A stretch of DNA of 64,000 nt from the NCBI GenBank assembly GCA_040285855.1, contig JAUFOQ010000003.1, positions 868,001-932,000 of the forward strand. The letters are read 5' to 3'. A program made the translations under genes and the position numbers. The notes below the pieces were generated by a model. It did no database searches and was not told the DNA's origin. It saw nothing but the letters and a program-made list of their open reading frames with translations. The DNA is from Eukaryota sp. GEM-RC1 (lineage: Eukaryota). Every line of letters starts with the position of its first letter. Within the stretch, counting starts at the first letter, position 1. Positions 1 through 64,000 of this stretch are shown piece after piece.

Positions 1-566
1 TCTACAAGAAGGCTGTTTCAGAACCAACTTTCATAGATCTGTATTGTCGTTTGTGCAAGGCATTGACACACAGATTTGACACAATAGCTCACGAAATCAT
101 CAACCAATGCCGGCTACACTTTGAAAGCTTCTTTGTTCATGATGCTTCTCTCTCAGACCAAGTAGGTCAGAATCTGCAACGACTGAAGAAGACTCTTGCC
201 ACTAACAACCACACCCCTAGTGATTCTCAATTGAAGGCAGAACAGTTCTTTTCTGAAGAGAAGTTGAAGTCTCAGCTTCAGACCAACATGCAGTTGGCAG
301 CTTCGCTACTTCTTCACGGAGTTATCTCTGTAAAGGTGGCAAACTTCATTACTGATGTGCTGATACGAAACTATCAGAAGCGCTTCGCTGTTGAAGCTCT
401 GATAACGTTCTGGTCCAAAATCTTGGACCGCGCTCCAGTTAATGGATATATTGAATCGTTGGCAGTTCAAATATCTCGCTTCTCAAAAGACAAAAATATT
501 GTAGTGAGAGAACGTATGTTGTGTCTGAATTGGCTGGATCTCTTTTCTGCTAGAAAGGACATGTAG
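1..566 (+). CDS. MIF4G-domain eIF4G-like protein, 5' end outside the window
   Basis: Same sequence as the 3' half of the downstream units (YKKAVSEPTFIDLYCRLC...LFSARKDM*). Confidence 0.75.
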   Translation, partial: YKKAVSEPTFIDLYCRLCKALTHRFDTIAHEIINQCRLHFESFFVHDASLSDQVGQNLQRLKKTLATNNHTPSDSQLKAEQFFSEEKLKSQLQTNMQLAASLLLHGVISVKVANFITDVLIRNYQKRFAVEALITFWSKILDRAPVNGYIESLAVQISRFSKDKNIVVRERMLCLNWLDLFSARKDM

Positions 567-1149
567 ATTTAGTTCTTGTTCATTTTTAGTGCACTTGTAA
601 TATATTCTCCTTCTTTTAAATGTTCCTGATCAAAAAACAGTCTCGGCGCTTTACATTGATCAGGATTTGGCGTTATCTTCTGCCCAGTTGGGGATATTGA
701 TATTATAACTTGACATTATTAACATGAGGTGTTGTACTACGTGCTTGCTACTACTACGAAAACCATGAAAACAGTTCTAGATTCTCTGCTGGTGGATTTT
801 AGTGTTCAGTATTTGTCATCATTTCTATGAAAATGGTTGCTTTTGAGTTTACACTTGTTTCATAAACCACATTGCTACGTGATATACGTAAAAAATCATA
901 TACATTTACAACAACAGTTTGTCTGACATTCGATGCAAGTGACGATGCAAAAGAGATCTTGATTGGGACTACGTCTAAATCAAGACGGTTGGATGAATTT
1001 GACTTGGAAAACCAATGGGAGTGAGGGACAATCAATCACGTATCAAAGTTCACGTCATTTAATAAAGGGATATGATGAAAATGTAAAATTTGTCTCTGAA
1101 AGTCCTGGGAAGTGGCAAGAATTTCAAAATTTTAGGAATTCTTATGATC

Positions 1150-2262
1150 ATGAATTCAAACCTCTTTTCTTGCTTGAACGAAAACCGCCCTGTTCCAAAG
1201 AACTTACCCTCTCCCATTGTAACGATTCCTTGTGTTGCAGATACTAAGATCACCCGAGACTAAACCATTGACCAAGCGACCTCCGTTAACCCCAGAAGTG
1301 ATTCTGTCACTGAAACGAAGAACCAAACCACTTCCAAGAAGGACCGTACTAAACATTACAGCGATTCTTAGGACTCACACCAAGGCAGTCAAAACAAAGA
1401 AGCAGAAACACAATACTCAAAAATTGGACTCTTGGAACTTTCGAGATCCAACTGTTTCTCTTTTCAAAAGAGCAATCCCAATGCCTACAACATTACTGAA
1501 GAACGACAAAAGGTGGCACGTGATGCTCTTTAAGCTACTACCAAGGAGATCAAAGGACTCCTGAATAAGTTGTCTGATGCTAATCATGAGTCTATTCTAA
1601 ACCAGTTGTACTTACTGCTATCAGGACACGACCCAATCTCAAGAAACCTTTCTCCACAGCAACTGGCTCAAACTAGAACAGTATTTGCCGAGCTTCTCTA
1701 CAAGAAGGCTGTTTCAGAACCAACTTTCATAGATCTGTATTGTCGTTTGTGCAAGGCATTGACACACAGATTTGACACAATAGCTCACGAAATCATCAAC
1801 CAATGCCGGCTACACTTTGAAAGCTTCTTTGTTCATGATGCTTCTCTCTCAGACCAAGTAGGTCAGAATCTGCAACGACTGAAGAAGACTCTTGCCACTA
1901 ACAACCACACCCCTAGTGATTCTCAATTGAAGGCAGAACAGTTCTTTTCTGAAGAGAAGTTGAAGTCTCAGCTTCAGACCAACATGCAGTTGGCAGCTTC
2001 GCTACTTCTTCACGGAGTTATCTCTGTAAAGGTGGCAAACTTCATTACTGATGTGCTGATACGAAACTATCAGAAGCGCTTCGCTGTTGAAGCTCTGATA
2101 ACGTTCTGGTCCAAAATCTTGGACCGCGCTCCAGTTAATGGATATATTGAATCGTTGGCAGTTCAAATATCTCGCTTCTCAAAAGACAAAAATATTGTAG
2201 TGAGAGAACGTATGTTGTGTCTGAATTGGCTGGATCTCTTTTCTGCTAGAAAGGACATGTAG
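1150..2262 (+). pseudogene. eIF4G-like copy, disabled
   Basis: 8-bp deletion (GATACTAAGATC vs GATACTAGTAGCCAAAGATC, ~1245) and a TTA>TAA nonsense change at ~1531. Confidence 0.75.
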
Positions 2263-2844
2263 ATTTAGTTCTTGTTCATTTTTAGTGCACTTGTAATATA
2301 TTCTCCTTCTTTTAAATGTTCCTGATCAAACAACAGTCTCGGCGCTTTACATTGATCAGGATTTGGCGTTATCTTCTGCCCAGTTGGGGATATTGCTATT
2401 ATAACTTGACATTATTAACATGAGGTGTTGTACTACGTGCTTGCTACTACTACGAAAACCATGAAAACAGTTCTAGATTCTCTGCTGGTGGATTTTAGTG
2501 TTCAGTATTTGTCATCATTTCTATGAAAATGGTTGCCTTTGAGTTTACACTTGTTTCATAAACCACATTGCTACGTGATATACGTAAAAAATCATATACA
2601 TTTACAACAACAGTTTGTCTGACATTCGATGCAAGTGACGATGCAAAGAGATCTTGATTGGGACTACGTCTAAATCAAGACGGTTGGATGAATTTGACTT
2701 GGAAAACCAATGGGAGTGAGGGACAATCAATCACGTATCAAAGTTCACGTCATTTAATAAAGGGATATGATGAAAATGTAAAATTTGTCTCTGAAAGTCC
2801 TGGGAAGTGGCAAGAATTTCAAAATTTTAGGAATTCTTATGATC

Positions 2845-3965
2845 ATGAATTCAAACCTCTTTTCTTGCTTGAACGAAAACCGCCCTGTTCCAAAGAACTT
2901 ACCCTCTCCCATTGTAACGATTCCTTGTGTTGCAGATACTAGTAGCCAAAGATCACCCGAGACTAAACCATTGACCAAGCGACCTCCGTTAACCCCAGAA
3001 GTGATTCTGTCACTGAAACGAAGAACCAAACCACTTCCAAGAAGGACCGTACTAAACATTACAGCGATTCTTAGGACTCACACCAAGGCAGTCAAAACAA
3101 AGAAGCAGAAACACAATACTCAAAAATTGGACTCTTGGAACTTTCGAGATCCAGCTGTTTCTCTTTTCAAAAGAGCAATCCCAATGCCTACAACATTACT
3201 GAAGAACGACAAAAGGTGGCACGTGATGCTCTTTTAGCTGCAAAAAAGGAGATCAAAGGACAATTGAACAAGTTGTCTGATGCTAATCATGAGTCTATTC
3301 TAAACCAGTTGTACTTACTGCTATCAGGACACGACCCAATCTCAAGAAACCTTTCTCCACAGCAACTGGCTCAAACTAGAACAGTATTTGCCGAGCTTCT
3401 CTACAAGAAGGCTGTTTCAGAACCAACTTTCATAGATCTGTATTGTCGTTTGTGCAAGGCATTGACACACAGATTTGACACAATAGCTCACGAAATCATC
3501 AACCAATGCCGGCTACACTTTGAAAGCTTCTTTGTTCATGATGCTTCTCTCTCAGACCAAGTAGGTCAGAATCTGCAACGACTGAAGAAGACTCTTGCCA
3601 CTAACAACCACACCCCTAGTGATTCTCAATTGAAGGCAGAACAGTTCTTTTCTGAAGAGAAGTTGAAGTCTCAGCTTCAGACCAACATGCAGTTGGCAGC
3701 TTCGCTACTTCTTCACGGAGTTATCTCTGTAAAGGTGGCAAACTTCATTACTGATGTGCTGATACGAAACTATCAGAAGCGCTTCGCTGTTGAAGCTCTG
3801 ATAACGTTCTGGTCCAAAATCTTGGACCGCGCTCCAGTTAATGGATATATTGAATCGTTGGCAGTTCAAATATCTCGCTTCTCAAAAGACAAAAATATTG
3901 TAGTGAGAGAACGTATGTTGTGTCTGAATTGGCTGGATCTCTTTTCTGCTAGAAAGGACATGTAG
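2845..3965 (+). CDS. eIF4G-like MIF4G protein (~373 aa after one -1 frame correction at ~3164-3167)
   Basis: The MNSNLF...LTPEVILSLKR frame joins the KKEIKGQLNKLSDANHESIL...LLYKKAVSEPTFIDLYCRLC...IINQCRLHFE...RERMLCLNWLDL frame. The latter matches the MIF4G pattern of eIF4G (ILNKLT, FEKA.EP.F..YA.LC, LLNRCQ.EFE, RIRFML.D..DL). Confidence 0.75.
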
Positions 3966-4546
3966 ATTTAGTTCTTGTTCATTTTTAGTGCACTTGTAAT
4001 ATATTCTCCTTCTTTTAAATGTTCCTGATCAAAAACAGTCTCGGCGCTTTACATTGATCAGGATTTGGCGTTATCTTCTGCCCAGTTGGGGATATTGCTA
4101 TTATAACTTGACATTATTAACATGAGGTGTTGTACTACGTGCTTGCTACTACTACGAAAACCATGAAAACAGTTCTAGATTCTCTGCTGGTGGATTTTAG
4201 TGTTCAGTATTTGTCATCATTTCTATGAAAATGGTTGCTTTTGAGTTTACACTTGTTTCATAAACCACATTGCTACGTGATATACGTAAAAAATCATATA
4301 CATTTACAACAACAGTTTGTCTGACATTCGATGCAAGTGACGATGCAAAGAGATCTTGATTGGGACTACGTCTAAATCAAGACGGTTGGATGAATTTGAC
4401 TTGGAAAACCAATGGGAGTGAGGGACAATCAATCACGTATCAAAGTTCACGTCATTTAATAAAGGGATATGATGAAAATGTAAAATTTGTCTCTGAAAGT
4501 CCTGGGAAGTGGCAAGAATTTCAAAATTTTAGGAATTCTTATGATC

Positions 4547-5659
4547 ATGAATTCAAACCTCTTTTCTTGCTTGAACGAAAACCGCCCTGTTCCAAAGAAC
4601 TTACCCTCTCCCATTGTAACGATTCCTTGTGTTGCAGATACTAAGATCACCCGAGACTAAACCATTGACCAAGCGACCTCCGTTAACCCCAGAAGTGATT
4701 CTGTCACTGAAACGAAGAACCAAACCACTTCCAAGAAGGACCGTACTAAACATTACAGCGATTCTTAGGACTCACACCAAGGCAGTCAAAACAAAGAAGC
4801 AGAAACACAATACTCAAAAATTGGACTCTTGGAACTTTCGAGATCCAGCTGTTTCTCTTTTCAAAAGAGCAATCCCAATGCCTACAACATTACTGAAGAA
4901 CGACAAAAGGTGGCACGTGATGCTCTTTTAGCTACTACCAAGGAGATCAAAGGACTCCTGAATAAGTTGTCTGATGCTAATCATGAGTCTATTCTAAACC
5001 AGTTGTACTTACTGCTATCAGGACACGACCCAATCTCAAGAAACCTTTCTCCACAGCAACTGGCTCAAACTAGAACAGTATTTGCCGAGCTTCTCTACAA
5101 GAAGGCTGTTTCAGAACCAACTTTCATAGATCTGTATTGTCGTTTGTGCAAGGCATTGACACACAGATTTGACACAATAGCTCACGAAATCATCAACCAA
5201 TGCCGGCTACACTTTGAAAGCTTCTTTGTTCATGATGCTTCTCTCTCAGACCAAGTAGGTCAGAATCTGCAACGACTGAAGAAGACTCTTGCCACTAACA
5301 ACCACACCCCTAGTGATTCTCAATTGAAGGCAGAACAGTTCTTTTCTGAAGAGAAGTTGAAGTCTCAGCTTCAGACCAACATGCAGTTGGCAGCTTCGCT
5401 ACTTCTTCACGGAGTTATCTCTGTAAAGGTGGCAAACTTCATTACTGATGTGCTGATACGAAACTATCAGAAGCGCTTCGCTGTTGAAGCTCTGATAACG
5501 TTCTGGTCCAAAATCTTGGACCGCGCTCCAGTTAATGGATATATTGAATCGTTGGCAGTTCAAATATCTCGCTTCTCAAAAGACAAAAATATTGTAGTGA
5601 GAGAACGTATGTTGTGTCTGAATTGGCTGGATCTCTTTTCTGCTAGAAAGGACATGTAG
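4547..5659 (+). pseudogene. eIF4G-like copy with the 8-bp N-terminal deletion
   Basis: GATACTAAGATC at ~4640 shifts the frame from the ATG into an early TAA. The MIF4G frame itself is intact. Confidence 0.65.
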
Positions 5660-7209
5660 ATCTAGTTCTTGTTCATTTTTAGTGCACTTGTAATATATTC
5701 TCCTTCTTTTAAATGTTCCTGATCAAACAACAGTCTCGGCGCTTTACATTGATCAGGATTTGGCGTTATCTTCTGCCCAGTTGGGGATATTGCTATTATA
5801 ACTTGACATTATTAACATGAGGTGTTGTACTACGTGCTTGCTACTACTACGAAAACCATGAAAACAGTTCTAGATTCTCTGCTGGTGGATTTTAGTGTTC
5901 AGTATTTGTCATCATTTCTATGAAAATGGTTGCCTTTGAGTTTACACTTGTTTCATAAACCACATTGCTACGTGATATACGTAAAAAATCATTTACATTT
6001 ACAACAACAGTTTGTCTGACATTCGATGCAAGTGACGATGCAAAAGAGATCTTGATTGGGACTACGTCTAAATCAAGACGGTTGGATGAATTTGACTTGG
6101 AAAACCAATGGGAGTGAGGGACAATCAATCACGTATCAAAGTTCACGTCATTTAATAACGGGATATGATGAAAATGTAAAATTTGTCTCTGAAAGTCCTG
6201 GGAAGTGGCAAGAATTTCAAAATTTTAGGAATTCTTATGATCATGAATTCAAACCTCTTTTCTTGCTTGAACGAAAACCGCCCTGTTCCAAAGAACTTAC
6301 CCTCTCCCATTGTAACGATTCCTTGTGTTGCAGATACTAGTAGCCAAAGATCACCTAAGACTAAACCATTGACCAAGCGACCTCCGTTAATCCCAGAAGT
6401 GATTCTGTCACTGAAACGAAGAACCAAACCACTTCCAAGAAGGACCGTACTAAACATTACAGCGATTCTTCAGACTCACACCAAGGCAGTCAAAACAAAG
6501 AAGCAGAAACACAATACTCAAAAATTGGACTCTTGGAACTTTCGAGATCCAGCTGTTTCTCTTTTCAAAAGAGCAATCCCAATGCCTACAACATTACTGA
6601 AGAACGACAAAAGGTGGCACGTGATGCTCTTTTAGCTACTACCAAGGAGATCAAAGGACTCCTGAATAAGTTGTCTGATGCTAATCATGAGTCTATTCTA
6701 AACCAGTTGTACTTACTGCTATCAGGACACGACCCAATCTCAAGAAACCTTTCTCCACAGCAACTGGCTCAAACTAGAACAGTATTTGCCGAGCTTCTCT
6801 ACAAGAAGGCTGTTTCAGAACCAACTTTCATAGATCTGTATTGTCGTTTGTGCAAGGCATTGACACACAGATTTGACACAATAGCTCACGAAATCATCAA
6901 CCAATGCCGGCTACACTTTGAAAGCTTCTTTGTTCATGATGCTTCTCTCTCAGACCAAGTAGGTCAGAATCTGCAACGACTGAAGAAGACTCTTGCCACT
7001 AACAACCACACCCCTAGTGATTCTCAATTGAAGGCAGAACAGTTCTTTTCTGAAGAGAAGTTGAAGTCTCAGCTTCAGACCAACATGCAGTTGGCAGCTT
7101 CGCTACTTCTTCACGGAGTTATCTCTGTAAAGGTGGCAAACTTCATTACTGCTGTGCTGATACGAAACTATCAGAAGCGCTTCGCTGTTGAAGCTCTGAT
7201 AACGTTCTG

Positions 7210-7275
7210 TGTTGTCTGTAGACATGGGAGAAGGTAAAGTAAATTTATTTTAAGGGTACTGTACCAGTACTAACA
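7210..7275 (-). repeat. 3' LTR (66 bp)
   Basis: TGTTGTCTGTAGACATGG...CCAGTACTAACA, identical to 9413-9478 and 19689-19754. Confidence 0.95.
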
Positions 7276-7294
7276 CTACTTTTTCCCCTTTCTC
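7276..7294 (-). promoter_or_regulatory. Polypurine tract (plus-strand primer site)
   Basis: Minus strand GAGAAAGGGGAAAAAGTAG directly abuts the 3' LTR and overlaps the integrase stop codon. Confidence 0.8.
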
Positions 7295-8256
7295 GAGGAC
7301 CTGGTCCTCTTGGCAGGTGGAGAGGCACGGCTGGTACTACCCTGAACACTTCGTTTCTTTCTAGTAGACGGCTTATATGAGGGATTAGATTTAATAAACT
7401 CAGAATAGGCTTTCGTATTCTTTATTTGATCCAAAGGTACCTCGGTGGTGTCACCATCGAACCAGACGACTGAACAAACAGGTCCGGAGGGTGAGTCGGA
7501 TTGGGATAGCACCTTAATCACGATCATTTCCTCAGAGTCACAGGATGCGACTGCTTTGTGGAACTCATCAGACGAGGGTTTGTCAGTGAGGTATTTCTTA
7601 CATTGGTGAACACTAGATTTGAACTGATGTCCAGTGATAATGTTCTGTAAGGTAAGAGAGCTTGCGGTGGGCGTGTCGATGACCAGGAATGGACCTTCGA
7701 GTTTGCCATGAAGCTTCTTAGTTTTGGAGTTAGTCTTGAGGACTAAGTCTCCACTCGAGTACAGGGACGACGAGGTTGGTTCGGCAGTTACCACAGGTTG
7801 AGTGGAAGATTGGTTGATCTCTGCCTCTTCCCGGTTTTTCAAAATTCTTTGAATTTTAGATTGATAATCTGCCAGGAAGGAATCCTCTGATTGGCTTTCC
7901 TGCGAGAGACAAGCTAGGATCTTGCTAGGGTCGCTACCAGGGCTGGTGGCTGATCCAAACATGAGCTGGTATGGGGTGAAACCTGTCACTCTACTCTTAG
8001 TTGTGTTAACTAATAGTTGTACAATTGGAATGTACTTGGACCAGTTGTCGTAATCATTGAAATCGATAAGCATCTTTCTTAATGACTGCAGGATGTCTCT
8101 GTGGCGACGTTCCACTAATCCGTTGCTTTGCGAAAAACTGGGGATGGATTTCTCCGTATCGATATCGAAAGCCTGACACACGCCATTAAAGACATGGTTG
8201 GCAAACTCCTTGCCATTATCGCTATGAATCAGATGGGGTATACCAAAGATGGCATA
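7276..8256 (-). CDS. Retroviral-type integrase, C-terminal half, with GPF motif and chromo-like domain (N-terminus deleted)
   Basis: YAIFGIPHLIHSDNGKEF...QSNGLVERRH holds the second D and the E of the DDE triad. Also TGFTPYQLMFG and KLHGKLEGPFLV. C-terminal IKVLSQ...VVWFDGDTTEVPLDQIKNTKAYSEF resembles a chromodomain. Confidence 0.85.
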   Translation of the reverse strand, partial: YAIFGIPHLIHSDNGKEFANHVFNGVCQAFDIDTEKSIPSFSQSNGLVERRHRDILQSLRKMLIDFNDYDNWSKYIPIVQLLVNTTKSRVTGFTPYQLMFGSATSPGSDPSKILACLSQESQSEDSFLADYQSKIQRILKNREEAEINQSSTQPVVTAEPTSSSLYSSGDLVLKTNSKTKKLHGKLEGPFLVIDTPTASSLTLQNIITGHQFKSSVHQCKKYLTDKPSSDEFHKAVASCDSEEMIVIKVLSQSDSPSGPVCSVVWFDGDTTEVPLDQIKNTKAYSEFIKSNPSYKPSTRKKRSVQGSTSRASPPAKRTRSSRKGKK

Positions 8257-9428
8257 TCTTCGTCGTTAAATTGTCTCCTTATCAGTCTTATGGCTGCCTG
8301 AGCTGGTCTAGGATAGCGGTTTCTTAGGTAGTCCGTTCTATCTTTGACTCCATGAAGAAAATCATGTACCATTTGGCGATCTGATGGGAACATACGATGT
8401 TCTACTCGTTTTAGTTCCTCTTCTGTTAACCCTTGTTGAAAAGGTCCAGGAGGGGCCTGGAATAACTCTGATGAACCCGTCTTAGTGGACCTGACAGGAT
8501 AAAACCCTTGTACGGGAATAATGGGATGGGGTTGGAACCCTCTCGTATCTGTGACAGGCCTTGACGGCGGAGGTTGAGACGGGTTAGATGGGCCTTTAGC
8601 AGGCGTCTGACCAGACTCTTCATCATCAGATTCGTCGTATTCACATAGATCTTCTAAGTCAGGGTCCGCGGTGGGAGTGACGTGAGATGCTATGGGTGTT
8701 TCACCAACATGAGGAACGGTGTCCTGGGCACGTGGAGTCGACGAGGCATCAACTATGGGAAGTGATGAGGGAACGGGACCCTTCTGAGATTTTTTAATAG
8801 GAGCACTTTTGGAAATGGCTTTAGGCAAAGGCTTGGATGGATGGAGACCTAGGTCTCGTTCCGAGGCAAACTTAAACCCTCCTAATTGCGACGTGGGAGT
8901 TGCAGATGAGGAGAAAGATGTAGGAAAAGGCTTGTTCGGAGTTGGGGCTCCGCTAAACATAGCTCTAATCCTCTCGAAGGGGGGACTCGTTGGAGGAGGA
9001 GTGACATCCTGGTTATTAATCTGGAGAGCGGAATCTTCCAGAGAGGTGGAGCTCTGAAGGGCAGGACCTTCGCGAGGGCTATCCTCTTGAATGGTTATCA
9101 CTTCCTCTTGAGGTTGGGAAGGAAGGGCGGAACCTTCAACCACAGGAATCCTTTGAAGGACGGAACCTTCTGAGGGAGTTTGCTGGGTTTGAGGAGTAGG
9201 GACGGAACCTGCAACCTCGGAAGTTACTGGAAGGGCGGAACCTTCAACAGAGGAGGGACTTTGAAGGGCGGAACCTTCTAAAAGGGATGTAGTTGTTCCT
9301 TGGAGGGCGGGACCATCCGAGAAGAAACGACTCATTGTGGGGTCCTGGGACCTTGGTGAGTGCGGGGGCACTCTGTCACAAGGCGCAGCGCCACATGGGA
9401 AACAATAATTATTGTTGTCTGTAGACAT
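8229..9428 (-). CDS. Gag-like ORF1 (Pro/Ser-rich, EGSAL repeats), truncated by the internal deletion
   Basis: 399-aa ORF whose ATG lies inside the 5' LTR. It runs out of frame into integrase sequence at ~8256. Gag identity is inferred from position only. Confidence 0.6.
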   Translation of the reverse strand: MSTDNNNYCFPCGAAPCDRVPPHSPRSQDPTMSRFFSDGPALQGTTTSLLEGSALQSPSSVEGSALPVTSEVAGSVPTPQTQQTPSEGSVLQRIPVVEGSALPSQPQEEVITIQEDSPREGPALQSSTSLEDSALQINNQDVTPPPTSPPFERIRAMFSGAPTPNKPFPTSFSSSATPTSQLGGFKFASERDLGLHPSKPLPKAISKSAPIKKSQKGPVPSSLPIVDASSTPRAQDTVPHVGETPIASHVTPTADPDLEDLCEYDESDDEESGQTPAKGPSNPSQPPPSRPVTDTRGFQPHPIIPVQGFYPVRSTKTGSSELFQAPPGPFQQGLTEEELKRVEHRMFPSDRQMVHDFLHGVKDRTDYLRNRYPRPAQAAIRLIRRQFNDEDMPSLVYPI

Positions 9429-9478
9429 GGGAGAAGGTAAAGTAAATTTATTTTAAGGGTACTGTACCAGTACTAACA
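9413..9478 (-). repeat. 5' LTR (66 bp)
   Basis: Identical to 7210-7275 and followed by TSD TCTG. Confidence 0.95.
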
Positions 9479-10212
9479 TCTGGTCCAAAATCTTGGACCG
9501 CGCTCCAGTTAATGGATATATTGAATCGTTGGCAGTTCAAATATCTCGCTTCTCATAAGACAAAAACATTGCAGTGAGAGAACGTATGTTGTGTCTGAAT
9601 TGGCTGGATCTCTTTTCTGCTAGAAAGGACATGTAGATTTAGTTCTTGTTCATTTTTAGTGCACTTGTAATATATTCTCCTTCTTTTAAATGTTCCTGAT
9701 CAAAAAACAGTCTCGGCGCTTTACATTGATTTGGCGTTATCTTCTGCCCAGTTGGGGATATTGCTATTATAACTTGACATTATTAACATGAGGTGTTGTA
9801 CTACGTGCTTGCTACTACTACGAAAACCATGAAAACAGTTCTAGATTCTCTGCTGGTGGATTTTAGTGTTCAGTATTTGTCATCATTTCTATGAAAATGG
9901 TTGCTTTTGAGTTTACACTTGTTTCATAAACCACATTGCTACGTGATATACGTAAAAAATCATATACATTTACAACAACAGTTTGTCTGACATTCGATGC
10001 AAGTGACGATGCAAAGAGATCTTGATTGGGACTACGTCTAAATCAAGACGGTTGGATGAATTTGACTTGGAAAACCAATGGGAGTGAGGGACAATCAATC
10101 ACGTATCAAAGTTCACGTCATTTAATAAAGGGATATGATGAAAATGTAAAATTTGTCTCTGAAAGTCCTGGGAAGTGGCAAGAATTTCAAAATTTTAGGA
10201 ATTCTTATGATC

Positions 10213-11325
10213 ATGAATTCAAACCTCTTTTCTTGCTTGAACGAAAACCGCCCTGTTCCAAAGAACTTACCCTCTCCCATTGTAACGATTCCTTGTGTTG
10301 CAGATACTAAGATCACCCGAGACTAAACCATTGACCAAGCGACCTCCGTTAACCCCAGAAGTGATTCTGTCACTGAAACGAAGAACCAAACCACTTCCAA
10401 GAAGGACCGTACTAAACATTACAGCGATTCTTAGGACTCACACCAAGGCAGTCAAAACAAAGAAGCAGAAACACAATACTCAAAAATTGGACTCTTGGAA
10501 CTTTCGAGATCCAGCTGTTTCTCTTTTCAAAAGAGCAATCCCAATGCCTACAACATTACTGAAGAACGACAAAAGGTGGCACGTGATGCTCTTTTAGCTA
10601 CTACCAAGGAGATCAAAGGACTCCTGAATAAGTTGTCTGATGCTAATCATGAGTCTATTCTAAACCAGTTGTACTTACTGCTATCAGGACACGACCCAAT
10701 CTCAAGAAACCTTTCTCCACAGCAACTGGCTCAAACTAGAACAGTATTTGCCGAGCTTCTCTACAAGAAGGCTGTTTCAGAACCAACTTTCATAGATCTG
10801 TATTGTCGTTTGTGCAAGGCATTGACACACAGATTTGACACAATAGCTCACGAAATCATCAACCAATGCCGGCTACTCTTTGAAAGCTTCTTTGTTCATG
10901 ATGCTTCTCTCTCAGACCAAGTAGGTCAGAATCTGCAACGACTGAAGAAGACTCTTGCCACTAACAACCACACCCCTAGTGATTCTCAATTGAAGGCAGA
11001 ACAGTTCTTTTCTGAAGAGAAGTTGAAGTCTCAGCTTCAGACCAACATGCAGTTGGCAGCTTCGCTACTTCTTCACGGAGTTATCTCTGTAAAGGTGGCA
11101 AACTTCATTACTGATGTGCTGATACGAAACTATCAGAAGCGCTTCGCTGTTGAAGCTCTGATAACGTTCTGGTCCAAAATCTTGGACCGCGCTCCAGTTA
11201 ATGGATATATTGAATCGTTGGCAGTTCAAATATCTCGCTTCTCAAAAGACAAAAATATTGTAGTGAGAGAACGTATGTTGTGTCTGAATTGGCTGGATCT
11301 CTTTTCTGCTAGAAAGGACATGTAG
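10213..11325 (+). pseudogene. eIF4G-like copy with the 8-bp N-terminal deletion
   Basis: GATACTAAGATC at ~10305, plus one private H>L change. Confidence 0.65.
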
Positions 11326-11908
11326 ATTTAGTTCTTGTTCATTTTTAGTGCACTTGTAATATATTCTCCTTCTTTTAAATGTTCCTGATCAAACAACAGT
11401 CTCGGCGCTTTACATTGATCAGGATTTGGCGTTATCTTCTGCCCAGTTGGGGATATTGCTATTATAACTTGACATTATTAACATGAGGTGTTGTACTACG
11501 TGCTTGCTACTACTACGAAAACCATGAAAACAGTTCTAGATTCTCTGCTGGTGGATTTTAGTGTTCAGTATTTGTCATCATTTCTATGAAAATGGTTGCT
11601 TTTGAGTTTACACTTGTTTCATAAACCACATTGCTACGTGATATACGTAAAAAATCATATACATTTACAACAACAGTTTGTCTGACATTCGATGCAAGTG
11701 ACGATGCAAAAGAGATCTTGATTGGGACTACGTCTAAATCAAGACGGTTGGATGAATTTGACTTGGAAAACCAATGGGAGTGAGGGACAATCAATCACGT
11801 ATCAAAGTTCACGTCATTTAATAAAGGGATATGATGAAAATGTAAAATTTGTCTCTGAAAGTCCTGGGAAGTGGCAAGAATTTCAAAATTTTAGGAATTC
11901 TTATGATC

Positions 11909-13029
11909 ATGAATTCAAACCTCTTTTCTTGCTTGAACGAAAACCGCCCTGTTCCAAAGAACTTACCCTCTCCCATTGTAACGATTCCTTGTGTTGCAGA
12001 TACTAGTAGCCAAAGATCACCCGAGACTAAACCATTGACCAAGCGACCTCCGTTAACCCCAGAAGTGATTCTGTCACTGAAACGAAGAACCAAACCACTT
12101 CCAAGAAGGACCGTACTAAACATTACAGCGATTCTTAGGACTCACACCAAGGCAGTCAAAACAAAGAAGCAGAAACACAATACTCAAAAATTGGACTCTT
12201 GGAACTTTCGAGATCCAGCTGTTTCTCTTTTCAAAAGAGCAATCCCAATGCCTACAACATTACTGAAGAACGACAAAAGGTGGCACGTGATGCTCTTTTA
12301 GCTGCAAAAAAGGAGATCAAAGGACAATTGAACAAGTTGTCTGATGCTAATCATGAGTCTATTCTAAACCAGTTGTACTTACTGCTATCAGGACACGACC
12401 CAATCTCAAGAAACCTTTCTCCACAGCAACTGGCTCAAACTAGAACAGTATTTGCCGAGCTTCTCTACAAGAAGGCTGTTTCAGAACCAACTTTCATAGA
12501 TCTGTATTGTCGTTTGTGCAAGGCATTGACACACAGATTTGACACAATAGCTCACGAAATCATCAACCAATGCCGGCTACACTTTGAAAGCTTCTTTGTT
12601 CATGATGCTTCTCTCTCAGACCAAGTAGGTCAGAATCTGCAACGACTGAAGAAGACTCTTGCCACTAACAACCACACCCCTAGTGATTCTCAATTGAAGG
12701 CAGAACAGTTCTTTTCTGAAGAGAAGTTGAAGTCTCAGCTTCAGACCAACATGCAGTTGGCAGCTTCGCTACTTCTTCACGGAGTTATCTCTGTAAAGGT
12801 GGCAAACTTCATTACTGATGTGCTGATACGAAACTATCAGAAGCGCTTCGCTGTTGAAGCTCTGATAACGTTCTGGTCCAAAATCTTGGACCGCGCTCCA
12901 GTTAATGGATATATTGAATCGTTGGCAGTTCAAATATCTCGCTTCTCAAAAGACAAAAATATTGTAGTGAGAGAACGTATGTTGTGTCTGAATTGGCTGG
13001 ATCTCTTTTCTGCTAGAAAGGACATGTAG
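11909..13029 (+). CDS. eIF4G-like MIF4G protein (AAKK/GQL variant)
   Basis: Same structure as 2845-3965. Confidence 0.75.
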
Positions 13030-13611
13030 ATTTAGTTCTTGTTCATTTTTAGTGCACTTGTAATATATTCTCCTTCTTTTAAATGTTCCTGATCAAACAA
13101 CAGTCTCGGCGCTTTACATTGATCAGGATTTGGCGTTATCTTCTGCCCAGTTGGGGATATTGCTATTATAACTTGACATTATTAACATGAGGTGTTGTAC
13201 TACGTGCTTGCTACTACTACGAAAACCATGAAAACAGTTCTAGATTCTCTGCTGGTGGATTTTAGTGTTCAGTATTTGTCATCATTTCTATGAAAATGGT
13301 TGCCTTTGAGTTTACACTTGTTTCATAAACCACATTGCTACGTGATATACGTAAAAAATCATATACATTTACAACAACAGTTTGTCTGACATTCGATGCA
13401 AGTGACGATGCAAAGAGATCTTGATTGGGACTACGTCTAAATCAAGACGGTTGGATGAATTTGACTTGGAAAACCAATGGGAGTGAGGGACAATCAATCA
13501 CGTATCAAAGTTCACGTCATTTAATGAAGGTATATGATGAAAATGTAAAATTTGTCTCTGAAAGTCCTGGGAAGTGGCAAGAATTTCAAAATTTTAGGAA
13601 TTCTTATGATC

Positions 13612-14732
13612 ATGAATTCAAACCTCTTTTCTTGCTTGAACGAAAACCGCCCTGTTCCAAAGAACTTACCCTCTCCCATTGTAACGATTCCTTGTGTTGC
13701 AGATACTAGTAGCCAAAGATCACCTAAGACTAAACCATTGACCAAGCGACCTCCGTTAACCCCAGAAGTGATTCTGTCACTGAAACGAAGAACCAAACCA
13801 CTTCCAAGAAGGACCGTACTAAACATTACAGCGATTCTTCAGACTCACACCAAGGCAGTCAAAACAAAGAAGCAGAAACACAATACTCAAAAATTGGACT
13901 CTTGGAACTTTCGAGATCCAGCTGTTTCTCTTTTCAAAAGAGCAATCCCAATGCCTACAACATTACTGAAGAACGACAAAAGGTGGCACGTGATGCTCTT
14001 TTAGCTACTACCAAGGAGATCAAAGGACTCCTGAATAAGTTGTCTGATGCTAATCATGAGTCTATTCTAAACCAGTTGTACTTACTGCTATCAGGACACG
14101 ACCCAATCTCAAGAAACCTTTCTCCACAGCAACTGGCTCAAACTAGAACAGTATTTGCCGAGCTTCTCTACAAGAAGGCTGTTTCAGAACCAACTTTCAT
14201 AGATCTGTATTGTCGTTTGTGCAAGGCATTGACACACAGATTTGACACAATAGCTCACGAAATCATCAACCAATGCCGGCTACACTTTGAAAGCTTCTTT
14301 GTTCATGATGCTTCTCTCTCAGACCAAGTAGGTCAGAATCTGCAACGACTGAAGAAGACTCTTGCCACTAACAACCACACCCCTAGTGATTCTCAATTGA
14401 AGGCAGAACAGTTCTTTTCTGAAGAGAAGTTGAAGTCTCAGCTTCAGACCAACATGCAGTTGGCAGCTTCGCTACTTCTTCACGGAGTTATCTCTGTAAA
14501 GGTGGCAAACTTCATTACTGATGTGCTGATACGAAACTATCAGAAGCGCTTCGCTGTTGAAGCTCTGATAACGTTCTGGTCCAAAATCTTGGACCGCGCT
14601 CCAGTTAATGGATATATTGAATCGTTGGCAGTTCAAATATCTCGCTTCTCAAAAGACAAAAATATTGTAGTGAGAGAACGTATGTTGTGTCTGAATTGGC
14701 TGGATCTCTTTTCTGCTAGAAAGGACATGTAG
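13612..14732 (+). CDS. eIF4G-like MIF4G protein
   Basis: Full-length unit with the same single frame break. Confidence 0.75.
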
Positions 14733-15315
14733 ATTTAGTTCTTGTTCATTTTTAGTGCACTTGTAATATATTCTCCTTCTTTTAAATGTTCCTGATCAAA
14801 CAACAGTCTCGGCGCTTTACATTGATCAGGATTTGGCGTTATCTTCTGCCCAGTTGGGGATATTGCTATTATAACTTGACATTATTAACATGAGGTGTTG
14901 TACTACGTGCTTGCTACTACTACGAAAACCATGAAAACAGTTCTAGATTCTCTGCTGGTGGATTTTAGTGTTCAGTATTTGTCATCATTTCTATGAAAAT
15001 GGTTGCCTTTGAGTTTACACTTGTTTCATAAACCACATTGCTACGTGATATACGTAAAAAATCATATACATTTACAACAACAGTTTGTCTGACATTCGAT
15101 GCAAGTGACGATGCAAAAGAGATCTTGATTGGGACTACGTCTAAATCAAGACGGTTGGATGAATTTGACTTGGAAAACCAATGGGAGTGAGGGACAATCA
15201 ATCACGTATCAAAGTTCACGTCATTTAATGAAGGTATATGATGAAAATGTAAAATTTGTCTCTGAAAGTCCTGGGAAGTGGCAAGAATTTCAAAATTTTA
15301 GGAATTCTTATGATC

Positions 15316-16436
15316 ATGAATTCAAACCTCTTTTCTTGCTTGAACGAAAACCGCCCTGTTCCAAAGAACTTACCCTCTCCCATTGTAACGATTCCTTGTG
15401 TTGCAGATACTAGTAGCCAAAGATCACCTAAGACTAAACCATTGACCAAGCGACCTCCGTTAACCCCAGAAGTGATTCTGTCACTGAAACGAAGAACCAA
15501 ACCACTTCCAAGAAGGACCGTACTAAACATTACAGCGATTCTTCAGACTCACACCAAGGCAGTCAAAACAAAGAAGCAGAAACACAATACTCAAAAATTG
15601 GACTCTTGGAACTTTCGAGATCCAGCTGTTTCTCTTTTCAAAAGAGCAATCCCAATGCCTACAACATTACTGAAGAACGACAAAAGGTGGCACGTGATGC
15701 TCTTTTAGCTACTACCAAGGAGATCAAAGGACTCCTGAATAAGTTGTCTGATGCTAATCATGAGTCTATTCTAAACCAGTTGTACTTACTGCTATCAGGA
15801 CACGACCCAATCTCAAGAAACCTTTCTCCACAGCAACTGGCTCAAACTAGAACAGTATTTGCCGAGCTTCTCTACAAGAAGGCTGTTTCAGAACCAACTT
15901 TCATAGATCTGTATTGTCGTTTGTGCAAGGCATTGACACACAGATTTGACACAATAGCTCACGAAATCATCAACCAATGCCGGCTACACTTTGAAAGCTT
16001 CTTTGTTCATGATGCTTCTCTCTCAGACCAAGTAGGTCAGAATCTGCAACGACTGAAGAAGACTCTTGCCACTAACAACCACACCCCTAGTGATTCTCAA
16101 TTGAAGGCAGAACAGTTCTTTTCTGAAGAGAAGTTGAAGTCTCAGCTTCAGACCAACATGCAGTTGGCAGCTTCGCTACTTCTTCACGGAGTTATCTCTG
16201 TAAAGGTGGCAAACTTCATTACTGATGTGCTGATACGAAACTATCAGAAGCGCTTCGCTGTTGAAGCTCTGATAACGTTCTGGTCCAAAATCTTGGACCG
16301 CGCTCCAGTTAATGGATATATTGAATCGTTGGCAGTTCAAATATCTCGCTTCTCAAAAGACAAAAATATTGTAGTGAGAGAACGTATGTTGTGTCTGAAT
16401 TGGCTGGATCTCTTTTCTGCTAGAAAGGACATGTAG
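15316..16436 (+). CDS. eIF4G-like MIF4G protein
   Basis: Full-length unit with the same single frame break. Confidence 0.75.
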
Positions 16437-17017
16437 ATTTAGTTCTTGTTCATTTTTAGTGCACTTGTAATATATTCTCTTTCTTTTAAATGTTCCTGAT
16501 CAAAAACAGTCTCGGCGCTTTACATTGATCAGGATTTGGCGTTATCTTCTGCCCAGTTGGGGATATTGCTATTATAACTTGACATTATTAACATGAGGTG
16601 TTGTACTACGTGCTTGCTACTACTACGAAAACCATGAAAACAGTTCTAGATTCTCTGCTGGTGGATTTTAGTGTTCAGTATTTGTCATCATTTCTATGAA
16701 AATGGTTGCCTTTGAGTTTACACTTGTTTCATAAACCACATTGCTACGTGATATACGTAAAAAATCATATACATTTACAACAACAGTTTGTCTGACATTC
16801 GATGCAAGTGACGATGCAAAGAGATCTTGATTGGGACTACGTCTAAATCAAGACGGTTGGATGAATTTGACTTGGAAAACCAATGGGAGTGAGGGACAAT
16901 CAATCACGTATCAAAGTTCACGTCATTTAATGAAGGGATATGATGAAAATGTAAAATTTGTCTCTGAAAGTCCTGGGAAGTGGCAAGAATTTCAAAATTT
17001 TAGGAATTCTTATGATC

Positions 17018-18138
17018 ATGAATTCAAACCTCTTTTCTTGCTTGAACGAAAACCGCCCTGTTCCAAAGAACTTACCCTCTCCCATTGTAACGATTCCTTG
17101 TGTTGCAGATACTAGTAGCCAAAGATCACCTAAGACTAAACCATTGACCAAGCGACCTCCGTTAACCCCAGAAGTGATTCTGTCACTGAAACGAAGAACC
17201 AAACCACTTCCAAGAAGGACCGTACTAAACATTACAGCGATTCTTCAGACTCACACCAAGGCAGTCAAAACAAAGAAGCAGAAACACAATACTCAAAAAT
17301 TGGACTCTTGGAACTTTCGAGATCCAGCTGTTTCTCTTTTCAAAAGAGCAATCCCAATGCCTACAACATTACTGAAGAACGACAAAAGGTGGCACGTGAT
17401 GCTCTTTTAGCTACTACCAAGGAGATCAAAGGACTCCTGAATAAGTTGTCTGATGCTAATCATGAGTCTATTCTAAACCAGTTGTACTTACTGCTATCAG
17501 GACACGACCCAATCTCAAGAAACCTTTCTCCACAGCAACTGGCTCAAACTAGAACAGTATTTGCCGAGCTTCTCTACAAGAAGGCTGTTTCAGAACCAAC
17601 TTTCATAGATCTGTATTGTCGTTTGTGCAAGGCATTGACACACAGATTTGACACAATAGCTCACGAAATCATCAACCAATGCCGGCTACACTTTGAAAGC
17701 TTCTTTGTTCATGATGCTTCTCTCTCAGACCAAGTAGGTCAGAATCTGCAACGACTGAAGAAGACTCTTGCCACTAACAACCACACCCCTAGTGATTCTC
17801 AATTGAAGGCAGAACAGTTCTTTTCTGAAGAGAAGTTGAAGTCTCAGCTTCAGACCAACATGCAGTTGGCAGCTTCGCTACTTCTTCACGGAGTTATCTC
17901 TGTAAAGGTGGCAAACTTCATTACTGATGTGCTGATACGAAACTATCAGAAGCGCTTCGCTGTTGAAGCTCTGATAACGTTCTGGTCCAAAATCTTGGAC
18001 CGCGCTCCAGTTAATGGATATATTGAATCGTTGGCAGTTCAAATATCTCGCTTCTCAAAAGACAAAAATATTGTAGTGAGAGAACGTATGTTGTGTCTGA
18101 ATTGGCTGGATCTCTTTTCTGCTAGAAAGGACATGTAG
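17018..18138 (+). CDS. eIF4G-like MIF4G protein
   Basis: Full-length unit with the same single frame break. Confidence 0.75.
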
Positions 18139-18721
18139 ATTTAGTTCTTGTTCATTTTTAGTGCACTTGTAATATATTCTCCTTCTTTTAAATGTTCCTG
18201 ATCAAACAACAGTCTCGGCGCTTTACATTGATCAGGATTTGGCGTTATCTTCTGCCCAGTTGGGGATATTGCTATTATAACTTGACATTATTAACATGAG
18301 GTGTTGTACTACGTGCTTGCTACTACTACGAAAACCATGAAAACAGTTCTAGATTCTCTGCTGGTGGATTTTAGTGTTCAGTATTTGTCATCATTTCTAT
18401 GAAAATGGTTGCCTTTGAGTTTACACTTGTTTCATAAACCACATTGCTACGTGATATACGTAAAAAATCATATACATTTACAACAACAGTTTGTCTGACA
18501 TTCGATGCAAGTGACGATGCAAAAGAGATCTTGATTGGGACTACGTCTAAATCAAGACGGTTGGATGAATTTGACTTGGAAAACCAATGGGAGTGAGGGA
18601 CAATCAATCACGTATCAAAGTTCACGTCATTTAATAAAGGGATATGATGAAAATGTAAAATTTGTCTCTGAAAGTCCTGGGAAGTGGCAAGAATTTCAAA
18701 ATTTTAGGAATTCTTATGATC

Positions 18722-19688
18722 ATGAATTCAAACCTCTTTTCTTGCTTGAACGAAAACCGCCCTGTTCCAAAGAACTTACCCTCTCCCATTGTAACGATTC
18801 CTTGTGTTGCAGATACTAGTAGCCAAAGATCACCTAAGACTAAACCATTGACCAAGCGACCTCCGTTAACCCCAGAAGTGATTCTGTCACTGAAACGAAG
18901 AACCAAACCACTTCCAAGAAGGACCGTACTAAACATTACAGCGATTCTTCAGACTCACACCAAGGCAGTCAAAACAAAGAAGCAGAAACACAATACTCAA
19001 AAATTGGACTCTTGGAACTTTCGAGATCCAGCTGTTTCTCTTTTCAAAAGAGCAATCCCAATGCCTACAACATTACTGAAGAACGACAAAAGGTGGCACG
19101 TGATGCTCTTTTAGCTACTACCAAGGAGATCAAAGGACTCCTGAATAAGTTGTCTGATGCTAATCATGAGTCTATTCTAAACCAGTTGTACTTACTGCTA
19201 TCAGGACACGACCCAATCTCAAGAAACCTTTCTCCACAGCAACTGGCTCAAACTAGAACAGTATTTGCCGAGCTTCTCTACAAGAAGGCTGTTTCAGAAC
19301 CAACTTTCATAGATCTGTATTGTCGTTTGTGCAAGGCATTGACACACAGATTTGACACAATAGCTCACGAAATCATCAACCAATGCCGGCTACACTTTGA
19401 AAGCTTCTTTGTTCATGATGCTTCTCTCTCAGACCAAGTAGGTCAGAATCTGCAACGACTGAAGAAGACTCTTGCCACTAACAACCACACCCCTAGTGAT
19501 TCTCAATTGAAGGCAGAACAGTTCTTTTCTGAAGAGAAGTTGAAGTCTCAGCTTCAGACCAACATGCAGTTGGCAGCTTCGCTACTTCTTCACGGAGTTA
19601 TCTCTGTAAAGGTGGCAAACTTCATTACTGCTGTGCTGATACGAAACTATCAGAAGCGCTTCGCTGTTGAAGCTCTGATAACGTTCTG
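18722..19688 (+). pseudogene. eIF4G-like copy interrupted by the LTR element, 3' part lost
   Basis: Same insertion point and same D>A variant (NFITAVL) as the copy at 6243. Confidence 0.9.
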
Positions 19689-20559
19689 TGTTGTCTGTAG
19701 ACATGGGAGAAGGTAAAGTAAATTTATTTTAAGGGTACTGTACCAGTACTAACACTACTTTTTCCCCTTTCTCGAGGACCTGGTCCTCTTGGCGGAGTGG
19801 AGAGGCACGGCTGGTACTACCCTGAACACTTCGTTTCTTTCTAGTAGACGGCTTATATGAGGGATTAGATTTAATAAACTCAGAATAGGCTTTCGTATTC
19901 TTTATTTGATCCAAAGGTACCTCGGTGGTGTCACCATCGAACCAGACGACTGAACAAACAGGTCCGGAGGGTGAGTCGGATTGGGATAGCACCTTAATCA
20001 CGATCATTTCCTCAGAGTCACAGGATGCGACTGCTTTGTGGAACTCATCAGACGAGGGTTTGTCAGTGAGGTATTTCTTACATTGGTGAACACTAGATTT
20101 GAACTGATGTCCAGTGATAATGTTCTGTAAGGTAAGAGAGCTTGCGGTGGGCGTGTCGATGACCAGGAATGGACCTTCGAGTTTGCCATGAAGCTTCTTA
20201 GTTTTGGAGTTAGTCTTGAGGACTAAGTCTCCACTCGAGTACAGGGACGACGAGGTTGGTTCGGCAGTTATCACAGGTTGAGTGGAAGATTGGTTGATCT
20301 CTGCCTCTTCCCGGTTTTTCAAAATTCTTTGAATTTTAGATTGATAATCTGCCAGGAAGGAATCCTCTGATTGGCTTTCCTGCGAGAGACAAGCTAGGAT
20401 CTTGCTAGGGTCGCTACCAGGGCTGGTGGCTGATCCAAACATGAGCTGGTATGGGGTGAAACCTGTCACTCTACTCTTAGTTGTGTTAACTAATAGTTGT
20501 ACAATTGGAATGTACTTGGACCAGTTGTCGTAATCATTGAAATCGATAAGCATCTTTCT
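19689..20559 (-). mobile_element. Truncated second copy of the 66-bp-LTR element (3' LTR plus integrase part)
   Basis: Near-identical to 7210-8079 and ends abruptly at 20559. Confidence 0.92.
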
Positions 20560-20777
20560 GTTTGCTGCTAGAAAGCAGTCTTAGTTTTTGTTCATTTATA
20601 GTGCACTTGTAATATACTCTCCTTCAGTTAAATGTTACTGGTTAAATAACAGTCTCGAAACTTTACATTGATCAGGATTTGGCGTTAATCTTCTAAGTTG
20701 TTGGAGACATTGCTGTAATAATTTGACAATATTAACAAGGGAAGGTGTACGATGTGTTCCTTGTTGCTGCAAATATG
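20557..20777 (+). pseudogene. 3' remnant of a diverged eIF4G-like paralogue with its downstream flank
   Basis: CTG TTT GCT GCT AGA AAG CAG TCT TAG (LFAARKQS*) vs array LFSARKDM*. The following sequence aligns with the unit's 3' flank, with many substitutions. Confidence 0.75.
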
Positions 20778-21127
20778 TAGTGCTACGAGAAACGTTTCTA
20801 CGTTTCAGCGTTTCCACGATTCCGAAACGTTTCCAATAAATATATCAGTATGGCATCGGCATGGAAAAGTAAAATACGTTTCGGAAACGTAAATTTCGGG
20901 TCTGGTTTTAACTTGTTTTTGTACAAAAAACACATCCACTACTACAGATTGAGATACAATGTGAGTGAGCACTGAAGATAATACCAATTTCAAGCCACCA
21001 AGAAGGATATTGGCAATTTCATCCTGTCGTTGAACTAAATCATCCAAAACTTCTTCGTCTTCTTCAACTTATATGACCAATGATAAATCGTTTCGAGACA
21101 AATTTTGTTACGTTTCTCGTAACACTA
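20778..21127. mobile_element. MITE, hAT-like termini, 350 bp
   Basis: TIRs TAGTGCTACGAGAAACGT / ACGTTTCTCGTAACACTA (17/18) and subterminal GAAACG/CGTTTC repeats. No clean TSD. Confidence 0.7.
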
Positions 21128-21199
21128 GAAAAAACTATGACAACAGTACTGGATCAATTATTGCAAGAATGACTCTCAAGTCGATGAATTAACTATAAT

Positions 21200-21862
21200 T
21201 CTTTAATGGAACAAAAACACTACAATAAACAAATACTAGAACTCAATATCATTAAAGCAACAATCATTGCCATTAAAACTCACATCAGCATTTTCTTTAT
21301 AAAAAACACTGAGAGCTAATAGAGCTTTTTAAATCATGATAGGAATTGTTTTAAATATTGTAAAAACAATACGATTCAACCAAAATTTGAAATCAAATTC
21401 CTTGTTCATTATTTTTTTTTGACAACTTTCTCAAAATCAGAGAGAAAACAAAGAGCATCTCTACCAAGTCGACCATAAATTGAAATTGCAAAGGACATAA
21501 TTTGTACTCAACATGTCTAATATGTTTGAGAGCGGTCAATGGTTCATCATATTTGTTTCTCTTGTATTGTTCTGAACTATTCAGTGGAGAAACTTCATTT
21601 TTAGCATCCTTGAATGCACTTTTTTTGCAAACATCCACAGCAATCACATCAACAATGGTTAGTTCATCATTGACTGATGGAACTATAACATCAGCTCTTC
21701 TTTTACCAAAAGTCTTATCAGAATCACTATTTTTAAATTATTGATTTCCAGCGATCTCAACAGTGGCTCAACAATAGATTCGATTTTGTAGGACTTACAC
21801 ATGGTATGAATTAGATCTCTGACAGCATCATGAATACAAGTTCTATAAGTAATGAAACGATT
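21200..21862 (-). mobile_element. 5'-truncated copy of the CRE-like LINE (endonuclease C-terminus and 3' end)
   Basis: Highly similar to ~60260-60909 (NRFITYRTCIHDAVRD, DVCKKSAFKDAK). Left boundary approximate. Confidence 0.85.
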
Positions 21863-22162
21863 AAAAGAAAAATCATATTTCAACTTTGTGTAACATACTT
21901 TTGTTGCTTCTTTTTGAAATCGAGTAGTCCTACAGTTGAACAAGTTCTCAAGGATTTAGGAGAACTGCGCAGAAAAAGGAAGTGTAAGTTTAGAATGCTG
22001 AATGTACAAATTGTATTGTGTTTTCCACTTGTCCTAATGTGCCTTTCTATTGTTCTCGATCAGTTCAGAAACTTTGCAATTTTGGTGTGAAGGTTAATAA
22101 TGAAAAGCGCAATTTTTTACCAGATCGGATGAAGTCGATTGGTAGTGTATTTAATTTTACTA

Positions 22163-22762
22163 CACTGGTTTGTCTAATTAGTCTCATCAGCAATTTAGTC
22201 TCAGTGAGACTAATTCTAGAATTGACCTTTGAATTTAGTCAGTGAGACTATAATCCAAATAAACTCTGTGTGTATTGCTACTATTTTTTGTCTTTCCTAT
22301 GCCCAATCTTTGAGAACTACTCTCATGTCTCTTCATAACCAATAGCTTTCAGTGTCTGTTTCCGTTTAAGCACGCATCCCTCGACCTCACAACCCTGCTG
22401 TTAGTATTTCCGACGAAGATAATTGGGATTCTGATGGTATTACGTACTAGATAAGCTGTAGTTGGACGTGGACTCTGTTTGAGCAATTAAATATCACTCA
22501 AATGTACTTTGTTTTTGAAGAACATAATGCAAAATATTCAGAGTGTTTTTATGGGAATCATATTATGAATGATCAATAGTTTTTCGTAATGAATAGTAAT
22601 AAGCAATGGTAAAGTAGTCTTCAAATTAGTCTCACCTTTTGAATTAGTCTCATCAGCAAATTAGTCTCATCAGATAAAGTCTCAGTGAGACTAATTCTAA
22701 AATTGATGATGAAAACTTTCCTTGCAAATTAGTCTCAGTGAGACTAATTAGACAAACCAGTG
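22163..22762. mobile_element. Tc1/mariner-type MITE, 600 bp
   Basis: TIR CACTGGTTTGTCTAATTAGTCTCA / TGAGACTAATTAGACAAACCAGTG flanked by TA on both sides. Repeated palindromic TTAGTCTCAGTGAGACTAA subterminal motifs. Confidence 0.8.
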
Positions 22763-22868
22763 TAGTTCACACAATTCTCGCTTTTGCATTGTTTGGACAT
22801 TTATTTGTGATGAATCTCAATTTTTTTGTAATCATTTTCTATCAAAACCAACTACCCAAAGGCATCAA

Positions 22869-25188
22869 ATGTCCCAACCACGAACTCAGTCGTTTACACC
22901 TCTGAAACGACGACAGTCCGATTCTCATACTGCTGCAAAAACTAGTCGTGTATCGTCGTCGTCCAATAAGGTCTCTACTACACCTTTGATCTTTATGAAC
23001 ACATTACAACACTTTCGTCAGCGTCAACATCTTACCGATTACACCCTCACCTTTAAGGGGGGATTCTTATGATTTTCATTCCTCGTTTATTGGCTCCATG
23101 AGCGAGATCATCAAATCTAAGCTTTCAGCATCAACTGGAGTTCTACGTCTCCCAGAAGTTGAATCACAGTTATCTGATTCTTCATTGCTATTTTCTGTTC
23201 TTGATTCTCTCTATGGGTGTCCCCCTTTGTATCACGTTTGATGATTTTGGTATTGTTCAACTGCTTTCCATCACTCTCAAACTTAAACCACTTTCTGACT
23301 CAATTAGAAATGCAGTAAAGAACGGCTTGGACTTCCCTGTCACTTTAAACTTGGATCATGACGTGATTCGGTCAACTTTTGTGATTTCGCAGTGTTGGAT
23401 GTTTCTCTAAGTTATCAATCCAAAAAGTTTCACATGAATTCCCTGTTACTCTCCTTATTTAGCATGTATTTTCACGATCTCTTCAGTGGTGGTTACCAAG
23501 ACTCAAATGACAAGAAGTTTTTGTTTCAAGACCAATTTCGAGGTGTTGTAGATGCGTGTTTTTCGAACTTGTTCTGCTTCTTTCGTGGTATTCCTATTCA
23601 GTTTTCCACTTCTAACGTTCTTGACTATTTTCAGTTGGGAACATACTTTCGGGTTGATTCAGTGTTGAAAGACTGTCAATCATTTGTTAAGGATGTACAA
23701 TGGACCGAGAAACAGTTGCTGGAACTTCTCCAGAAAGTATGTATTCGGGAGCATTATCCTTTCTTGTCAACATTTCAAGAACTTTTCAGTGTGCTGTGTA
23801 CAAATATTACTTTTTCACCTTTTGCTATTCCCTTCCAATTCTTTGAAATTCTTATCCCCATTGTGGATAATATATTTTTATTGGATTGTCTAGTTCAAAC
23901 GTGTCTTACAGATTTATCGGTGTCTAATGAAATTCCATCAGTTTTGAATATGTTCCGCTTTTCATCATCTCAATTTGATTTGTTGAATTTGTCTGTTTAT
24001 CCACTACTCAAGAAACCCATGCATGCGAAGATAATTTTAAACTGGATCATACAAGCAGTTTTTGATGATTTTGATATTTTAAAGTCAGCAAATTTTTCTA
24101 TTTATCCATCTGACCTATTTTGGAATTGTTTCCTACTGGTTGCAGGATATCCCGAATTTGAGCGATATGTTGCACCTTGTATAAGTGTCTTTCCACGAAT
24201 CATTACCCCTGACTATTTGTCTTCGAGAAAGTGTTCTTCTTTGTCTCCAAGTATACTTTACCAACTCTGTATAGGTCTACCTAAAGAATATCACCTCTGC
24301 CTTTTGACTATTTTAGTGAGTTCCTGGAATTCTTTTTCTCATGGATCTAGTTGGAACGTTGAATTATTTAATAATTGTCTTTCTGTGATTACACTACCTC
24401 CAACTGATCCCTTGGAAGTTTTTGGTATTTTACAATCAATCAAAGGATCACAGGAATTGACCAACTGTATTAATTCCTTTTTGGTTAAGAATTTATCTAG
24501 TTTTGTTTACTCAAAAATCAGTTCATTTTTGAGCTCCAGTCAACCAGCAGAAGTACGTACTCCTGGTCGTGTTCGTGTTGTGCCACAACCAAGAACATCT
24601 AGTAGCGGAAACTCTGACTCTTTTCGGCTGTTGTCTGAGAAATACCATCGACTTTGTAAATTTCAAGATATTCCCGGTTTGCCTAAATCAGTTCAGACAG
24701 ATGATTGTTTAGACACATCTCGATTCGTTCACTCAAGCTATGGATCAGCCCTAGCTCTATCAATGGCAAATACAGTTGTATTTAAAACTGGTAAAATTGG
24801 ACACCATGATTCTTTTGTTGAAATACCAATTGTGAAACAGTTCTGTTTTAAATTGACCAAGTTAAGTATTACGTCAAAAGAAAACAATCATGACCTGATT
24901 GGTTTTAAACCTTTTGATTCTCTCCAAAGTGATTCACCACCATTTCCTTGTTTTTCATCCAACGGTGACAGGAGTTCGGGGAGTTTCGTACCAACTAACC
25001 CTCGATTTCAGCATATACGAGCTAAACAATCCATCATTGTTTTATTTGAAAATGGAAAGGTTTATTTTAAACGCTCACAGGAATCTTATTTTGAGACTGA
25101 TATTCCAAGTAATTGTGCGTTTGGTGTTCAGTTGTATGCTCACAAAAGTTCTTGGCGCATTGATGTTGTTGATCATTCATCTGGTTGA
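22869..25188 (+). CDS. Tandem BTB/POZ-domain protein (three homopolymer frame breaks at ~23059, ~23223, ~23378)
   Basis: BTB1 reads LTDYTLTFKG-DSYDFHSSFIGSMSEII...VLDSLYG-PL. BTB2 reads LDVSLSYQSKKFHMNSLLLSLFSMYFHDLFSGGYQDS...NVLDYFQLGTYFRVDSVLKDC. Confidence 0.7.
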
Positions 25189-25722
25189 TATAGTTCAAAG
25201 TTGTTATGTTTATTCTAGATTTGGCGATTTAAATCGGAACTAAACTTTTGACAGGTATTTCAGGGTTATTTAGAAAAACTATGTTTGTTGAAAATTGTAT
25301 TGGTTTTATTTTACTACAATGTAGCAGGCTGTAGTAAGTTCTTACACGACATTGAAATTTCATATCTTGCAGTTATGGATGACCCAGTACTAAAGCCAAT
25401 TCACTTGGACACTAAGGTGCCGCTTCAAATTCTGTTCTTCGTATTTGTTTGTTGTTGTGGTTTCCATAACCAGTTTACTGACGAGGTATCATCAAAATGA
25501 GTCAATTGTTCATTTATTTCTGTACAACAAGGAATTTGTAGTCCTCACTCACAGCACCAAACTAATAGTTGTAGAGTACAGAAGTGTGACTTCAATAGGT
25601 CCAAATTTAACAATATTTTTACAATGCTTTATTATCAATAAATTGGAAAAATTCAAACAAGACAAAGCTCTCTACTAGTAATTACTTTAGGGATTCGATA
25701 AAGAAAACATCCCCAAATAACC

Positions 25723-26936
25723 CTAATCCAATCCACCCACAGCTTTCATGGCACTTGCAACATCCTTCAAACCATTACCAGTTGACAATACAACGACAGA
25801 GTCCGATGCTCCAATAGTTCCATCTCTAATCGCATACTTCAGCCCAGCAAAAGCCAAAGCAGCAGCTGGTTCAGCAAACACACCAGTAGAAGAAGCCATA
25901 TCCTTGATTGCCACCAATATATCTTGCTCTTCAACAACAACACAAGCACCACCAGTCTCCTTAACTGCTCGAACAGCACGCACCTTATCAGCAGGAACAC
26001 CAGCAGCAACAGAATCAGCAATAGTATCCACCTTTACAGCCTTCTTAGTAGCAGGATCCTCGTCATTCGCGATACACTCATAAACAAACTTAGATCCCAT
26101 AGCATTGACAGCCAAAAGCTTTGGGATACGATCAATCAGACCAAACTTGTGCAAGTCTTTAAATCCCTTATGAACTCCTGTAATGATATTACCATCACCC
26201 ACGGAAACACAAACCCAATCTAAAGTAAGAGAAGAAGAAGGTATAACTTACCAGGGACTGCAAATACTCCTGAGCCGAGTCCTCCGCCTAATTGTTCAGC
26301 AATCTCAAAGGAAACAGTTTTCTTTCCTTCCACAGTATAAGGATTATACCCAGTGTTACGATTGTAACAGCCGTTTTCCTTGCAGTAGGCATCGCACTGT
26401 TGGAATGCGAGGTCATAGGGACCATCAACACGGACAAGGTCAGCTCCAAAGGCCAAAGATTGAGCTAGTTTACCTACAGGGGCAGTCTTGGGGACATAGA
26501 TCTTGGTAGTGAGGTTCATTGATGCACCAATACCAGCAAGTGCTGCACCAGCATTACCAGTAGAAGCGGTGGCAATGGTGTCGATGCCTAAAGAAAGAGC
26601 CTTGGAACAGACAAATGCAGATGCACGATCTTTGAGACTTCCAGTGGGATTACGACCATCGTCTTTGATCCAAAGTGATTTGATGCCGAGAGAAGGAGCA
26701 ATACGATCAGCATTGACAAGAGGAGTATCGCCCACAAGTAAAGGAGAAATGATAGCATCCGTGGTAAGAGGCATCATTGGTAAGTAGCGGAACATTCCTG
26801 GACGTTCACAGATAGGGGATGATGGAGCTTCAAGTTCTACATCAAGATTTCCAGATTCAGGATGTTCAGGACAAACATAAGGGTGTTTATCAGAAGGAAA
26901 CTGATGTTTACAAACACAACAAGAGAGGTGATACAT
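25723..26936 (-). CDS. thrC: Threonine synthase-like PLP enzyme (fold type II, prokaryote-like short form), one intron
   Basis: NPTGSLKDRAS (PLP lysine), ATASTGNAGAALA, EGKKTVSFEIAEQL, EPAAALAFAG and TGNGLKD. Removing intron 26220-26251 gives VPDWVCVSVGDGNII. Confidence 0.88.
26220..26251 (-). other. 32-nt spliceosomal intron
   Basis: GTAAGT...TACTTTAG; removal joins the two threonine synthase ORFs in frame. Confidence 0.9.
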
Positions 26937-27032
26937 AAGATGAAGCAATAAGTGACACGGTGTCACTGACACGTCCTCCATAGTGGTCATCACTTCGTTT
27001 TGGTTGAACAATTTTATCTTCCTCCAGCTCTA

Positions 27033-27569
27033 ATGAAAAGTCCTCACGTCTCTTGGGCCCAAAGAAAAAACCTTATCTTTCTTACTGTTGATGTGGCTGA
27101 GCCCTCAAATACTAAAGTAGATCTCAAGCCAGAACAACTCACATTCTCCGCTCATAGCGATCTTTATAATGAAGATTACTCTTTTGACATCGAATTCTTC
27201 GCTGAAGTGGATCCTGCTGAAAGCAAATATCATTCCACTGGCCGATATGTACATTTCATTCTCATCAAGAAGGATCAAGATTCAGAATTCTGGCCTCGTC
27301 TCACTAAGGAAAAGGTTTGTTTACCGTCTAGTTCTCTCTCATTTTAGGTTAAACATAATTGGATCGGAATCGACTGGAGGCTCTATGTTGATGAAGATGA
27401 GGAAGAAGAAGCTCCCGCCGCTGAGGGCGCCGGTGCCAATATGCCTTTCGATATGAGTCAATTTGCCAACATCCCAGGAATGGAAAATATGGACTTTTCT
27501 AAGATGGGATTGGGTGATATGGACGTTCCACAGGCCGAATCTTCCGATTCTAGCGATGATGATGAGTAA
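27033..27569 (+). CDS. SBA1: p23/Sba1 Hsp90 co-chaperone (CS domain), intron 27315-27347
   Basis: PHVSWAQR, FWPRLTKEK|VKHNWIGIDWRLYVDEDEEE and an acidic tail. 33-nt GTTTGT...TTTTAG intron. Confidence 0.92.
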
Positions 27570-27631
27570 TGTCCCACTTTCTTCTGAAGCAATAAACCTA
27601 TTTCTTATGTCAGATATCCTCTCTCCCCAAC

Positions 27632-28902
27632 ATGAAACGACTGCCTCTCGTTAGAGTGGGGTTCTTTCTCATAATGTTTGCCATATTTTTTGGCAGTAAA
27701 ATGAATCCATCGAACATAACACAAAAGGTCTTTCCAATAACGGGTTATGGACCAACATTGAACTCATCAAGTTGTCTGATCACCGTCATTCTTATCCTTG
27801 CAGTTCGTACAGAATCAAATTGACAAACGTTGAGATTGACATTACATCAAGTGATTTCATCATCACTTATCATTCCCCCAATCCTCTCAATGAATCCTTG
27901 CTACACCATTCTATTCAGTCATGTTGTGAACGACGTAATTTGTCCTTCAAGCGAGTAAGTTTTCGTCATTCAAAGCAACCACTTAACACAATTGTTGGTG
28001 AACCAATATATGTTCTTCCAACTGTACACCCTCCTAACTTCTTCCATGCTGCAGTAGATAACTCAATGTCACTCTATCATACAATGCGTACCGATAACAC
28101 GTCAAACGCTAAAGTTCTTCTTCTTAAGTGTCCTAATCGCCTGTTTCCCTCCAGTTATAAGGACTTGCTAAACCCCTTTGTTACTGAGATCATCGACTAT
28201 GATACTCCTACCTATTATGTGACTTCAGAGCTCTACCTAGGAGTCGACACAGAGCCTGTTTACTGTTTTAAAGGACGTCATGAACTGAGTTGGTGTCCAG
28301 CATTGACTGTGCAATGGAGAAAACAAATTTTATCTTATTTGAAAATCAAGGAATCTCAAGAACCAGAATCGTCTGTTCTGAATGTTCTAGTATTAGAAAG
28401 ACACTATGTCAACCGTCAAATGTTGAGTTTCATGAACAAAACTAATCGGTCAGTCTTTGTCAAAGCTCTCGAACATCATAATGTAACCGTTAAGTTTCAA
28501 CAAATGGAGGTCTTGTCTCTAAAGCATCAACTAACTGCTGCATTCAATACTGATGTCATCATTGGTGCTCACGGAGCTGGTCTTGTATGGTCACTATTTC
28601 AACCTTCATTATCGTCTATTATCGTTTTGTATCCTCCAGGGTGTTATAATTACGTCTACAATGTCATTCCGAATAGACTCAACAGACCCCATTACTTCTA
28701 CCATGTTCTTGATGTGATCCACAGATCGGAAGAAGGAAAGAGTTGGTTGTATCGTCATGGTTATCCTTATAACCGTGACTTCTTTAAGAAGTTGTTGTGT
28801 AATAGAAGGGTTCGTGATGTTGATCTTGTTGAAGATACAGAAAAACTGACTGGTTTGACTATAACTGCGGTTAATAGATTAAGAGAATTACGATCTTCAT
28901 AA
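27632..28902 (+). CDS. Glycosyltransferase family 61 (DUF563) type II membrane protein, one frame break at ~27725-27733
   Basis: N-terminal anchor VGFFLIMFAIFF, NFFHAAVD and QLTAAFNTDVIIGAHGAGLVWSLF (the HGAGL motif of GT61). Confidence 0.8.
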
Positions 28903-29214
28903 GATTGTGGATGTATTTTCTGAGAATTCATTTCTAGTTACCACAAACATTGTTTCTTTAAAACAGTGTTACAAATTGTAAAAATATTATGTTTGTAAAC
29001 ATTGTCTAGTTCTCGTTCATTATGTTCATTGCTTCATAATTACACTAACAGTATTGAAATTCTCTTTGACATCGATACTTGCCGATTATTTTCGTTTGAA
29101 TGAACATGAAGTAGAGTAGTGCATTGTCTCCATGAAACACTTGATCACCTCAAAAAGTAAAGAGAACACAATCAAACGAATACAATTGAGATTTATTTAC
29201 AGTCCAGTGAAGAG

Positions 29215-31450
29215 CTAGATCAAACCAAATCCTTCAGAATTCTGAATGGCTAATAATAATTTCTCCCTAAGTAGGTTTTCATCCTTATAATCTGGCAGTA
29301 TAAGAATGTTAAAACAAGTATGTGCTGTCGGAAGGAAACTTTCTGGACTGGCTCTACCAATAACAAATTTTAAATTTGACAATCCTCCCACAGGCACTCC
29401 TGAAATAAGTATTTAAAAAATCAACAAACTATCAGTGCCAGTAACAAACTGCAGAAACTTCCTCTGCTGATCCGGTGGAAGATCATGAAGAATTTTCCAA
29501 AACGCTTCTAAAATTAGAATATTTAATAAAACACATACTAATCGTATCAGACGTAGGTGAATACCCATCATACATAGTCCTCCTCTCCAAGGCTACAAAG
29601 TCCATGGTCTGCTCACCACAAACAATTAGCTCAAGCTCAGCAGGTTTCAAATCCAAGTGAGTGACCATCTTGAGACCTTCGAATAACCGTGTAAATCCAG
29701 CTTTGAAGGGTTCAAATTGATCTGCTATTGATTTGTTCAAAATCCAGTCCACATAGGCTTTAACGTACTCAACTTTGTTTTTGGAGGTTACGGGAATGTT
29801 AGCTCCGTCTGGGCACAATTCAAACACTTTACGTTCGTCAAAGATTTCACGTTCAATTGTCCAATTTCTGCAAAAGACTTCTTCGACGTCATCACCTGGG
29901 TAATCAAGCAACTGATTGAGCCCATGAGTGAGATCATAATCAATATCTTGAAGGTCGGGTAGAGTAACTTTGTAATTGAGCAACTTCTTCCAAATGGCAG
30001 TTGGAAATCGAAGATCTACAGTGATTCCATTAAAAAAGGCAAGTCCAATCAAAATCCCAGTCAACTCATACTCTCTCCTTCTTTCCTCACCAATGAAATT
30101 AAACCACCTTAAAGTATTATCCCCAGTAGTAATAAACATCCCATACTTTTCATTTAAAATCTCCTTCATCACCAACTGAAAAAACTCCTGCCTGAGACCC
30201 CCCTCATCTACCCCGGGTTCACCAATAAACTGGACCTTTAAAGGTTTCTTTAGTTCCTCGTTGGTTAAGTTTGAGAGCTGTTCCAGTGCATTTGTCAACA
30301 AAGTATCTCTGTGAACTTTGAGGATAAGATAGGGAACTGGCGGACGAGAAGAAGATCCAGAGAAACGAGAGAACAACATTGAGAGCATTGCGTCTTGTTG
30401 TGTCTGGTTCTGAAGTCTTCTTGCTTCTGTTTGAATGACGTCAGCTTTTGAGCGTGGAGTTAAGAGGAATGGTCCAGGTCCTACAAACAACGATCGTGCT
30501 CCAGACAAATACCTCGCAGTGTCACGTCTCAAGTCCACGTCAGCATTAACAGCGTCATTATAGAACTCGGTAAATTCTAACAAAGGAGCGGCAACCTTGG
30601 AAGCCTCCACGTCAGCTTTGTAAAGGATGGAAAGCCCTTGGACCATGGAAATAGAGAGGTTAATGTCAACGTTGAAGGCATTTGCTGCAACACTGGCTAC
30701 TAGGATGGTTAGTTGTTGTTGGATGTTGATGACAGCGGTTCGGAAGTAACCAGCGGGAAGAGTTGAGAACCAGCTGACTAGAACCTTGGAGAGAGAGTTT
30801 GGTAGGGCACCCATAACACCAGTGACACGCAGAATGGCGTTGACAGACTCGGGTTCAGCAAGGATGGGGAAGAGAAGGAAAAAGACAATGCAACGAAGAG
30901 TGGCACCATCAGGATAATTAGGTTCAGAAGTTTCGAATGAGGGAGCGGTGTTGCAGAAGCCAGCAAGGATCTTTTGTATTGAACCAGTGACAATGTCCGC
31001 AAGTTTTGGGGTTCGAGCAATGAGAGTGTTGGCGATATGGAAGAATTCATCCGATCTGTCAATGTCAAGGCCTAGAGAATCACCAGGACTGTGAACATAG
31101 AAGTTAGAGATGATTGAAGTGGGTGAAGATAGAAGAGATGAGAAAACATCAGGAAGTACTTCGGGATCTGCAGACAGCAGTGAGAAGTCTGTAGGAGTGA
31201 CAGGTTTGAAGTCTGCTGGTAATGATGCTTCTTTTCTTAAAGGAGGACATAGAAGATCTAGACGATTGGTCCTAAGTAAACCTAATGCCATGACTGCTGC
31301 CTGGTTAACGTCTTTAGGTTTTGAACTGTCAGGACATGAAGCACAATAGAGATTCGTACAAGAACTTCGACCACATCCTGTGAGCAATTGTAGGACTAAC
31401 TTCTGATAGTAAGTTTGTAGATATTCCGGAATTGGTTTGCGATCAGACAT
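29215..31450 (-). CDS. UBE3A: HECT E3 ubiquitin ligase, UBE3A/E6AP-like; introns 29508-29538 and 29400-29429
   Basis: N-terminal QLLTGCGRSSCTNLYCASC (AZUL-type Zn finger). HECT motifs LKVQFIGEPGVDEGGLRQEFF, FLQFVTGTDRVPVGG, LPTAHTCFN and SEGFGLI. Two GT-AG introns (31 and 30 nt) restore the frame. Confidence 0.9.
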
Positions 31451-31699
31451 TAAAAGGAATGAACTTTGAGTTAAAAGCAGTGCTGTGTTGTCAAATGCGC
31501 ACTTTTTCCAGAAATGAAGTGCGTCAAAATGCGCCAAATGCGCACATTTCTGCGCATTTTGACGCACTTTGGCTGAATGCGCGCATTTTACGTGCGCATT
31601 TTGATTTCGAACTTGAGACACCCCATAAATAAAAATCTTTTTCGTCGTGCTGATACATGTTCTCGTAATTCTCGATAGAGAAATTTTTTCTATCTCATT

Positions 31700-32523
31700 A
31701 CTTCTAATTCAAAATTAGCTTTGTACCACTATTCACAATGGTACATAAAAAGTCTCTTACCATTCTCCAGCATAATTTGCTTCATACCATGACCGGCAAG
31801 TAACAATCTATATCACATAAAGCTCTTTTATAAATCGTAACTTTATATCTATAACGCTACCTTTGCTCCATCCACCCCTTCTTTCTGTTTATTGAAGGAC
31901 GACCTGCTCTTCGTTTTCTAACAGGAGGACTTAATGGTTCTTCTGGATCTTCCCACTGCTCCTTACTGCGAGGGAGGTACAATAGACAATGCATACATTC
32001 TCATGTATGACATTGTTGAGTACACTTCATCACAGTAAGAATCAACATCTTCTTTCATCTTCATAAGTGCTGCTGCAGCATGAGAGCATGGAGATCCAAG
32101 TTGCTGCCATCTTCCACAGTCACAATGCTTCTCTCTCAAATTTACTCTCATGTACCTTCCACCTTCCATCTGAACTTCACAAATGTCATTTCCTCGGTTA
32201 ATGGCGGTGTAATTATCCACACATCACTCGCATTTTCCTTGCAAACAACAAGAAAAGTACAGTATGGCTGACAACATACAACTCTACAGCGTGTGGTGTC
32301 ACTATGACTGTATTTAACTTCTCTTCTGTCGATCAAGTTGTCATGGATCAAACGAAGCTGGAAGTCTGACTTCTTATCAAAGGTAGATTGCTCTTCTAAG
32401 GGAGACAGGTTTAAGGTATGCATATAGTCAAACGAAAGGTTGATTGACTGATGGTATAAAAACAATTATTGTGGTATAAGGCTAATTATTTATGTGTGCA
32501 ATTGGTATAAAACGAATTTTCCC
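31700..32523 (-). mobile_element. Internally deleted Mutator (MULE) element nested in the hAT element
   Basis: MuDR-type N-domain (FDKKSDFQ...SDTTRCRVVC...CTFLV...DVWII) is joined out of frame to a SWIM finger (CDCGRWQQLGSPCSHA) and RRAGRP. TACCA subterminal repeats. Left boundary approximate. Confidence 0.7.
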
Positions 32524-32538
32524 TTCTCTATATTCCAT

Positions 32539-32871
32539 CAGTGAACGCTAACACGTTCAAAATCGAATCTAACACGTGTTAACACGCGTGTTACGTGTTA
32601 GGACGTGTTATGTGTTTGCGTTACAGGAATTTTTTCTGGTCTCTGGTTCACCAATAAACAGCTCGTTTCTTCTACACATTTATCCCTACGATACTCTACA
32701 TCACTGTAGGGATCTTCTAAAACGACGTCTTTCATTCTTTTAGCAGAGAAATGCATTTTCACATCATTCAGACCGAAAATAGTAACCGCAATTTACGTGT
32801 TAGAAATCAGCCAAAATTCCTAACACGTGTTAACACGTGTTAACACGCGTGTTTCGTGTTAGCGTTCACTG
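32539..32871. mobile_element. hAT-type MITE, 333 bp
   Basis: Perfect 17-bp TIR CAGTGAACGCTAACACG, perfect 8-bp TSD TATTCCAT and TAACACGTGT subterminal repeats. Confidence 0.93.
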
Positions 32872-33697
32872 TATTCCATAGCCTTTTCGAGATGTATCAA
32901 AATCCCACATCATTTGGCATCACGCTACAATTGTATACCAACCTCCTTCCAAAGGTTCTGTTGTATCAGAAGCTACAGTTCATTGTCGTCATTGTGTCCA
33001 CCAGTCCGTCACTGGAACTAATCGTATGAAACAACACTTTGTACCGGGGACGACGTAGTGTTTTCTTGTTCAGAACTTGTTGAAAGTCTTTAAGTTGAGT
33101 TTAGAGCTCGAAAACGCACATCCTCTTCTCATTGACCGATCTCATTAAACTGTTACTGTTGATCACATACTCTATACAGAAAATGTGTTTCAACTTTAAG
33201 GACAAACAGTGGACGTTGGTGACTTAATAAATGGTCTTTAAACCATATTTCATTCAGTATTTTATACGATATTAACCGTTTATGGTTTTGTATCGATTTA
33301 CATTGTTCGTAATTATGGGTAAAACAGACTTTTGATCAAAAGTTTTGGTTGAATCCCACAGCCATACACTAACTTCACTGATTTTAAACCAATTCACATT
33401 GTGATATCAAAAGAATGTTCATTGAATTGTATACGATACAACTTTGCATTTGTCCAACGAAAGAGGTACTGCAAAACACTGTTTTGAGATCAACATCACT
33501 GTTATTGTATATGGAGATACAGAGACTTATACAGAAGCACAAAAAAATTCAAAAAAAATCTCAAAGTCAAAATGCGCAAGATCACAAAATCCCAAATGCG
33601 TAAAAGGCGTCAAAATGCGCGCCTTTGTCGCATTTGGCGCATTTCTGAAAATTGATAACACTGGTTAAAAGTTTACAACTTAAAAACATTCTTATCC

Positions 33698-34376
33698 CTG
33701 GAAAATACAAGGGTTGAACAAAATACAGATACAAAAATACAAAATAAAATCAAATACAATACTACAAATTCAATGATCTTGTGTTATCTGTATTTTTAGT
33801 TGTGTACATCGAAAACAATGATGTAAATGTATCGCCTACATGTACTAGTACATGTATTTAGATTCGTGTCTACAAGTGGCTCTTATATATTTTCTTCTTA
33901 CTTTGGTTAAACGATAATTCCTTCAGTATATAGAGACTGATGAATTGTCCTCGTCAAACTCAATTCTGATATTCTTTCTTGTTGGTCAGGTTTTGGCACG
34001 TATTTTGTGTCCTGTTAATGGAGAAACACAATCAATGAGCAATTCTTCCGCCAATTATTCCTTGACCTAGTCCAGTAAACTACTGTAGTAGTTTGTTCAT
34101 CTGTCTTCTGTTTTGGTTTGCTGATAAACTACTACAACTACTTCGTCATGTATCTTTATTTGTATCATGTTTTTATTTACTTCTGTGCATCACATGAAGA
34201 AGAATTGGAGAAAAGAGAACTACGTCTACATTCAAAATAGGTACTTTACAGGTAAGTAAGTTCAGAATCCTACTCTCAAAAAAAATACGGCATTTTAATA
34301 CTGAAAATATAAAATACAAATACACAAATACACTAAATATAAAAAAACAGAAAATACAGAAAAATGTATTTTCCAG
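33698..34376. mobile_element. Possible degraded MITE
   Basis: 12-bp inverted termini CTGGAAAATACA / TGTATTTTCCAG with AAATAC repeats clustered near both ends. No TSD seen. Confidence 0.4.
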
Positions 34377-34803
34377 ATAACGTGCTATAACAATCATGCA
34401 ATATTTGGTGATAACATTGAGTCTCCATGCAGGAGACTTTTAGATATTTAATTACAGTCAATAACAGGTATTTCGTGCACGATTACTTGTTCATTATCAA
34501 AATTGTAATTTTCAGTTAACGCAAAAATATCTTCCATAACTGAAAGAGACTGCTGACCTTCAAAAAGCACATAAAGTTTCTACGTAAGGCAATGGGTTTT
34601 TGAAGAAGTTCAACACATGTTGGATATGTCATTCTTCTATGCCACTTCAAGGAATTTGGGTAAATTTCTACTGTTTCACGTACAAACAACCTAAGACTAT
34701 AAACGAAACCCCCATTCAACACGTGTTGAGGTAACTCCGAACAAAGACAAAAACCCAAATTTCTTCACAACTTTGCTCACATCTCTTTTGAAGTTCTTTC
34801 CTG

Positions 34804-36228
34804 ATGACAGACAAACACATCTTGTTCAATTCCAGTAAACAAGAATATTTTAGTCCTTCTACAAACTATAAGCGACTTACCAGACGTCTTAAAGGTAGTT
34901 ACAAAGTTTCTACCAACAGAGAACCTCTTGGCGATGTCAATCTTAATGATGTTGATACACTTGTTTTCTCTTCTCCTGGTGACCATTTCACGGAAGAAGA
35001 CTGTGACATTCTAGAATCTTTTCTTGCTTCAGGACGATGTATCATTTTTTCTTCTTTCTGATGGCGGTGAGTCTAAACTAGCTACCAATATCAACTATTT
35101 TATTGAAAAGTACGGTATCTATGTCAACAAAGATTGTCTAGTACGATCAGTCTACCATTCCAAAGCAATACCAACAAACTGTGTTCTAACAGATGCTCCA
35201 ACACTTCCTGCCCTTGCAACCGTTCTTTCCACCACTGATTCTCGTCCGTCTAACCCAAACTCTGCGGTTCTTCCTCCTATAATCTTCCCCGATGCTGCAA
35301 CTCTCAACGTTCAAGAACCAGCTGTTCCTCTTTTCCTCTCTGGTAATCTCTCTTACCCTGTCAACCGTCCTTTAGCTGCTGCTTGTCTTGTCCCCACAGA
35401 CTCCTCTCAAACATGTTCAGATCCTCTCAAGAAAATCACTTTATTCGGAAGACTTTTTGTTTTTGGTTCTTCTTCCTTTTGTCTGATACTTACTTCCATG
35501 AGTATAAGAACAGCTATCTTGCTGACGTTCTCTTCCGTGTGTCTACGTCTCCATCTGACCCCGCTTCCTTTGATATCCTTGACTCTATCTTCGAATCTCT
35601 CTCTTCCTCCACCTTTCAAACAACTCAAGACGTTGCTGATTACATTGCTGTCCCTGAGATTGGTGCTTGGGCTACTAGACCTAAAACCAAACTTCAATCA
35701 CAACCACTCACAGTAATGACTGATCCCCTCAATCTAATCGACGACACTCTCTTTTCATTCAACACTTCCAACATTCCTCTTGCCGGCAGATTGTTCTCTG
35801 AGCTAGAACTACCTCATCAACCTCTCACCCTCATCAAACCTCAATTCGATGCACCTCTTCCTGCTCTCACTCCCTCTGTCTTTGTTCCTTCTGCTCTAGA
35901 ACCAGCACCTCCAGCACTAGAGTTGTTTGACTTGGACGAGGAATGGGCTTCGGAGAGTGTTTCATTGTCTAAGTTGATGAGTAAGTGTAAAGGAGAAAAG
36001 GACCTTGATTTCTTCATTAAAGAGGCTTCGAAACTGTTAGGGGTTTCAAAGAAGTTGCCAAAGTCTCAACAGAATAGTAAGAGTTTTATGTTCTTTGTGA
36101 TGAAGCAGTTGATTGGGTTTAAAAAGTTGAATATGTTAGGACCTGATGCTTCTCCCATTCAAACTAAAGAAAAGATTGGTGTGGAGAGTAAGGAGGGTGG
36201 AGCAGATGTATTGACTGTTATAAATTGA
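34804..36228 (+). CDS. IFT52: Intraflagellar transport protein 52 (frame breaks at ~35048 and ~35478)
   Basis: ILFNSSKQEYF, DGGESKLATNINYFIEKYGI.VN.D..VRSVY, YPVNRP, LIKPQFDAPLPAL.P.VF and PPALELFDLDEE.ASE are IFT52 signature blocks. Confidence 0.9.
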
Positions 36229-36756
36229 TGATGTGATGATGATTGATAGTCTAGTGTTTGTATGTTTTGATGGTTTTTTGTGTATTTTGGAATGTTATTG
36301 ATGTTGGATCTGTAATTAAAAATATTATTATTTTTCAAGATTTATTTTGGCTTTCCACTTTACATCTACCAGTTTGCTTGAAGTCAGACTCAAAATGCAT
36401 TTGCAATTTTGCTTTCACAGGTCGCCTTAATTGGATTAAACTAATGCGATGTTGATCCACTTCACATCGCATGAAATATAAACAAACTCTCGCATGTATC
36501 AACAATATCGGGAGAACCAGTTTAATTTCCAGTATGTTATACGACGAGCTCGTTCTAATTACTAGTCCAATCATCAACACTTACGGTGCGCATAAGCAGT
36601 GTATGCACATGGACGAAAGCACAAATTGGACAGAACAAGAACGTGACTCATGATGACGTCACCACTCCTTCCAATTTCCCTGCGTCAGGACATGTCTTGT
36701 TTCAACCATATTCTTTTCTGTCTACTGTTTTGTTTTGACTTCATCAGATTCAGTGT

Positions 36757-37038
36757 ATGATAGCTGAGACTTCTTTTGGAAGCCATAATTTGCTCCTCGG
36801 AATGTCACCTACAGACTCTGAAGTATTCAATGTGTACTCCCTCTCTCATCTCATCAGAACAGAACGCGACATGTTCACCTTTGCCTTGAAAGAACACAAT
36901 CCTACTAGAGAAGACTTGTTGGGTATAACTGGGCTGAAGATAATGTGTAATCTGTATAAAATGAAACAACGCAAACACAAGAAACGTCTCCATCGCCAAG
37001 ACTTCAATTTCGATGATGTATGCTCAATAGATCTGTAA
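36757..37038 (+). CDS. Hypothetical small protein (true start possibly ~36692 via a short intron)
   Basis: 93-aa ATG ORF in an otherwise gene-dense region, with a candidate GT...TGAC...CAG intron just upstream. No family recognised. Confidence 0.35.
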   Translation: MIAETSFGSHNLLLGMSPTDSEVFNVYSLSHLIRTERDMFTFALKEHNPTREDLLGITGLKIMCNLYKMKQRKHKKRLHRQDFNFDDVCSIDL

Positions 37039-37275
37039 AGACATCATATGTACAACTACATGTAAGTAATAAACACTACATTAACAAAACTGATCATTTT
37101 ATCGTCCCTACAACACAAAAGATAGTGGTAAATACAACAACACCAAGAAAGAAACAACATAAACAGAGTCAATTCTGTCAGTTTGGTTAAGTTCAACCAA
37201 ACCAGACTGAAACTTTTTTTCCAGACTGTAAATACACTTCAATTCACGAGTGCTTATTCATATCTTAACATGATA

Positions 37276-39042
37276 TTAAAATTGATAATTAAACAGTCTG
37301 CTAAATACATCTTCCTCAAACATTTTGACAGTCTCGTGGTAAAGATTTAGAACTGAACTCACTGCTTCCACTTCCTCTTCATCTATTCCCTGCACTATAT
37401 CAACAACACTAACAGACAGCTGACATATCAAATCATACACTTCATCAACATCACGTAAATACAACGGAATCAACACCGCACAAGACTGAAGAGCAAGGGA
37501 AAACTCAGGTAGAAACTCTTTCAGAAACTCCACAACTCTCTCTTCTTCCTCTTTAGAACTTCCCTTAATAGAACGAAGCTTCCCACAAGAAACTTTGACT
37601 ATGGATCTACAAGTGGAGAATCTATGGAAGTTGACAACTGATAGGCAAATGTTATAAGCGTTGGATTTTGTTGACGATTGTTGATCCCCAGGTGATTCAA
37701 CAATCAAATCAGTCTTGTACTTTCCTAAATCATTCATTAACAAACTAAACTGCTGGAGAGCATATAGATTAGCATTAACTTCATCACAATACCCATTCAA
37801 AAACTCCTGGGCTTCTTTAATGGTCTCGACACAACAAGTAACTGCCATAGTACCAACTGATTGGAAATCAACAGTCGAACAAACTCCATGTAGATGTTCC
37901 AGTAGTGATGAAGTGGCAATAATAACAGGATGACGTGGCAGAACGTCATTAGAAAGTCCAACAAGAACTGATGGATATCGATCGTTGACGTTGGCTGGTA
38001 TTCTACTAAGTGACACGTGGATCTCTCGGTGAGCATAGTAGACAGCCTTCTCCTTACAAAATGAAGAGAGATCTCGTAGGGAGGGAAGGAGATGGGATTT
38101 GAGGATACTGTAGGAGTTGTAGCGGGCCATAGCTTCTACTAGTACTTTGAAACATTGGCAGAAACTATCGCAAGAAGAGTAGCTTTTTAAGGATTTTGAT
38201 AGAATTTGGAGAAGGTCAATGTATTTTTTAAATATTGGACTTGATAGATATTCTAAATCTGAAACTGAAGGTCCAAAATTACTCTGAGCCAAGTTGAATT
38301 CTGAGTTGATCTTGTGAGATAGTAGAGAGAGTGTAGATGCAGTTAGATAAGAAGGTTTGTTGTCAGTGGAAACGATTCGTAGAACTTCTTTCTTTGTGGT
38401 AAAGAAATCTCCAGAATTCAAGCGGAATTTGACGTACTGGTCTAATAGTTCTTTGAGATAAGAACGAGCAGCAGGTCTTCCAGCAAGTAGAGAAGAGAAG
38501 TCGGCAAGAGAGGAAGAGAGAGGAGAAGCTGATGAAAGACGAGAAATACAGGCAGAGGCTTGATAAAAGACATGTCGGTAAGCTCTGGAGAGGTATTGTT
38601 GATATGTATTGAGATAAGATTCAGCTGAATGAAGAGACTTGTTTGCAGAGAAGAAAGCTACACATTCTTCACATCGTTGCATGAAAAGTTTGTATTCAGA
38701 AAGAGAACACGGTAGTTGAGTGTTGCTGTCGTGATGAAATATAGGAGCAAGTCTTTCAGCATCAGTATAGAAGAGACGTATTTCGAGAATACGGTGTTTT
38801 AAAGCAACAAGATGGTCTTTTTGAGAAATGATAGGTAAACATTGGTGTTGGAGGGTGGACAGTGTGCTGTACATATCTGTGTAGCAAGAATTTAACGAAG
38901 AAAGTTTTTGCCAAGCGTTTGAACAATCATGAGACGCAGAAGACAGATAATTCTTCCGTGATTGTAGCTGAGTAATAGCATGTGCTAAGCCCGTAGAAAG
39001 CGACGGAGGGACTACATGAAGGTTGGGGGAAGAAGAAGACAT
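37276..39042 (-). CDS. COG3: Conserved oligomeric Golgi complex subunit 3 (Sec34)-like
   Basis: FMQRCEECVAFFSANKSLHSAESYLNTYQQYLSRA matches the Sec34 pattern L..LDECI.Y...NP.Y..S..YL..F.QCL.RA. Also HPVI...LLEHL..VCSTVDFQSV...AV..C and NLYALQQFSLL. Start taken at the first ATG (MSSSSP). Confidence 0.7.
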   Translation of the reverse strand: MSSSSPNLHVVPPSLSTGLAHAITQLQSRKNYLSSASHDCSNAWQKLSSLNSCYTDMYSTLSTLQHQCLPIISQKDHLVALKHRILEIRLFYTDAERLAPIFHHDSNTQLPCSLSEYKLFMQRCEECVAFFSANKSLHSAESYLNTYQQYLSRAYRHVFYQASACISRLSSASPLSSSLADFSSLLAGRPAARSYLKELLDQYVKFRLNSGDFFTTKKEVLRIVSTDNKPSYLTASTLSLLSHKINSEFNLAQSNFGPSVSDLEYLSSPIFKKYIDLLQILSKSLKSYSSCDSFCQCFKVLVEAMARYNSYSILKSHLLPSLRDLSSFCKEKAVYYAHREIHVSLSRIPANVNDRYPSVLVGLSNDVLPRHPVIIATSSLLEHLHGVCSTVDFQSVGTMAVTCCVETIKEAQEFLNGYCDEVNANLYALQQFSLLMNDLGKYKTDLIVESPGDQQSSTKSNAYNICLSVVNFHRFSTCRSIVKVSCGKLRSIKGSSKEEEERVVEFLKEFLPEFSLALQSCAVLIPLYLRDVDEVYDLICQLSVSVVDIVQGIDEEEVEAVSSVLNLYHETVKMFEEDVFSRLFNYQF

Positions 39043-39118
39043 TTGGTTCAAAAATCGAATTTCTGTGGCACTTTTCCCTTTGAAAGAAGATCTCTTTCGT
39101 CTTAAAGTGTTGTCGTTA
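39043..39118. promoter_or_regulatory. 76-bp divergent (bidirectional) promoter between COG3 and receptor A
   Basis: Head-to-head ATGs at 39042 (-) and 39119 (+). The segment is conserved upstream of receptor B (~48465-48537). Confidence 0.55.
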
Positions 39119-42100
39119 ATGACGCGTTTGACTTCTGCCGTGTTAATGCTTGTGCTGTTTACCTTATGTCTTGCCAATGACGTTCATTTTGTTCCTCCAG
39201 ATCCTCCTGATTCCACCGATCTCCTTTGGACTCGATCTGATCTCTGGACTCCTTCTCTTCCTACTGAAACTTCTAATGTCTACATTGATGGGAGTCAACT
39301 AGAGTCCTCTATCATTGTTAACAATGATGACGTCATCATCAACTCTCTTTACCTCACCAAAGTCGTTATTTCTATTGATTGTTCTTCTATCACAGTCAAT
39401 GGTTTCACTTCCGTCATTGATTCTTCCATTGATTCTACTTGTGATATCCGATCAGAGTTTACTTCACTTACTTATGAGTTTATTGGTGTTACAAAGTTGT
39501 CTGGTGTTAATCTAATTATTTTGGAGTTTGGAAAATTGATAGAACCACATTTAACTCTTGTCAATTCTAAAATAATTGTTAAAGAAGGTGCCACTTTAGT
39601 TGTTGATCAAAGTGACACGTCATCACCACTCATAGCTTGGGGCAATGGAGGACTAGGAAGAACTGGAACTGGTAATCAAGGTACTCATGGTCTTATGCCA
39701 GTCAATACTCAGCAGAGGTTTGCCTCGGTTTCCACCGGTGATTTTCACTCCTTAGGAGTCACTAGAGACGGCTTTCTCTACTCATGGGGGTCTAACAAAG
39801 AAGGGGATCCGAGAGCAGCGGGTCAACTTGGCTTGGGCGATGATGTTAATCGTCTTGTTCCAACAAAAGTAGATCTTTCCAATGTTGTCCAAGCTTCTGT
39901 TGGTAGCTGGCATAGTCTCGTTAGACTGAAAAATGGTGACGTTTACTCGTTTGGACGTGCAGGTGAAGGTCAACTCGGACATGGCAACACACACACCGAC
40001 GAACTATTTCCAAAAAAAAATTGATGACCTTTCAAATGTTGTTGATATTTCTGCTGGATCAATGAGTTCTTTAGCTGTGTTATCGAATGGAGAAGTGAAA
40101 GCTTGGGGTTATAACCCACACGGTGCCCTTGGAACAGGTTTAACTACTTCTCGTATCTTATCTCCCCAACGAGTTGTCATTAATCAACGAGTTAAGAAAG
40201 TCAATGGCGGTTATTACCACTCTCTTTTCATAACAGAAAGTGGTGAGTTATTTGCTGCTGGACGAAATCAATACGGAGAGCTTTGTGTTGGTGACACTGA
40301 TTCAAGAAATCTTCCTGTTCCTATTGTTAACTCTAAAGATTTCCATGTTATTCAAGCTAGACCTGGTAACTCTGCTTACACCTGGGAGCACATAACCACG
40401 ATTTTCCTCACTACTCAAGGTGAGGTATTCTCATGTGGTAGAGCTATTGGCCGATCTACCGATACAGTTCCAGCTCATTCCCCAGGAAAAGTTGAAGATA
40501 TGGGTGTGGTTTCAAGCATAACTAAAGGTTTTGATGCTGATAATAATGCCTTGTCGACGGATGGGGTTCTGTTTAGTTGGTCAAGTCGATCTGGTGCCCC
40601 CATCTTACCTTCTCCTGTTACTGAAACTTCTAAATTAAAGGTTGGTAAAGTGTATTCTGGATCATTTCATTGGTTTGTCCAAGAAACTATCAATACTGAT
40701 ATTTCCGGAAATGACGACTCTTCTATAGAAATTGCAGGAAAATTGGAGAACCGCCTTGAATTTCCTCTATTGTTCAATGTTTCAATCAGTATTCCTTGTA
40801 CCGGGGTTCTGTCGTCATATCGGTCACTCAAATTCAACACAAGTCTGGATAATTCTGGGATAATCAAAGTTGACGATTTTCTTCAATTGGACTCCTCTGT
40901 AGTCTTGGCCTTAAATGGTGGTAGTCTTGAAGCTAAACATGTTGTTGTTCAACAATATGCTTCAGTAACAGGCCGTGGATCAATTTTTTCAACTGTTTTT
41001 AATTACGGCACCATTAAACCAACTGGTGTACTTGAAATTCAAAAGGACTTGGTAATTGCTCAAAATTCGAATGTTTTATTAAGCTATAACAATAACACTC
41101 AATTAATTGTTAAAGGAATTCTTTCTGTAAATGGATCCTTTGTTTTTACTTTTCCCAATTCAATTCCTTCTAATTATACCATTTCTTTAGTTCTATTTGG
41201 TTCTTTACTTTCTGAACATGACTCATTTAAAGTGCAATGTGATCAGTATTTTGACTTGTTTTTGACGATTCTTCTATCAGCGTGTTAACAATTCACGATT
41301 TTCCGGGCCATGTTATTGAATCAGGCCAATGTCCCTCACCATTAAAGAATGTTGTTTACCTTGTCGTTCCCCTGAATAATTCCAATGATATTCTTTGGTC
41401 AAGAAATGATATCTGGGTACCATCTCCTCCTAATGAGAATTCCACTGTAATTATAGATGGTAATTATATTAATCAAGTTGTGTTTATTGACCAAAACGTC
41501 ATCATCAAATCTCTTCACCTCACAAATGTCGTCATTTCCATCGATTGTTCTTCAATTACAGTCAATGGTTTCACTTCCTTCATTGATTCTTCCATTGAAT
41601 CTACTTGTGATAATCGATCAGAGTTTACTTCACTTACATATGAGTTTATTGGTGTTACAAAGTTGTCTGGTATTAATCTAATTGTTTTGGAGTTTGGAAA
41701 ATTAATAGAACCACAGTTAACTCTTGTCGATGCTAAAGTAATTGTTAAAGAAGATGCCACAGTAGTTATTGATCAAAAGAAACGTCATCACCACTCTTAG
41801 CTTGGGGTAATGGAGAAGATGGTAGAACTGGAACTGGTAATCAAGATAGTCATGGTCTTATACCGGTCAATACAGATCAGATGTTTGCTTCAGTTGCTGC
41901 CGGTAAAGCACACTCTTTGGGAGTCACTAGAGATGGTTTTCTCTACTCATGGGGAGCTAATTCCTTGTCTGATCTTGGTGATACTGGTCAACTTGGCTTG
42001 GGAGATGCTGACAACAGACTAGTTCCAACTAAAGTAAATCTCACTAATGTTGTTCAAGCTTCTGCTGGATATGCTCATAGTCTCGTTAGACTAGAAAATG

Positions 42101-45100
42101 GTGACGTTTACTCTTTTGGAGCTTCACTTTTTGGTCAACTTGGACATGATAGTACTTCTCCTAATCAGTATTTTCCTCAAAAATTGAATCTCTTTCTAAT
42201 GTTGCTTCTGTTTCTGCTGGGTATGGCCATTCTTTAGCACTGTTGTCTAGCGGAGAAGCCAAGGCTTGGGGTTATAATGAATACGGTCAGCTTGGCATTG
42301 GATCATCAGGTTTTTCTGCCGGCAAGTCCTCTCCTCATTTAGTTACTTTTAACTTACCAGTCAAGAAAGTTGTAGCATGTTTCGAACACTCCTTTTTCCT
42401 TACTGAAAGTGGTGAGCTATTTGCTACAGGTAGGAATGACAATGGTCAGCTTTGTGTTGGAGATACCAATGACAGAAATAGTCCTACTCCCATTGTTAAC
42501 TCCAAAGATTTCCACGTGGTTCAAGTAAGTTGTGGTAGAAGTTCTTCAATCTTTTGACTTCCCAAGGTAACGTTTATTCTTGTGGTCAAATTCTAGGTAG
42601 ATCTACCAGTACAATTCCTGCTCATTCACCTGGGAAAGTTGAAAGATTGAAAAGGACTACCAGTATTCATAGCAGTTCAGAGATCATGTTTGCAGTTTCA
42701 CTAACTCGAATTTTGTATAGTTGGACTAAGACAAACTTACCTTCTGTTACAACTGAAACTATTGGCCTTGAGGTTGGTAAAGTCTTTGTTGGATATGATC
42801 ATTTTTTCATTGAAAGTATGGTTCAGTCTAATATCACTGGTGAAGGTTCTATTTTAGAAATTGAAGGAGAATTGTCAATCAATCTTGAACTACCTATGGT
42901 CCTCAACACTTCAATTATTGTTCATGCTTCTGGCAGATTCTTCTCTTTATATTCAGAAATGAGGTTGACAAAATCAATCGCAAACTCTGGAATGGTTAAA
43001 ATTGAGGGTCTTTTTGAAATTGACTCCACATCTACCTTGATTTTAATTGGTGGAACTGTTGAAGCTGATGATTGCTTCATCTCAGAGTTTGCTTCAATTA
43101 CAGGCTATGGATTAATTAATTCCATTGTTTTTAATTATGGAACATTTAATCTATCTGGTTTACTTGAAATTCAAAAAGACTTGGTAATTGCTCAAATTTC
43201 GAATGTTGTATTCAGCTATAACAACAATGAAACTCAATTGATTGTTAAAGGAGTTCTTTCTGTAAAAGGTATGTGTGTCTTTACTTTTCCCAATTCAATT
43301 CCTTCTAATTATACCATTTCTTTAATTCTATTTGGCTCTTTACTTTCTGAACATGACTCATTCAAAGTGCAATGTGATCAGTATTTTGACTTGTTTTTGA
43401 TGATTCTTCTATCAGCGTGGTAACTACCCTAGACTATCCAGGAATTGATCCTGTTTCAGGTCAGTGTCCTTTACCAGTAGTTGATCCTACCAGTCTAAAT
43501 CTACCTCTCAATAATTCTAATGATATTCTTTGGTCAAGAAATGATATCTGGGTACCATCTCCTCCTAATGAGAATTCCACTGTAATTATAGATGGTAATT
43601 ATATTAATCAAGTTGTATTCATTGATCAAAACGTCATCATCAACTCTCTTTACCTCACCGAAGTCGTTATTTCCCTTGATTGTTCTTCAATCACAGTCAA
43701 TGGTTTAACTTTCTTCATTGATTCTTCCATTGAATCTACTTGTGATACTGGATCAGAGTTTACTTCACTTACCTATGAGTTTATTGGTGTTACAAAGTTG
43801 TCTGGTATTAATCTAATTGTTTTGGAGTTTGGAAAATTAATAGAACCACAGTTAACTCTTGTCAATTCTAAAGTAATTGTTAAAGAAAATGCCACTTTAA
43901 TTGTTGATCAAAATCACACTTCATCATCACTCTTAGCTTATGGAGAAGATGGGAAAACGGGCTCTTTTAGTGAAAAGAACTTAAATACGAATAGCCATTC
44001 TAACCATTTGCTTGGAAAAGAACTGATAGAGTATAGTATTTCCGGAAATGATGACTCACATATTGAAATTGAAGGAACACTGCAAGTAGAAACAAATATT
44101 GAATCTTATTTGATTTTAGATATCTCAGTCGATGTTCTTTCTACCGGCCATCTTGTTTGCTCTTTTCCAGGTATTAAACTTAGAAATATCATTACCGTTT
44201 TGGGAGCAATCAAAACTGATGGTTCCCTTGATTTTGACTCATCGTCTACTTTTATTCTCAATGGAGGGACTGTCGAAGCCCATAACTTCTTCATTTCAGA
44301 ATTTTCTTCTATTTCTGGCATTGGTTATATTGATTCTACTGTTTTCAATTATGGAACCATTGAACCCTCTGGTGAAATTGAAATTGAAAATGATTTATTA
44401 TTGTATCCTAGCTCGAAATTAATATTCAATAACAAGGACTCCAACAACAAGTTCTTACATATTAAAGGAACAATCATTTTTAGTGGAAGCTTGATTCTTG
44501 ATTTTTTTAATCACCGTCACTGGTCTGGTCGCCTCAATCTAAATGATTCATTTACTTTGTTAATTTACGAAGAAAGAAACGCTGAGTTTAACACGATTTC
44601 AATCAATTGTGAGTCTCTTTTGAAATTACTCAAACTGAAAGCTCTCTTTCTATTGTTGTTGTCTCAGAATTTCCAGAATTTACTAGTACTGATGAACTTA
44701 TTTGCCCAACAGAGGAGGATCCAAATAATCCCAAAGACCCGGAGCCAATTGATCCCGACCCCGAAGATTCTAAGAAGCAACAGATTCTGCCTTTTACCGT
44801 AGATTTTAAATTTGTCTTTTTCCTTATGATTTCACTGATCATACTTGTTCTAATCGGATGGTGTCTCCTTTTCCGAAAGCAGAAGACTTCCGCTGATTTC
44901 AATCCTTCAAATCTTCTTCCTCTTAAGAAGAATCCCATCTTTTCTGAAACTATTACAAGTACTCAAGACAAAATCCTGGAAAACACGTATTCTATTAAAT
45001 CTCCTCAAGTTAACCACCAATCAGTAGTTTCCTCCCTTTGCAGTACCATCTCAAACATGAAAGATGACTTAGCTGAATGGGAACCACAGCAGTACATTGA

Positions 45101-46955
45101 GTCAATAACTGCACCAATTCTTGACACTCTGACTCTTCTTACTTCTTCTTCTTCAGTTTTTTCTCCGATTGGAATGGCTCTGGGCACGTTGTTTACCTCA
45201 ATCAAAAACGTCAAGATCAATAAAACTCAAGCTGCAGTTCTTGGAGCTAGAGTTTTAAGACTAACAAAGCTTACTCTGTCTCAATTAGAAACTAACATGG
45301 AACTGGCAGAGTCACCAATGTTCTCTGAACTTTTGAAAAATTTCACAAATATTTGTAATCGAGTTAATACCGTGGTTACACAACATGACGATGCTCAATG
45401 GTTTAAGCGAACATTTACTCATGAAAAATTCAAAAGAGAATTTGAAATGTGTAACAAACTTTTGGATGATTTTTCATCAGAGTTGCTAATTGCTTTTGCT
45501 GGAAAGACTTTTGAAAAGTTGCCACCTTTATCCCAACAAAAGGTCGATGCAATCATTGACTTCGATCAAGAAGAATTCCATTCATCACTGGCCAATCACA
45601 ATCAAATTTTATTGAAAGAAATGCGTTTAGAATTCCGAGAGTTACAAAAACAAATCTCGTCTGCTACTGAAAAGTCTATTAAAGCTGCTCTTGAAGAACA
45701 ACAACAACTTCATACAGAACAACGTAAAGCTCTTCAAAACCAAATATTAGAAAATCAAACAACAAAAGAAATTCAATCAAATATTTCTGCAGTTGAATTA
45801 GAAATTGATTGGGAAACTTCCCTATTTAGTGGTCAATCTGAAGTCGTTCATGCTGAATATGCTCTTAGTGAAGTTGTTGTTAAACTGTATTATAGTACTG
45901 GTAAAATTAGTCCAGAGCTTGCAAGAGAATTCTCCATTTTAAGTTCTCTCCCCAATGTTCCTTCATTACCCAGAATTTATGGTCTTACTTTGGTACTAAA
46001 GAATGGCAAGGAACGCTATGGTCTTGTAATGGAACGACTATCAAGTGTAACTCTAAAGGACAAAATTTCAAAAATCAAAACTGAAAACAAAAAGCTTGAT
46101 GTGTTAATTAGTATAGCTAATGCTTTGGTATCTTGCCACGAGTCAAAGTTCCTTCATCGAGATCTAAAACCAGACAATATTCTGTTTAGAGGTGCTTGTC
46201 CAGTGATTATTGATTGGGGAAGTGGTAAACATATTGGAAATTCAAATATGTCATTATCTTTAAATTCTAATAGAGTTTTGACTCCCAATTGGGCTAGTCC
46301 TGAGCTCGTTTCAGATGACACCGTCTACGCTGATTCGATTGACGTTTTCTCATTTGCTTTGATTGCAGTCTATGTGTTCACAGAGGAATCAATTTGGCAA
46401 GACTTTGAAGGATTTCCTAATAGAGATCAACTGATTATTGAATCACTCAGAACTGGTGATATTCCTGATATTCCCCATCACTCTGGTCTTCCCACTGCTC
46501 TCTTACCTCTTCTACGTCAATGTCTCCAGTTTAAATACACTGAACGTCCAAACATGCAACAAGTTGTTTCAATTCTATCAGCGTTTAGACACAAGAGTTC
46601 TCCAGTAGATTGTCTTAATCTAGGGAATATTTACCTTTGTGATTATGGATTGACTTTGATTGACAAGGAATATGTTCAAAATGGACCGCTTGAAGTTTGT
46701 TTGGAGATTTATTCCAAAATCTCTCTATTATTAGAGTTTTGTTACTCTCAAGATCTCAGCAGCAAGTTTTCTCTGGTATTAGATTTAATTGAAGGTCTAC
46801 ATGAGATTCCTTCTGCTCTAGTTGAAAGAAAGAAGCGTATTGATAGACTTTTGAGTCGCCGGTTCACTCTTCAGGCAGCAATTCCAGTATTTGATTTGAA
46901 TGTTCCTCAAGAACCTGAACAACTAGATGTTGTTGTTGAACGTTTTTCTTCGTAG
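39119..46955 (+). CDS. Receptor A: signal peptide, 3 ectodomain modules (2 with RCC1 propellers), TM helix, MLKL-like four-helix bundle, coiled coil, protein kinase (~2600 aa reconstructed across 7 single-base frame breaks)
   Basis: Signal MTRLTSAVLMLVLFTLCLA. G8-like W..W.P..P...V.IDG starts. RCC1 repeats (SAG..HSL...G.VY.WG.N..GQLG.G). TM FVFFLMISLIILVLIGWCLLF then RKQK. VKINKTQAAVLGARVLRL...WFKRTFTHEKFKREFEMCNKLLDD. Kinase VVVK, HRDLKPDNIL, IIDWG, TPNWASPE, DVFSFA. Breaks at ~40015, 41260, 41777, 42181, 42554, 43396, 44619. Confidence 0.75.
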
Positions 46956-47149
46956 ATTTTTGTATTTTGTTTCCTTGTTTATTGGATATAAATTGCGACA
47001 TTATACACGCTTCTGTAGTATAAGTACACAACCGTTGGACAGACATGCTCTCTAGATTTGTCCTCAACACCGTTACCTATTTTATTATTATAATTATAAT
47101 TATAAAATAAAATATTATAAATTATAATGTTATTGTTTTGCTCAGTAAA

Positions 47150-47836
47150 GATCTGGTAACTACCACAGTATTTGAACCATCCCATCAATAGACAGTCCCT
47201 CAGAAGTCGTTGAATCAACAATAATTAAATCGGTCAACTCATTAAATGAAAACGACCAGTCTCAAATGGTTGTCAATTTACTTCAATTAAGAGTTTCAAT
47301 AGAGCTACTGATAAAAGCATTGTCAAAAATTGACAGAAGTCAACCCATTATCAAAGAAAGAACCAACTGTGGTAATCTCAACTCCATTAACACTGTATTT
47401 TTGGTTAAATCACTAGTTAATGTTCCAGAAACAAGGAAAGTCTTTGAAGTGGATGAACGGAGGACTATGAAAAGCAGAGCAATTAAGATAAACAGAATAA
47501 GACAAGTGGCAGTCGTAGCTATACAAGTATCTCGTTTACCCTTAAACTTCTTCAAAAAATGAAGAACGATATTCCACTTCAGGCTCTGCTTTAATAAACA
47601 ATACAACATTTTCACTAGATTCGGCCTTTGCATTTAAATCATTGGTGATACTATCTAGTTTCTGACCATCAGAAGTAGTACCATGATTTGATTGAACAGG
47701 AGTATCATTTTGGTCAAGTCCATGTTCACAACTAACAAAGGATTTAGTGGAAGGATCAATTGTGATAGCTGGTTGGTGGATATCATTGATGAGAAGACAT
47801 TGAACTTTCAATTGAATGGGGTCAGTTTTCTCTCAT
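47150..47836 (-). pseudogene. Fragmented type II membrane protein gene of unknown family
   Basis: Consecutive minus-strand ORFs (47542-47811, 47340-47633) with a hydrophobic CLILFILIALLFIVL segment, broken by frameshifts and stops. Confidence 0.35.
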
Positions 47837-47897
47837 TTTCTAACACTAACTTATGTCAATAAGTATGTACTAGGGTTAGCAACTGCTACGCCTAAGT

Positions 47898-48470
47898 AGA
47901 AAATCTCCAGAATTCAAGCGGAATTTGATGTATTGGTCTAGCAATTCTTTGAGGTAAGAACGAGCAGCAGGTCTTCCAGCAAGTAGAGAAGAGAAGTCAG
48001 CAAGAGAGGAAGAGAGAGGAGAAGCTGATGGAAGACGAGAAATACAGGCAGAGGCTTGATAAAAGACATGTCGGTAAGCTCTGGAGAGGTATTGTTGATA
48101 TGTATTGAGATAAGAGTCAGCTGAATGAAGAGACTTGTTTGCCAGTAGAAAGCTGCACATTCTTCACAACGTTCCAGGAAAAGCTTATATTCAGAAAGAG
48201 AGCACGATAATTGAGTGTTGCTGTCGTGATGAAATATAGGAGCAACAAGATGATCTTTTGGAGAAATGATAAGGAAACATTGATGTTGTAGAGTTCACAT
48301 CGTACTGAAAATATCTGTGTATCATGAGATCAACGAAGAAAGTTTTGCCAAGCATTTGAACAATCATAAGAGGCAGAAGACAAATAACTTTTCCGTGTCT
48401 GTAACTGAGATATTGTATCTGCTAGGCCGGTAGAAAGTGAATGAGAGGTTACATGGAGGGGTTGGGTTCA
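47898..48470 (-). pseudogene. Decayed 5' fragment of COG3 co-duplicated with the receptor gene
   Basis: Aligns with ~38404-39050 (ANKSLHSADSYLNTYQQYLSRAYRHV...). It has internal deletions and the COG3 ATG segment is missing. Confidence 0.88.
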
Positions 48471-48537
48471 AAAATCGAATTTCTGTGGTACTTTTTTTCC
48501 TTTAAAAGAACTCTCTCGTCTTTAAGTGTTGTCTTCA

Positions 48538-51500
48538 ATGACACGTTTAAGTTCTGCAGTGTTAATTCTTTTGCTGGCCACCTTATGTCTTGCTAATGAC
48601 GTTCATTTTGTTCCTCCTGATCCTCCTGATTCTACCGATCTCCTTTGGACTCGGTCTGATCTCTGGACTCCTTCTCCTCCTACTGAAACTTCCAATGTCT
48701 ACATTGATGGGAGTCAACTAGAGTCCTCTATCCTTGTGAACAATGATGACGTCATCATAAACACTCTTTACCTTACCAATGTCGTTCTTTCTCTTGATTG
48801 TTCTGCAATCACAGTCAATGGTTTCACTTCCTTTATTGATTCTTCCATTGAGTCTACTTGTGATATTCGATCAGAACTTACTTCACTTACCTATGAGTTT
48901 ATTGGTGTTACAATGTTGTCTGGTATTAATCTAATTGTTTTGGAGTTTGGAAAATTCGTAGAACCACAGTTAACTCTTGTCAATTCTAAAGTAATTGTTA
49001 AAGAAGATGCTACTTTAATTGTGGATCAAAGCGACACGTCATCACCACTCATAGCTTGGGGTAATGGAGAAGATGGGAAAACGGGAACTGGGCATCAAGG
49101 TACTCATGGTCTTATGCTAGTTAATACTCAACAGCAGTTTATTTCAGTTTCTGCTAGTGAAGTACATAATCTAGGTGTTACTAGAGATGGTTTCCTCTAC
49201 TCGTGGGGACAGAACTCTAAAGGACAACTTGGTTTAGGGGATACTACCAATAGATTAGTACCAACAAAGGTAGGGTTATCGAATGTTGTCCAAGCTTCTG
49301 CTGGTTTTGAGTACAGTCTTGTTAGACTAGGAAATGGTGACGTTTACTCCTTTGGAGGAGCTGGATGGAGTGGAAGACTTGGACATGGATCTTGGTCCAT
49401 AGATGAATATTTTCCTAGAAGAATTGAATCTCTTTCTAATGTTGTTGACATCTCTGCTGGATATTCACACTCACTGGCAGTAATGTCTAATGGAGAAGCA
49501 AAAGCCTGGGGATCTGGTACACATGGTAGACTCGGTACTGGGTCTTCGTCGTCCAGCTCTCCTCAGACAGTTCTTATCAACTTCTCTGTCAAGAAAGTCA
49601 GGGCAGGATATGATCACTCTATGTTCCTTACTGAAAGTGGTGAGCTATTTGCTTCAGGTTATAATTATAATGGTCAGCTTTGTGTTGGTGATACCACTAA
49701 TAGAAATGTCCCTACTCCTATTGTTAACTCTAAAGATTTCCACGTGATTCAAGTCAGTATCGGTAAAACCTTGAGTACCCGGACAACCATCTTCCTTACT
49801 ACTCAAGGTGAGGTGTTCTCATGTGGTAGAGCTATTGGCCGAACTACTGATACTGTTCCAGCTCATTCCCCAGGAAAAATTGAAGATATGGGTGTGGTTT
49901 CAAGAATTTCGTGTGGTGATTATGATGTTTTTGCTTTGGCGACTGGTGGGACCTTGTATAGTTGGTCACGTTGGTCCAATCGCTTTCCTTCTCCTGTTCC
50001 TGAAACTTCTGAATTAAAGGTTGGTAAAGTGTATTCTGGATCATATCATTGGTTTGTCCACGAAACTGTTGATACTGATATTTCCGGAGATGACGACTCT
50101 TCTATAGAAATTGCAGGAAAATTGGAAAACCGCCTTGAATTTCCTCTATTGTTCAATACTTCACTCATCATCCATTCTACTGGTGATCTATCATCAATTC
50201 AAAGCGTGAAGTTTGCAAAAAGACTGAGAAATTCAGGTACAATCACAATTGATGGTCTACTTGAATTTGACTCATCTTCAGTTATTTCTCTCTTAGGTGG
50301 CAGTATTAAAGCTAAAGATATTATATTTCAAGAATTTGCTTCTATTACAGGCTATGGATTGATCTATTCTACTGTTTTTAATTATGCAACAATTATTCCT
50401 TGCGGTGTACTTGAAATTCAAAAAGACTTGGTAGTGGCTCCCAATTCCAGGGTTTTACTAAACTATAACAACAATGAAGTCCAATTGGTTATTAAAGGAG
50501 TTCTTTCTGTAAATGGAACTATTGCTCTAAATGCTACTCGTCACCCTTCATCTGTTCACTTCTCTGTCTCTTTAGTTCTCTTTGGTTCATTGATTTCAGA
50601 GTATGCATCATTTCCTGTTTACTGCGATCACTACTTTGGCGTGTTTTTTGATGATTCTTTTTATCAGCGTGGTAACTACCCAAGACTATCCAGGTCCTGT
50701 CAATGTTTCAGGTCAATGTCCTTCACCAGCAGATAATCCATTCTATCTTGTCGTTCCCCTTAATAATTCTAATGGTATTCTTTGGTCAAGAAATGATATC
50801 TGGGTACCATCTCCTCCTAATGAAAATTCCACTGTAATTATAGATGGTAATTATATTAATCAAGTTGTATTTATTGACCAAACCGTCATCATCAACTCTC
50901 TTTACCTCACCAATGTCGTTATTTCTCTTGATTGTTCTTCAGTCACAGTCAATGGTTTCACTTCCTTCATTGATTCTTCTATTGAATCTACTTGTGATAT
51001 TCGATCAGAGTTTACTTCACTTACCTATGTGTTTATTGGTGTTACAAAGTTGTCTGGAATTAATCTAATTGTTTTGGAGTTTGGAAAATTAATAGAACCA
51101 CAGTTAACCCTTGTCAATTCTAAAGTAATTGTCGAAGAAGACGTTATGTTTATTGTTGACCAAAGTGACAAATCACTCATAGCTTGGGGTAATGGAAAAG
51201 ATGGAAAAACAGGAACTGGTAACCAAGGTCATCATGGTCTTATGTTAGTTCATACCGATAGGAAATTTCTTTCAGTTACCGCTGGTAAAGCACACTCTCT
51301 AGGAGTTACAAGAGACGGTTTTCTCTACTCTTGGGGAACAAACTTTGTGACTAACTTTGGTGAAACTGGCCAACTTGGCTTGGGAGATGCTGACAGTCGT
51401 ATGGCTCCCACAAAAATTAATTTGACCAGTGTTGTCCAAGCGTCTGCTGGTTATGGTCATAGTCTTGTTAGAGTAGAAAATGGTGACGTTTACTCTTTTG

Positions 51501-54500
51501 GAGCTTCACTTTTTGGTCAACTTGGACATGATAATACTTATCCCAATCAATATTTTCCTAAAAAAATTGAGTCTCTTTCTAATGTTGCTTCTGTTTCTGC
51601 TGGGTACGGACATTCTTTAGCACTTTTGTCTACCGGAGAAGCCAAGGCTTGGGGTTATAATGAATACGGTCAGCTTGGTATTGGATCATCAGGTTTTTCT
51701 GCCGGTAAGTCCTCTCCTCATCATGTGGCTCTTAACTTCCCTATCAAGAAAGCTGTAGCATGTTTTGAACACTCATTTTTCCTCACTGAAAGTGGTGAGC
51801 TATTTGCTACAGGTAGGAATCATCATGGTCAGCTTTGTGTTGGAGATATCAATAACAGAAATAGTCCTACTCCCATTGTTAACTCTAAAGATTTCCACGT
51901 GGTTGAAGTAAGTTGTGGTAAAAGGTCTTCTATCTTTTGACTTACCAAGGTAACGTTTATTCTTGTGGTCAGATACTAGGTAGATCTACCAGTACAGTTG
52001 CTGCTCATTCTCCTGGGAAAGTTGAATTGTTGGAGAATATCATGAGTATTTCTAGTGGGTACAGTACACATATCACGTCATCAGTGTCTGGCACCTTATT
52101 TAGTTGGTCTGACAACAATCTACCTGCTCCTAATTTGAATACTCTCGAGTTTACGGTAAGAAAGCCAGTTGCAGGTTCTGATTACTTCTTTATCCAGGAA
52201 ATGATTTCGTCGGATATTATTGGAGATGAAAACTCTGTTATTGATATTGAAGGTACGTTTACTGTTCTTGATGTGTTCCCTTTGAATTTTGCTTCTTCAT
52301 GTACAATTCGTTCTACTGGAAGTCTTTTGTTCTCCTATTATGGAATGAAAATATTAAAAAATGTTGAAACTGATGGAACAATGCACGTTGATGGTCTTCT
52401 TGAATTTGACTCGTCATCTACTTTGATTCTAAATGGTGGCATTGTAAAATCTAATGATGTAATAGTTCATGAATTCGCTTCTATTATTGGTAATGGATTA
52501 ATCAATTCTAATGTTGTAAATTTGGGAACAATTATTCCTTCTGGTGTACTTAAAATTCAAAATGATTTGGTAATTGCTCAAAATTCGAATGTCTCATCAA
52601 CATATAACAACAACACTCAATTGATTGTTAACGGAATTCTTTCTGTAAATGGACTGTTTGTTTTTACTTTTCCCAATTCAATTCCTTCTAATTATACCAT
52701 TTCTTTAGTTCTATTTGGCTCTTTACTTTCTGAACATGACTCATTCAAAGTTCAATGTGATCAGTATTTTGACTTGTTTTTGATGATTCTTCTATCAGCG
52801 TGGTAACTACCCAAGACTATCCAGGAATTGATCCTGTTTCAGGTCAATGTCTTTTGCCTTTAGATCCCAATGTTTATCTTGTTGTTCCCCTTAATAATTC
52901 TAATGATATTATTTGGTCAAGAAATGATATCTGGGTACCATCTCCTCCTAATGAGAATTCCACTGTAATTATAGATGGTAATTATATTAATCAAGTTGTA
53001 TTTATTGACCAAAACGTCATCATCAACTCTCTTTACCTCACCAATGTCGTTCTTTCTCTTGATTGTTGTTCAATCACAGTCAATGGTTTCACTTCCTTCA
53101 TTGATTCTTCCATTGAATCTACTTGCGATATTCGATCAGAGTTTACTTCATTTACCTATGAGTTAATTGGTGTTACAAAGATGTCTGGTATTAATCTAAT
53201 TGTTTTGGAGTTTGGAAAATTAATAGAACCACAGTTAATTCTTGTCAATTCTAAAGTAATTGTTATAGAAGATGCTAGATTAATTGTAGATCAAAGTGAC
53301 ATTATTCAATCTAATATTTCTGGAAATGAGCATTCTGATTTTCAAATTGAAGGCACGTTCGAAACTCGTCATACATTGCCTTTGGTTTTGGATACACATG
53401 TTTCTATTTCTTCAACCGGAACTCTTTTGGCTTTTTTCAATGGCCTTAAAGTTGGAAAATCAATGGAGAATTCTGGAGTAATCAGTGTTAGTGGTCTTCT
53501 TGAATTTGACTCGCCATCTACTTTGATTCTGAATGGTGGCAGTGTTAAAGCTAAGAATGTAACAGTTCAAGAATTGGCTTCAATTACAGGCTTTGGATTA
53601 ATCAATTCCACTGTTGTTAATTATGGAAAAATTATTCCTTCTGGTTTACTTGAAATTCAGAAGGATTTTGTAATTGCTGAACATTCTAGTGTTTTATTAA
53701 ACTATAACAACAATGAAACTCAATTGATTGTTGACGGAATTCTTTCTGTTAATGGATCTTTTGTTTTTACTTTTCCCAATTCAATTCCTTCTAATTATAC
53801 CTTTTCTTTAGTTCTATTTGGATCTTTACTTTCTGAACATGACTCATTCAAAGTTCAATGTGATCAGTATTTTGACTTGTTTTTGACGATTCTTCTATCA
53901 GCGTGGTAACTACCCAAGACTATCCAGGTCCTGTCAATGTTTCAGGTCAATGTCCTTCACCAGTAGATAATCCTTTCTATTTTGTCGTTCCCCTTAATAA
54001 TTCTAATGATATTCTTTGGTCAAGAAATGATATCTGGGTACCATCTCCTCCTAATGAGAATTCCACTGTAATTATAGATGGTAATTATATTAATCAAGTT
54101 GTATTTATTGAACTAACCGTCGTCATCAACACTCTTTACCTCACCAATGTCGTTCTTTCTCTTGATTGTTCTTCAATCACAGTCAATGGTTTCACTTCCT
54201 TCATTGATTCTTCCATTGAATCTACTTGCGATATTCGATCAGAGTTTACTTCATTTACCTATGAGTTAATTGGTGTTACAAAGATGTCTGGTATTAATCT
54301 AATTGTTTTGGAGTTTGGAAAATTAATAGAACCACAGTTAATTCTTGTCAATTCTAAAGTAATTGTTACAGAAGATGCCACTTTAATTGTTGACCAAAGT
54401 GACATTATTCAATCCAATATTTCTGGAAATGGGCATTCTGTTATTCAAATTGAAGGTTTATTCGAAACTCGTGATACATTGCCTTTGGTTTTGGATACAG

Positions 54501-57500
54501 ATGTTTCTATTTCTTCAACCGGAACTCTCTTATCTTTGTTCAATGGCCTAAAAGTTGGTAAATCAATGGAGAATTCTGGAGTAATCAGTGTTGATGGTCT
54601 TCTTGAATTTGACTCATCATCTACTTTAATTCTTAATGGTGGCAGTGTTAAAGCTGAGAATGTAATAGTTCAAGAATCTACTTCAATTACAGGCTATGGC
54701 TTAATCAATTCAACTGTTTTTAATTATGGAACAATTATTCCTTCTGGCGAACTTGAAATTCAAAATGACTTGGTAGTTGCTCAACACTCGAATGTTTTAT
54801 TAAGCTATAACAACAACACTCAGTTGATTGTTAACGGAATTCTTTCTTTAAATGGATCCTTTGTTTTTGCTTTTCCCAATTCAATTCCTTCTAATTATAC
54901 CATTTCTTTAGTTCTATTTGGTTCTTTACTTTCTGAACATGACTCATTCAAAGTTCAATGTGATCACTACTTTGGCGTGTTTTTGACGATTCTTCTATCA
55001 GCGTGGTAACTACCCAACAATATCCAGGTCTTGTCAATGTTTCAGGTCAATGTCCTTCACCAGTTGTTAATCCTTTCTATCTAGTTGTTCCCCTTAATAA
55101 TTCTAATGATATTCTTTGGTCAAGAAATGATATCTGGGTACCATCTCCTCCTAATGAGAATTCCACTGTAATTATAGATGGTAATTATATTAATCAAGTT
55201 GTATTTATCGACCAAAACGTCATCATCAACTCTCTTTACCTCACCAATGTCGTTCTTTCTCTTGATTGTTCTTCAATCACAGTCAATAGTTTCACTTCCT
55301 TCATTGATTCTTCCATTGAATCTACTTGCGATATTCGATCAGAGTTTACTGCATTTACCTATGAGTTAATTCGTGTTACAAAGATGTCTGGTATTAATCT
55401 AATTATTTTGGAGTTTGGAAAATTAATAGAACCACAGTTAATTCTTGTCAATTCTAAAGTAATTGTTACAGAAGATGCCACTTTAATTGTTGACCAAAGT
55501 GACATTACTCAATCTAATATTTCTGGAAATGGGCATTCTGTTATTCAAATTGAAGGTTTATTCGAAACTCGTGATACATTGCCTTTGGTTTTGGATACAG
55601 ATGTTTCTATTTCTTCAACCGGAACTCTCTTATCTTTGTTCAATGGCCTTAAAGTAGGAAAATCAATGGAGAGTTCTGGAGTAATTAGTGTTGATGGTCT
55701 TCTTGAATTTGACTCATCATCTACTTTAATTCTTAATGGTGGCAGTGTTAAAGCTAAGAATGTAATAGTTCAAGAATCTACTTCTATTACAGGCTTTGGA
55801 TTAATCAATTCCACTGTTGTTAATTATGGAACAATCATTCCTTCTGGTGTACTTGAAATTCACAAAGACTTGGTAGTTGCTCAACATTCGAATGTTTTAT
55901 TAACCTATAACAACAACACTCAATTAATTGTTAAAGGAATTCTTTCTGTAAATGGATCCTTTGTTTTTACTTTTCCCAATTCAATTCCTTCTAATTATTC
56001 CATTTCTTTAGTTATATTTGGCTCTGTACTTTCTGAACATGACTCATTCAAAGTTCAATGTGATCAGTATTTTGACTTGTTTTTGGACGATTCTTCTATC
56101 AGTGTGGTAACTACCCTAGACTATCCAGGGATTGATCCTGTTTCAGGTCAGTGTCCTTTACCATTAGATACCAATGTTTACCTTGTTGTTCCCCTTAATA
56201 ATTCTAATGATATTCTTTGGTCAAGAAATGATATCTGGGTACCATCTCCTCCTAATGAGAATTCCACTGTAATTATAGATGGTAATTATATTAATCAAGT
56301 TGTATTTATCGACCAAAACGTCATCATCAACTCTCTTTACCTCACCAATGTCGTTCTTTCTCTTGATTGTTCTGCAATCACAGTCAATGGTTTCACTTCC
56401 TTCATTGAATCTTCCATTGAATCTTCTTGTGATACTCGCTCAGAGTTTACTTCACTTACCTATGAGTTTATTGGTGTTACAAAGTTGTCTGGTATTAATC
56501 TAATTGTTTTGGAGTTTGGAAAATTAATAGAACCACAGCTAATTCTTTTCAATTCTAAAATAATTGTTAAAGAAGATGCTAGATTAATTGTTGACCAAAG
56601 TGACATTATTCAATCTAATATCTCTGGAAATGGGCATTCTGCTATTCAAATTAAAGGTTTATTCGAAACTCGTGATACATTGCCTTTGGTTTTGGATACA
56701 GATGTTTCTATTTCTTCAACAGGAACTCTCTTGGCTTTTTTCAGTGGTCTAAAAGTTGGAAAATCAATGGAGAGTTCTGGAGTAATCAGTGTTAATGGTT
56801 TACTTGAATTTGACTCGTCATCTACTTTGATTCTTAATGGTGGTAGTGTTAAAGTTAAGAATGTAATAGTTCAAGAATTGGCTTCAATTACAGGCTTTGG
56901 ATTAATCAATTCTACTGTTCTTAATTATGGAACAATTAAACCTTCTGGTTTACTTGAAATTCAGAAGGATTTTGTAATTGCTGAACATTCTAGTGTTTTA
57001 TTAAACTATAACAACAATAACACTCAATTAATTGTTAACGGAATTCTTTCTGTAAATGGATCCTTTGTTTTTGCTTTTCATAATTCAATTCTTTCCAATT
57101 TTACCTTTTCTTTAGTTCTATTTGGCTCTTTATATTCTGAACATGACTCATTCAAAGTTCAATGTGATAAGTATTTTGACTTGTTTTTGATGATTCTTCT
57201 ATCAGCGTGGTAACTACCCAAGACTATCCAGGAATTGATCCTGTTTCAGGTCAATGTCTTTTACCAGTAGTTAATCCTACTAATCTAGACCTACCTCCTA
57301 ATAATACTAGAGACATTCGCTGGTCAAGAAATGATATCTGGGTACCATCTCCTCCTAATGAGAATTCCGCTATAATTATAGATGGTAAAAACATTAATCA
57401 AGTTGTATTCATTGACCAAAACGTCAACATCAACTCTCTTTCCCTCACCAATGTCGTTATTTCTCTTGATTGTTCTACAATCACAGTCAATGGTTTCACT

Positions 57501-58847
57501 TCCTTTATTGATTCTTCCTTTGAGTCTACTTGTGATATTCCATCAGAGTTTACTTCACTTTCTTATGAGATTATTGGTGTTACAAAGTTGTCTGGAATTA
57601 ATCTAAATGTTTTGGAGTTTGGAAAATAATAGAACCACAGTTAAATTTTGTCAATTCTAAAGTAAATGTTAAAAAAGATGCTAGATTAATTGTTGGCCAA
57701 AGGGATAGGTCTTCACCACTCTTAGCTTGGGGTAATGGAAAAGATGGAATAACAGAAGCTCTTAGAACGAAGAACTTAAAAACGAATACCCATTCTAATC
57801 AGTTACTTGAAGAAGTGTTGATGGAATATAGTATTTCTGGAAATGATGACTCTCATATTGAAATCGAAGGAACTTTGGACGTAGAAAACAATTTTGAATC
57901 TTATTTACTTTTAGATATTTCAGTCGATGTTCTTTCGTCTGGTTCTTTAATATGCTCTTTTCCAGGTATTAAACTAGTAAATACTATTACCGTTTTGGGA
58001 GCAATCACAATTGATGGTTTTCTTGATTTTGACTCATCATCTACTTTTATTCTCAATGGAGGAACTGTCGAAGCCCATAACTTTTTCATTTCAGAATTTT
58101 CTTCTATTTCCGGCATTGGTTATATTAATTCTACTGTTTTCAATTATGGAACCATTGAACCTTCTAGTGAAATTGAAATTCAAAATGATTTAATACTGTA
58201 CCCTAGTTCGAAATTAATGTTTAGTAACAAGGAATCCAACAGCCAGTTCTTACGTGTTAAAGGAACAATCATTTTTAATGGAAGCTTGAGTATTGATTTC
58301 TTCAATCACCACCTCAATCTAAATGATTCGTTTACTTTGTTTTATTTTGAAAAAGGAAATGCTGAGTTTAGCTCTATTTCAATCAATTGTGAGTCTCTTT
58401 TGAAATTACTCAAACTGAAAGCTCTCTTTCTCTTGTTGTTGTCTCAGAATTTCCAGAATTGACTAATGGTGAACTTATTTGCCCAGCATCCGTAGATCCT
58501 AAAGACCCAAAGGAACAACTTAAGTCCACCTTCGATTTCAAATTTGTAGTCTTCATAACGAGTTCAATTATTATAGTTGTTTTAGTCGCATGGTTTTTAT
58601 TGTGTCGAAAAAGCAAAAATCATCAGATTTAAATCCAGTAATTCTTCTCGACCTAAAGAAAAAACCCAAGATCTTTACTGAATATACGCCAAGATTTGAC
58701 TCCAAAGTCCTTGCTCTCGTTGAAAGAAAGAAGCGTATTGATAGACTTTTGATTCAAAGGGCTGCTCTTAAGGAAGAAATTTCAGTAATTGATTTGAATA
58801 TTGCAGACGAACCCCAACAGGATGTTGTTATTGAAAGTTACAATTGA
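48538..58847 (+). CDS. Receptor B: paralogue with 7 ectodomain modules (2 with RCC1 propellers), TM helix and short tail; no MLKL or kinase domain (~3400 aa reconstructed across ~9 single-base frame breaks)
   Basis: Signal MTRLSSAVLILLLATLCLA and modules homologous to receptor A. TM FVVFITSSIIIVVLVAWFLL. Tail KQKSSDLNPVILLDLKKKP...ALVERKKRIDRLL...DVVIESYN*. Confidence 0.72.
52800..57206 (+). repeat. Four tandem ~1.10-kb coding repeats (propeller-less stalk modules)
   Basis: VTTQDYPG...GQCP...SEHDSFKVQCD units start at ~52800, 53903, 55003 and 56104. Confidence 0.92.
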
Positions 58848-59119
58848 TATATACCTGTTTTTACTAATGTTTTTTTCTAAACGTTGTAATCTCACATTGC
58901 TTGTTGAAGCTAGAAATTCCTCGGTCATATGTATTGTTCATTGAAACTTACAAAAATAACGCGGTTATACTGTAAGGAATCTCGTATAATTGGAACACGA
59001 ATCAAGTTCAAGTAAGCCAGCCGTTTGCACTGGGTTTTCCACTTTGATTTGGACTTACTTCATCGCCCTTTTATTGAAGTATTCTTTTTTTCTGACAAGT
59101 CAGCCAGATTGGTCAATAT

Positions 59120-60225
59120 CCGGGATACCGAATATTGGATTGCTGATCCAATATTGCCAATCAATATCAATATAGATTGATTGGTCGGCTCTAGTCCAAT
59201 GCCAATATTGCCAGTACAATAAATCTTTAAAAAACTACTGAATTGTTTCTTTTCATAACATTGTTTTGATATGCACTGTTTTGTATTCTTTGTATTGCGT
59301 TTTTGACATGATCAAAATTCACAATCAAACGATTTATCAAGTTGGAAAACTGTTTGATTTTTTCATTTTCCGATCGAAACCCAAATATATTAAATCAATT
59401 ATTACTAAATTGTAGAAAAGAATTTTAAATATATATAATTAATTTTGTGTGTAGTGTTTCATTGATATTATTTTGATAATTTAATTTGTTCCTTCTTATT
59501 TATATGTCGATCCTTTTACTTAAAGGCCCCAAATTTGCGATTAACATTTAATAAACTGTGCAAAAGATACAATGTTAGTGAGAATTCAGAATACAGAATC
59601 TTCAAAGACCGCCTTGGAGTCAAAACTGATCATCTCTGATATAGAGTGATGATCTTGAGCTGTACTTCTCCAAAAATCCAAAATCAAAATGAGAACATTT
59701 TTGAAATTCTATTTTAGTGTTTTTGTAAAGTTTGTATGTTCATCTTGTTTTTCAGAGGTTGTGTATTTTCCAATCATGTTCCGTAACACCTGATAAAGTC
59801 ATATTTGAAGTATTTTACACACCTCAAACCACAGTTGACATCACAGAGACTTCTTCACTATAACAGCAGTCTTTGGATCCATCAACAAGTATATCACACT
59901 GGAGTGTAGAAGATGAAGATGGGTAAACTTATAGGGGGTGTTAATGTGTCCTTTCACTAACAAGTAAAACATAATTGCTACAATTTTTCAATTCTTCAAT
60001 TTTGAAGGTTGAAGTTACTGTTTAATGGTTCAAGACAAGCATCATACCTGAGACTTACTTGAACATCTTCCAGAATCTACGTATGGTATTTTAAATAGTA
60101 TTTAATTGATGAGTTTAATAACGTGATATTGCAATATTGACCAATATACTGGAACCAATACCGTATTGATTGGTCAGTCATATTACAATACCAATATAAT
60201 GCCAATCCAATATTCGGCATCCCTG
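59120..60225. mobile_element. hAT-like non-autonomous element, ~1.1 kb
   Basis: TIR CCGGGATACCGAATATTGGATTG vs CAGGGATGCCGAATATTGGATTG (21/23) and CCAATAT subterminal repeats. TSD only imperfect. Confidence 0.7.
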
Positions 60226-60233
60226 GAACAATA

Positions 60234-63200
60234 TTTTTTTTTTGAATTACCCTTTATTAAAAACATTAAAATAAACACAAATACTAGAATTCAATATCAT
60301 TAAAGCAACAATCATTGCCATTAAAACTCACATCAGCTTTTTCTTCATAAAAAACACTGAGAGCTAATAGAGCTTTTGAAATCATGATAGGAATTGTTTT
60401 AAATATTGTAAAAACAATACGATTCAACCAAAATTTGAAATCAAATTTCTTGTTCATTCTTTTTTGACCACTTTCTCAAAATCAGAGAGAAAACAAAGAG
60501 CATCTCTACCAAGTCGACCATAAATTGAAATTGCAAAAGGACATAATTTGTACTCAACATGTCTAATATGTTTGAGAGCAGTCAGTGGTTCATCATATTT
60601 GTTTCTCTTGTATTGTTCTGAAGAATTCAGTGGCGAAACTTCAGTTTTAGCATCCTTGAATGCACTTTTTTGCAAACATCCACAGTAATCACATCAACAA
60701 CGGTTAGTTCATCATTAACTGATGGAACAATAACATCAGCTCTTCGTTTACCAAAAGTCTTATCAGAATCACTATTTTTTGAATTATTGATTTCCAGTGA
60801 TCTCAACAGTGGCTCAACGAAAGATTCGATTTTGTAGGACTTACACATTGCATGAATTTGATCTCTAACAGCATCATGAATACAAGTTCTATAAGTAATG
60901 AAACGATTGCAACTCAAAAGGTGAGAAAAAGTAACTAATTTACCACATTTGCATTGAAGATCATTGGGTAAATTAGAGGGCCACAAGAAACATCGAAGTC
61001 TGAATGTAGTAGTCCATTGATGATCATTCAACAACAAACCATAAATCTGAGGAATTTGGTTAATCAAAGCAACTGAAGAACTGTCCTTTAAATCGATTAA
61101 AAATTTGCGAAAGCTGGATTTTTTCTTTGGCCGAGCCAAGTCGAATTTTAAAATCCAGACATTCAAAATGTTTTAAAAGGTGTTTTTGGAGTTTCTTAAG
61201 AGCAAATTTTAACGAGGTGACACATCGTTCTGGAATTTCACAAATATCTGCTGGAAAACAAGTTTGCCAGAGGTCAGGTGAAATTAGTGACAATTCTGAT
61301 CTCAAATTTACCAAGAAAAAACTACTTGTCGAAACAAGAAGATTTTCTTGACTTGGGTACCGTCTACAGAACTCAAAGACAAAATTCTTACCACCACCAA
61401 TGAAAGCAGATTTGGTCCACCATTTAGACGAAGTGAAACCAATACCACCAAGATGAGGATCTGAGAAGATGTGATTGTTCAAAGCAGCAGGATCCACTGA
61501 TAACAAAAATGCAAGAAAGTCAGTACGAATTTTGTTAAAGCTTCTACAGAAGTTATAGGTAAGTACAGGGGGGAGAGATCGAAGCAGATGGGTAACTTTT
61601 CCTGAATAACAAATTTTTAGCATAAAGAATTTGAGATGTTTTTCCAATTGTAATTCCTTAATTTGATCTAATTCTTTTCGCATTGAATCCAAATATACAT
61701 TCAGATCTTTAACAATGTTGTCATGTGAACCAAGATAACAACCTAGAAATCTAAAGCTTGAAGATAAATAGTTCACAAAGGGAACCTCTAAAGAATTAAC
61801 AATTAAAGTTACAGGTACCTTGGCAATCAAAAACATTTTTGCACATTTAATTGAAGTCCAATAGCATCGTACAAATCAGCAGCCTGATTCGCAATAATAC
61901 GAAGAGTTGACATAGGAGCAATAAAAGAAATGTCATCCATATAAGCTACGATTTCTAAGTCTGCATGTTCTTCTTTGAGTTTTTTCAGGATTGGATGAAT
62001 AGCCAAACAAAAAAAGAAGGGACCAAGAGGATCTCCTTGTTTAACACCAGAAACAGAATTAAGAACAAATGAATTAAAAACTAAGTCAGAAGAGTGACCA
62101 TAAAAACAATGAAAAAGGTACCTAATTCTGGAAAACTCTTTTCCAATTCAGAACAAATGGCAGATCGTTTAACAGAATTAAAAGCATTCTTAAAATCCAA
62201 ATTGAAAATGCAATTATTTTCAACCGCATTGAAGAAAACATCAGAAGAAAGGGCAGCCACGGAAGCTCCATCAATGGTTTTAATACCATATTGATAAGGT
62301 GAAAAGAAATCCTTGGCTTTGTTCGAAATTCTTTCAAAGACAACAGAAGCAAACAAACGGTAAATAGCTTCACCAACAGCAATAGGACGGATTTTCTTGT
62401 TAGGCTTAATCAGTGCAACCAAACGAGAAGCAGACAACTCTTTTGGAGGAACAACCTTCGATAACAAAACATTGTTGAAAAAAGACATAAATCTTCAACA
62501 ATAAGTGAATTTTGACGTGAAACAGATTTGAGCATATCAAAAGTAATACCTGAAGGTCCAGGAGCTTTTCCTGAAGGGAGTTTTAAAATACAACTCATCA
62601 ACTCATCCACTCTAATGGGGTTTTCTTTCCAATACAAAGAAGGCATAGGCTTGACAGGAGAAAATTTTTCCAATGGATGAAGAGCCTGAAGTTGAGAAAC
62701 AGTGTCCTCAGAAACAGGAGCAAGATCTGAAGAAAAAATGGCATTCTTAGCTGAACCATACCTACCTCGAAGAAGTTGTTGACGTACAACTTTATCCTTT
62801 GGTAATTTCTTTGGAGCAAACACTTTCTTAGGGCGATTACAGGATTGAGATTGTTTCTCAAGAAAAAACTTCCAGATGTGAAGAACATCCCAAGAACCTA
62901 GTGAAAGCGCTAGAGTAAAAGACCGAAAAGCAATAGAAAAAGGAATGGAGCCTTTGGGGCTGAGTTGATTTGGAATTTTCACAAAGGGTCGAAGAGTATC
63001 AACAGAGAGACAATCTCCACAAAACAAATAATTGTTTTTAATTAGGCAGGACGCCGAAACAGTTTTGCAAAAATTACATTCATTAAACTGACCAAATTTT
63101 GTAAAGGAATTATCAGAAAGAGGCTGAACGTTGTCTTCTGCCGTAACCTCAGAAGTGACAGCCAGACTGTCAACAACATTTGAGACTTCTGCAATGGCAG

Positions 63201-63680
63201 CTGATAGGGAATCAGGAATTTTAGGCAAATCAAAATTTGGACAAACTTTCTGATTTTTTCGGTGACCTAATTGACCACAAGAAGAACAGTTAGGTAGAGC
63301 TCTTTTTCGAATTTGCTGAGAAGCAGGGATCACAACTTCAGGAGAAGATTTGATGGAAGTAGAAGCAGCGTTAGACTCAGAAAAGACCTCAGAAGTAGAA
63401 GAAGTTTTAGAGGGAACAAAAGTGGGATTAGAAGAACAAAGAGGCAAAGAACTTGGCAACTCAACTGGACGTGAAGCTAGAACCTTATTGACAAGAGGGC
63501 TAACAGGAAATACAGACTGTGAAACACGAGACATAGAATCACCAGAAGAAGAAAGATGACTTACGGAAAGAGCAGAAGAGGGAGTCACAGAAGATTTACT
63601 GCTAACCAGAGAAATCCGAGTAAATGGACGCACAAGTGGAGCTGAAGGACGACTTAGAGCAAAGATGGAGTACCCGCAAG
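60234..63680 (-). mobile_element. Non-LTR retrotransposon, CRE/SLACS-like clade (Zn knuckle, RT, restriction-like endonuclease), probably 5'-truncated
   Basis: CSSCGQLGHRKNQKVC, KAPGPSGI, RPIAVGE, LDFKNAFNSVKR, GVKQGDPLGP, AYMDD, CKCG...HLLSC, IHDAVRD and RRADVIV...VVDV. Stop at 60284-60286; poly(A) at 60234-60243. About seven one-base homopolymer deletions split one ORF. Confidence 0.9.
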
Positions 63681-64000
63681 CTTAGCCGCAATGCATGGTG
63701 ACATTCTTGGTGTCCTGTAACTTGGTTTATTAGGAAGACAATATTCCAAAGAATTTGTCACATGTCAGAGATTTTATTTGAAATGATTTGCTCCACCAAG
63801 ATCTCTCTTCTTTATAATCTACAGTACACTATACCCAACAGTGTTATTGATTATAACTCGTGTTCCAAAGAGCTCTATATATCAACGTGTCCTGGAGATC
63901 TTTCCGAAACTGCAACCGATCCATTTCTTCACTGAAATGAAATGATTGTATCAATACTTTCTTTCCAAAGTTGTTGAAGGATCAAATATAATGTAACTTT

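Follow-up and report, generated by a model that had tools for sequence, protein, structure and literature searches.

Two genes of Eukaryota sp. GEM-RC1, here called A and B, likely belong to a family of receptors whose membrane-distal binding face has been freed from constraint and is possibly diversifying. The receptor architecture is the stronger of these two findings: predicted surface proteins in which RCC1 propellers sit on a beta-helix stalk and, in gene A, a transmembrane (TM) helix leads to an MLKL_N-like bundle and a kinase. GEM-RC is Skoliomonas, an anaerobic, bacterivorous, free-living metamonad according to the text of its genome paper (PMC11316075). The window, by which we mean the whole 64,000-nt stretch of DNA analysed, has eukaryotic gene content, with COG3, an AZUL-HECT ligase, a BTB protein and retroelements. 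The combination of propeller, beta-helix, TM helix, MLKL_N and kinase was described nowhere in our literature searches or in the genome paper; the main text of PMC11316075 uses the words 'RCC1' and 'kinase' 0 times each, and none of six terms occurs in its 6 supplementary files, a count outside which one scanned PDF falls.

Gene A encodes a predicted receptor kinase

Gene A (39119..46955, + strand, as are all features of both genes given below) encodes a predicted type I receptor kinase, in the order signal peptide, beta-helix units with RCC1 propellers, TM helix, MLKL_N, coiled coil and kinase. The ectodomain consists of three beta-helix units of ~370 aa, the first two of which each contain an RCC1 propeller. 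The signal peptide and the N-half of unit 1 (39119..39625) are followed by propeller 1, the distal RCC1 propeller (39626..40683, read across a +1 break in an A-run at ~40012), by a stretch of stalk made up of the C-half of unit 1 and the N-half of unit 2 (40684..41776), and by propeller 2 (41782..42818). In the terminal unit (43400..44700) the propeller has been deleted except for its first residues. A TM helix with a mean Kyte-Doolittle value of 3.0 (44814..44870) leads into an MLKL_N-like helical bundle (45189..45539; Pfam PF22215, 32.6 bits against a cut-off of 27) and a TKL-like Ser/Thr kinase domain (45861..46577), which keeps the catalytic Lys, the alphaC Glu, the HRD motif and the metal-binding Asp. 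The membrane-receptor setting proposed in the preliminary description of this DNA is supported, as a predicted type I receptor with MLKL_N and a kinase in the gene A tail.

The ESM Atlas neighbours of the MLKL_N-like region include proteins with MLKL_N/MCAfunc at 0.80-0.89, which serve as leads only, and its AF2 model is all-helical at low confidence (pLDDT mostly <55); the top Foldseek match of this low-confidence tail model is full-length MLKL (4btf, E 2.9e-10), with a low TM-score (0.23/0.32). Of six relatives, three score above the cut-off of the MLKL_N profile and three below it, at 20-25 bits. The bundle follows the TM helix in gene A and in P0243, and is N-terminal in P0244-P0246. P0243, from the related strain TZLM1-RC, encodes in one ORF a signal peptide, a unit N-half, a propeller, a TM helix, an MLKL_N-like segment (23 bits, below the cut-off) and a kinase. 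Because P0243 carries the same order in a single intact frame, the order of the domains is independent of our read-through of gene A.

A search with the region from juxtamembrane segment to kinase found six proteins among 4809 candidates, all of them from GEM-RC1 or TZLM1-RC. The best 150 matches of a profile search of 1.84 billion representatives were mostly generic multi-RCC1 proteins and added one family member, P0262, so that the family size given here is a lower bound. Neither NACHT nor NB-ARC was matched by Pfam in A, B or 10 relatives; a signal peptide and a TM helix are found instead.

Gene B is a longer copy with a truncated tail

Gene B (48538..58847) has seven beta-helix units, the first two with propellers, at 49045..50070 and 51174..52200; the second of these is defined by domain profile and codon alignments. 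A TM helix (about 58531-58600) is followed by a short tail that lacks MLKL_N and kinase, because the juxtamembrane segment is joined straight to the last helix of the gene A tail. As predicted from its sequence, then, gene B is a kinase-less copy. Beside it, on the - strand, lies a broken copy of the 5' end of COG3 (47901..48480), a piece that was duplicated jointly with the start of the receptor and with which gene B arose. This remnant puts the duplication at a pS of about 0.25 (0.25 overall, 0.14-0.44).

The propellers are insertions in a beta-helix

Module 1 of gene B scores 196.6 bits against PF25390 (cut-off 150) and 158 bits against PF00415, which places its RCC1 repeats above the Pfam cut-off. 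An AF2 model of this module (685 aa, 30 sequences) reached a pLDDT of 85 and a pTM of 0.73, with about 83-98 pLDDT in the propeller itself, and places the propeller as an insertion within a continuous beta-helix. The fold is the seven-bladed one of RCC1 proteins: the HERC1/HERC2 RLD target aligns over 334 residues with TM 0.84, Z 46.8 (HERC2 RLD) and rmsd 1.9, and matches to HERC, RPGR and UVR8 lie at Z 43-47. For the stalk model, matches to Vag8, TibA and pertactin span 235-302 residues at Z 16-18, with an identity of about 10%, and ESM gave PF12334, PF12951 and PF03212 at 0.83-0.86 as leads.

The terminal units retain just the first propeller residues, and the propeller therefore behaves as a removable cassette; relatives carry up to three propellers per chain. 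Judging from the models, RCC1 propellers may serve as exchangeable binding cassettes on the predicted beta-helix stalk of cell-surface receptors.

Differences in propeller 1 are confined to one face

The preliminary description held that the distal propeller is hypervariable between the paralogues on a nearly identical framework while the second propeller is conserved. All nine A/B motif pairs that it quoted from module 1, and the five motifs from module 2, are present in our codon-based alignments. To compare the faces we fixed face sites from the RCC1 repeat motif, as two residues per A-B hairpin plus the start of the C-D loop, and took 'blades 1-5' as the first ~230 codons of a propeller. 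These motif-defined sites lie in the A-B/C-D turns of the AF2 model for gene B module 1, and in a phmmer alignment the hairpin face residues fall on the Trp/Arg positions of the UVR8 GWRHT motif, which form the UVR8 dimer interface (PMC4501546). The variable loops thus do map to a single face, as had been proposed, namely the side that bears UVR8 W233/R234, W285/R286 and W337/R338.

In blades 1-5, A1 and B1 share only 7/33 face residues, against 146/187 of the other sites (Fisher p=5e-10) and 29/37 residues of the opposite-face loops (p=3e-6). The corresponding values for A2 and B2 are 27/39, 164/191 and 27/37, and face identity differs between the two propellers (p=6e-5). The same contrast recurs in relatives, which, like the sister-species sequences, were compared as protein only: a third module 1, P0004, shares 7/30 face residues with A1 and 8/30 with B1, whereas a third module 2, P0003, shares 28/39 with A2 and 32/39 with B2. 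The sister-strain pair P0007/P0243 shares 9/30 face residues versus 88/111 strand residues. The confinement of the propeller 1 differences to one face is real and replicated. On its binding face, module 1 has an extended hairpin loop of its own (40362..40400), which module 2 lacks and whose length and sequence both vary between A, B and P0004.

When each propeller is taken as a whole, the contrast is weaker. Face identity is 15/51 in propeller 1 versus 32/52 in propeller 2, while total amino-acid identity is 72% versus 75%; over the last ~100 codons propeller 2 is the less conserved (54% versus 73% in propeller 1), and in its long first loop A and B differ at 7/10 residues. The description of a hypervariable distal and a conserved second propeller is therefore confirmed in part: it holds for the face of blades 1-5 and overstates the contrast between the propellers as wholes. 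Nor is the framework of module 1 nearly identical: non-face identity is 226/287 (79%), as against 224/291 (77%) in module 2.

How unusual is a variable face on a conserved framework? As a control we took 1146 three-repeat runs, drawn from 258 unrelated RCC1 proteins. Pairs whose frameworks are 78-86% identical have a median 29-31% of their face residues in common (5th percentile 19%), a value that is to be read as a floor, the control pairs being mostly consensus-like and not recent relatives. By the same measure A1 and B1 share 3/21. For the RCC1 fold, a face that varies on a framework that is conserved is the normal state; what stands out is how well face 2 is conserved, at 16-18/21.

Synonymous divergence is patchy

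The 227 synonymous differences between A and B, at 997 codons, are strongly patchy (variance p<0.0002), with a window maximum at 39902-40191 (permutation p=0.0002), and informative sites form a mosaic (p=0.0001), as seen where repeated units evolve in concert. The signal peptide and N-half of unit 1 of gene A are homogenised (pS 0.16 versus B), the N-half of unit 2 stands at 0.26, and the nine in-frame N-units of the stalk in both genes differ from one another by a pS of 0.00-0.21, whatever their gene or position; the tenth is frameshifted. In contrast to these flanks, the first part of propeller 1 (39626-40345) is old and synonymously diverged. In blades 1-5, pS is 0.61 (95% CI 0.54-0.69) in propeller 1 versus 0.28 (0.21-0.35) in propeller 2; in the last blades the order is reversed, 0.28 versus 0.50. 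Propeller 2 of gene A is accordingly composite, with blades 2-5 young or homogenised and its last blades diverged. From this patchiness we infer that blades 1-5 of propeller 1 are older than their flanks, within a conversion mosaic. The propeller 1 peak is not specific, because comparable islands of divergence occur elsewhere in A/B, in the C-half of unit 1 (pS 0.46) and at the end of propeller 2, and likewise centrally between the propellers within P0126 and within P0262.

These data bear directly on the face. Synonymous divergence in module 1 is raised, pS rising about as much as pN, the very outcome that the preliminary description had named as refuting its proposal and as pointing to an older duplication or conversion tract rather than selection. 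In blades 1-5, pN is 0.20 in propeller 1 and 0.09 in propeller 2, giving a pN/pS of 0.33 in both, and omega between A and B is 0.18 versus 0.28. The contrast could thus reflect age and fold only: propeller 1 would be older, module 2 recently converted, and the face loops simply the fastest part of any RCC1 propeller, under the same selection in both modules. In addition to the pS values, several observations fit such a history. ML dS is about 2.4 in propeller 1 (near saturation, 1.2-2.4) versus 0.54 in propeller 2; A1-B1 has a pS of 0.60, above the 0.45-0.50 of the A1-A2, B1-A2 and B1-B2 pairs; in a tree of non-face sites A2, B2 and P0003 form a short-branch clade (support 99) with A1, B1 and P0004 basal; and the longest identical A/B tract, 60 nt, sits in propeller 2. 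The generic face identity of about 0.3 fits as well. Less easily explained by age and fold is the behaviour of face 2: in module 2 the face is about as conserved as the opposite loops, whereas in module 1 it is far less so, and B2/P0003, with a framework of 42/54, share 16/21 face residues, which exceeds the 95th percentile seen in the generic control. Together with the codon models below, this makes a history of age and fold alone unlikely, in our judgement.

An older propeller 1 is in itself compatible with selection, since just such peaks of divergence arise where conversion is selected against; conversion can also mimic positive selection (both PMC3924837). Synonymous changes are enriched near face codons (p=0.03), an enrichment that is gone within blades 1-5 (p=0.12).

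Selection probably differs between the two faces

Pairwise ML estimates of face omega are 0.58 for A1/B1 (grid values 0.3-1 fall within the interval) and 0.27 for A2/B2 (0.15-0.5), and a joint test on these pairs finds no significant difference between the face omegas (p=0.13, 0.076), so that a shared omega, as expected from age and fold alone, is not rejected at this level. Codon models of four sequences, in which the propeller 1 branches have their own face omega, give a value of about 1 for propeller 1 and about 0.3 for propeller 2, with a non-face omega of 0.07-0.23, and reject a shared face omega in 22/22 fits (p 0.0002-0.047). All of these fits draw on one set of four sequences, recombining and nearly saturated, and do not count as independent. 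On a fair reading, face 2 is under purifying selection, and face 1 is free of such constraint and may be diversifying.

Might face 1 be under true diversifying selection, in an arms race in which selection against conversion raises linked synonymous divergence? At the motif-variable face codons omega is 1.7-6.5, with p<0.05 in 10/12 fits when indel-adjacent sites are kept, and 0/85 null simulations reached the observed statistic; this subset was, however, picked after the 39-site result. Across all 39 face sites omega is 0.93-1.29 and significantly >1 in 0/6 fits, and at the 17 unambiguously aligned face sites away from indels it is 1.06-1.41, significant in 0/3. A synonymous peak centred on propeller 1 between homogenised flanks is what such selection is expected to leave (PMC3924837), the central islands of P0126 and P0262 are similar, and the codon-based alignment shows insertions of variable length in the face loops. 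Against it stand the post hoc choice of sites, the loss of synonymous enrichment near face codons within blades 1-5, and the capacity of conversion to produce the same signal. An arms race on face 1 is in our view somewhat unlikely, though a less remote prospect than age and fold alone. Of the earlier proposal that the distal face is diversifying, a difference in face omega between the propellers is retained from the four-sequence fits, while omega >1 is not robust and the pairwise tests stay at p=0.08-0.13.

The account that we consider probable is that A and B belong to a small Skoliomonas surface-receptor family in which propeller 1 persists as old lineages with a freed face, and face 2 is constrained. 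Frequent gene conversion would homogenise the many units of the stalk and some stretches of the propellers, whereas blades 1-5 of propeller 1 would persist as old, distinct lineages whose binding face has changed at a roughly neutral rate (omega about 1), face 2 having stayed constrained (omega about 0.3). Propeller 1 could then give each paralogue its own ligand specificity, for surface molecules of prey, parasites or conspecifics, and propeller 2 might bind a partner common to the paralogues. The stalk would set the reach, with three units in A versus seven in B. Clustering driven by ligand could switch on the kinase and the MLKL-like bundle of gene A, and the kinase-less gene B might act as a co-receptor or decoy.

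Relation to known receptor systems

Plant CRINKLY4/ACR4 receptors likewise join an extracellular seven-bladed propeller of the UVR8/BLIP-II type to a single TM helix and a cytoplasmic kinase, an arrangement found in gene A (by read-through) and intact in P0243. The B propeller matches CR4/ACR4 ectodomains at Z 21-22 (7a0k 21.9, 7a0j 21.3). In CRINKLY4/ACR4 the putative ligand groove is reported to be poorly conserved in sequence, each blade has one disulfide, and a cysteine-rich domain follows the propeller (bioRxiv 10.1101/2020.08.10.245050). Here, in contrast, canonical RCC1 repeats are inserted in a beta-helix stalk and MLKL_N precedes the kinase; an alignment of 14 propellers contains no per-blade cysteine pairs, and the propeller is followed by beta-helix, not by a cysteine-rich domain.

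A second likeness is to the fungal HNWD NLRs het-d/het-e, in which a propeller sensor is linked to a helical cell-death-type domain; HET/HeLo domains are kin of MLKL. Concerted evolution and a variable interaction face are also common to both (PMC1805685). The fungal proteins differ in being intracellular, NACHT-based and built from WD40 repeats, and in shuffling near-identical single repeats; positive selection is reported there at four codons (PMC1805685), whereas omega >1 appears here only with indel-adjacent sites. In the way it works, gene A is comparable to a propeller receptor kinase of the CR4 type whose variable face is HNWD-like, and it is a member of neither family.

The gene A tail resembles MLKL and plant MLKL-like kinases in its predicted MLKL_N bundle, helical linker and kinase fold. 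Wheat Pm13 is such a plant MLKL-like resistance kinase, and animal MLKL is a soluble pseudokinase; in gene A, by contrast, the module is preceded by a large ectodomain and a TM helix, and the catalytic residues of the kinase are retained. The fold of the propeller (Z 30-47) and the position of its variable face are shared with UVR8, HERC RLDs and RPGR, which are intracellular single-partner binders, and with the secreted BLIP-II, but here the propellers are modules of a paralogous surface receptor family. The stalk resembles the passenger beta-helices of autotransporters (Vag8, TibA, pertactin, HMW1), although a eukaryotic signal peptide and a TM helix are present here, and no beta-barrel.

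Variable sensors coupled to MLKL/HeLo-type death domains occur in animals, plants and fungi, mostly in intracellular multi-protein pathways. If our reading is correct, the membrane-bound fusion of sensor, MLKL-like bundle and kinase would extend that logic to a deep-branching unicell and provide a testable handle on surface non-self receptors in protists. An immune role would follow by analogy, from the fungal HNWD NLRs (PMC1805685) and the MLKL-like resistance kinases. In its fullest form, these would be innate-immune receptors of a free-living, single-celled metamonad, with a diversifying extracellular RCC1 sensor, an autotransporter-like stalk, an MLKL-type executioner and an active kinase joined in a single chain, with cassettes reshuffled by conversion, and with kinase-less paralogues as decoys or co-receptors; so complete a picture is distinctly unlikely. 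The receptors may instead act in adhesion, prey recognition or mating. Should the claim of selection fail, what is left is a receptor-kinase architecture that is undescribed, and a gene-conversion mosaic of an ordinary kind.

Frame breaks and gene integrity

Gene A contains seven one-base frame breaks, all in the ectodomain and in or beside homopolymer runs. Gene B has several more. Of the unit junctions, 7/8 are broken. One could read these as decay: propeller 1, or A and B as a whole, would have lost its ligand, the face would drift neutrally, and the breaks would be real marks of a degenerating locus. A face 1 omega indistinguishable from 1, the loss of the kinase from gene B and the deletion of the propeller from the terminal units would agree with this, and gene A may be a pseudogene. 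However, the non-face codons stay under constraint, the read-through ectodomain segments of A and B contain no in-frame stops, and the single-base breaks, in or beside homopolymers, are repeated at the same positions when gene models of other paralogues are compared, as expected of systematic long-read error. We regard decay as improbable, the least so favoured of the alternatives considered here. The GEM-RC assembly was built from Nanopore R9.4 reads and corrected with Illumina, according to the genome paper (PMC11316075); the run ratios for homopolymer depletion are close together (0.27 vs 0.31), and among 1.7-kb tandem copies 7/21 indels fall in runs of at least three. As far as sequence can tell, the frame breaks most likely stem from systematic long-read error in repeats that were poorly polished.

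Two other explanations of the breaks were set aside. A real 35-nt intron at the unit junctions, as in database gene models, was rejected, since P0006 and an intact junction encode a homologous segment of equal length; moreover, the donor GT is not kept in unit 1 of gene B. Programmed frameshifting was rejected by inspection, with no slippery heptamer present and different runs affected. Module 1 of gene B is also represented in the databases by P0001, an NCBI hypothetical protein of Eukaryota sp. GEM-RC1 with 100% identity to it.

Gene A relatives and gene structure

The MLKL_N-kinase module of gene A, the predicted receptor, recurs with varied partners in the related database proteins P0241-P0246. 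Some of these are stand-alone MLKL_N-kinase models, while the module is joined by C-terminal RCC1 repeats in P0245 and by C-terminal TM segments in P0244 and P0246; P0241 is a second copy of the tail of gene A (95-96% identical). Three other relatives, P0122, P0126 and P0262, are very large (3.0-3.9k aa) and contain 2-3 propeller units each, with TM anchors and without a kinase. In the adjacent propellers of P0126 and P0262, the central blades are divergent and the flanks near-identical.

One-base frame breaks recur in gene A and its kinase-less paralogue, gene B (window 41256, 42551, 43396, 44619, 51935, 52780, 53880, 54980, 57185 and 58395). Their T-run contexts are identical across A, B and the gene models of two further propeller-bearing paralogues, P0003 and P0004, and the recurrent breaks in all four probably stem from a systematic error. 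Upstream, gene A and COG3 (minus strand) start head-to-head, separated by only ~75 bp (window 39043-39119). The duplication that yielded gene B took along this arrangement together with a 5' piece of COG3, today broken.

Other ORFs and repeats in the window

Window 1-19688 consists of a tandem array of about eleven copies, each 1.7 kb long and sharing 98-99% identity, which is interrupted at 7210-9478. Every copy contains pieces of a MIF4G-domain ORF, and LTR-retroelement fragments, including an integrase remnant, follow directly from 19689. Frameshifted ORFs at 60627-63681 (minus strand), with a zinc knuckle and an RT-like start, resemble a non-LTR retrotransposon in our own reading of the sequence; a Pfam scan of one of them returned zero matches. 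A 650-bp dispersed repeat occurs at 21213-21862 and 60259-60908 (94% identical). Intact long ORFs encode a BTB protein (23362-25188), a GT61-like glycosyltransferase scoring slightly below the cut-off (27700-28902) and an E6AP-like AZUL-HECT ligase (29483-31708).

What the first reader, a model, noticed from the sequence alone, without database searches (positions are those of the whole stretch)
44620..46955. Transmembrane receptor with an MLKL-type cell-death four-helix bundle and kinase on its cytoplasmic side
Seen: after the TM helix and a ~85-aa linker comes PIGMALGTLFTSIKNVKINKTQAAVLGARVLRL...LLKNFTNICNRVNTVV...WFKRTFTHEKFKREFEMCNKLLDDFSSELL (~45130-45500). A Gln/Glu coiled coil follows, then a kinase with catalytic Lys, HRDLKPDN, DWG and ASPE but a degenerate Gly loop. 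Known: the pattern NK.Q...L..RV..L...W.KR....F..EF...N..L is typical of the MLKL N-terminal (HeLo-like/RPW8-related) bundle, and bundle-brace-kinase is the MLKL layout. Characterised MLKLs are soluble with a free N-terminal bundle. Inference: a whole MLKL-like unit is wired to a ~1900-aa RCC1/beta-helix ectodomain. That would be a one-chain sensor-executioner receptor for a necroptosis-like or immune response in a protist. I do not know this architecture from described proteins.
Basis: partly seen in the sequence, partly recalled or inferred. Interest (0 to 1): 0.88.

Follow-up and report, generated by a model that had tools for sequence, protein, structure and literature searches.

The report
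Receptor kinase with built-in MLKL bundle
A gene of a free-living anaerobic protist joins a membrane helix, a helix bundle related to the animal cell-killing protein MLKL and a kinase with intact catalytic motifs, most likely behind a huge outer sensor in one chain, so it is likely a receptor that would trigger its own membrane-damage or alarm response, although no function has been tested.

Summary
One unbroken frame (44613-46955) encodes a TM helix, a linker, two cap helices, an MLKL_N bundle (Pfam cut-off passed; MLKL chains top a PDB sequence search), brace helices, a kinase with intact Lys/Glu/HRD/DWG and a helical tail. The 1,880-aa RCC1/beta-rich ectodomain upstream is cut by seven single-base breaks at homopolymers with no stop codon, most likely nanopore errors. 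Database models from two sister species hold the whole layout in one chain, aligned almost gap-free across the breaks. The finding's protein equals an NCBI model of the metamonad Skoliomonas sp. GEM-RC. The bundle-kinase cassette is a Skoliomonas family fused to RCC1, LRR, B-box, Sel1, Ras and TM domains. A tandem paralogue keeps ectodomain and TM but lacks bundle and kinase. It is not an MLKL proper: the kinase looks active and the bundle is tethered and capped, whereas N-terminal tags block MLKL killing. Killing is untested (about 0.45 for membrane attack). Ten literature searches found no description. This scan noted a type-II counterpart on other DNA (e1-7623266, unchecked).

The parts
39119..46955 (+). 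Whole receptor gene; 2,612 aa when read through seven single-base frame breaks (about 40014, 41260, 41778, 42180, 42554, 43395, 44619)
   Evidence: 0 stops in 8 of 8 segments; 53% identity over 2,119 columns to P0009; breaks located
39119..39175 (+). Predicted signal peptide (19 aa)
   Evidence: Hydrophobic N-terminus read; matching N-termini in P0009 and P0004; no dedicated predictor was run
39176..41285 (+). Ectodomain unit 1: beta-rich repeat with an inserted RCC1 propeller (about 39620-40690)
   Evidence: Pfam RCC1 above cut-off; unit and RCC1 markers; beta-solenoid nature is only a lead
41286..43416 (+). Ectodomain unit 2: beta-rich repeat with a second RCC1 propeller (about 41790-42810)
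43417..44813 (+). Ectodomain unit 3 (RCC1 insert reduced to a stub of about 35 aa) and Pro/acidic stalk; holds the frame break at about 44619
   Evidence: Alignment A6; junction aligns with P0009 with one gap
44814..44870 (+). Single transmembrane helix followed by basic residues (type I topology inferred)
   Evidence: Hydropathy 3.0, the only TM in P0001
44871..45011 (+). Variable juxtamembrane linker (about 45 aa)
   Evidence: TM plus linker 16-32% identical to P0004/P0009; pLDDT under 50
45012..45149 (+). Two conserved cap helices in front of MLKL helix 1
   Evidence: Model helices 3-15 and 21-47 at pLDDT 79-92; MLKL residue 1 aligns to model residue 48; present in members that start with the cassette
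45150..45518 (+). MLKL-type four-helix bundle
   Evidence: Pfam MLKL_N above cut-off; PDB sequence search; Z 9.2, rmsd 3.0 A, 120 residues to 6ux8; ESM Atlas
45519..45782 (+). Brace helix and Gln/Glu-rich helical pair
   Evidence: Predicted helices
45783..46592 (+). Protein kinase with intact K424, E439, HRDLKPDN and DWG; Gly loop SGQSEV
   Evidence: Pfam Pkinase E 1.8e-28; motifs
46593..46955 (+). C-terminal helical domain of no known family, then tail and stop
   Evidence: pLDDT about 86-91; no Pfam hit at E 0.05; 27-92% identical across 7 relatives
48538..58847 (+). Tandem paralogue: signal peptide, seven beta units (two with RCC1), TM, then directly the last 45 or so tail residues; bundle and kinase absent
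   Evidence: 80-84% DNA identity in the ectodomain; similarity jumps from about 44950 to 46814 of gene 1; tail 79% identical; unit count

Best explanation
This is most likely a single-pass surface receptor of the metamonad Skoliomonas in which a lineage-specific MLKL-bundle/brace/kinase cassette sits behind a modular RCC1-propeller ectodomain, and it likely works as a one-chain sensor, switch and effector: ligand binding would cluster the receptor, the kinase would phosphorylate neighbouring copies, and the bundle would be freed from its cap and brace to permeabilise the membrane it is tethered to. Shown by sequence: TM, bundle, brace and kinase in one frame; intact catalytic motifs; conservation in three species. 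Strongly inferred: the ectodomain is on the same chain and the breaks are assembly errors (about 0.9). Inferred by analogy with MLKL, HeLo and RPW8-type domains: clustering, autophosphorylation in place of RIPK3, and membrane attack, as lysis or ion flux, in defence or non-self recognition. Release may need cleavage in the variable linker. The paralogue without a cytoplasmic module would act as co-receptor or decoy.
For: MLKL_N passes the Pfam cut-off. A profile of 7 Skoliomonas bundles alone ranks human MLKL chains at 1-5 and 7 of 8 PDB hits, 117 residues ungapped, E 0.012. The bundle model (pLDDT 85.6) aligns to human, mouse and Arabidopsis MLKL in the same register (Z 9.2, 8.8, 8.3). Full-length mouse MLKL 4btf is the top Foldseek hit of the cytoplasmic model. 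P0004 (1,254 aa) and P0009 (3,640 aa) carry signal, RCC1, TM, bundle and kinase in one model each. Between the window and P0009 the bundle is the most conserved part: 89% against 83% for the kinase and 55% for the tail domain. It is basic (pI 8.5-9.6 in 8 of 8). HRD and DWG are intact in 14 of 15 kinase-bearing Skoliomonas relatives (P0008 and P0026 left out as duplicates). The cassette is fused to LRR, RCC1, Sel1, B-box, Ras and TM domains, as immune repertoires are. Ectodomain unit number varies: 3, 5 and 1, and 7 in the paralogue.
Against: N-terminal tags block killing by mouse and human MLKL (PMC7305131, PMC4716306, passages), and here the bundle carries a 46-aa cap, a linker and a TM in front. 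For fungal MLKL-like domains with extra N-terminal helices, death activity is stated to be open (PMC9815663, passages). The fold match is not diagnostic: MLKL ranks 11th among generic bundles, and Foldseek gave no hit at E<=0.001 for the bundle model. The Skoliomonas-only PDB match is weak (E 0.012). The E 1e-14 leans on four non-Skoliomonas rows in the alignment. Against P0004-P0007 the kinase is as conserved as the bundle or more. The DNA behind P0004 and P0009 could not be seen, so their gene models may hide introns. A benefit of suicide in a solitary flagellate is not shown.
Confidence: 0.45

Rival explanations
1. An ordinary signalling receptor kinase: the bundle, cap and coiled coil serve as an oligomerisation or adaptor module, and the output is phosphorylation of other proteins (feeding, encystment, prey or mate sensing) with no membrane damage.
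For: Kinase motifs are intact in 14 of 15. The bundle is internal in several relatives (P0001, P0004, P0009, P0017, P0020). The cap is kept even where the cassette starts the protein. N-terminal additions block MLKL killing. For wheat Pm13 the authors leave open whether the bundle kills or senses. Recalled, not tested: plant U-box N-terminal domains resemble this bundle and are not known as pore formers.
Against: Characterised homologues in animals, plants and fungi target membranes. The family's partners are repeat sensors in varied fusions. One member keeps the bundle and LRRs without the kinase (P0012).
Confidence: 0.33
2. A ligand- and kinase-gated, non-lethal cation (calcium) channel, as proposed for some plant four-helix-bundle proteins: a tethered bundle gives a graded signal, not lysis.
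For: ESM Atlas neighbours include MCAfunc clusters (scores 0.88 and 0.85). MLKL and ZAR1 are described as cation channels (PMC12881547 passages). Tethering would limit pore size (inference). That plant MCA proteins are calcium channels is recalled.
Against: MCAfunc matched only 1 of 14 alignment members, at E 0.018, against 12 of 14 for MLKL_N. Atlas scores under 0.9 are leads only.
Confidence: 0.14
3. This copy is a decaying pseudogene or a split gene: the breaks are real, and only a soluble bundle-kinase from an internal Met (residue 149), or nothing, is made.
For: Seven breaks in 5.5 kb despite Illumina polishing. Real indels also favour homopolymers. NCBI models a 96%-identical copy as starting at that Met (P0002). 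GT-AG intron options exist at 6 of 7 breaks, and the organism appears to have tiny introns (32 nt in a PALP-family gene).
Against: No stop codon in 2,612 codons. A one-base fix scores higher against P0009 than any intron option at each of those 6 breaks (e.g. 125 vs 93 at the TM junction). The same motif is one base short in 6 of 8 repeat copies, in both sequence variants, so the break recurs and was not simply inherited. The GEM-RC genome has 8.9% fragmented BUSCOs against 3.0% in its transcriptome. Even if true for this copy, P0004 and P0009 keep the architecture.
Confidence: 0.08

Closest known systems
Animal MLKL (PDB 4btf, 6ux8; Pfam PF22215)
   Same: Bundle, brace and kinase-fold order; the bundle passes MLKL_N and aligns in register with MLKL 1-121.
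   Different: MLKL is a soluble pseudokinase with a free N-terminal bundle switched on by RIPK3. Here the kinase motifs are intact, the bundle is capped and tethered behind a TM helix, and a helical domain follows the kinase.
Wheat Pm13 and plant MLKL_NTD-kinases / AtMLKL (PMC10951266; 6ka4)
   Same: MLKL_NTD, brace and a kinase with all catalytic residues (Pm13, predicted active); immune role; Z 8.3 to AtMLKL3.
   Different: The bundle is N-terminal; no ectodomain or TM appears in the passages read; the Pm13 kinase is of the RLK/Pelle family. A moss row in the supplement of PMC10463195 has DUF1221-kinase-Sel1 with a C-terminal TM, but there too the bundle is at the N-terminus.
Basidiomycete MLKL-like (BaMLKL) and Goodbye domains of fungal NLRs (PMC9815663)
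   Same: MLKL core with extra N-terminal helices; all-in-one fusion with repeat sensors; the top Atlas cluster is mostly basidiomycete.
   Different: Cytosolic NLRs with a NACHT switch; here the switch is a kinase and the sensor is outside the cell.
Plant RCC1-ectodomain receptor kinases (AT3G09780; the name CRINKLY4-related is recalled)
   Same: Signal peptide, RCC1 repeats, one TM, Ser/Thr kinase (supplement row).
   Different: No MLKL bundle in that row; a TNFR repeat instead of beta-rich units; 775 aa.
Bdelloid rotifer MLKL_N + kinase proteins (P0022 Rotaria, P0023 Didymodactylos)
   Same: Nearest named non-Skoliomonas bundles (E about 1e-4 in 1.84e9 proteins; hhalign probability 94.5%).
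   Different: No TM, free N-terminal bundle, no cap, DFG-type kinase far from the Skoliomonas kinases in the tree.

Membership tests
MLKL_N domain family (Pfam PF22215) | Score above the curated cut-off | tested here: met
   32.6 and 37.9 bits against 27; 26.0 for P0009 and 23.1 for P0004, just under the cut-off
MLKL_N domain family (Pfam PF22215) | Four-helix bundle superposable on MLKL | tested here: inconclusive
   Z 9.2, rmsd 3.0 A, 120 aligned, 18% identity (highest of 50 rows, with 4btf), but rank 11 among generic bundles; no Foldseek hit at E<=0.001
MLKL proteins (necroptosis executioners) | Bundle-brace-kinase-fold order | tested here: met
MLKL proteins (necroptosis executioners) | Catalytically dead pseudokinase | tested here: not met
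   K424, E439, HRDLKPDN and DWG present; Gly loop atypical. Activity itself was not assayed
MLKL proteins (necroptosis executioners) | Soluble protein with the bundle at the free N-terminus | tested here: not met
   TM at 68-86 and cap at 134-179 precede the bundle in the same frame
MLKL proteins (necroptosis executioners) | Activation by RIPK3 and membrane permeabilisation | not testable with these tools
   Needs experiment; no whole genome was held to look for partners
Single-pass (type I) receptor kinases | Signal peptide, ectodomain, one TM and cytoplasmic kinase on one chain | tested here: met
   In single models P0004 and P0009; in the window only after read-through of seven breaks
Single-pass (type I) receptor kinases | Surface location and ligand-dependent activation | not testable with these tools
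   Needs experiment
Plant RCC1/TNFR receptor kinases (AT3G09780 type) | TNFR cysteine-rich repeat after the RCC1 propeller | tested here: not met
   No TNFR hit in Pfam scans of the ectodomain ORFs or of P0009 and P0004
BaMLKL / Goodbye-like fungal effector domains | Extra N-terminal helix or helices before MLKL helix 1 | tested here: met
   Two helices, model residues 3-47; homology to the fungal helix was not tested
BaMLKL / Goodbye-like fungal effector domains | Match to Goodbye, NACHT_N or HeLo-like profiles | tested here: inconclusive
   Goodbye and NACHT_N are not among the 25 of 31 families shown for 14 members; PF17111 matched 1 member at E 0.0086

The most novel reading that the evidence does not exclude
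Skoliomonas, a free-living anaerobic metamonad with extremely reduced mitochondria, has its own immune-like repertoire built on an MLKL-bundle/active-kinase cassette. It includes type I surface receptors in which ligand sensing, the RIPK3-like switch and the necroptosis-like membrane attack sit in one chain, with a sensor-only paralogue next door as decoy or co-receptor.
Probability: 0.35. Interest if true: 0.9.

Novelty: new variant of a known kind. Interest (0 to 1): 0.75.

Why it matters
A survey of 67 protists found no necroptosis regulators and judged the pathway likely vertebrate-only (PMC7539657, passage). It searched MLKL by homology only, without a Pfam model. A conserved, expanded MLKL-domain family in a metamonad widens the range of this effector. 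The type I layout poses a testable question: can a bundle with a blocked N-terminus still attack membranes, by cap release or cleavage? If so, a receptor-to-pore circuit exists in one polypeptide, which bears on how necroptosis was assembled and on whether single cells use lytic self-defence, and it offers a compact ligand-triggered switch. If not, it shows the bundle reused as a signalling scaffold.

Tried and rejected
No whole genome is held, so family size and partners rest on database proteins and are lower bounds. No sequencing run was listed, so expression and the breaks could not be checked on reads; this is no evidence either way. Single-sequence search of the bundle against the PDB found nothing (best E 0.6). 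Four-copy complex prediction gave no answer (score 0.01, alignment not used). No related loci in metagenome or viral contigs. The broader search for longer proteins returned only 5 Skoliomonas proteins, with candidates capped at 7,988, so the same layout in other eukaryotes is not excluded. The beta-rich ectodomain unit has no Pfam, NCBIfam or significant PDB match; Atlas leads to bacterial passenger-like proteins are weak (0.85-0.90). A 59- or 68-nt intron from the GTGAGT at 44609 was considered and rejected because it creates a stop (read; not among the open options). As a control for indel noise, 8 MIF4G repeat copies gave only 2 single-base events, 1 at a run of 4: uninformative. Trees group P0001, P0002, P0003, P0004 and P0009 only weakly (kinase 85/94; bundle 83/89 with P0006 inside), so a single origin of the TM fusion is not shown. 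CAMP-factor and CheA hits (Z about 10, 6% identity) were taken as analogous bundles. Paper searches listed nothing on a TM + MLKL bundle + kinase protein or on Skoliomonas MLKL domains; the library lacks most subscription papers. The supplements of PMC11316075 that could be searched hold no MLKL or RCC1 entry; one file was too large and one had no text. Two of 8 supplement files of PMC10463195 were cut, and its Pfam table shows no MLKL_N entry, possibly because that model is newer.
Full report
What is in the sequence. The frame 44613-46955 (+) is open for 780 codons. It holds a Pro/acidic stalk, one strong hydrophobic helix (residues 68-86, score 3.0) followed by basic residues, a variable linker, a helical region and a protein kinase (Pfam Pkinase E 1.8e-28). 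Residues 193-309 match Pfam MLKL_N at 32.6 bits against a curated cut-off of 27; the isolated piece scores 37.9 bits. The link from TM to bundle to kinase is therefore shown directly and needs no correction. The kinase keeps the beta-3 Lys (424), the alphaC Glu (439), HRDLKPDN and DWG. Its Gly loop is reduced to SGQSEV, but that form is the same in all 8 aligned relatives. A confident helical domain of no known family follows the kinase.

Is the ectodomain on the same chain? Upstream, from an ATG at 39119, lie a signal-like N-terminus and three beta-rich repeat units, two with an inserted RCC1 propeller. In the window this stretch is cut by seven frame breaks. Read through with X, the gene gives 2,612 aa with no internal stop and aligns with P0009 at 53% over 2,119 columns. 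At all 7 breaks the best-scoring positions include one in or beside a run of four or more identical bases; 9.8% of the region lies so, though several breaks have a range of equally good positions. The junctions align to P0009 with 0 or 1 gap. Intron options exist at 6 of 7 breaks, and the organism appears to use tiny introns, but each option scores lower than a one-base fix (125 against 93 at the TM junction). One motif is a base short in 6 of 8 repeat copies and in both of its sequence variants, which points to a recurring error. The assemblies were made from R9 nanopore reads with Illumina polishing (PMC11316075, passages), and the GEM-RC genome shows 8.9% fragmented BUSCOs against 3.0% in its transcriptome (section 6). 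Reads could not be checked. I put the one-chain reading at about 0.9.

Organism and relatives. NCBI model GEMRC1_007345 (P0008, Eukaryota sp. GEM-RC1, i.e. Skoliomonas sp. GEM-RC) is 100% identical to the window ORF over 746 aa and bridges two breaks with predicted introns. Skoliomonas are free-living anaerobic bacterivores of soda lakes (PMC11603281, abstract). A profile of the bundle searched against 1.84 billion representatives gave 20 hits at E<=0.001. The top 16 of 20 are all Skoliomonas; the other 4 are two bdelloid rotifer proteins and two unnamed metagenome proteins, all 4 with MLKL_N above cut-off. The Skoliomonas cassette is fused to C-terminal RCC1 (P0005), LRRs (P0014, P0015, P0017), B-box and LRR without kinase (P0012), B-box and TM segments (P0013), N-terminal Ras and C-terminal Sel1 (P0020), several TM segments (P0006), or a C-terminal TM with a long segment beyond it (P0007, P0025). 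Several other hits are short or truncated models. HRD and DWG are intact in 14 of 15 kinase-bearing members, duplicates P0008 and P0026 left out. So the finding is one member of a lineage-wide module with many sensors. Trees do not settle whether the TM fusion arose once.

How good is the MLKL assignment? A profile from 7 Skoliomonas sequences only ranks MLKL chains at 1-5 and 7 of 8 PDB hits, over 117 ungapped residues, but at E 0.012. Adding more relatives, four of them non-Skoliomonas, gives E 1e-14. ESM Atlas neighbours are basidiomycete, oomycete and plant clusters with MLKL_N, MCAfunc or RPW8 (scores 0.94-0.85). A 25-sequence AlphaFold model has pLDDT 85.6. It aligns to human MLKL 1-121 from model residue 48 (Z 9.2, rmsd 3.0 A, 120 residues), to mouse MLKL (8.8) and to AtMLKL3 (8.3), but generic bundles score up to 11.3 and Foldseek found nothing at E<=0.001. 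The fold is thus consistent, not decisive; the sequence evidence carries the assignment. In front of MLKL helix 1 the model has two further helices (residues 134-179 of P0001), conserved also where the cassette starts the protein. Fungal BaMLKL and Goodbye domains have such extensions, and their death activity is stated to be open (PMC9815663, passages). Against P0009 the bundle is 89% identical, the kinase 83%, the brace 70% and the tail domain 55%; against P0004-P0007 the kinase is equal or higher. The bundle is under constraint and is not a relic.

The neighbour. A tandem paralogue (48538-58847) has the same signal, seven beta units (two with RCC1) and TM. Its similarity to gene 1 jumps from the juxtamembrane region to the last 45 or so codons, dropping about 1.9 kb that encode cap, bundle, kinase and helical domain. 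The tail is 79% identical, which fits an older deletion better than a mis-join. It carries about nine similar breaks. A sensor-only partner suggests a decoy or co-receptor; this is inference.

Mechanism. I commit to a one-chain sensor, switch and effector (0.45). Variable RCC1 heads on a beta-rich stalk would bind a ligand. Clustering would let the kinase phosphorylate neighbouring copies, doing the job of RIPK3. The bundle, already held near the inner leaflet, would be freed from cap and brace, perhaps after linker cleavage, and damage the membrane. All steps after the anatomy are inferred from MLKL, HeLo and RPW8-type domains (PMC12881547 and PMC10951266, passages). The main objection is that N-terminal tags block MLKL killing (PMC7305131 and PMC4716306, passages). 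Rivals: a signalling kinase with the bundle as scaffold (0.33), a non-lethal cation channel (0.14), a broken copy (0.08).

Comparison and novelty. It works, by anatomy, like a fusion of a receptor kinase and MLKL, but it fails two MLKL membership features: it is no pseudokinase and has no free N-terminal bundle. MLKL_NTD with a predicted active kinase is known (Pm13). RCC1-ectodomain receptor kinases are known in plants, and a moss DUF1221-kinase with a C-terminal TM appears in a supplement table (PMC10463195: abstract, term search and supplement search). A survey of 67 protists reported no necroptosis regulators. Ten searches of the held library (listings only, except for the papers cited) showed no description of a type I receptor with an internal MLKL bundle, or of this family in metamonads. 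A bioRxiv preprint on an Anaeramoeba symbiont names MLKL only in a figure legend (one passage). This scan has unchecked notes of a type II MLKL-kinase receptor with a propeller ectodomain and of a ROCO protein with an MLKL-like domain on other DNA; they are leads, not support. Verdict: a real, conserved and apparently undescribed architecture, a new variant of a known kind, with function untested; interest 0.75.

Noticed in passing
window 1-19600 (+): Array of about 11 near-identical 1.70-kb units, each with a MIF4G-domain (eIF4G-like) frame.
   Followed up: partly
window 7276-9452 and 19729-20580 (-): Retroelement-like pieces with a weak integrase match (rve E 0.0098) inserted in and after the MIF4G array, apparently at the same place in the unit.
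   Followed up: no
window 25723-27029 (-): PALP-family (threonine-synthase-like) gene whose two frames are joined by a 32-nt GT-AG stretch that looks like a true tiny intron.
   Followed up: partly
window 37276-39183 (-) and 47901-48245: COG3 gene lies head-to-head with the receptor gene, its start within about 100 bases; a 94%-identical COG3 fragment precedes the paralogue and marks the tandem duplication.
   Followed up: partly
window 60627-63681 (-): Broken non-LTR retrotransposon-like frames with RVT_1 (E 2e-8) and a weak zinc knuckle.
   Followed up: no
window 23362-36228: Ordinary genes: BTB protein, glycosyltransferase-61-like, AZUL+HECT ligase, IFT52.
   Followed up: no
window 39176-44700 and 48600-58460: The 355-aa beta-rich unit has no match in Pfam, NCBIfam or the PDB; RCC1 propellers are inserted at one fixed point, present, absent or reduced to a stub.
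   Followed up: partly
database proteins P0020, P0010, P0017: Other internal placements of the bundle in Skoliomonas models: behind a Ras-like GTPase with Sel1 repeats, behind an Hsp70 fragment (possibly a mis-joined model), and behind an extra helical stretch with a second weak profile match.
   Followed up: no

Follow-up and report, generated by a model that had tools for sequence, protein, structure and literature searches.

That receptor kinases can give rise to receptor-like proteins by losing the kinase is textbook knowledge, and the products of such losses, together with proteins that join a helical bundle to a kinase, form the background to the two genes considered here. Plant PDLPs are derived from cysteine-rich receptor-like kinases (PMC6368629), and TRAIL-R4/DcR2 is a decoy receptor with a truncated death domain, which shares the ligand and the complex of the signalling receptor (PMC3204462). 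In animals, plants and fungi, proteins with a bundle, a brace and a kinase include MLKL (4btf), the HeLo/HELL-kinase proteins (PMC12881547) and wheat Pm13 (PMC10951266); in HeLo and RPW8-type domains it is a free N-terminal helix that is used on membranes (PMC12881547). Protist single-pass transmembrane kinases, as far as the main text of their survey goes (PMC10463195), recombine lineage-specific ectodomains with a conserved kinase, and that text has no occurrence of MLKL, RCC1, metamonad, Giardia or Trichomonas.

The host of the locus is a free-living, anaerobic and bacterivorous flagellate of the metamonads, and the window, i.e., the whole 64,000-nucleotide stretch that was analysed, carries two neighbouring genes, A and B, on the forward strand. 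Gene A (39119..46955) has 2,613 codons and no internal stop with its frame breaks masked; the breaks number seven, each of one base and all within A/T runs of 4–9, and pieces of the gene are matched at 100% by the gene models P0014, P0011 and P0008. Its product is predicted to be a single-pass receptor with, in order, a signal peptide, three ectodomain units (39227..44801; A1 39227–41395, A2 41396–43530 and the terminal unit A3 43531–44801), one transmembrane helix (44811..44876, from hydropathy and the AlphaFold model), an MLKL-like helical bundle with a brace/coiled region (45015..45755), a kinase (45768..46601, from Pfam, the family alignment and structure comparison) and a post-kinase helical domain (46590..46880). 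Two of the three units carry an RCC1 domain (~39614–40700 in A1, ~41782–42832 in A2). The Pfam MLKL_N match (45189–45539) reaches 32.6 bits, above the cut-off of 27, and the Pkinase match 100 bits. The family of A is like the surveyed protist kinases (PMC10463195, main text) in recombining lineage-specific ectodomains with a conserved kinase.

As in MLKL and the HeLo/HELL-kinase proteins (4btf; PMC12881547 and PMC10951266), a four-helix bundle, a brace and a kinase fold follow one another in A, according to Pfam and structural comparison. The top Foldseek match of the cytoplasmic model is full-length MLKL (4btf; E 8.8e-13, 505 columns, rmsd 20), and region 181–657 of the model aligns with it at Z 18.5 (348 aligned, rmsd 14.4); searched by sequence alone against PDB chains, the bundle had no significant match. 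Unlike animal MLKL, A keeps its catalytic residues, and would thus not be a pseudokinase, and has an extra helical domain after the kinase. The catalytic lysine, HRD and DWG (for DFG) are all present and the glycine loop is degenerate; all eight aligned family proteins retain the lysine, HRD and the aspartate of DWG. The bundle stands at a free N-terminus in the gene models P0004–P0006, whereas in A it is preceded by the transmembrane helix and a linker of ~45 residues, and in P0003 by such a helix and a longer linker; tied in this way, the bundle of A has no free N-terminal helix of the HeLo/RPW8 type. The post-kinase domain has six predicted helices, aligns in eight of eight family proteins and was modelled from four sequences with a pLDDT of 82.8 and a pTM of 0.71. 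Foldseek gave no match for it at E ≤0.001, the best rows being generic helical domains at E of at least 0.4, which does not imply novelty, and the Atlas gave no usable match.

Gene B (48538..58847) shares its promoter region and signal peptide with A and comprises 3,438 codons, interrupted by nine one-base frame breaks, eight of them within A/T runs of 4–5. Seven ectodomain units follow the signal peptide: B1 and B2 (48646..52913; 48646–50782 and 50783–52913) with one RCC1 domain each, four tandem units of ~1.1 kb without RCC1 (B3–B6, 52914..57320) and a terminal unit, B7, the first half of which occupies 57321..57710. The four tandem units are absent from A and were not mentioned in the sequence-only reading; their feature matches to bacterial autotransporter-passenger clusters (0.83–0.90) are a lead only, along which they are likely to form a beta-helical stalk. 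A predicted transmembrane helix (58543..58605) leads into a cytoplasmic part of 78 residues, made up of a juxtamembrane segment (58611..58712) homologous to A 44877–44978 and a tail (58713..58847) of 13 codons of orphaned last helix and 31 further codons.

At the junction 58712/58713, an interval of A (44979..46814) is missing from B, amounting to 612 codons in frame. The sequence-only reading had held that B keeps both flanks of A's cytoplasmic region in one frame, which is borne out at these places, and that it lacks precisely the MLKL and kinase part, ~600 residues; the size and the frame of the loss stand, but the precision does not. The 5' cut lies 12 residues ahead of the cassette's first predicted helix, and the 3' cut lies inside the post-kinase domain, ~75 folded residues of which were removed; it falls at the first residue of the last helix (46812–46880 in A), which alone is left, and whole. 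Since the deletion cut inside this predicted six-helix domain, the tail common to A and B is, on the structural model, the last helix with a floppy end and not a separate element. The earlier suggestion had been a dimerisation or sorting element; a motif scan of the B tail found no YxxPhi, [DE]xxxL[LI] or NPxY, and 0 of 158 candidates among longer proteins matched it at E 1 or better, which is weak evidence.

Read through its nine breaks, B is like plant PDLPs and RLPs (PMC6368629): it has a signal peptide, an ectodomain paralogous to that of a kinase-bearing receptor, one transmembrane helix, a short tail and a kinase lost secondarily, here too in a tandemly expanding receptor family. By contrast, its ectodomain and lineage are unrelated to theirs, the loss includes the MLKL-like bundle, and a recognisable piece of the cassette is kept. 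Similarly, B resembles TRAIL-R4 (PMC3204462) as a paralogue of a signalling receptor in which the signalling domain is absent or truncated and a truncated piece of a cytoplasmic helical domain is kept; by contrast, and on a comparison of sequences only, B's heads have diverged from those of A and its stalk is longer.

Whether B was maintained can be judged against a neighbour that was not. The COG3 gene (37276..39042, reverse strand) lies head to head with A, and a co-duplicated 5' piece of it (~47899..48472, reverse strand) lies head to head with B. With two nonsense codons in 188 aligned codons, two one-base gaps, one 57-base gap and no 3' part, this piece reads as dead, in agreement with its earlier description as decayed; its dS from the COG3 gene is 0.29. 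An age for it much below that of B's 3' end was considered and dropped, as this dS is close to those of the signal peptide (0.31), the terminal unit (0.31) and the tail (0.30). B itself has no stop in 3,438 codons with its breaks masked, as had been noted earlier for its 10 kb, whereas the COG3 piece has its two in only 188 (Fisher p 0.003). When neutral drift was simulated at 0.02 changes per base, none of 200 copies of B remained stop-free (mean 7.2 stops), and at ~0.01 changes per base 5% did, so that B lacks the nonsense codons that an old pseudogene would have gathered at the neutral rate. The 343 codons unique to B's 3' end also have no stop; 4% of simulated copies kept them free of stops at 0.1 changes per base and 0.6% at 0.15, while the transmembrane, juxtamembrane and tail part alone stayed stop-free in 6–30% (at 0.28–0.1) and is too short for this test.

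The tail adds a second line of evidence. Four of the seven distal residues that are invariant in five kinase-bearing sequences are changed in B, against none of four in the first 13 residues, and the kinase loss would accordingly be older than those changes. The stop counts and this release of the distal tail from kinase-linked constraint together indicate that B likely outlived its kinase and was maintained after the loss, in support of what the sequence-only reading had proposed. The dN/dS check that it had suggested is uninformative: pairwise values between A and B are 0.21–0.58 in most segments and 0.80 in the whole tail, and because the dead COG3 piece gives 0.24, a value below 1 proves nothing. 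In the second half of the terminal unit, B has the lowest count of unique residues, 4, where A has 15 and P0020 has 16, and this too favours maintenance.

Of the 16 frame breaks counted over both genes, 15 fall within A/T runs; these are likely to be errors of the assembly. Kinase-bearing A has run-associated breaks as well, single-copy IFT52 has two compensating ones, and one identical break recurs at seven linker copies, with one copy in frame. The source assembly combined R9.4 nanopore reads with short-read correction, and its complete BUSCO score is 58.4% for the genome against 71.3% for the transcriptome (PMC11316075). Real introns of ~30 bases occur in the organism, and a 35-base GT-AG interval, at which public gene models splice, spans five of the linker breaks. 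An intron is nevertheless the less likely account of them, as two copies have no GT, one copy in the window and one in P0009 stay in frame when read straight through, and the sequence so read can be aligned to the terminal linker with no gap. Programmed frameshifting was rejected, since the breaks are not at homologous positions, shift the frame both ways and occur in IFT52 too. In the assembly, a one-base break within the A5 run at 58610 separates the frame of B's juxtamembrane segment and tail from that of the transmembrane helix; were this break real, the tail would go untranslated.

The family survey, made in protein databases, bears on the direction of change. In eight of eight family proteins (three Skoliomonas species), the kinase is followed by the aligned tail, and P0003 of a sister species has the layout of A, with signal peptide, unit, RCC1, transmembrane helix, MLKL, kinase and tail, from which it follows that B represents a loss of the cassette. 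Four of 16 ectodomain relatives (P0016, P0021, P0022 and P0023, kinase-less gene models from error-prone assemblies) end in one transmembrane helix and a short tail, and three in ephrin-like and multi-transmembrane ends. Used as a query, the terminal unit of B matched 1 of 1,127 candidates, namely B's own piece.

At a probability of about 50%, B is a tandem copy of A with one in-frame deletion, likely kept under selection and likely a kinase-less, long-stalked surface binding protein. The single deletion would have taken the MLKL-like bundle, the kinase and most of the post-kinase domain, and B would have stayed functional long afterwards. Its two RCC1 heads may bind ligands other than those of A, probably prey or particle surfaces given their domain type and a bacterivorous cell, and the four added units may raise them to a greater distance from the membrane. 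The tail would be mostly a leftover, its basic helix of 13 residues perhaps retained as a membrane anchor or as a binding site for a partner. The opposite course, in which A arose by insertion of the cassette into a B-like gene, was offered earlier and is refuted for this pair by the survey. The cassette has been mobile over long times, as P0004–P0007 (four of the eight family proteins) carry it at the N-terminus or behind a GTPase with no A-type ectodomain and transmembrane helix ahead of it, and it must once have been fused to a transmembrane receptor; but the last helix of the cassette is itself present in B, near-identical to that of A, and the A layout predates the species split while dS between A and B is ~0.3 in several segments, which makes an insertion here most improbable. 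That B has been a pseudogene ever since the deletion, its repeats cleaned by gene conversion from working paralogues, is also improbable, if less so. Segments differ in dS, from 0.13 to ~1.0, which suggests that sequence has been exchanged, B's own contig carries close relatives of its units (P0009, P0010 and P0020), and the tail has the high ratio given above; conversion of this kind could purge stops from the repeats. Against it, stops are absent from the unique 3' codons too, all three gaps in the juxtamembrane and tail alignment are whole codons, and the four units were added in frame. A recent truncation in B7 of what had been a working kinase-less receptor, so that B would now be either a young pseudogene or an ectodomain that is secreted, is a tentative but more serious contender. 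The only break outside a base run, at 57627, gives an immediate stop that would, if real, end B ahead of the membrane, and it lies in a decay-like tract, the first half of B7, which looks unconstrained, with 15 non-synonymous to 1 synonymous private changes against 40 to 22 in the other nine units (Fisher p 0.03); death for up to ~0.01 changes per base is also compatible with the stop test. However, 12 of the 16 changes copy the adjacent base, compared with 26 of 62 elsewhere (p 0.025), a hint that the consensus is faulty at this spot; divergence does not speed up beyond the break, and the first half of A3 is likewise skewed (7:1).

A comparably tentative proposal would make B an inhibitory partner of A-type receptors in the manner of TRAIL-R4, joining their clusters, its retained helix pairing with or displacing the last helix of A's post-kinase domain and so damping the kinase/MLKL output. 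The cut that spares exactly this helix fits such a role, as do the promoter region and signal peptide shared with A, and a sister species holds kinase-bearing P0003 and kinase-less P0021, of one layout and 49% identical, on one contig. Moreover, the first 13 tail codons match A at 38 of 39 bases while the rest differ at 27 of 93 (Fisher p 0.0003; dN/dS of the last 31 codons 0.91), and gene conversion that happened to end at the junction would be an awkward explanation, although a short converted tract would account for the 13 codons without selection. On the other side, the two RCC1 heads are placed four units further out and have diverged from those of A, with indels in their loops and dN of 0.22 and 0.16, which speaks against a shared ligand; a single helix out of the six could not restore the post-kinase domain, and the conserved distal tail motif is lost. 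A true decoy role is thus unsupported, and the long-stalked binding protein is the likely reading of B.

For specialists, B alone is unsurprising; its value lies in a readable deletion scar, which dates the kinase loss before most of B's divergence and shows receptor-like proteins arising in this way in a free-living protist of a deep-branching lineage. Of the two genes, A is the odder, and the family around the pair matters more than B: across three Skoliomonas species, the MLKL-like bundle, kinase and helical domain are shuffled among membrane receptors, RCC1, multi-transmembrane and GTPase/Sel1 proteins. In the open-licence literature searched, neither a paper describing this family nor a report of MLKL-like proteins in the metamonad supergroup was found. 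It is a long shot that A acts as an all-in-one metamonad surface death receptor, in which ligand would cluster A and its own kinase would unlatch the tethered MLKL-like bundle, with B as a TRAIL-R4-like brake through its retained helix in A's post-kinase domain; if so, a receptor-to-pore switch would be contained in one chain, with a paired inhibitor. Should the tethered bundle of A act on membranes, the wiring of necroptosis-like modules would span a wider range.

Gene A (39119-46955, + strand) lies head to head with COG3, and gene B (48538-58847, +) lies head to head with a 5' piece of COG3. Pieces of gene A match the public Eukaryota sp. GEM-RC1 gene models P0008 and P0011 at 100%, and P0014 is the window's own gene-A model. 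The window is eukaryotic DNA, and the isolate is Skoliomonas sp. GEM-RC, a bacterivorous metamonad with a free-living habit; its published genome was assembled from R9.4 nanopore data and corrected with short reads (PMC11316075). Once one-base breaks are masked, A comprises 2,613 codons with seven breaks and B 3,438 codons with nine, both with 0 internal stops. Each begins with a signal peptide followed by copies of one repeated unit: three in A, two of which hold an RCC1 domain, and seven in B, of which the first two carry RCC1, the next four measure 1.1 kb and lack it, and the last is the terminal unit. Apart from RCC1, nothing in the unit matches Pfam significantly; its Atlas features weakly resemble (0.83-0.90) autotransporter passenger beta-helices, which is a lead only to a fold of that kind. 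In the terminal units of A (43933-44040, +) and B (57722-57830, +), only both ends of the RCC1 insert remain, and the insert is cleanly missing from the third to sixth B units (B3-B6); whole-module internal deletion is thus a habit of this receptor family. In A, the single transmembrane (TM) helix is followed by an MLKL_N domain (over the Pfam cut-off) and a kinase; the predicted model of this cytoplasmic part (pLDDT 68, pTM 0.44) has full-length MLKL (4btf) as its top Foldseek match, at an rmsd of 20, so the arrangement of the domains is unmatched.

A search with A's last open reading frame (ORF) scored 7,993 candidates and returned seven proteins; a cluster look-up supplied A's own model as the eighth. 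In all eight family proteins, the MLKL-like bundle, kinase, post-kinase domain and tail form one block, which is N-terminal in P0004-P0006, stands behind a small GTPase in P0007 and, in P0003 from a sister species, follows a signal peptide, unit, RCC1 and TM helix in the same order as in A. A clusters with P0001 and P0002 in the tree (support 100/99), which does not fix the deeper order. The MLKL-like bundle, kinase and unknown six-helix domain (44811-46955, +; P0001-P0007) form a mobile block shared by three Skoliomonas species, which sits downstream of a TM receptor, upstream of RCC1 or multi-TM ends, or after a small GTPase and ahead of Sel1 repeats. The sequence-only reading had allowed that A gained its MLKL-kinase by insertion; this alternative falls for this pair, because B holds the block's end and P0003 already has the A layout. 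B is a deletion product, since it carries the block's own end; the block was at one time fused to a receptor, but earlier than the species split, the direction of change (loss in B) is settled, and kinase loss is an ordinary process. An ectodomain search with two B units against 1.84 billion representatives (E 0.001 or better) yielded 16 proteins, 15 of which are 14 named Skoliomonas models and one piece of A. The TM-MLKL-kinase arrangement occurs in one of the 16 (P0003); four end in one TM helix and a short tail (P0016, P0021, P0022 and P0023), three finish in ephrin-like plus multi-TM regions, and the remaining eight, two being A's own, are anchorless fragments. P0021 shares one layout and one contig with P0003, at 49% identity. 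As several of these relatives are without a kinase, kinase-less proteins appear to be a regular part of the family, as represented by models from error-prone assemblies.

The flanks of A's cytoplasmic region had been described as kept in B in one frame, which the alignment bears out: the juxtamembrane segments align over 34 residues, after which B enters A's last 46 residues in frame, with A 44979-46814 (612 codons) missing. The companion statement, that B lacks precisely the MLKL bundle and kinase, holds only as far as both are missing; the 5' cut lies 12 residues ahead of the cassette's first predicted helix, and the 3' cut lies beyond the kinase, within the post-kinase domain, at the start of its last helix. 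This domain, ~97 residues past A's kinase, is predicted to be a separate fold of six helices (pLDDT 82.8, pTM 0.71, four sequences); the tail shared by A and B is thus an orphaned helix with a disordered end.

Among the one-base breaks, 15/16 fall within A/T runs of 4-9 bases, and their density in A is as high as in B; one is repeated in seven linker copies, and another linker copy reads through. The single-copy gene IFT52 (~34600-36228, +), an assembly-error control, carries two one-base breaks, both at T runs, that compensate each other; run-length spectra are similar in receptor and single-copy genes and so do not discriminate. A 35-base intron could account for five linker breaks. Two breaks are of consequence for B. 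The break at 58610 lies in an A5 run; if it is real, B would end a few residues past its TM helix, with the tail untranslated. That at 57627 lies outside any base run, in a tract whose private changes are 15 non-synonymous to 1 synonymous vs 40 to 22 across the nine remaining units (p 0.03 when counted strictly; 18 and 2 on a looser count). Real decay of this tract is possible, and the 12 of these 16 changes that copy an adjacent base (p 0.025) hint at a local consensus fault.

Elsewhere in the window, 1-19700 holds tandem ~1.7-kb units, ~99% identical, each with an MIF4G (eIF4G-like) ORF of 290-332 codons, a variation that assembly slips would give; retroelement-like pieces at 7210-9479 and 19689-20580 (-; weak integrase match, E 0.01) interrupt and end the array. 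A reverse-transcriptase element in several frames occupies 60259-63681 (-), and 650 bases of its end are repeated at 21213-21862 (94% identity). Likely GT-AG introns of ~30 bases occur in a threonine-synthase-like PALP gene (25723-27029, -) and an AZUL+HECT (UBE3A-like) ligase (~29200-31708, -); a BTB-domain gene (23362-25188, +) and a glycosyltransferase-61 gene (27700-28902, +) are also present. The interval ~47170-47860 (-), lying between gene A and the COG3 piece, is a stop-interrupted reading with a hydrophobic stretch, and the ORF opposite it has no Pfam match.

The proposed check by pairwise dN/dS between A and B was run and proved uninformative (0.21-0.80): the signal peptide gives 0.21, the TM helix 0.28, the juxtamembrane segment 0.47 and the tail 0.80, and the RCC1 domains and second halves range over 0.29-0.58, but the dead COG3 piece (47899-48472, -) gives 0.24, so this measure is unusable for judging B. 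In that piece, dS is 0.58 in the 5' part and 0.15 in the 3' part; it was probably long a working COG3 copy, or is a mosaic. The earlier observation that B has no nonsense codon while the COG3 fragment decayed stands, at 0 in 3,438 vs 2 in 188 codons (p 0.003), with the provisos that paralogue conversion is able to purge stops and that the TM-to-end part of B is by itself too short for significance. In a substitution-only simulation of B, stop-free copies were 0/200 at 0.02 changes per base and 5% at 0.01; the kinase loss predates this span, since seven distal-tail residues do not vary among five sequences that bear the kinase (two of them near-identical), and B has altered four of the seven, one by a three-base codon change. 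The second half of the terminal unit is not accelerated in B, where 4 residues are unique, against 15 in A and 16 in P0020, with polarised changes of 8 synonymous and 12 non-synonymous in B, 13 and 13 in A, and 27 ambiguous.

B most probably acts in binding at the cell surface. The RCC1 heads have diverged between the two proteins (dN 0.22 and 0.16, with loop indels), and those of B would be shifted outward by the four added units, for which reason capture or adhesion would fit better than side-by-side pairing with A; B would then operate in the manner of plant PDLPs, and of other such receptor-like proteins that arose by kinase loss (PMC6368629). TRAIL-R4 retains a stump of its signalling domain as B does (PMC3204462); a decoy is defined by shared ligand and inhibition, and such a role is rated for B at about one in five. 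The first 13 tail residues retain all four invariant positions, and their codons have 1/39 bases changed vs 27/93 in the remainder (p 0.0003); such unusual conservation is the one sign of a role for the tail, and a short tract of gene conversion would account for it as well. The tail helix of B is basic and amphipathic (hydrophobic moment 0.49) and might bind a membrane or a partner, the post-kinase domain of A being one candidate; a scan of the tail for canonical sorting motifs gave none, contrary to the suggested sorting element. A itself is like MLKL in fold order and differs by its retained catalytic residues; HeLo-type domains use a free N-terminal helix (PMC12881547), which A is without. 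The literature searches returned no description of an MLKL-kinase receptor like A, with 0 occurrences of MLKL in the Skoliomonas-mentioning papers listed, and this unstudied receptor family is the part worth following.
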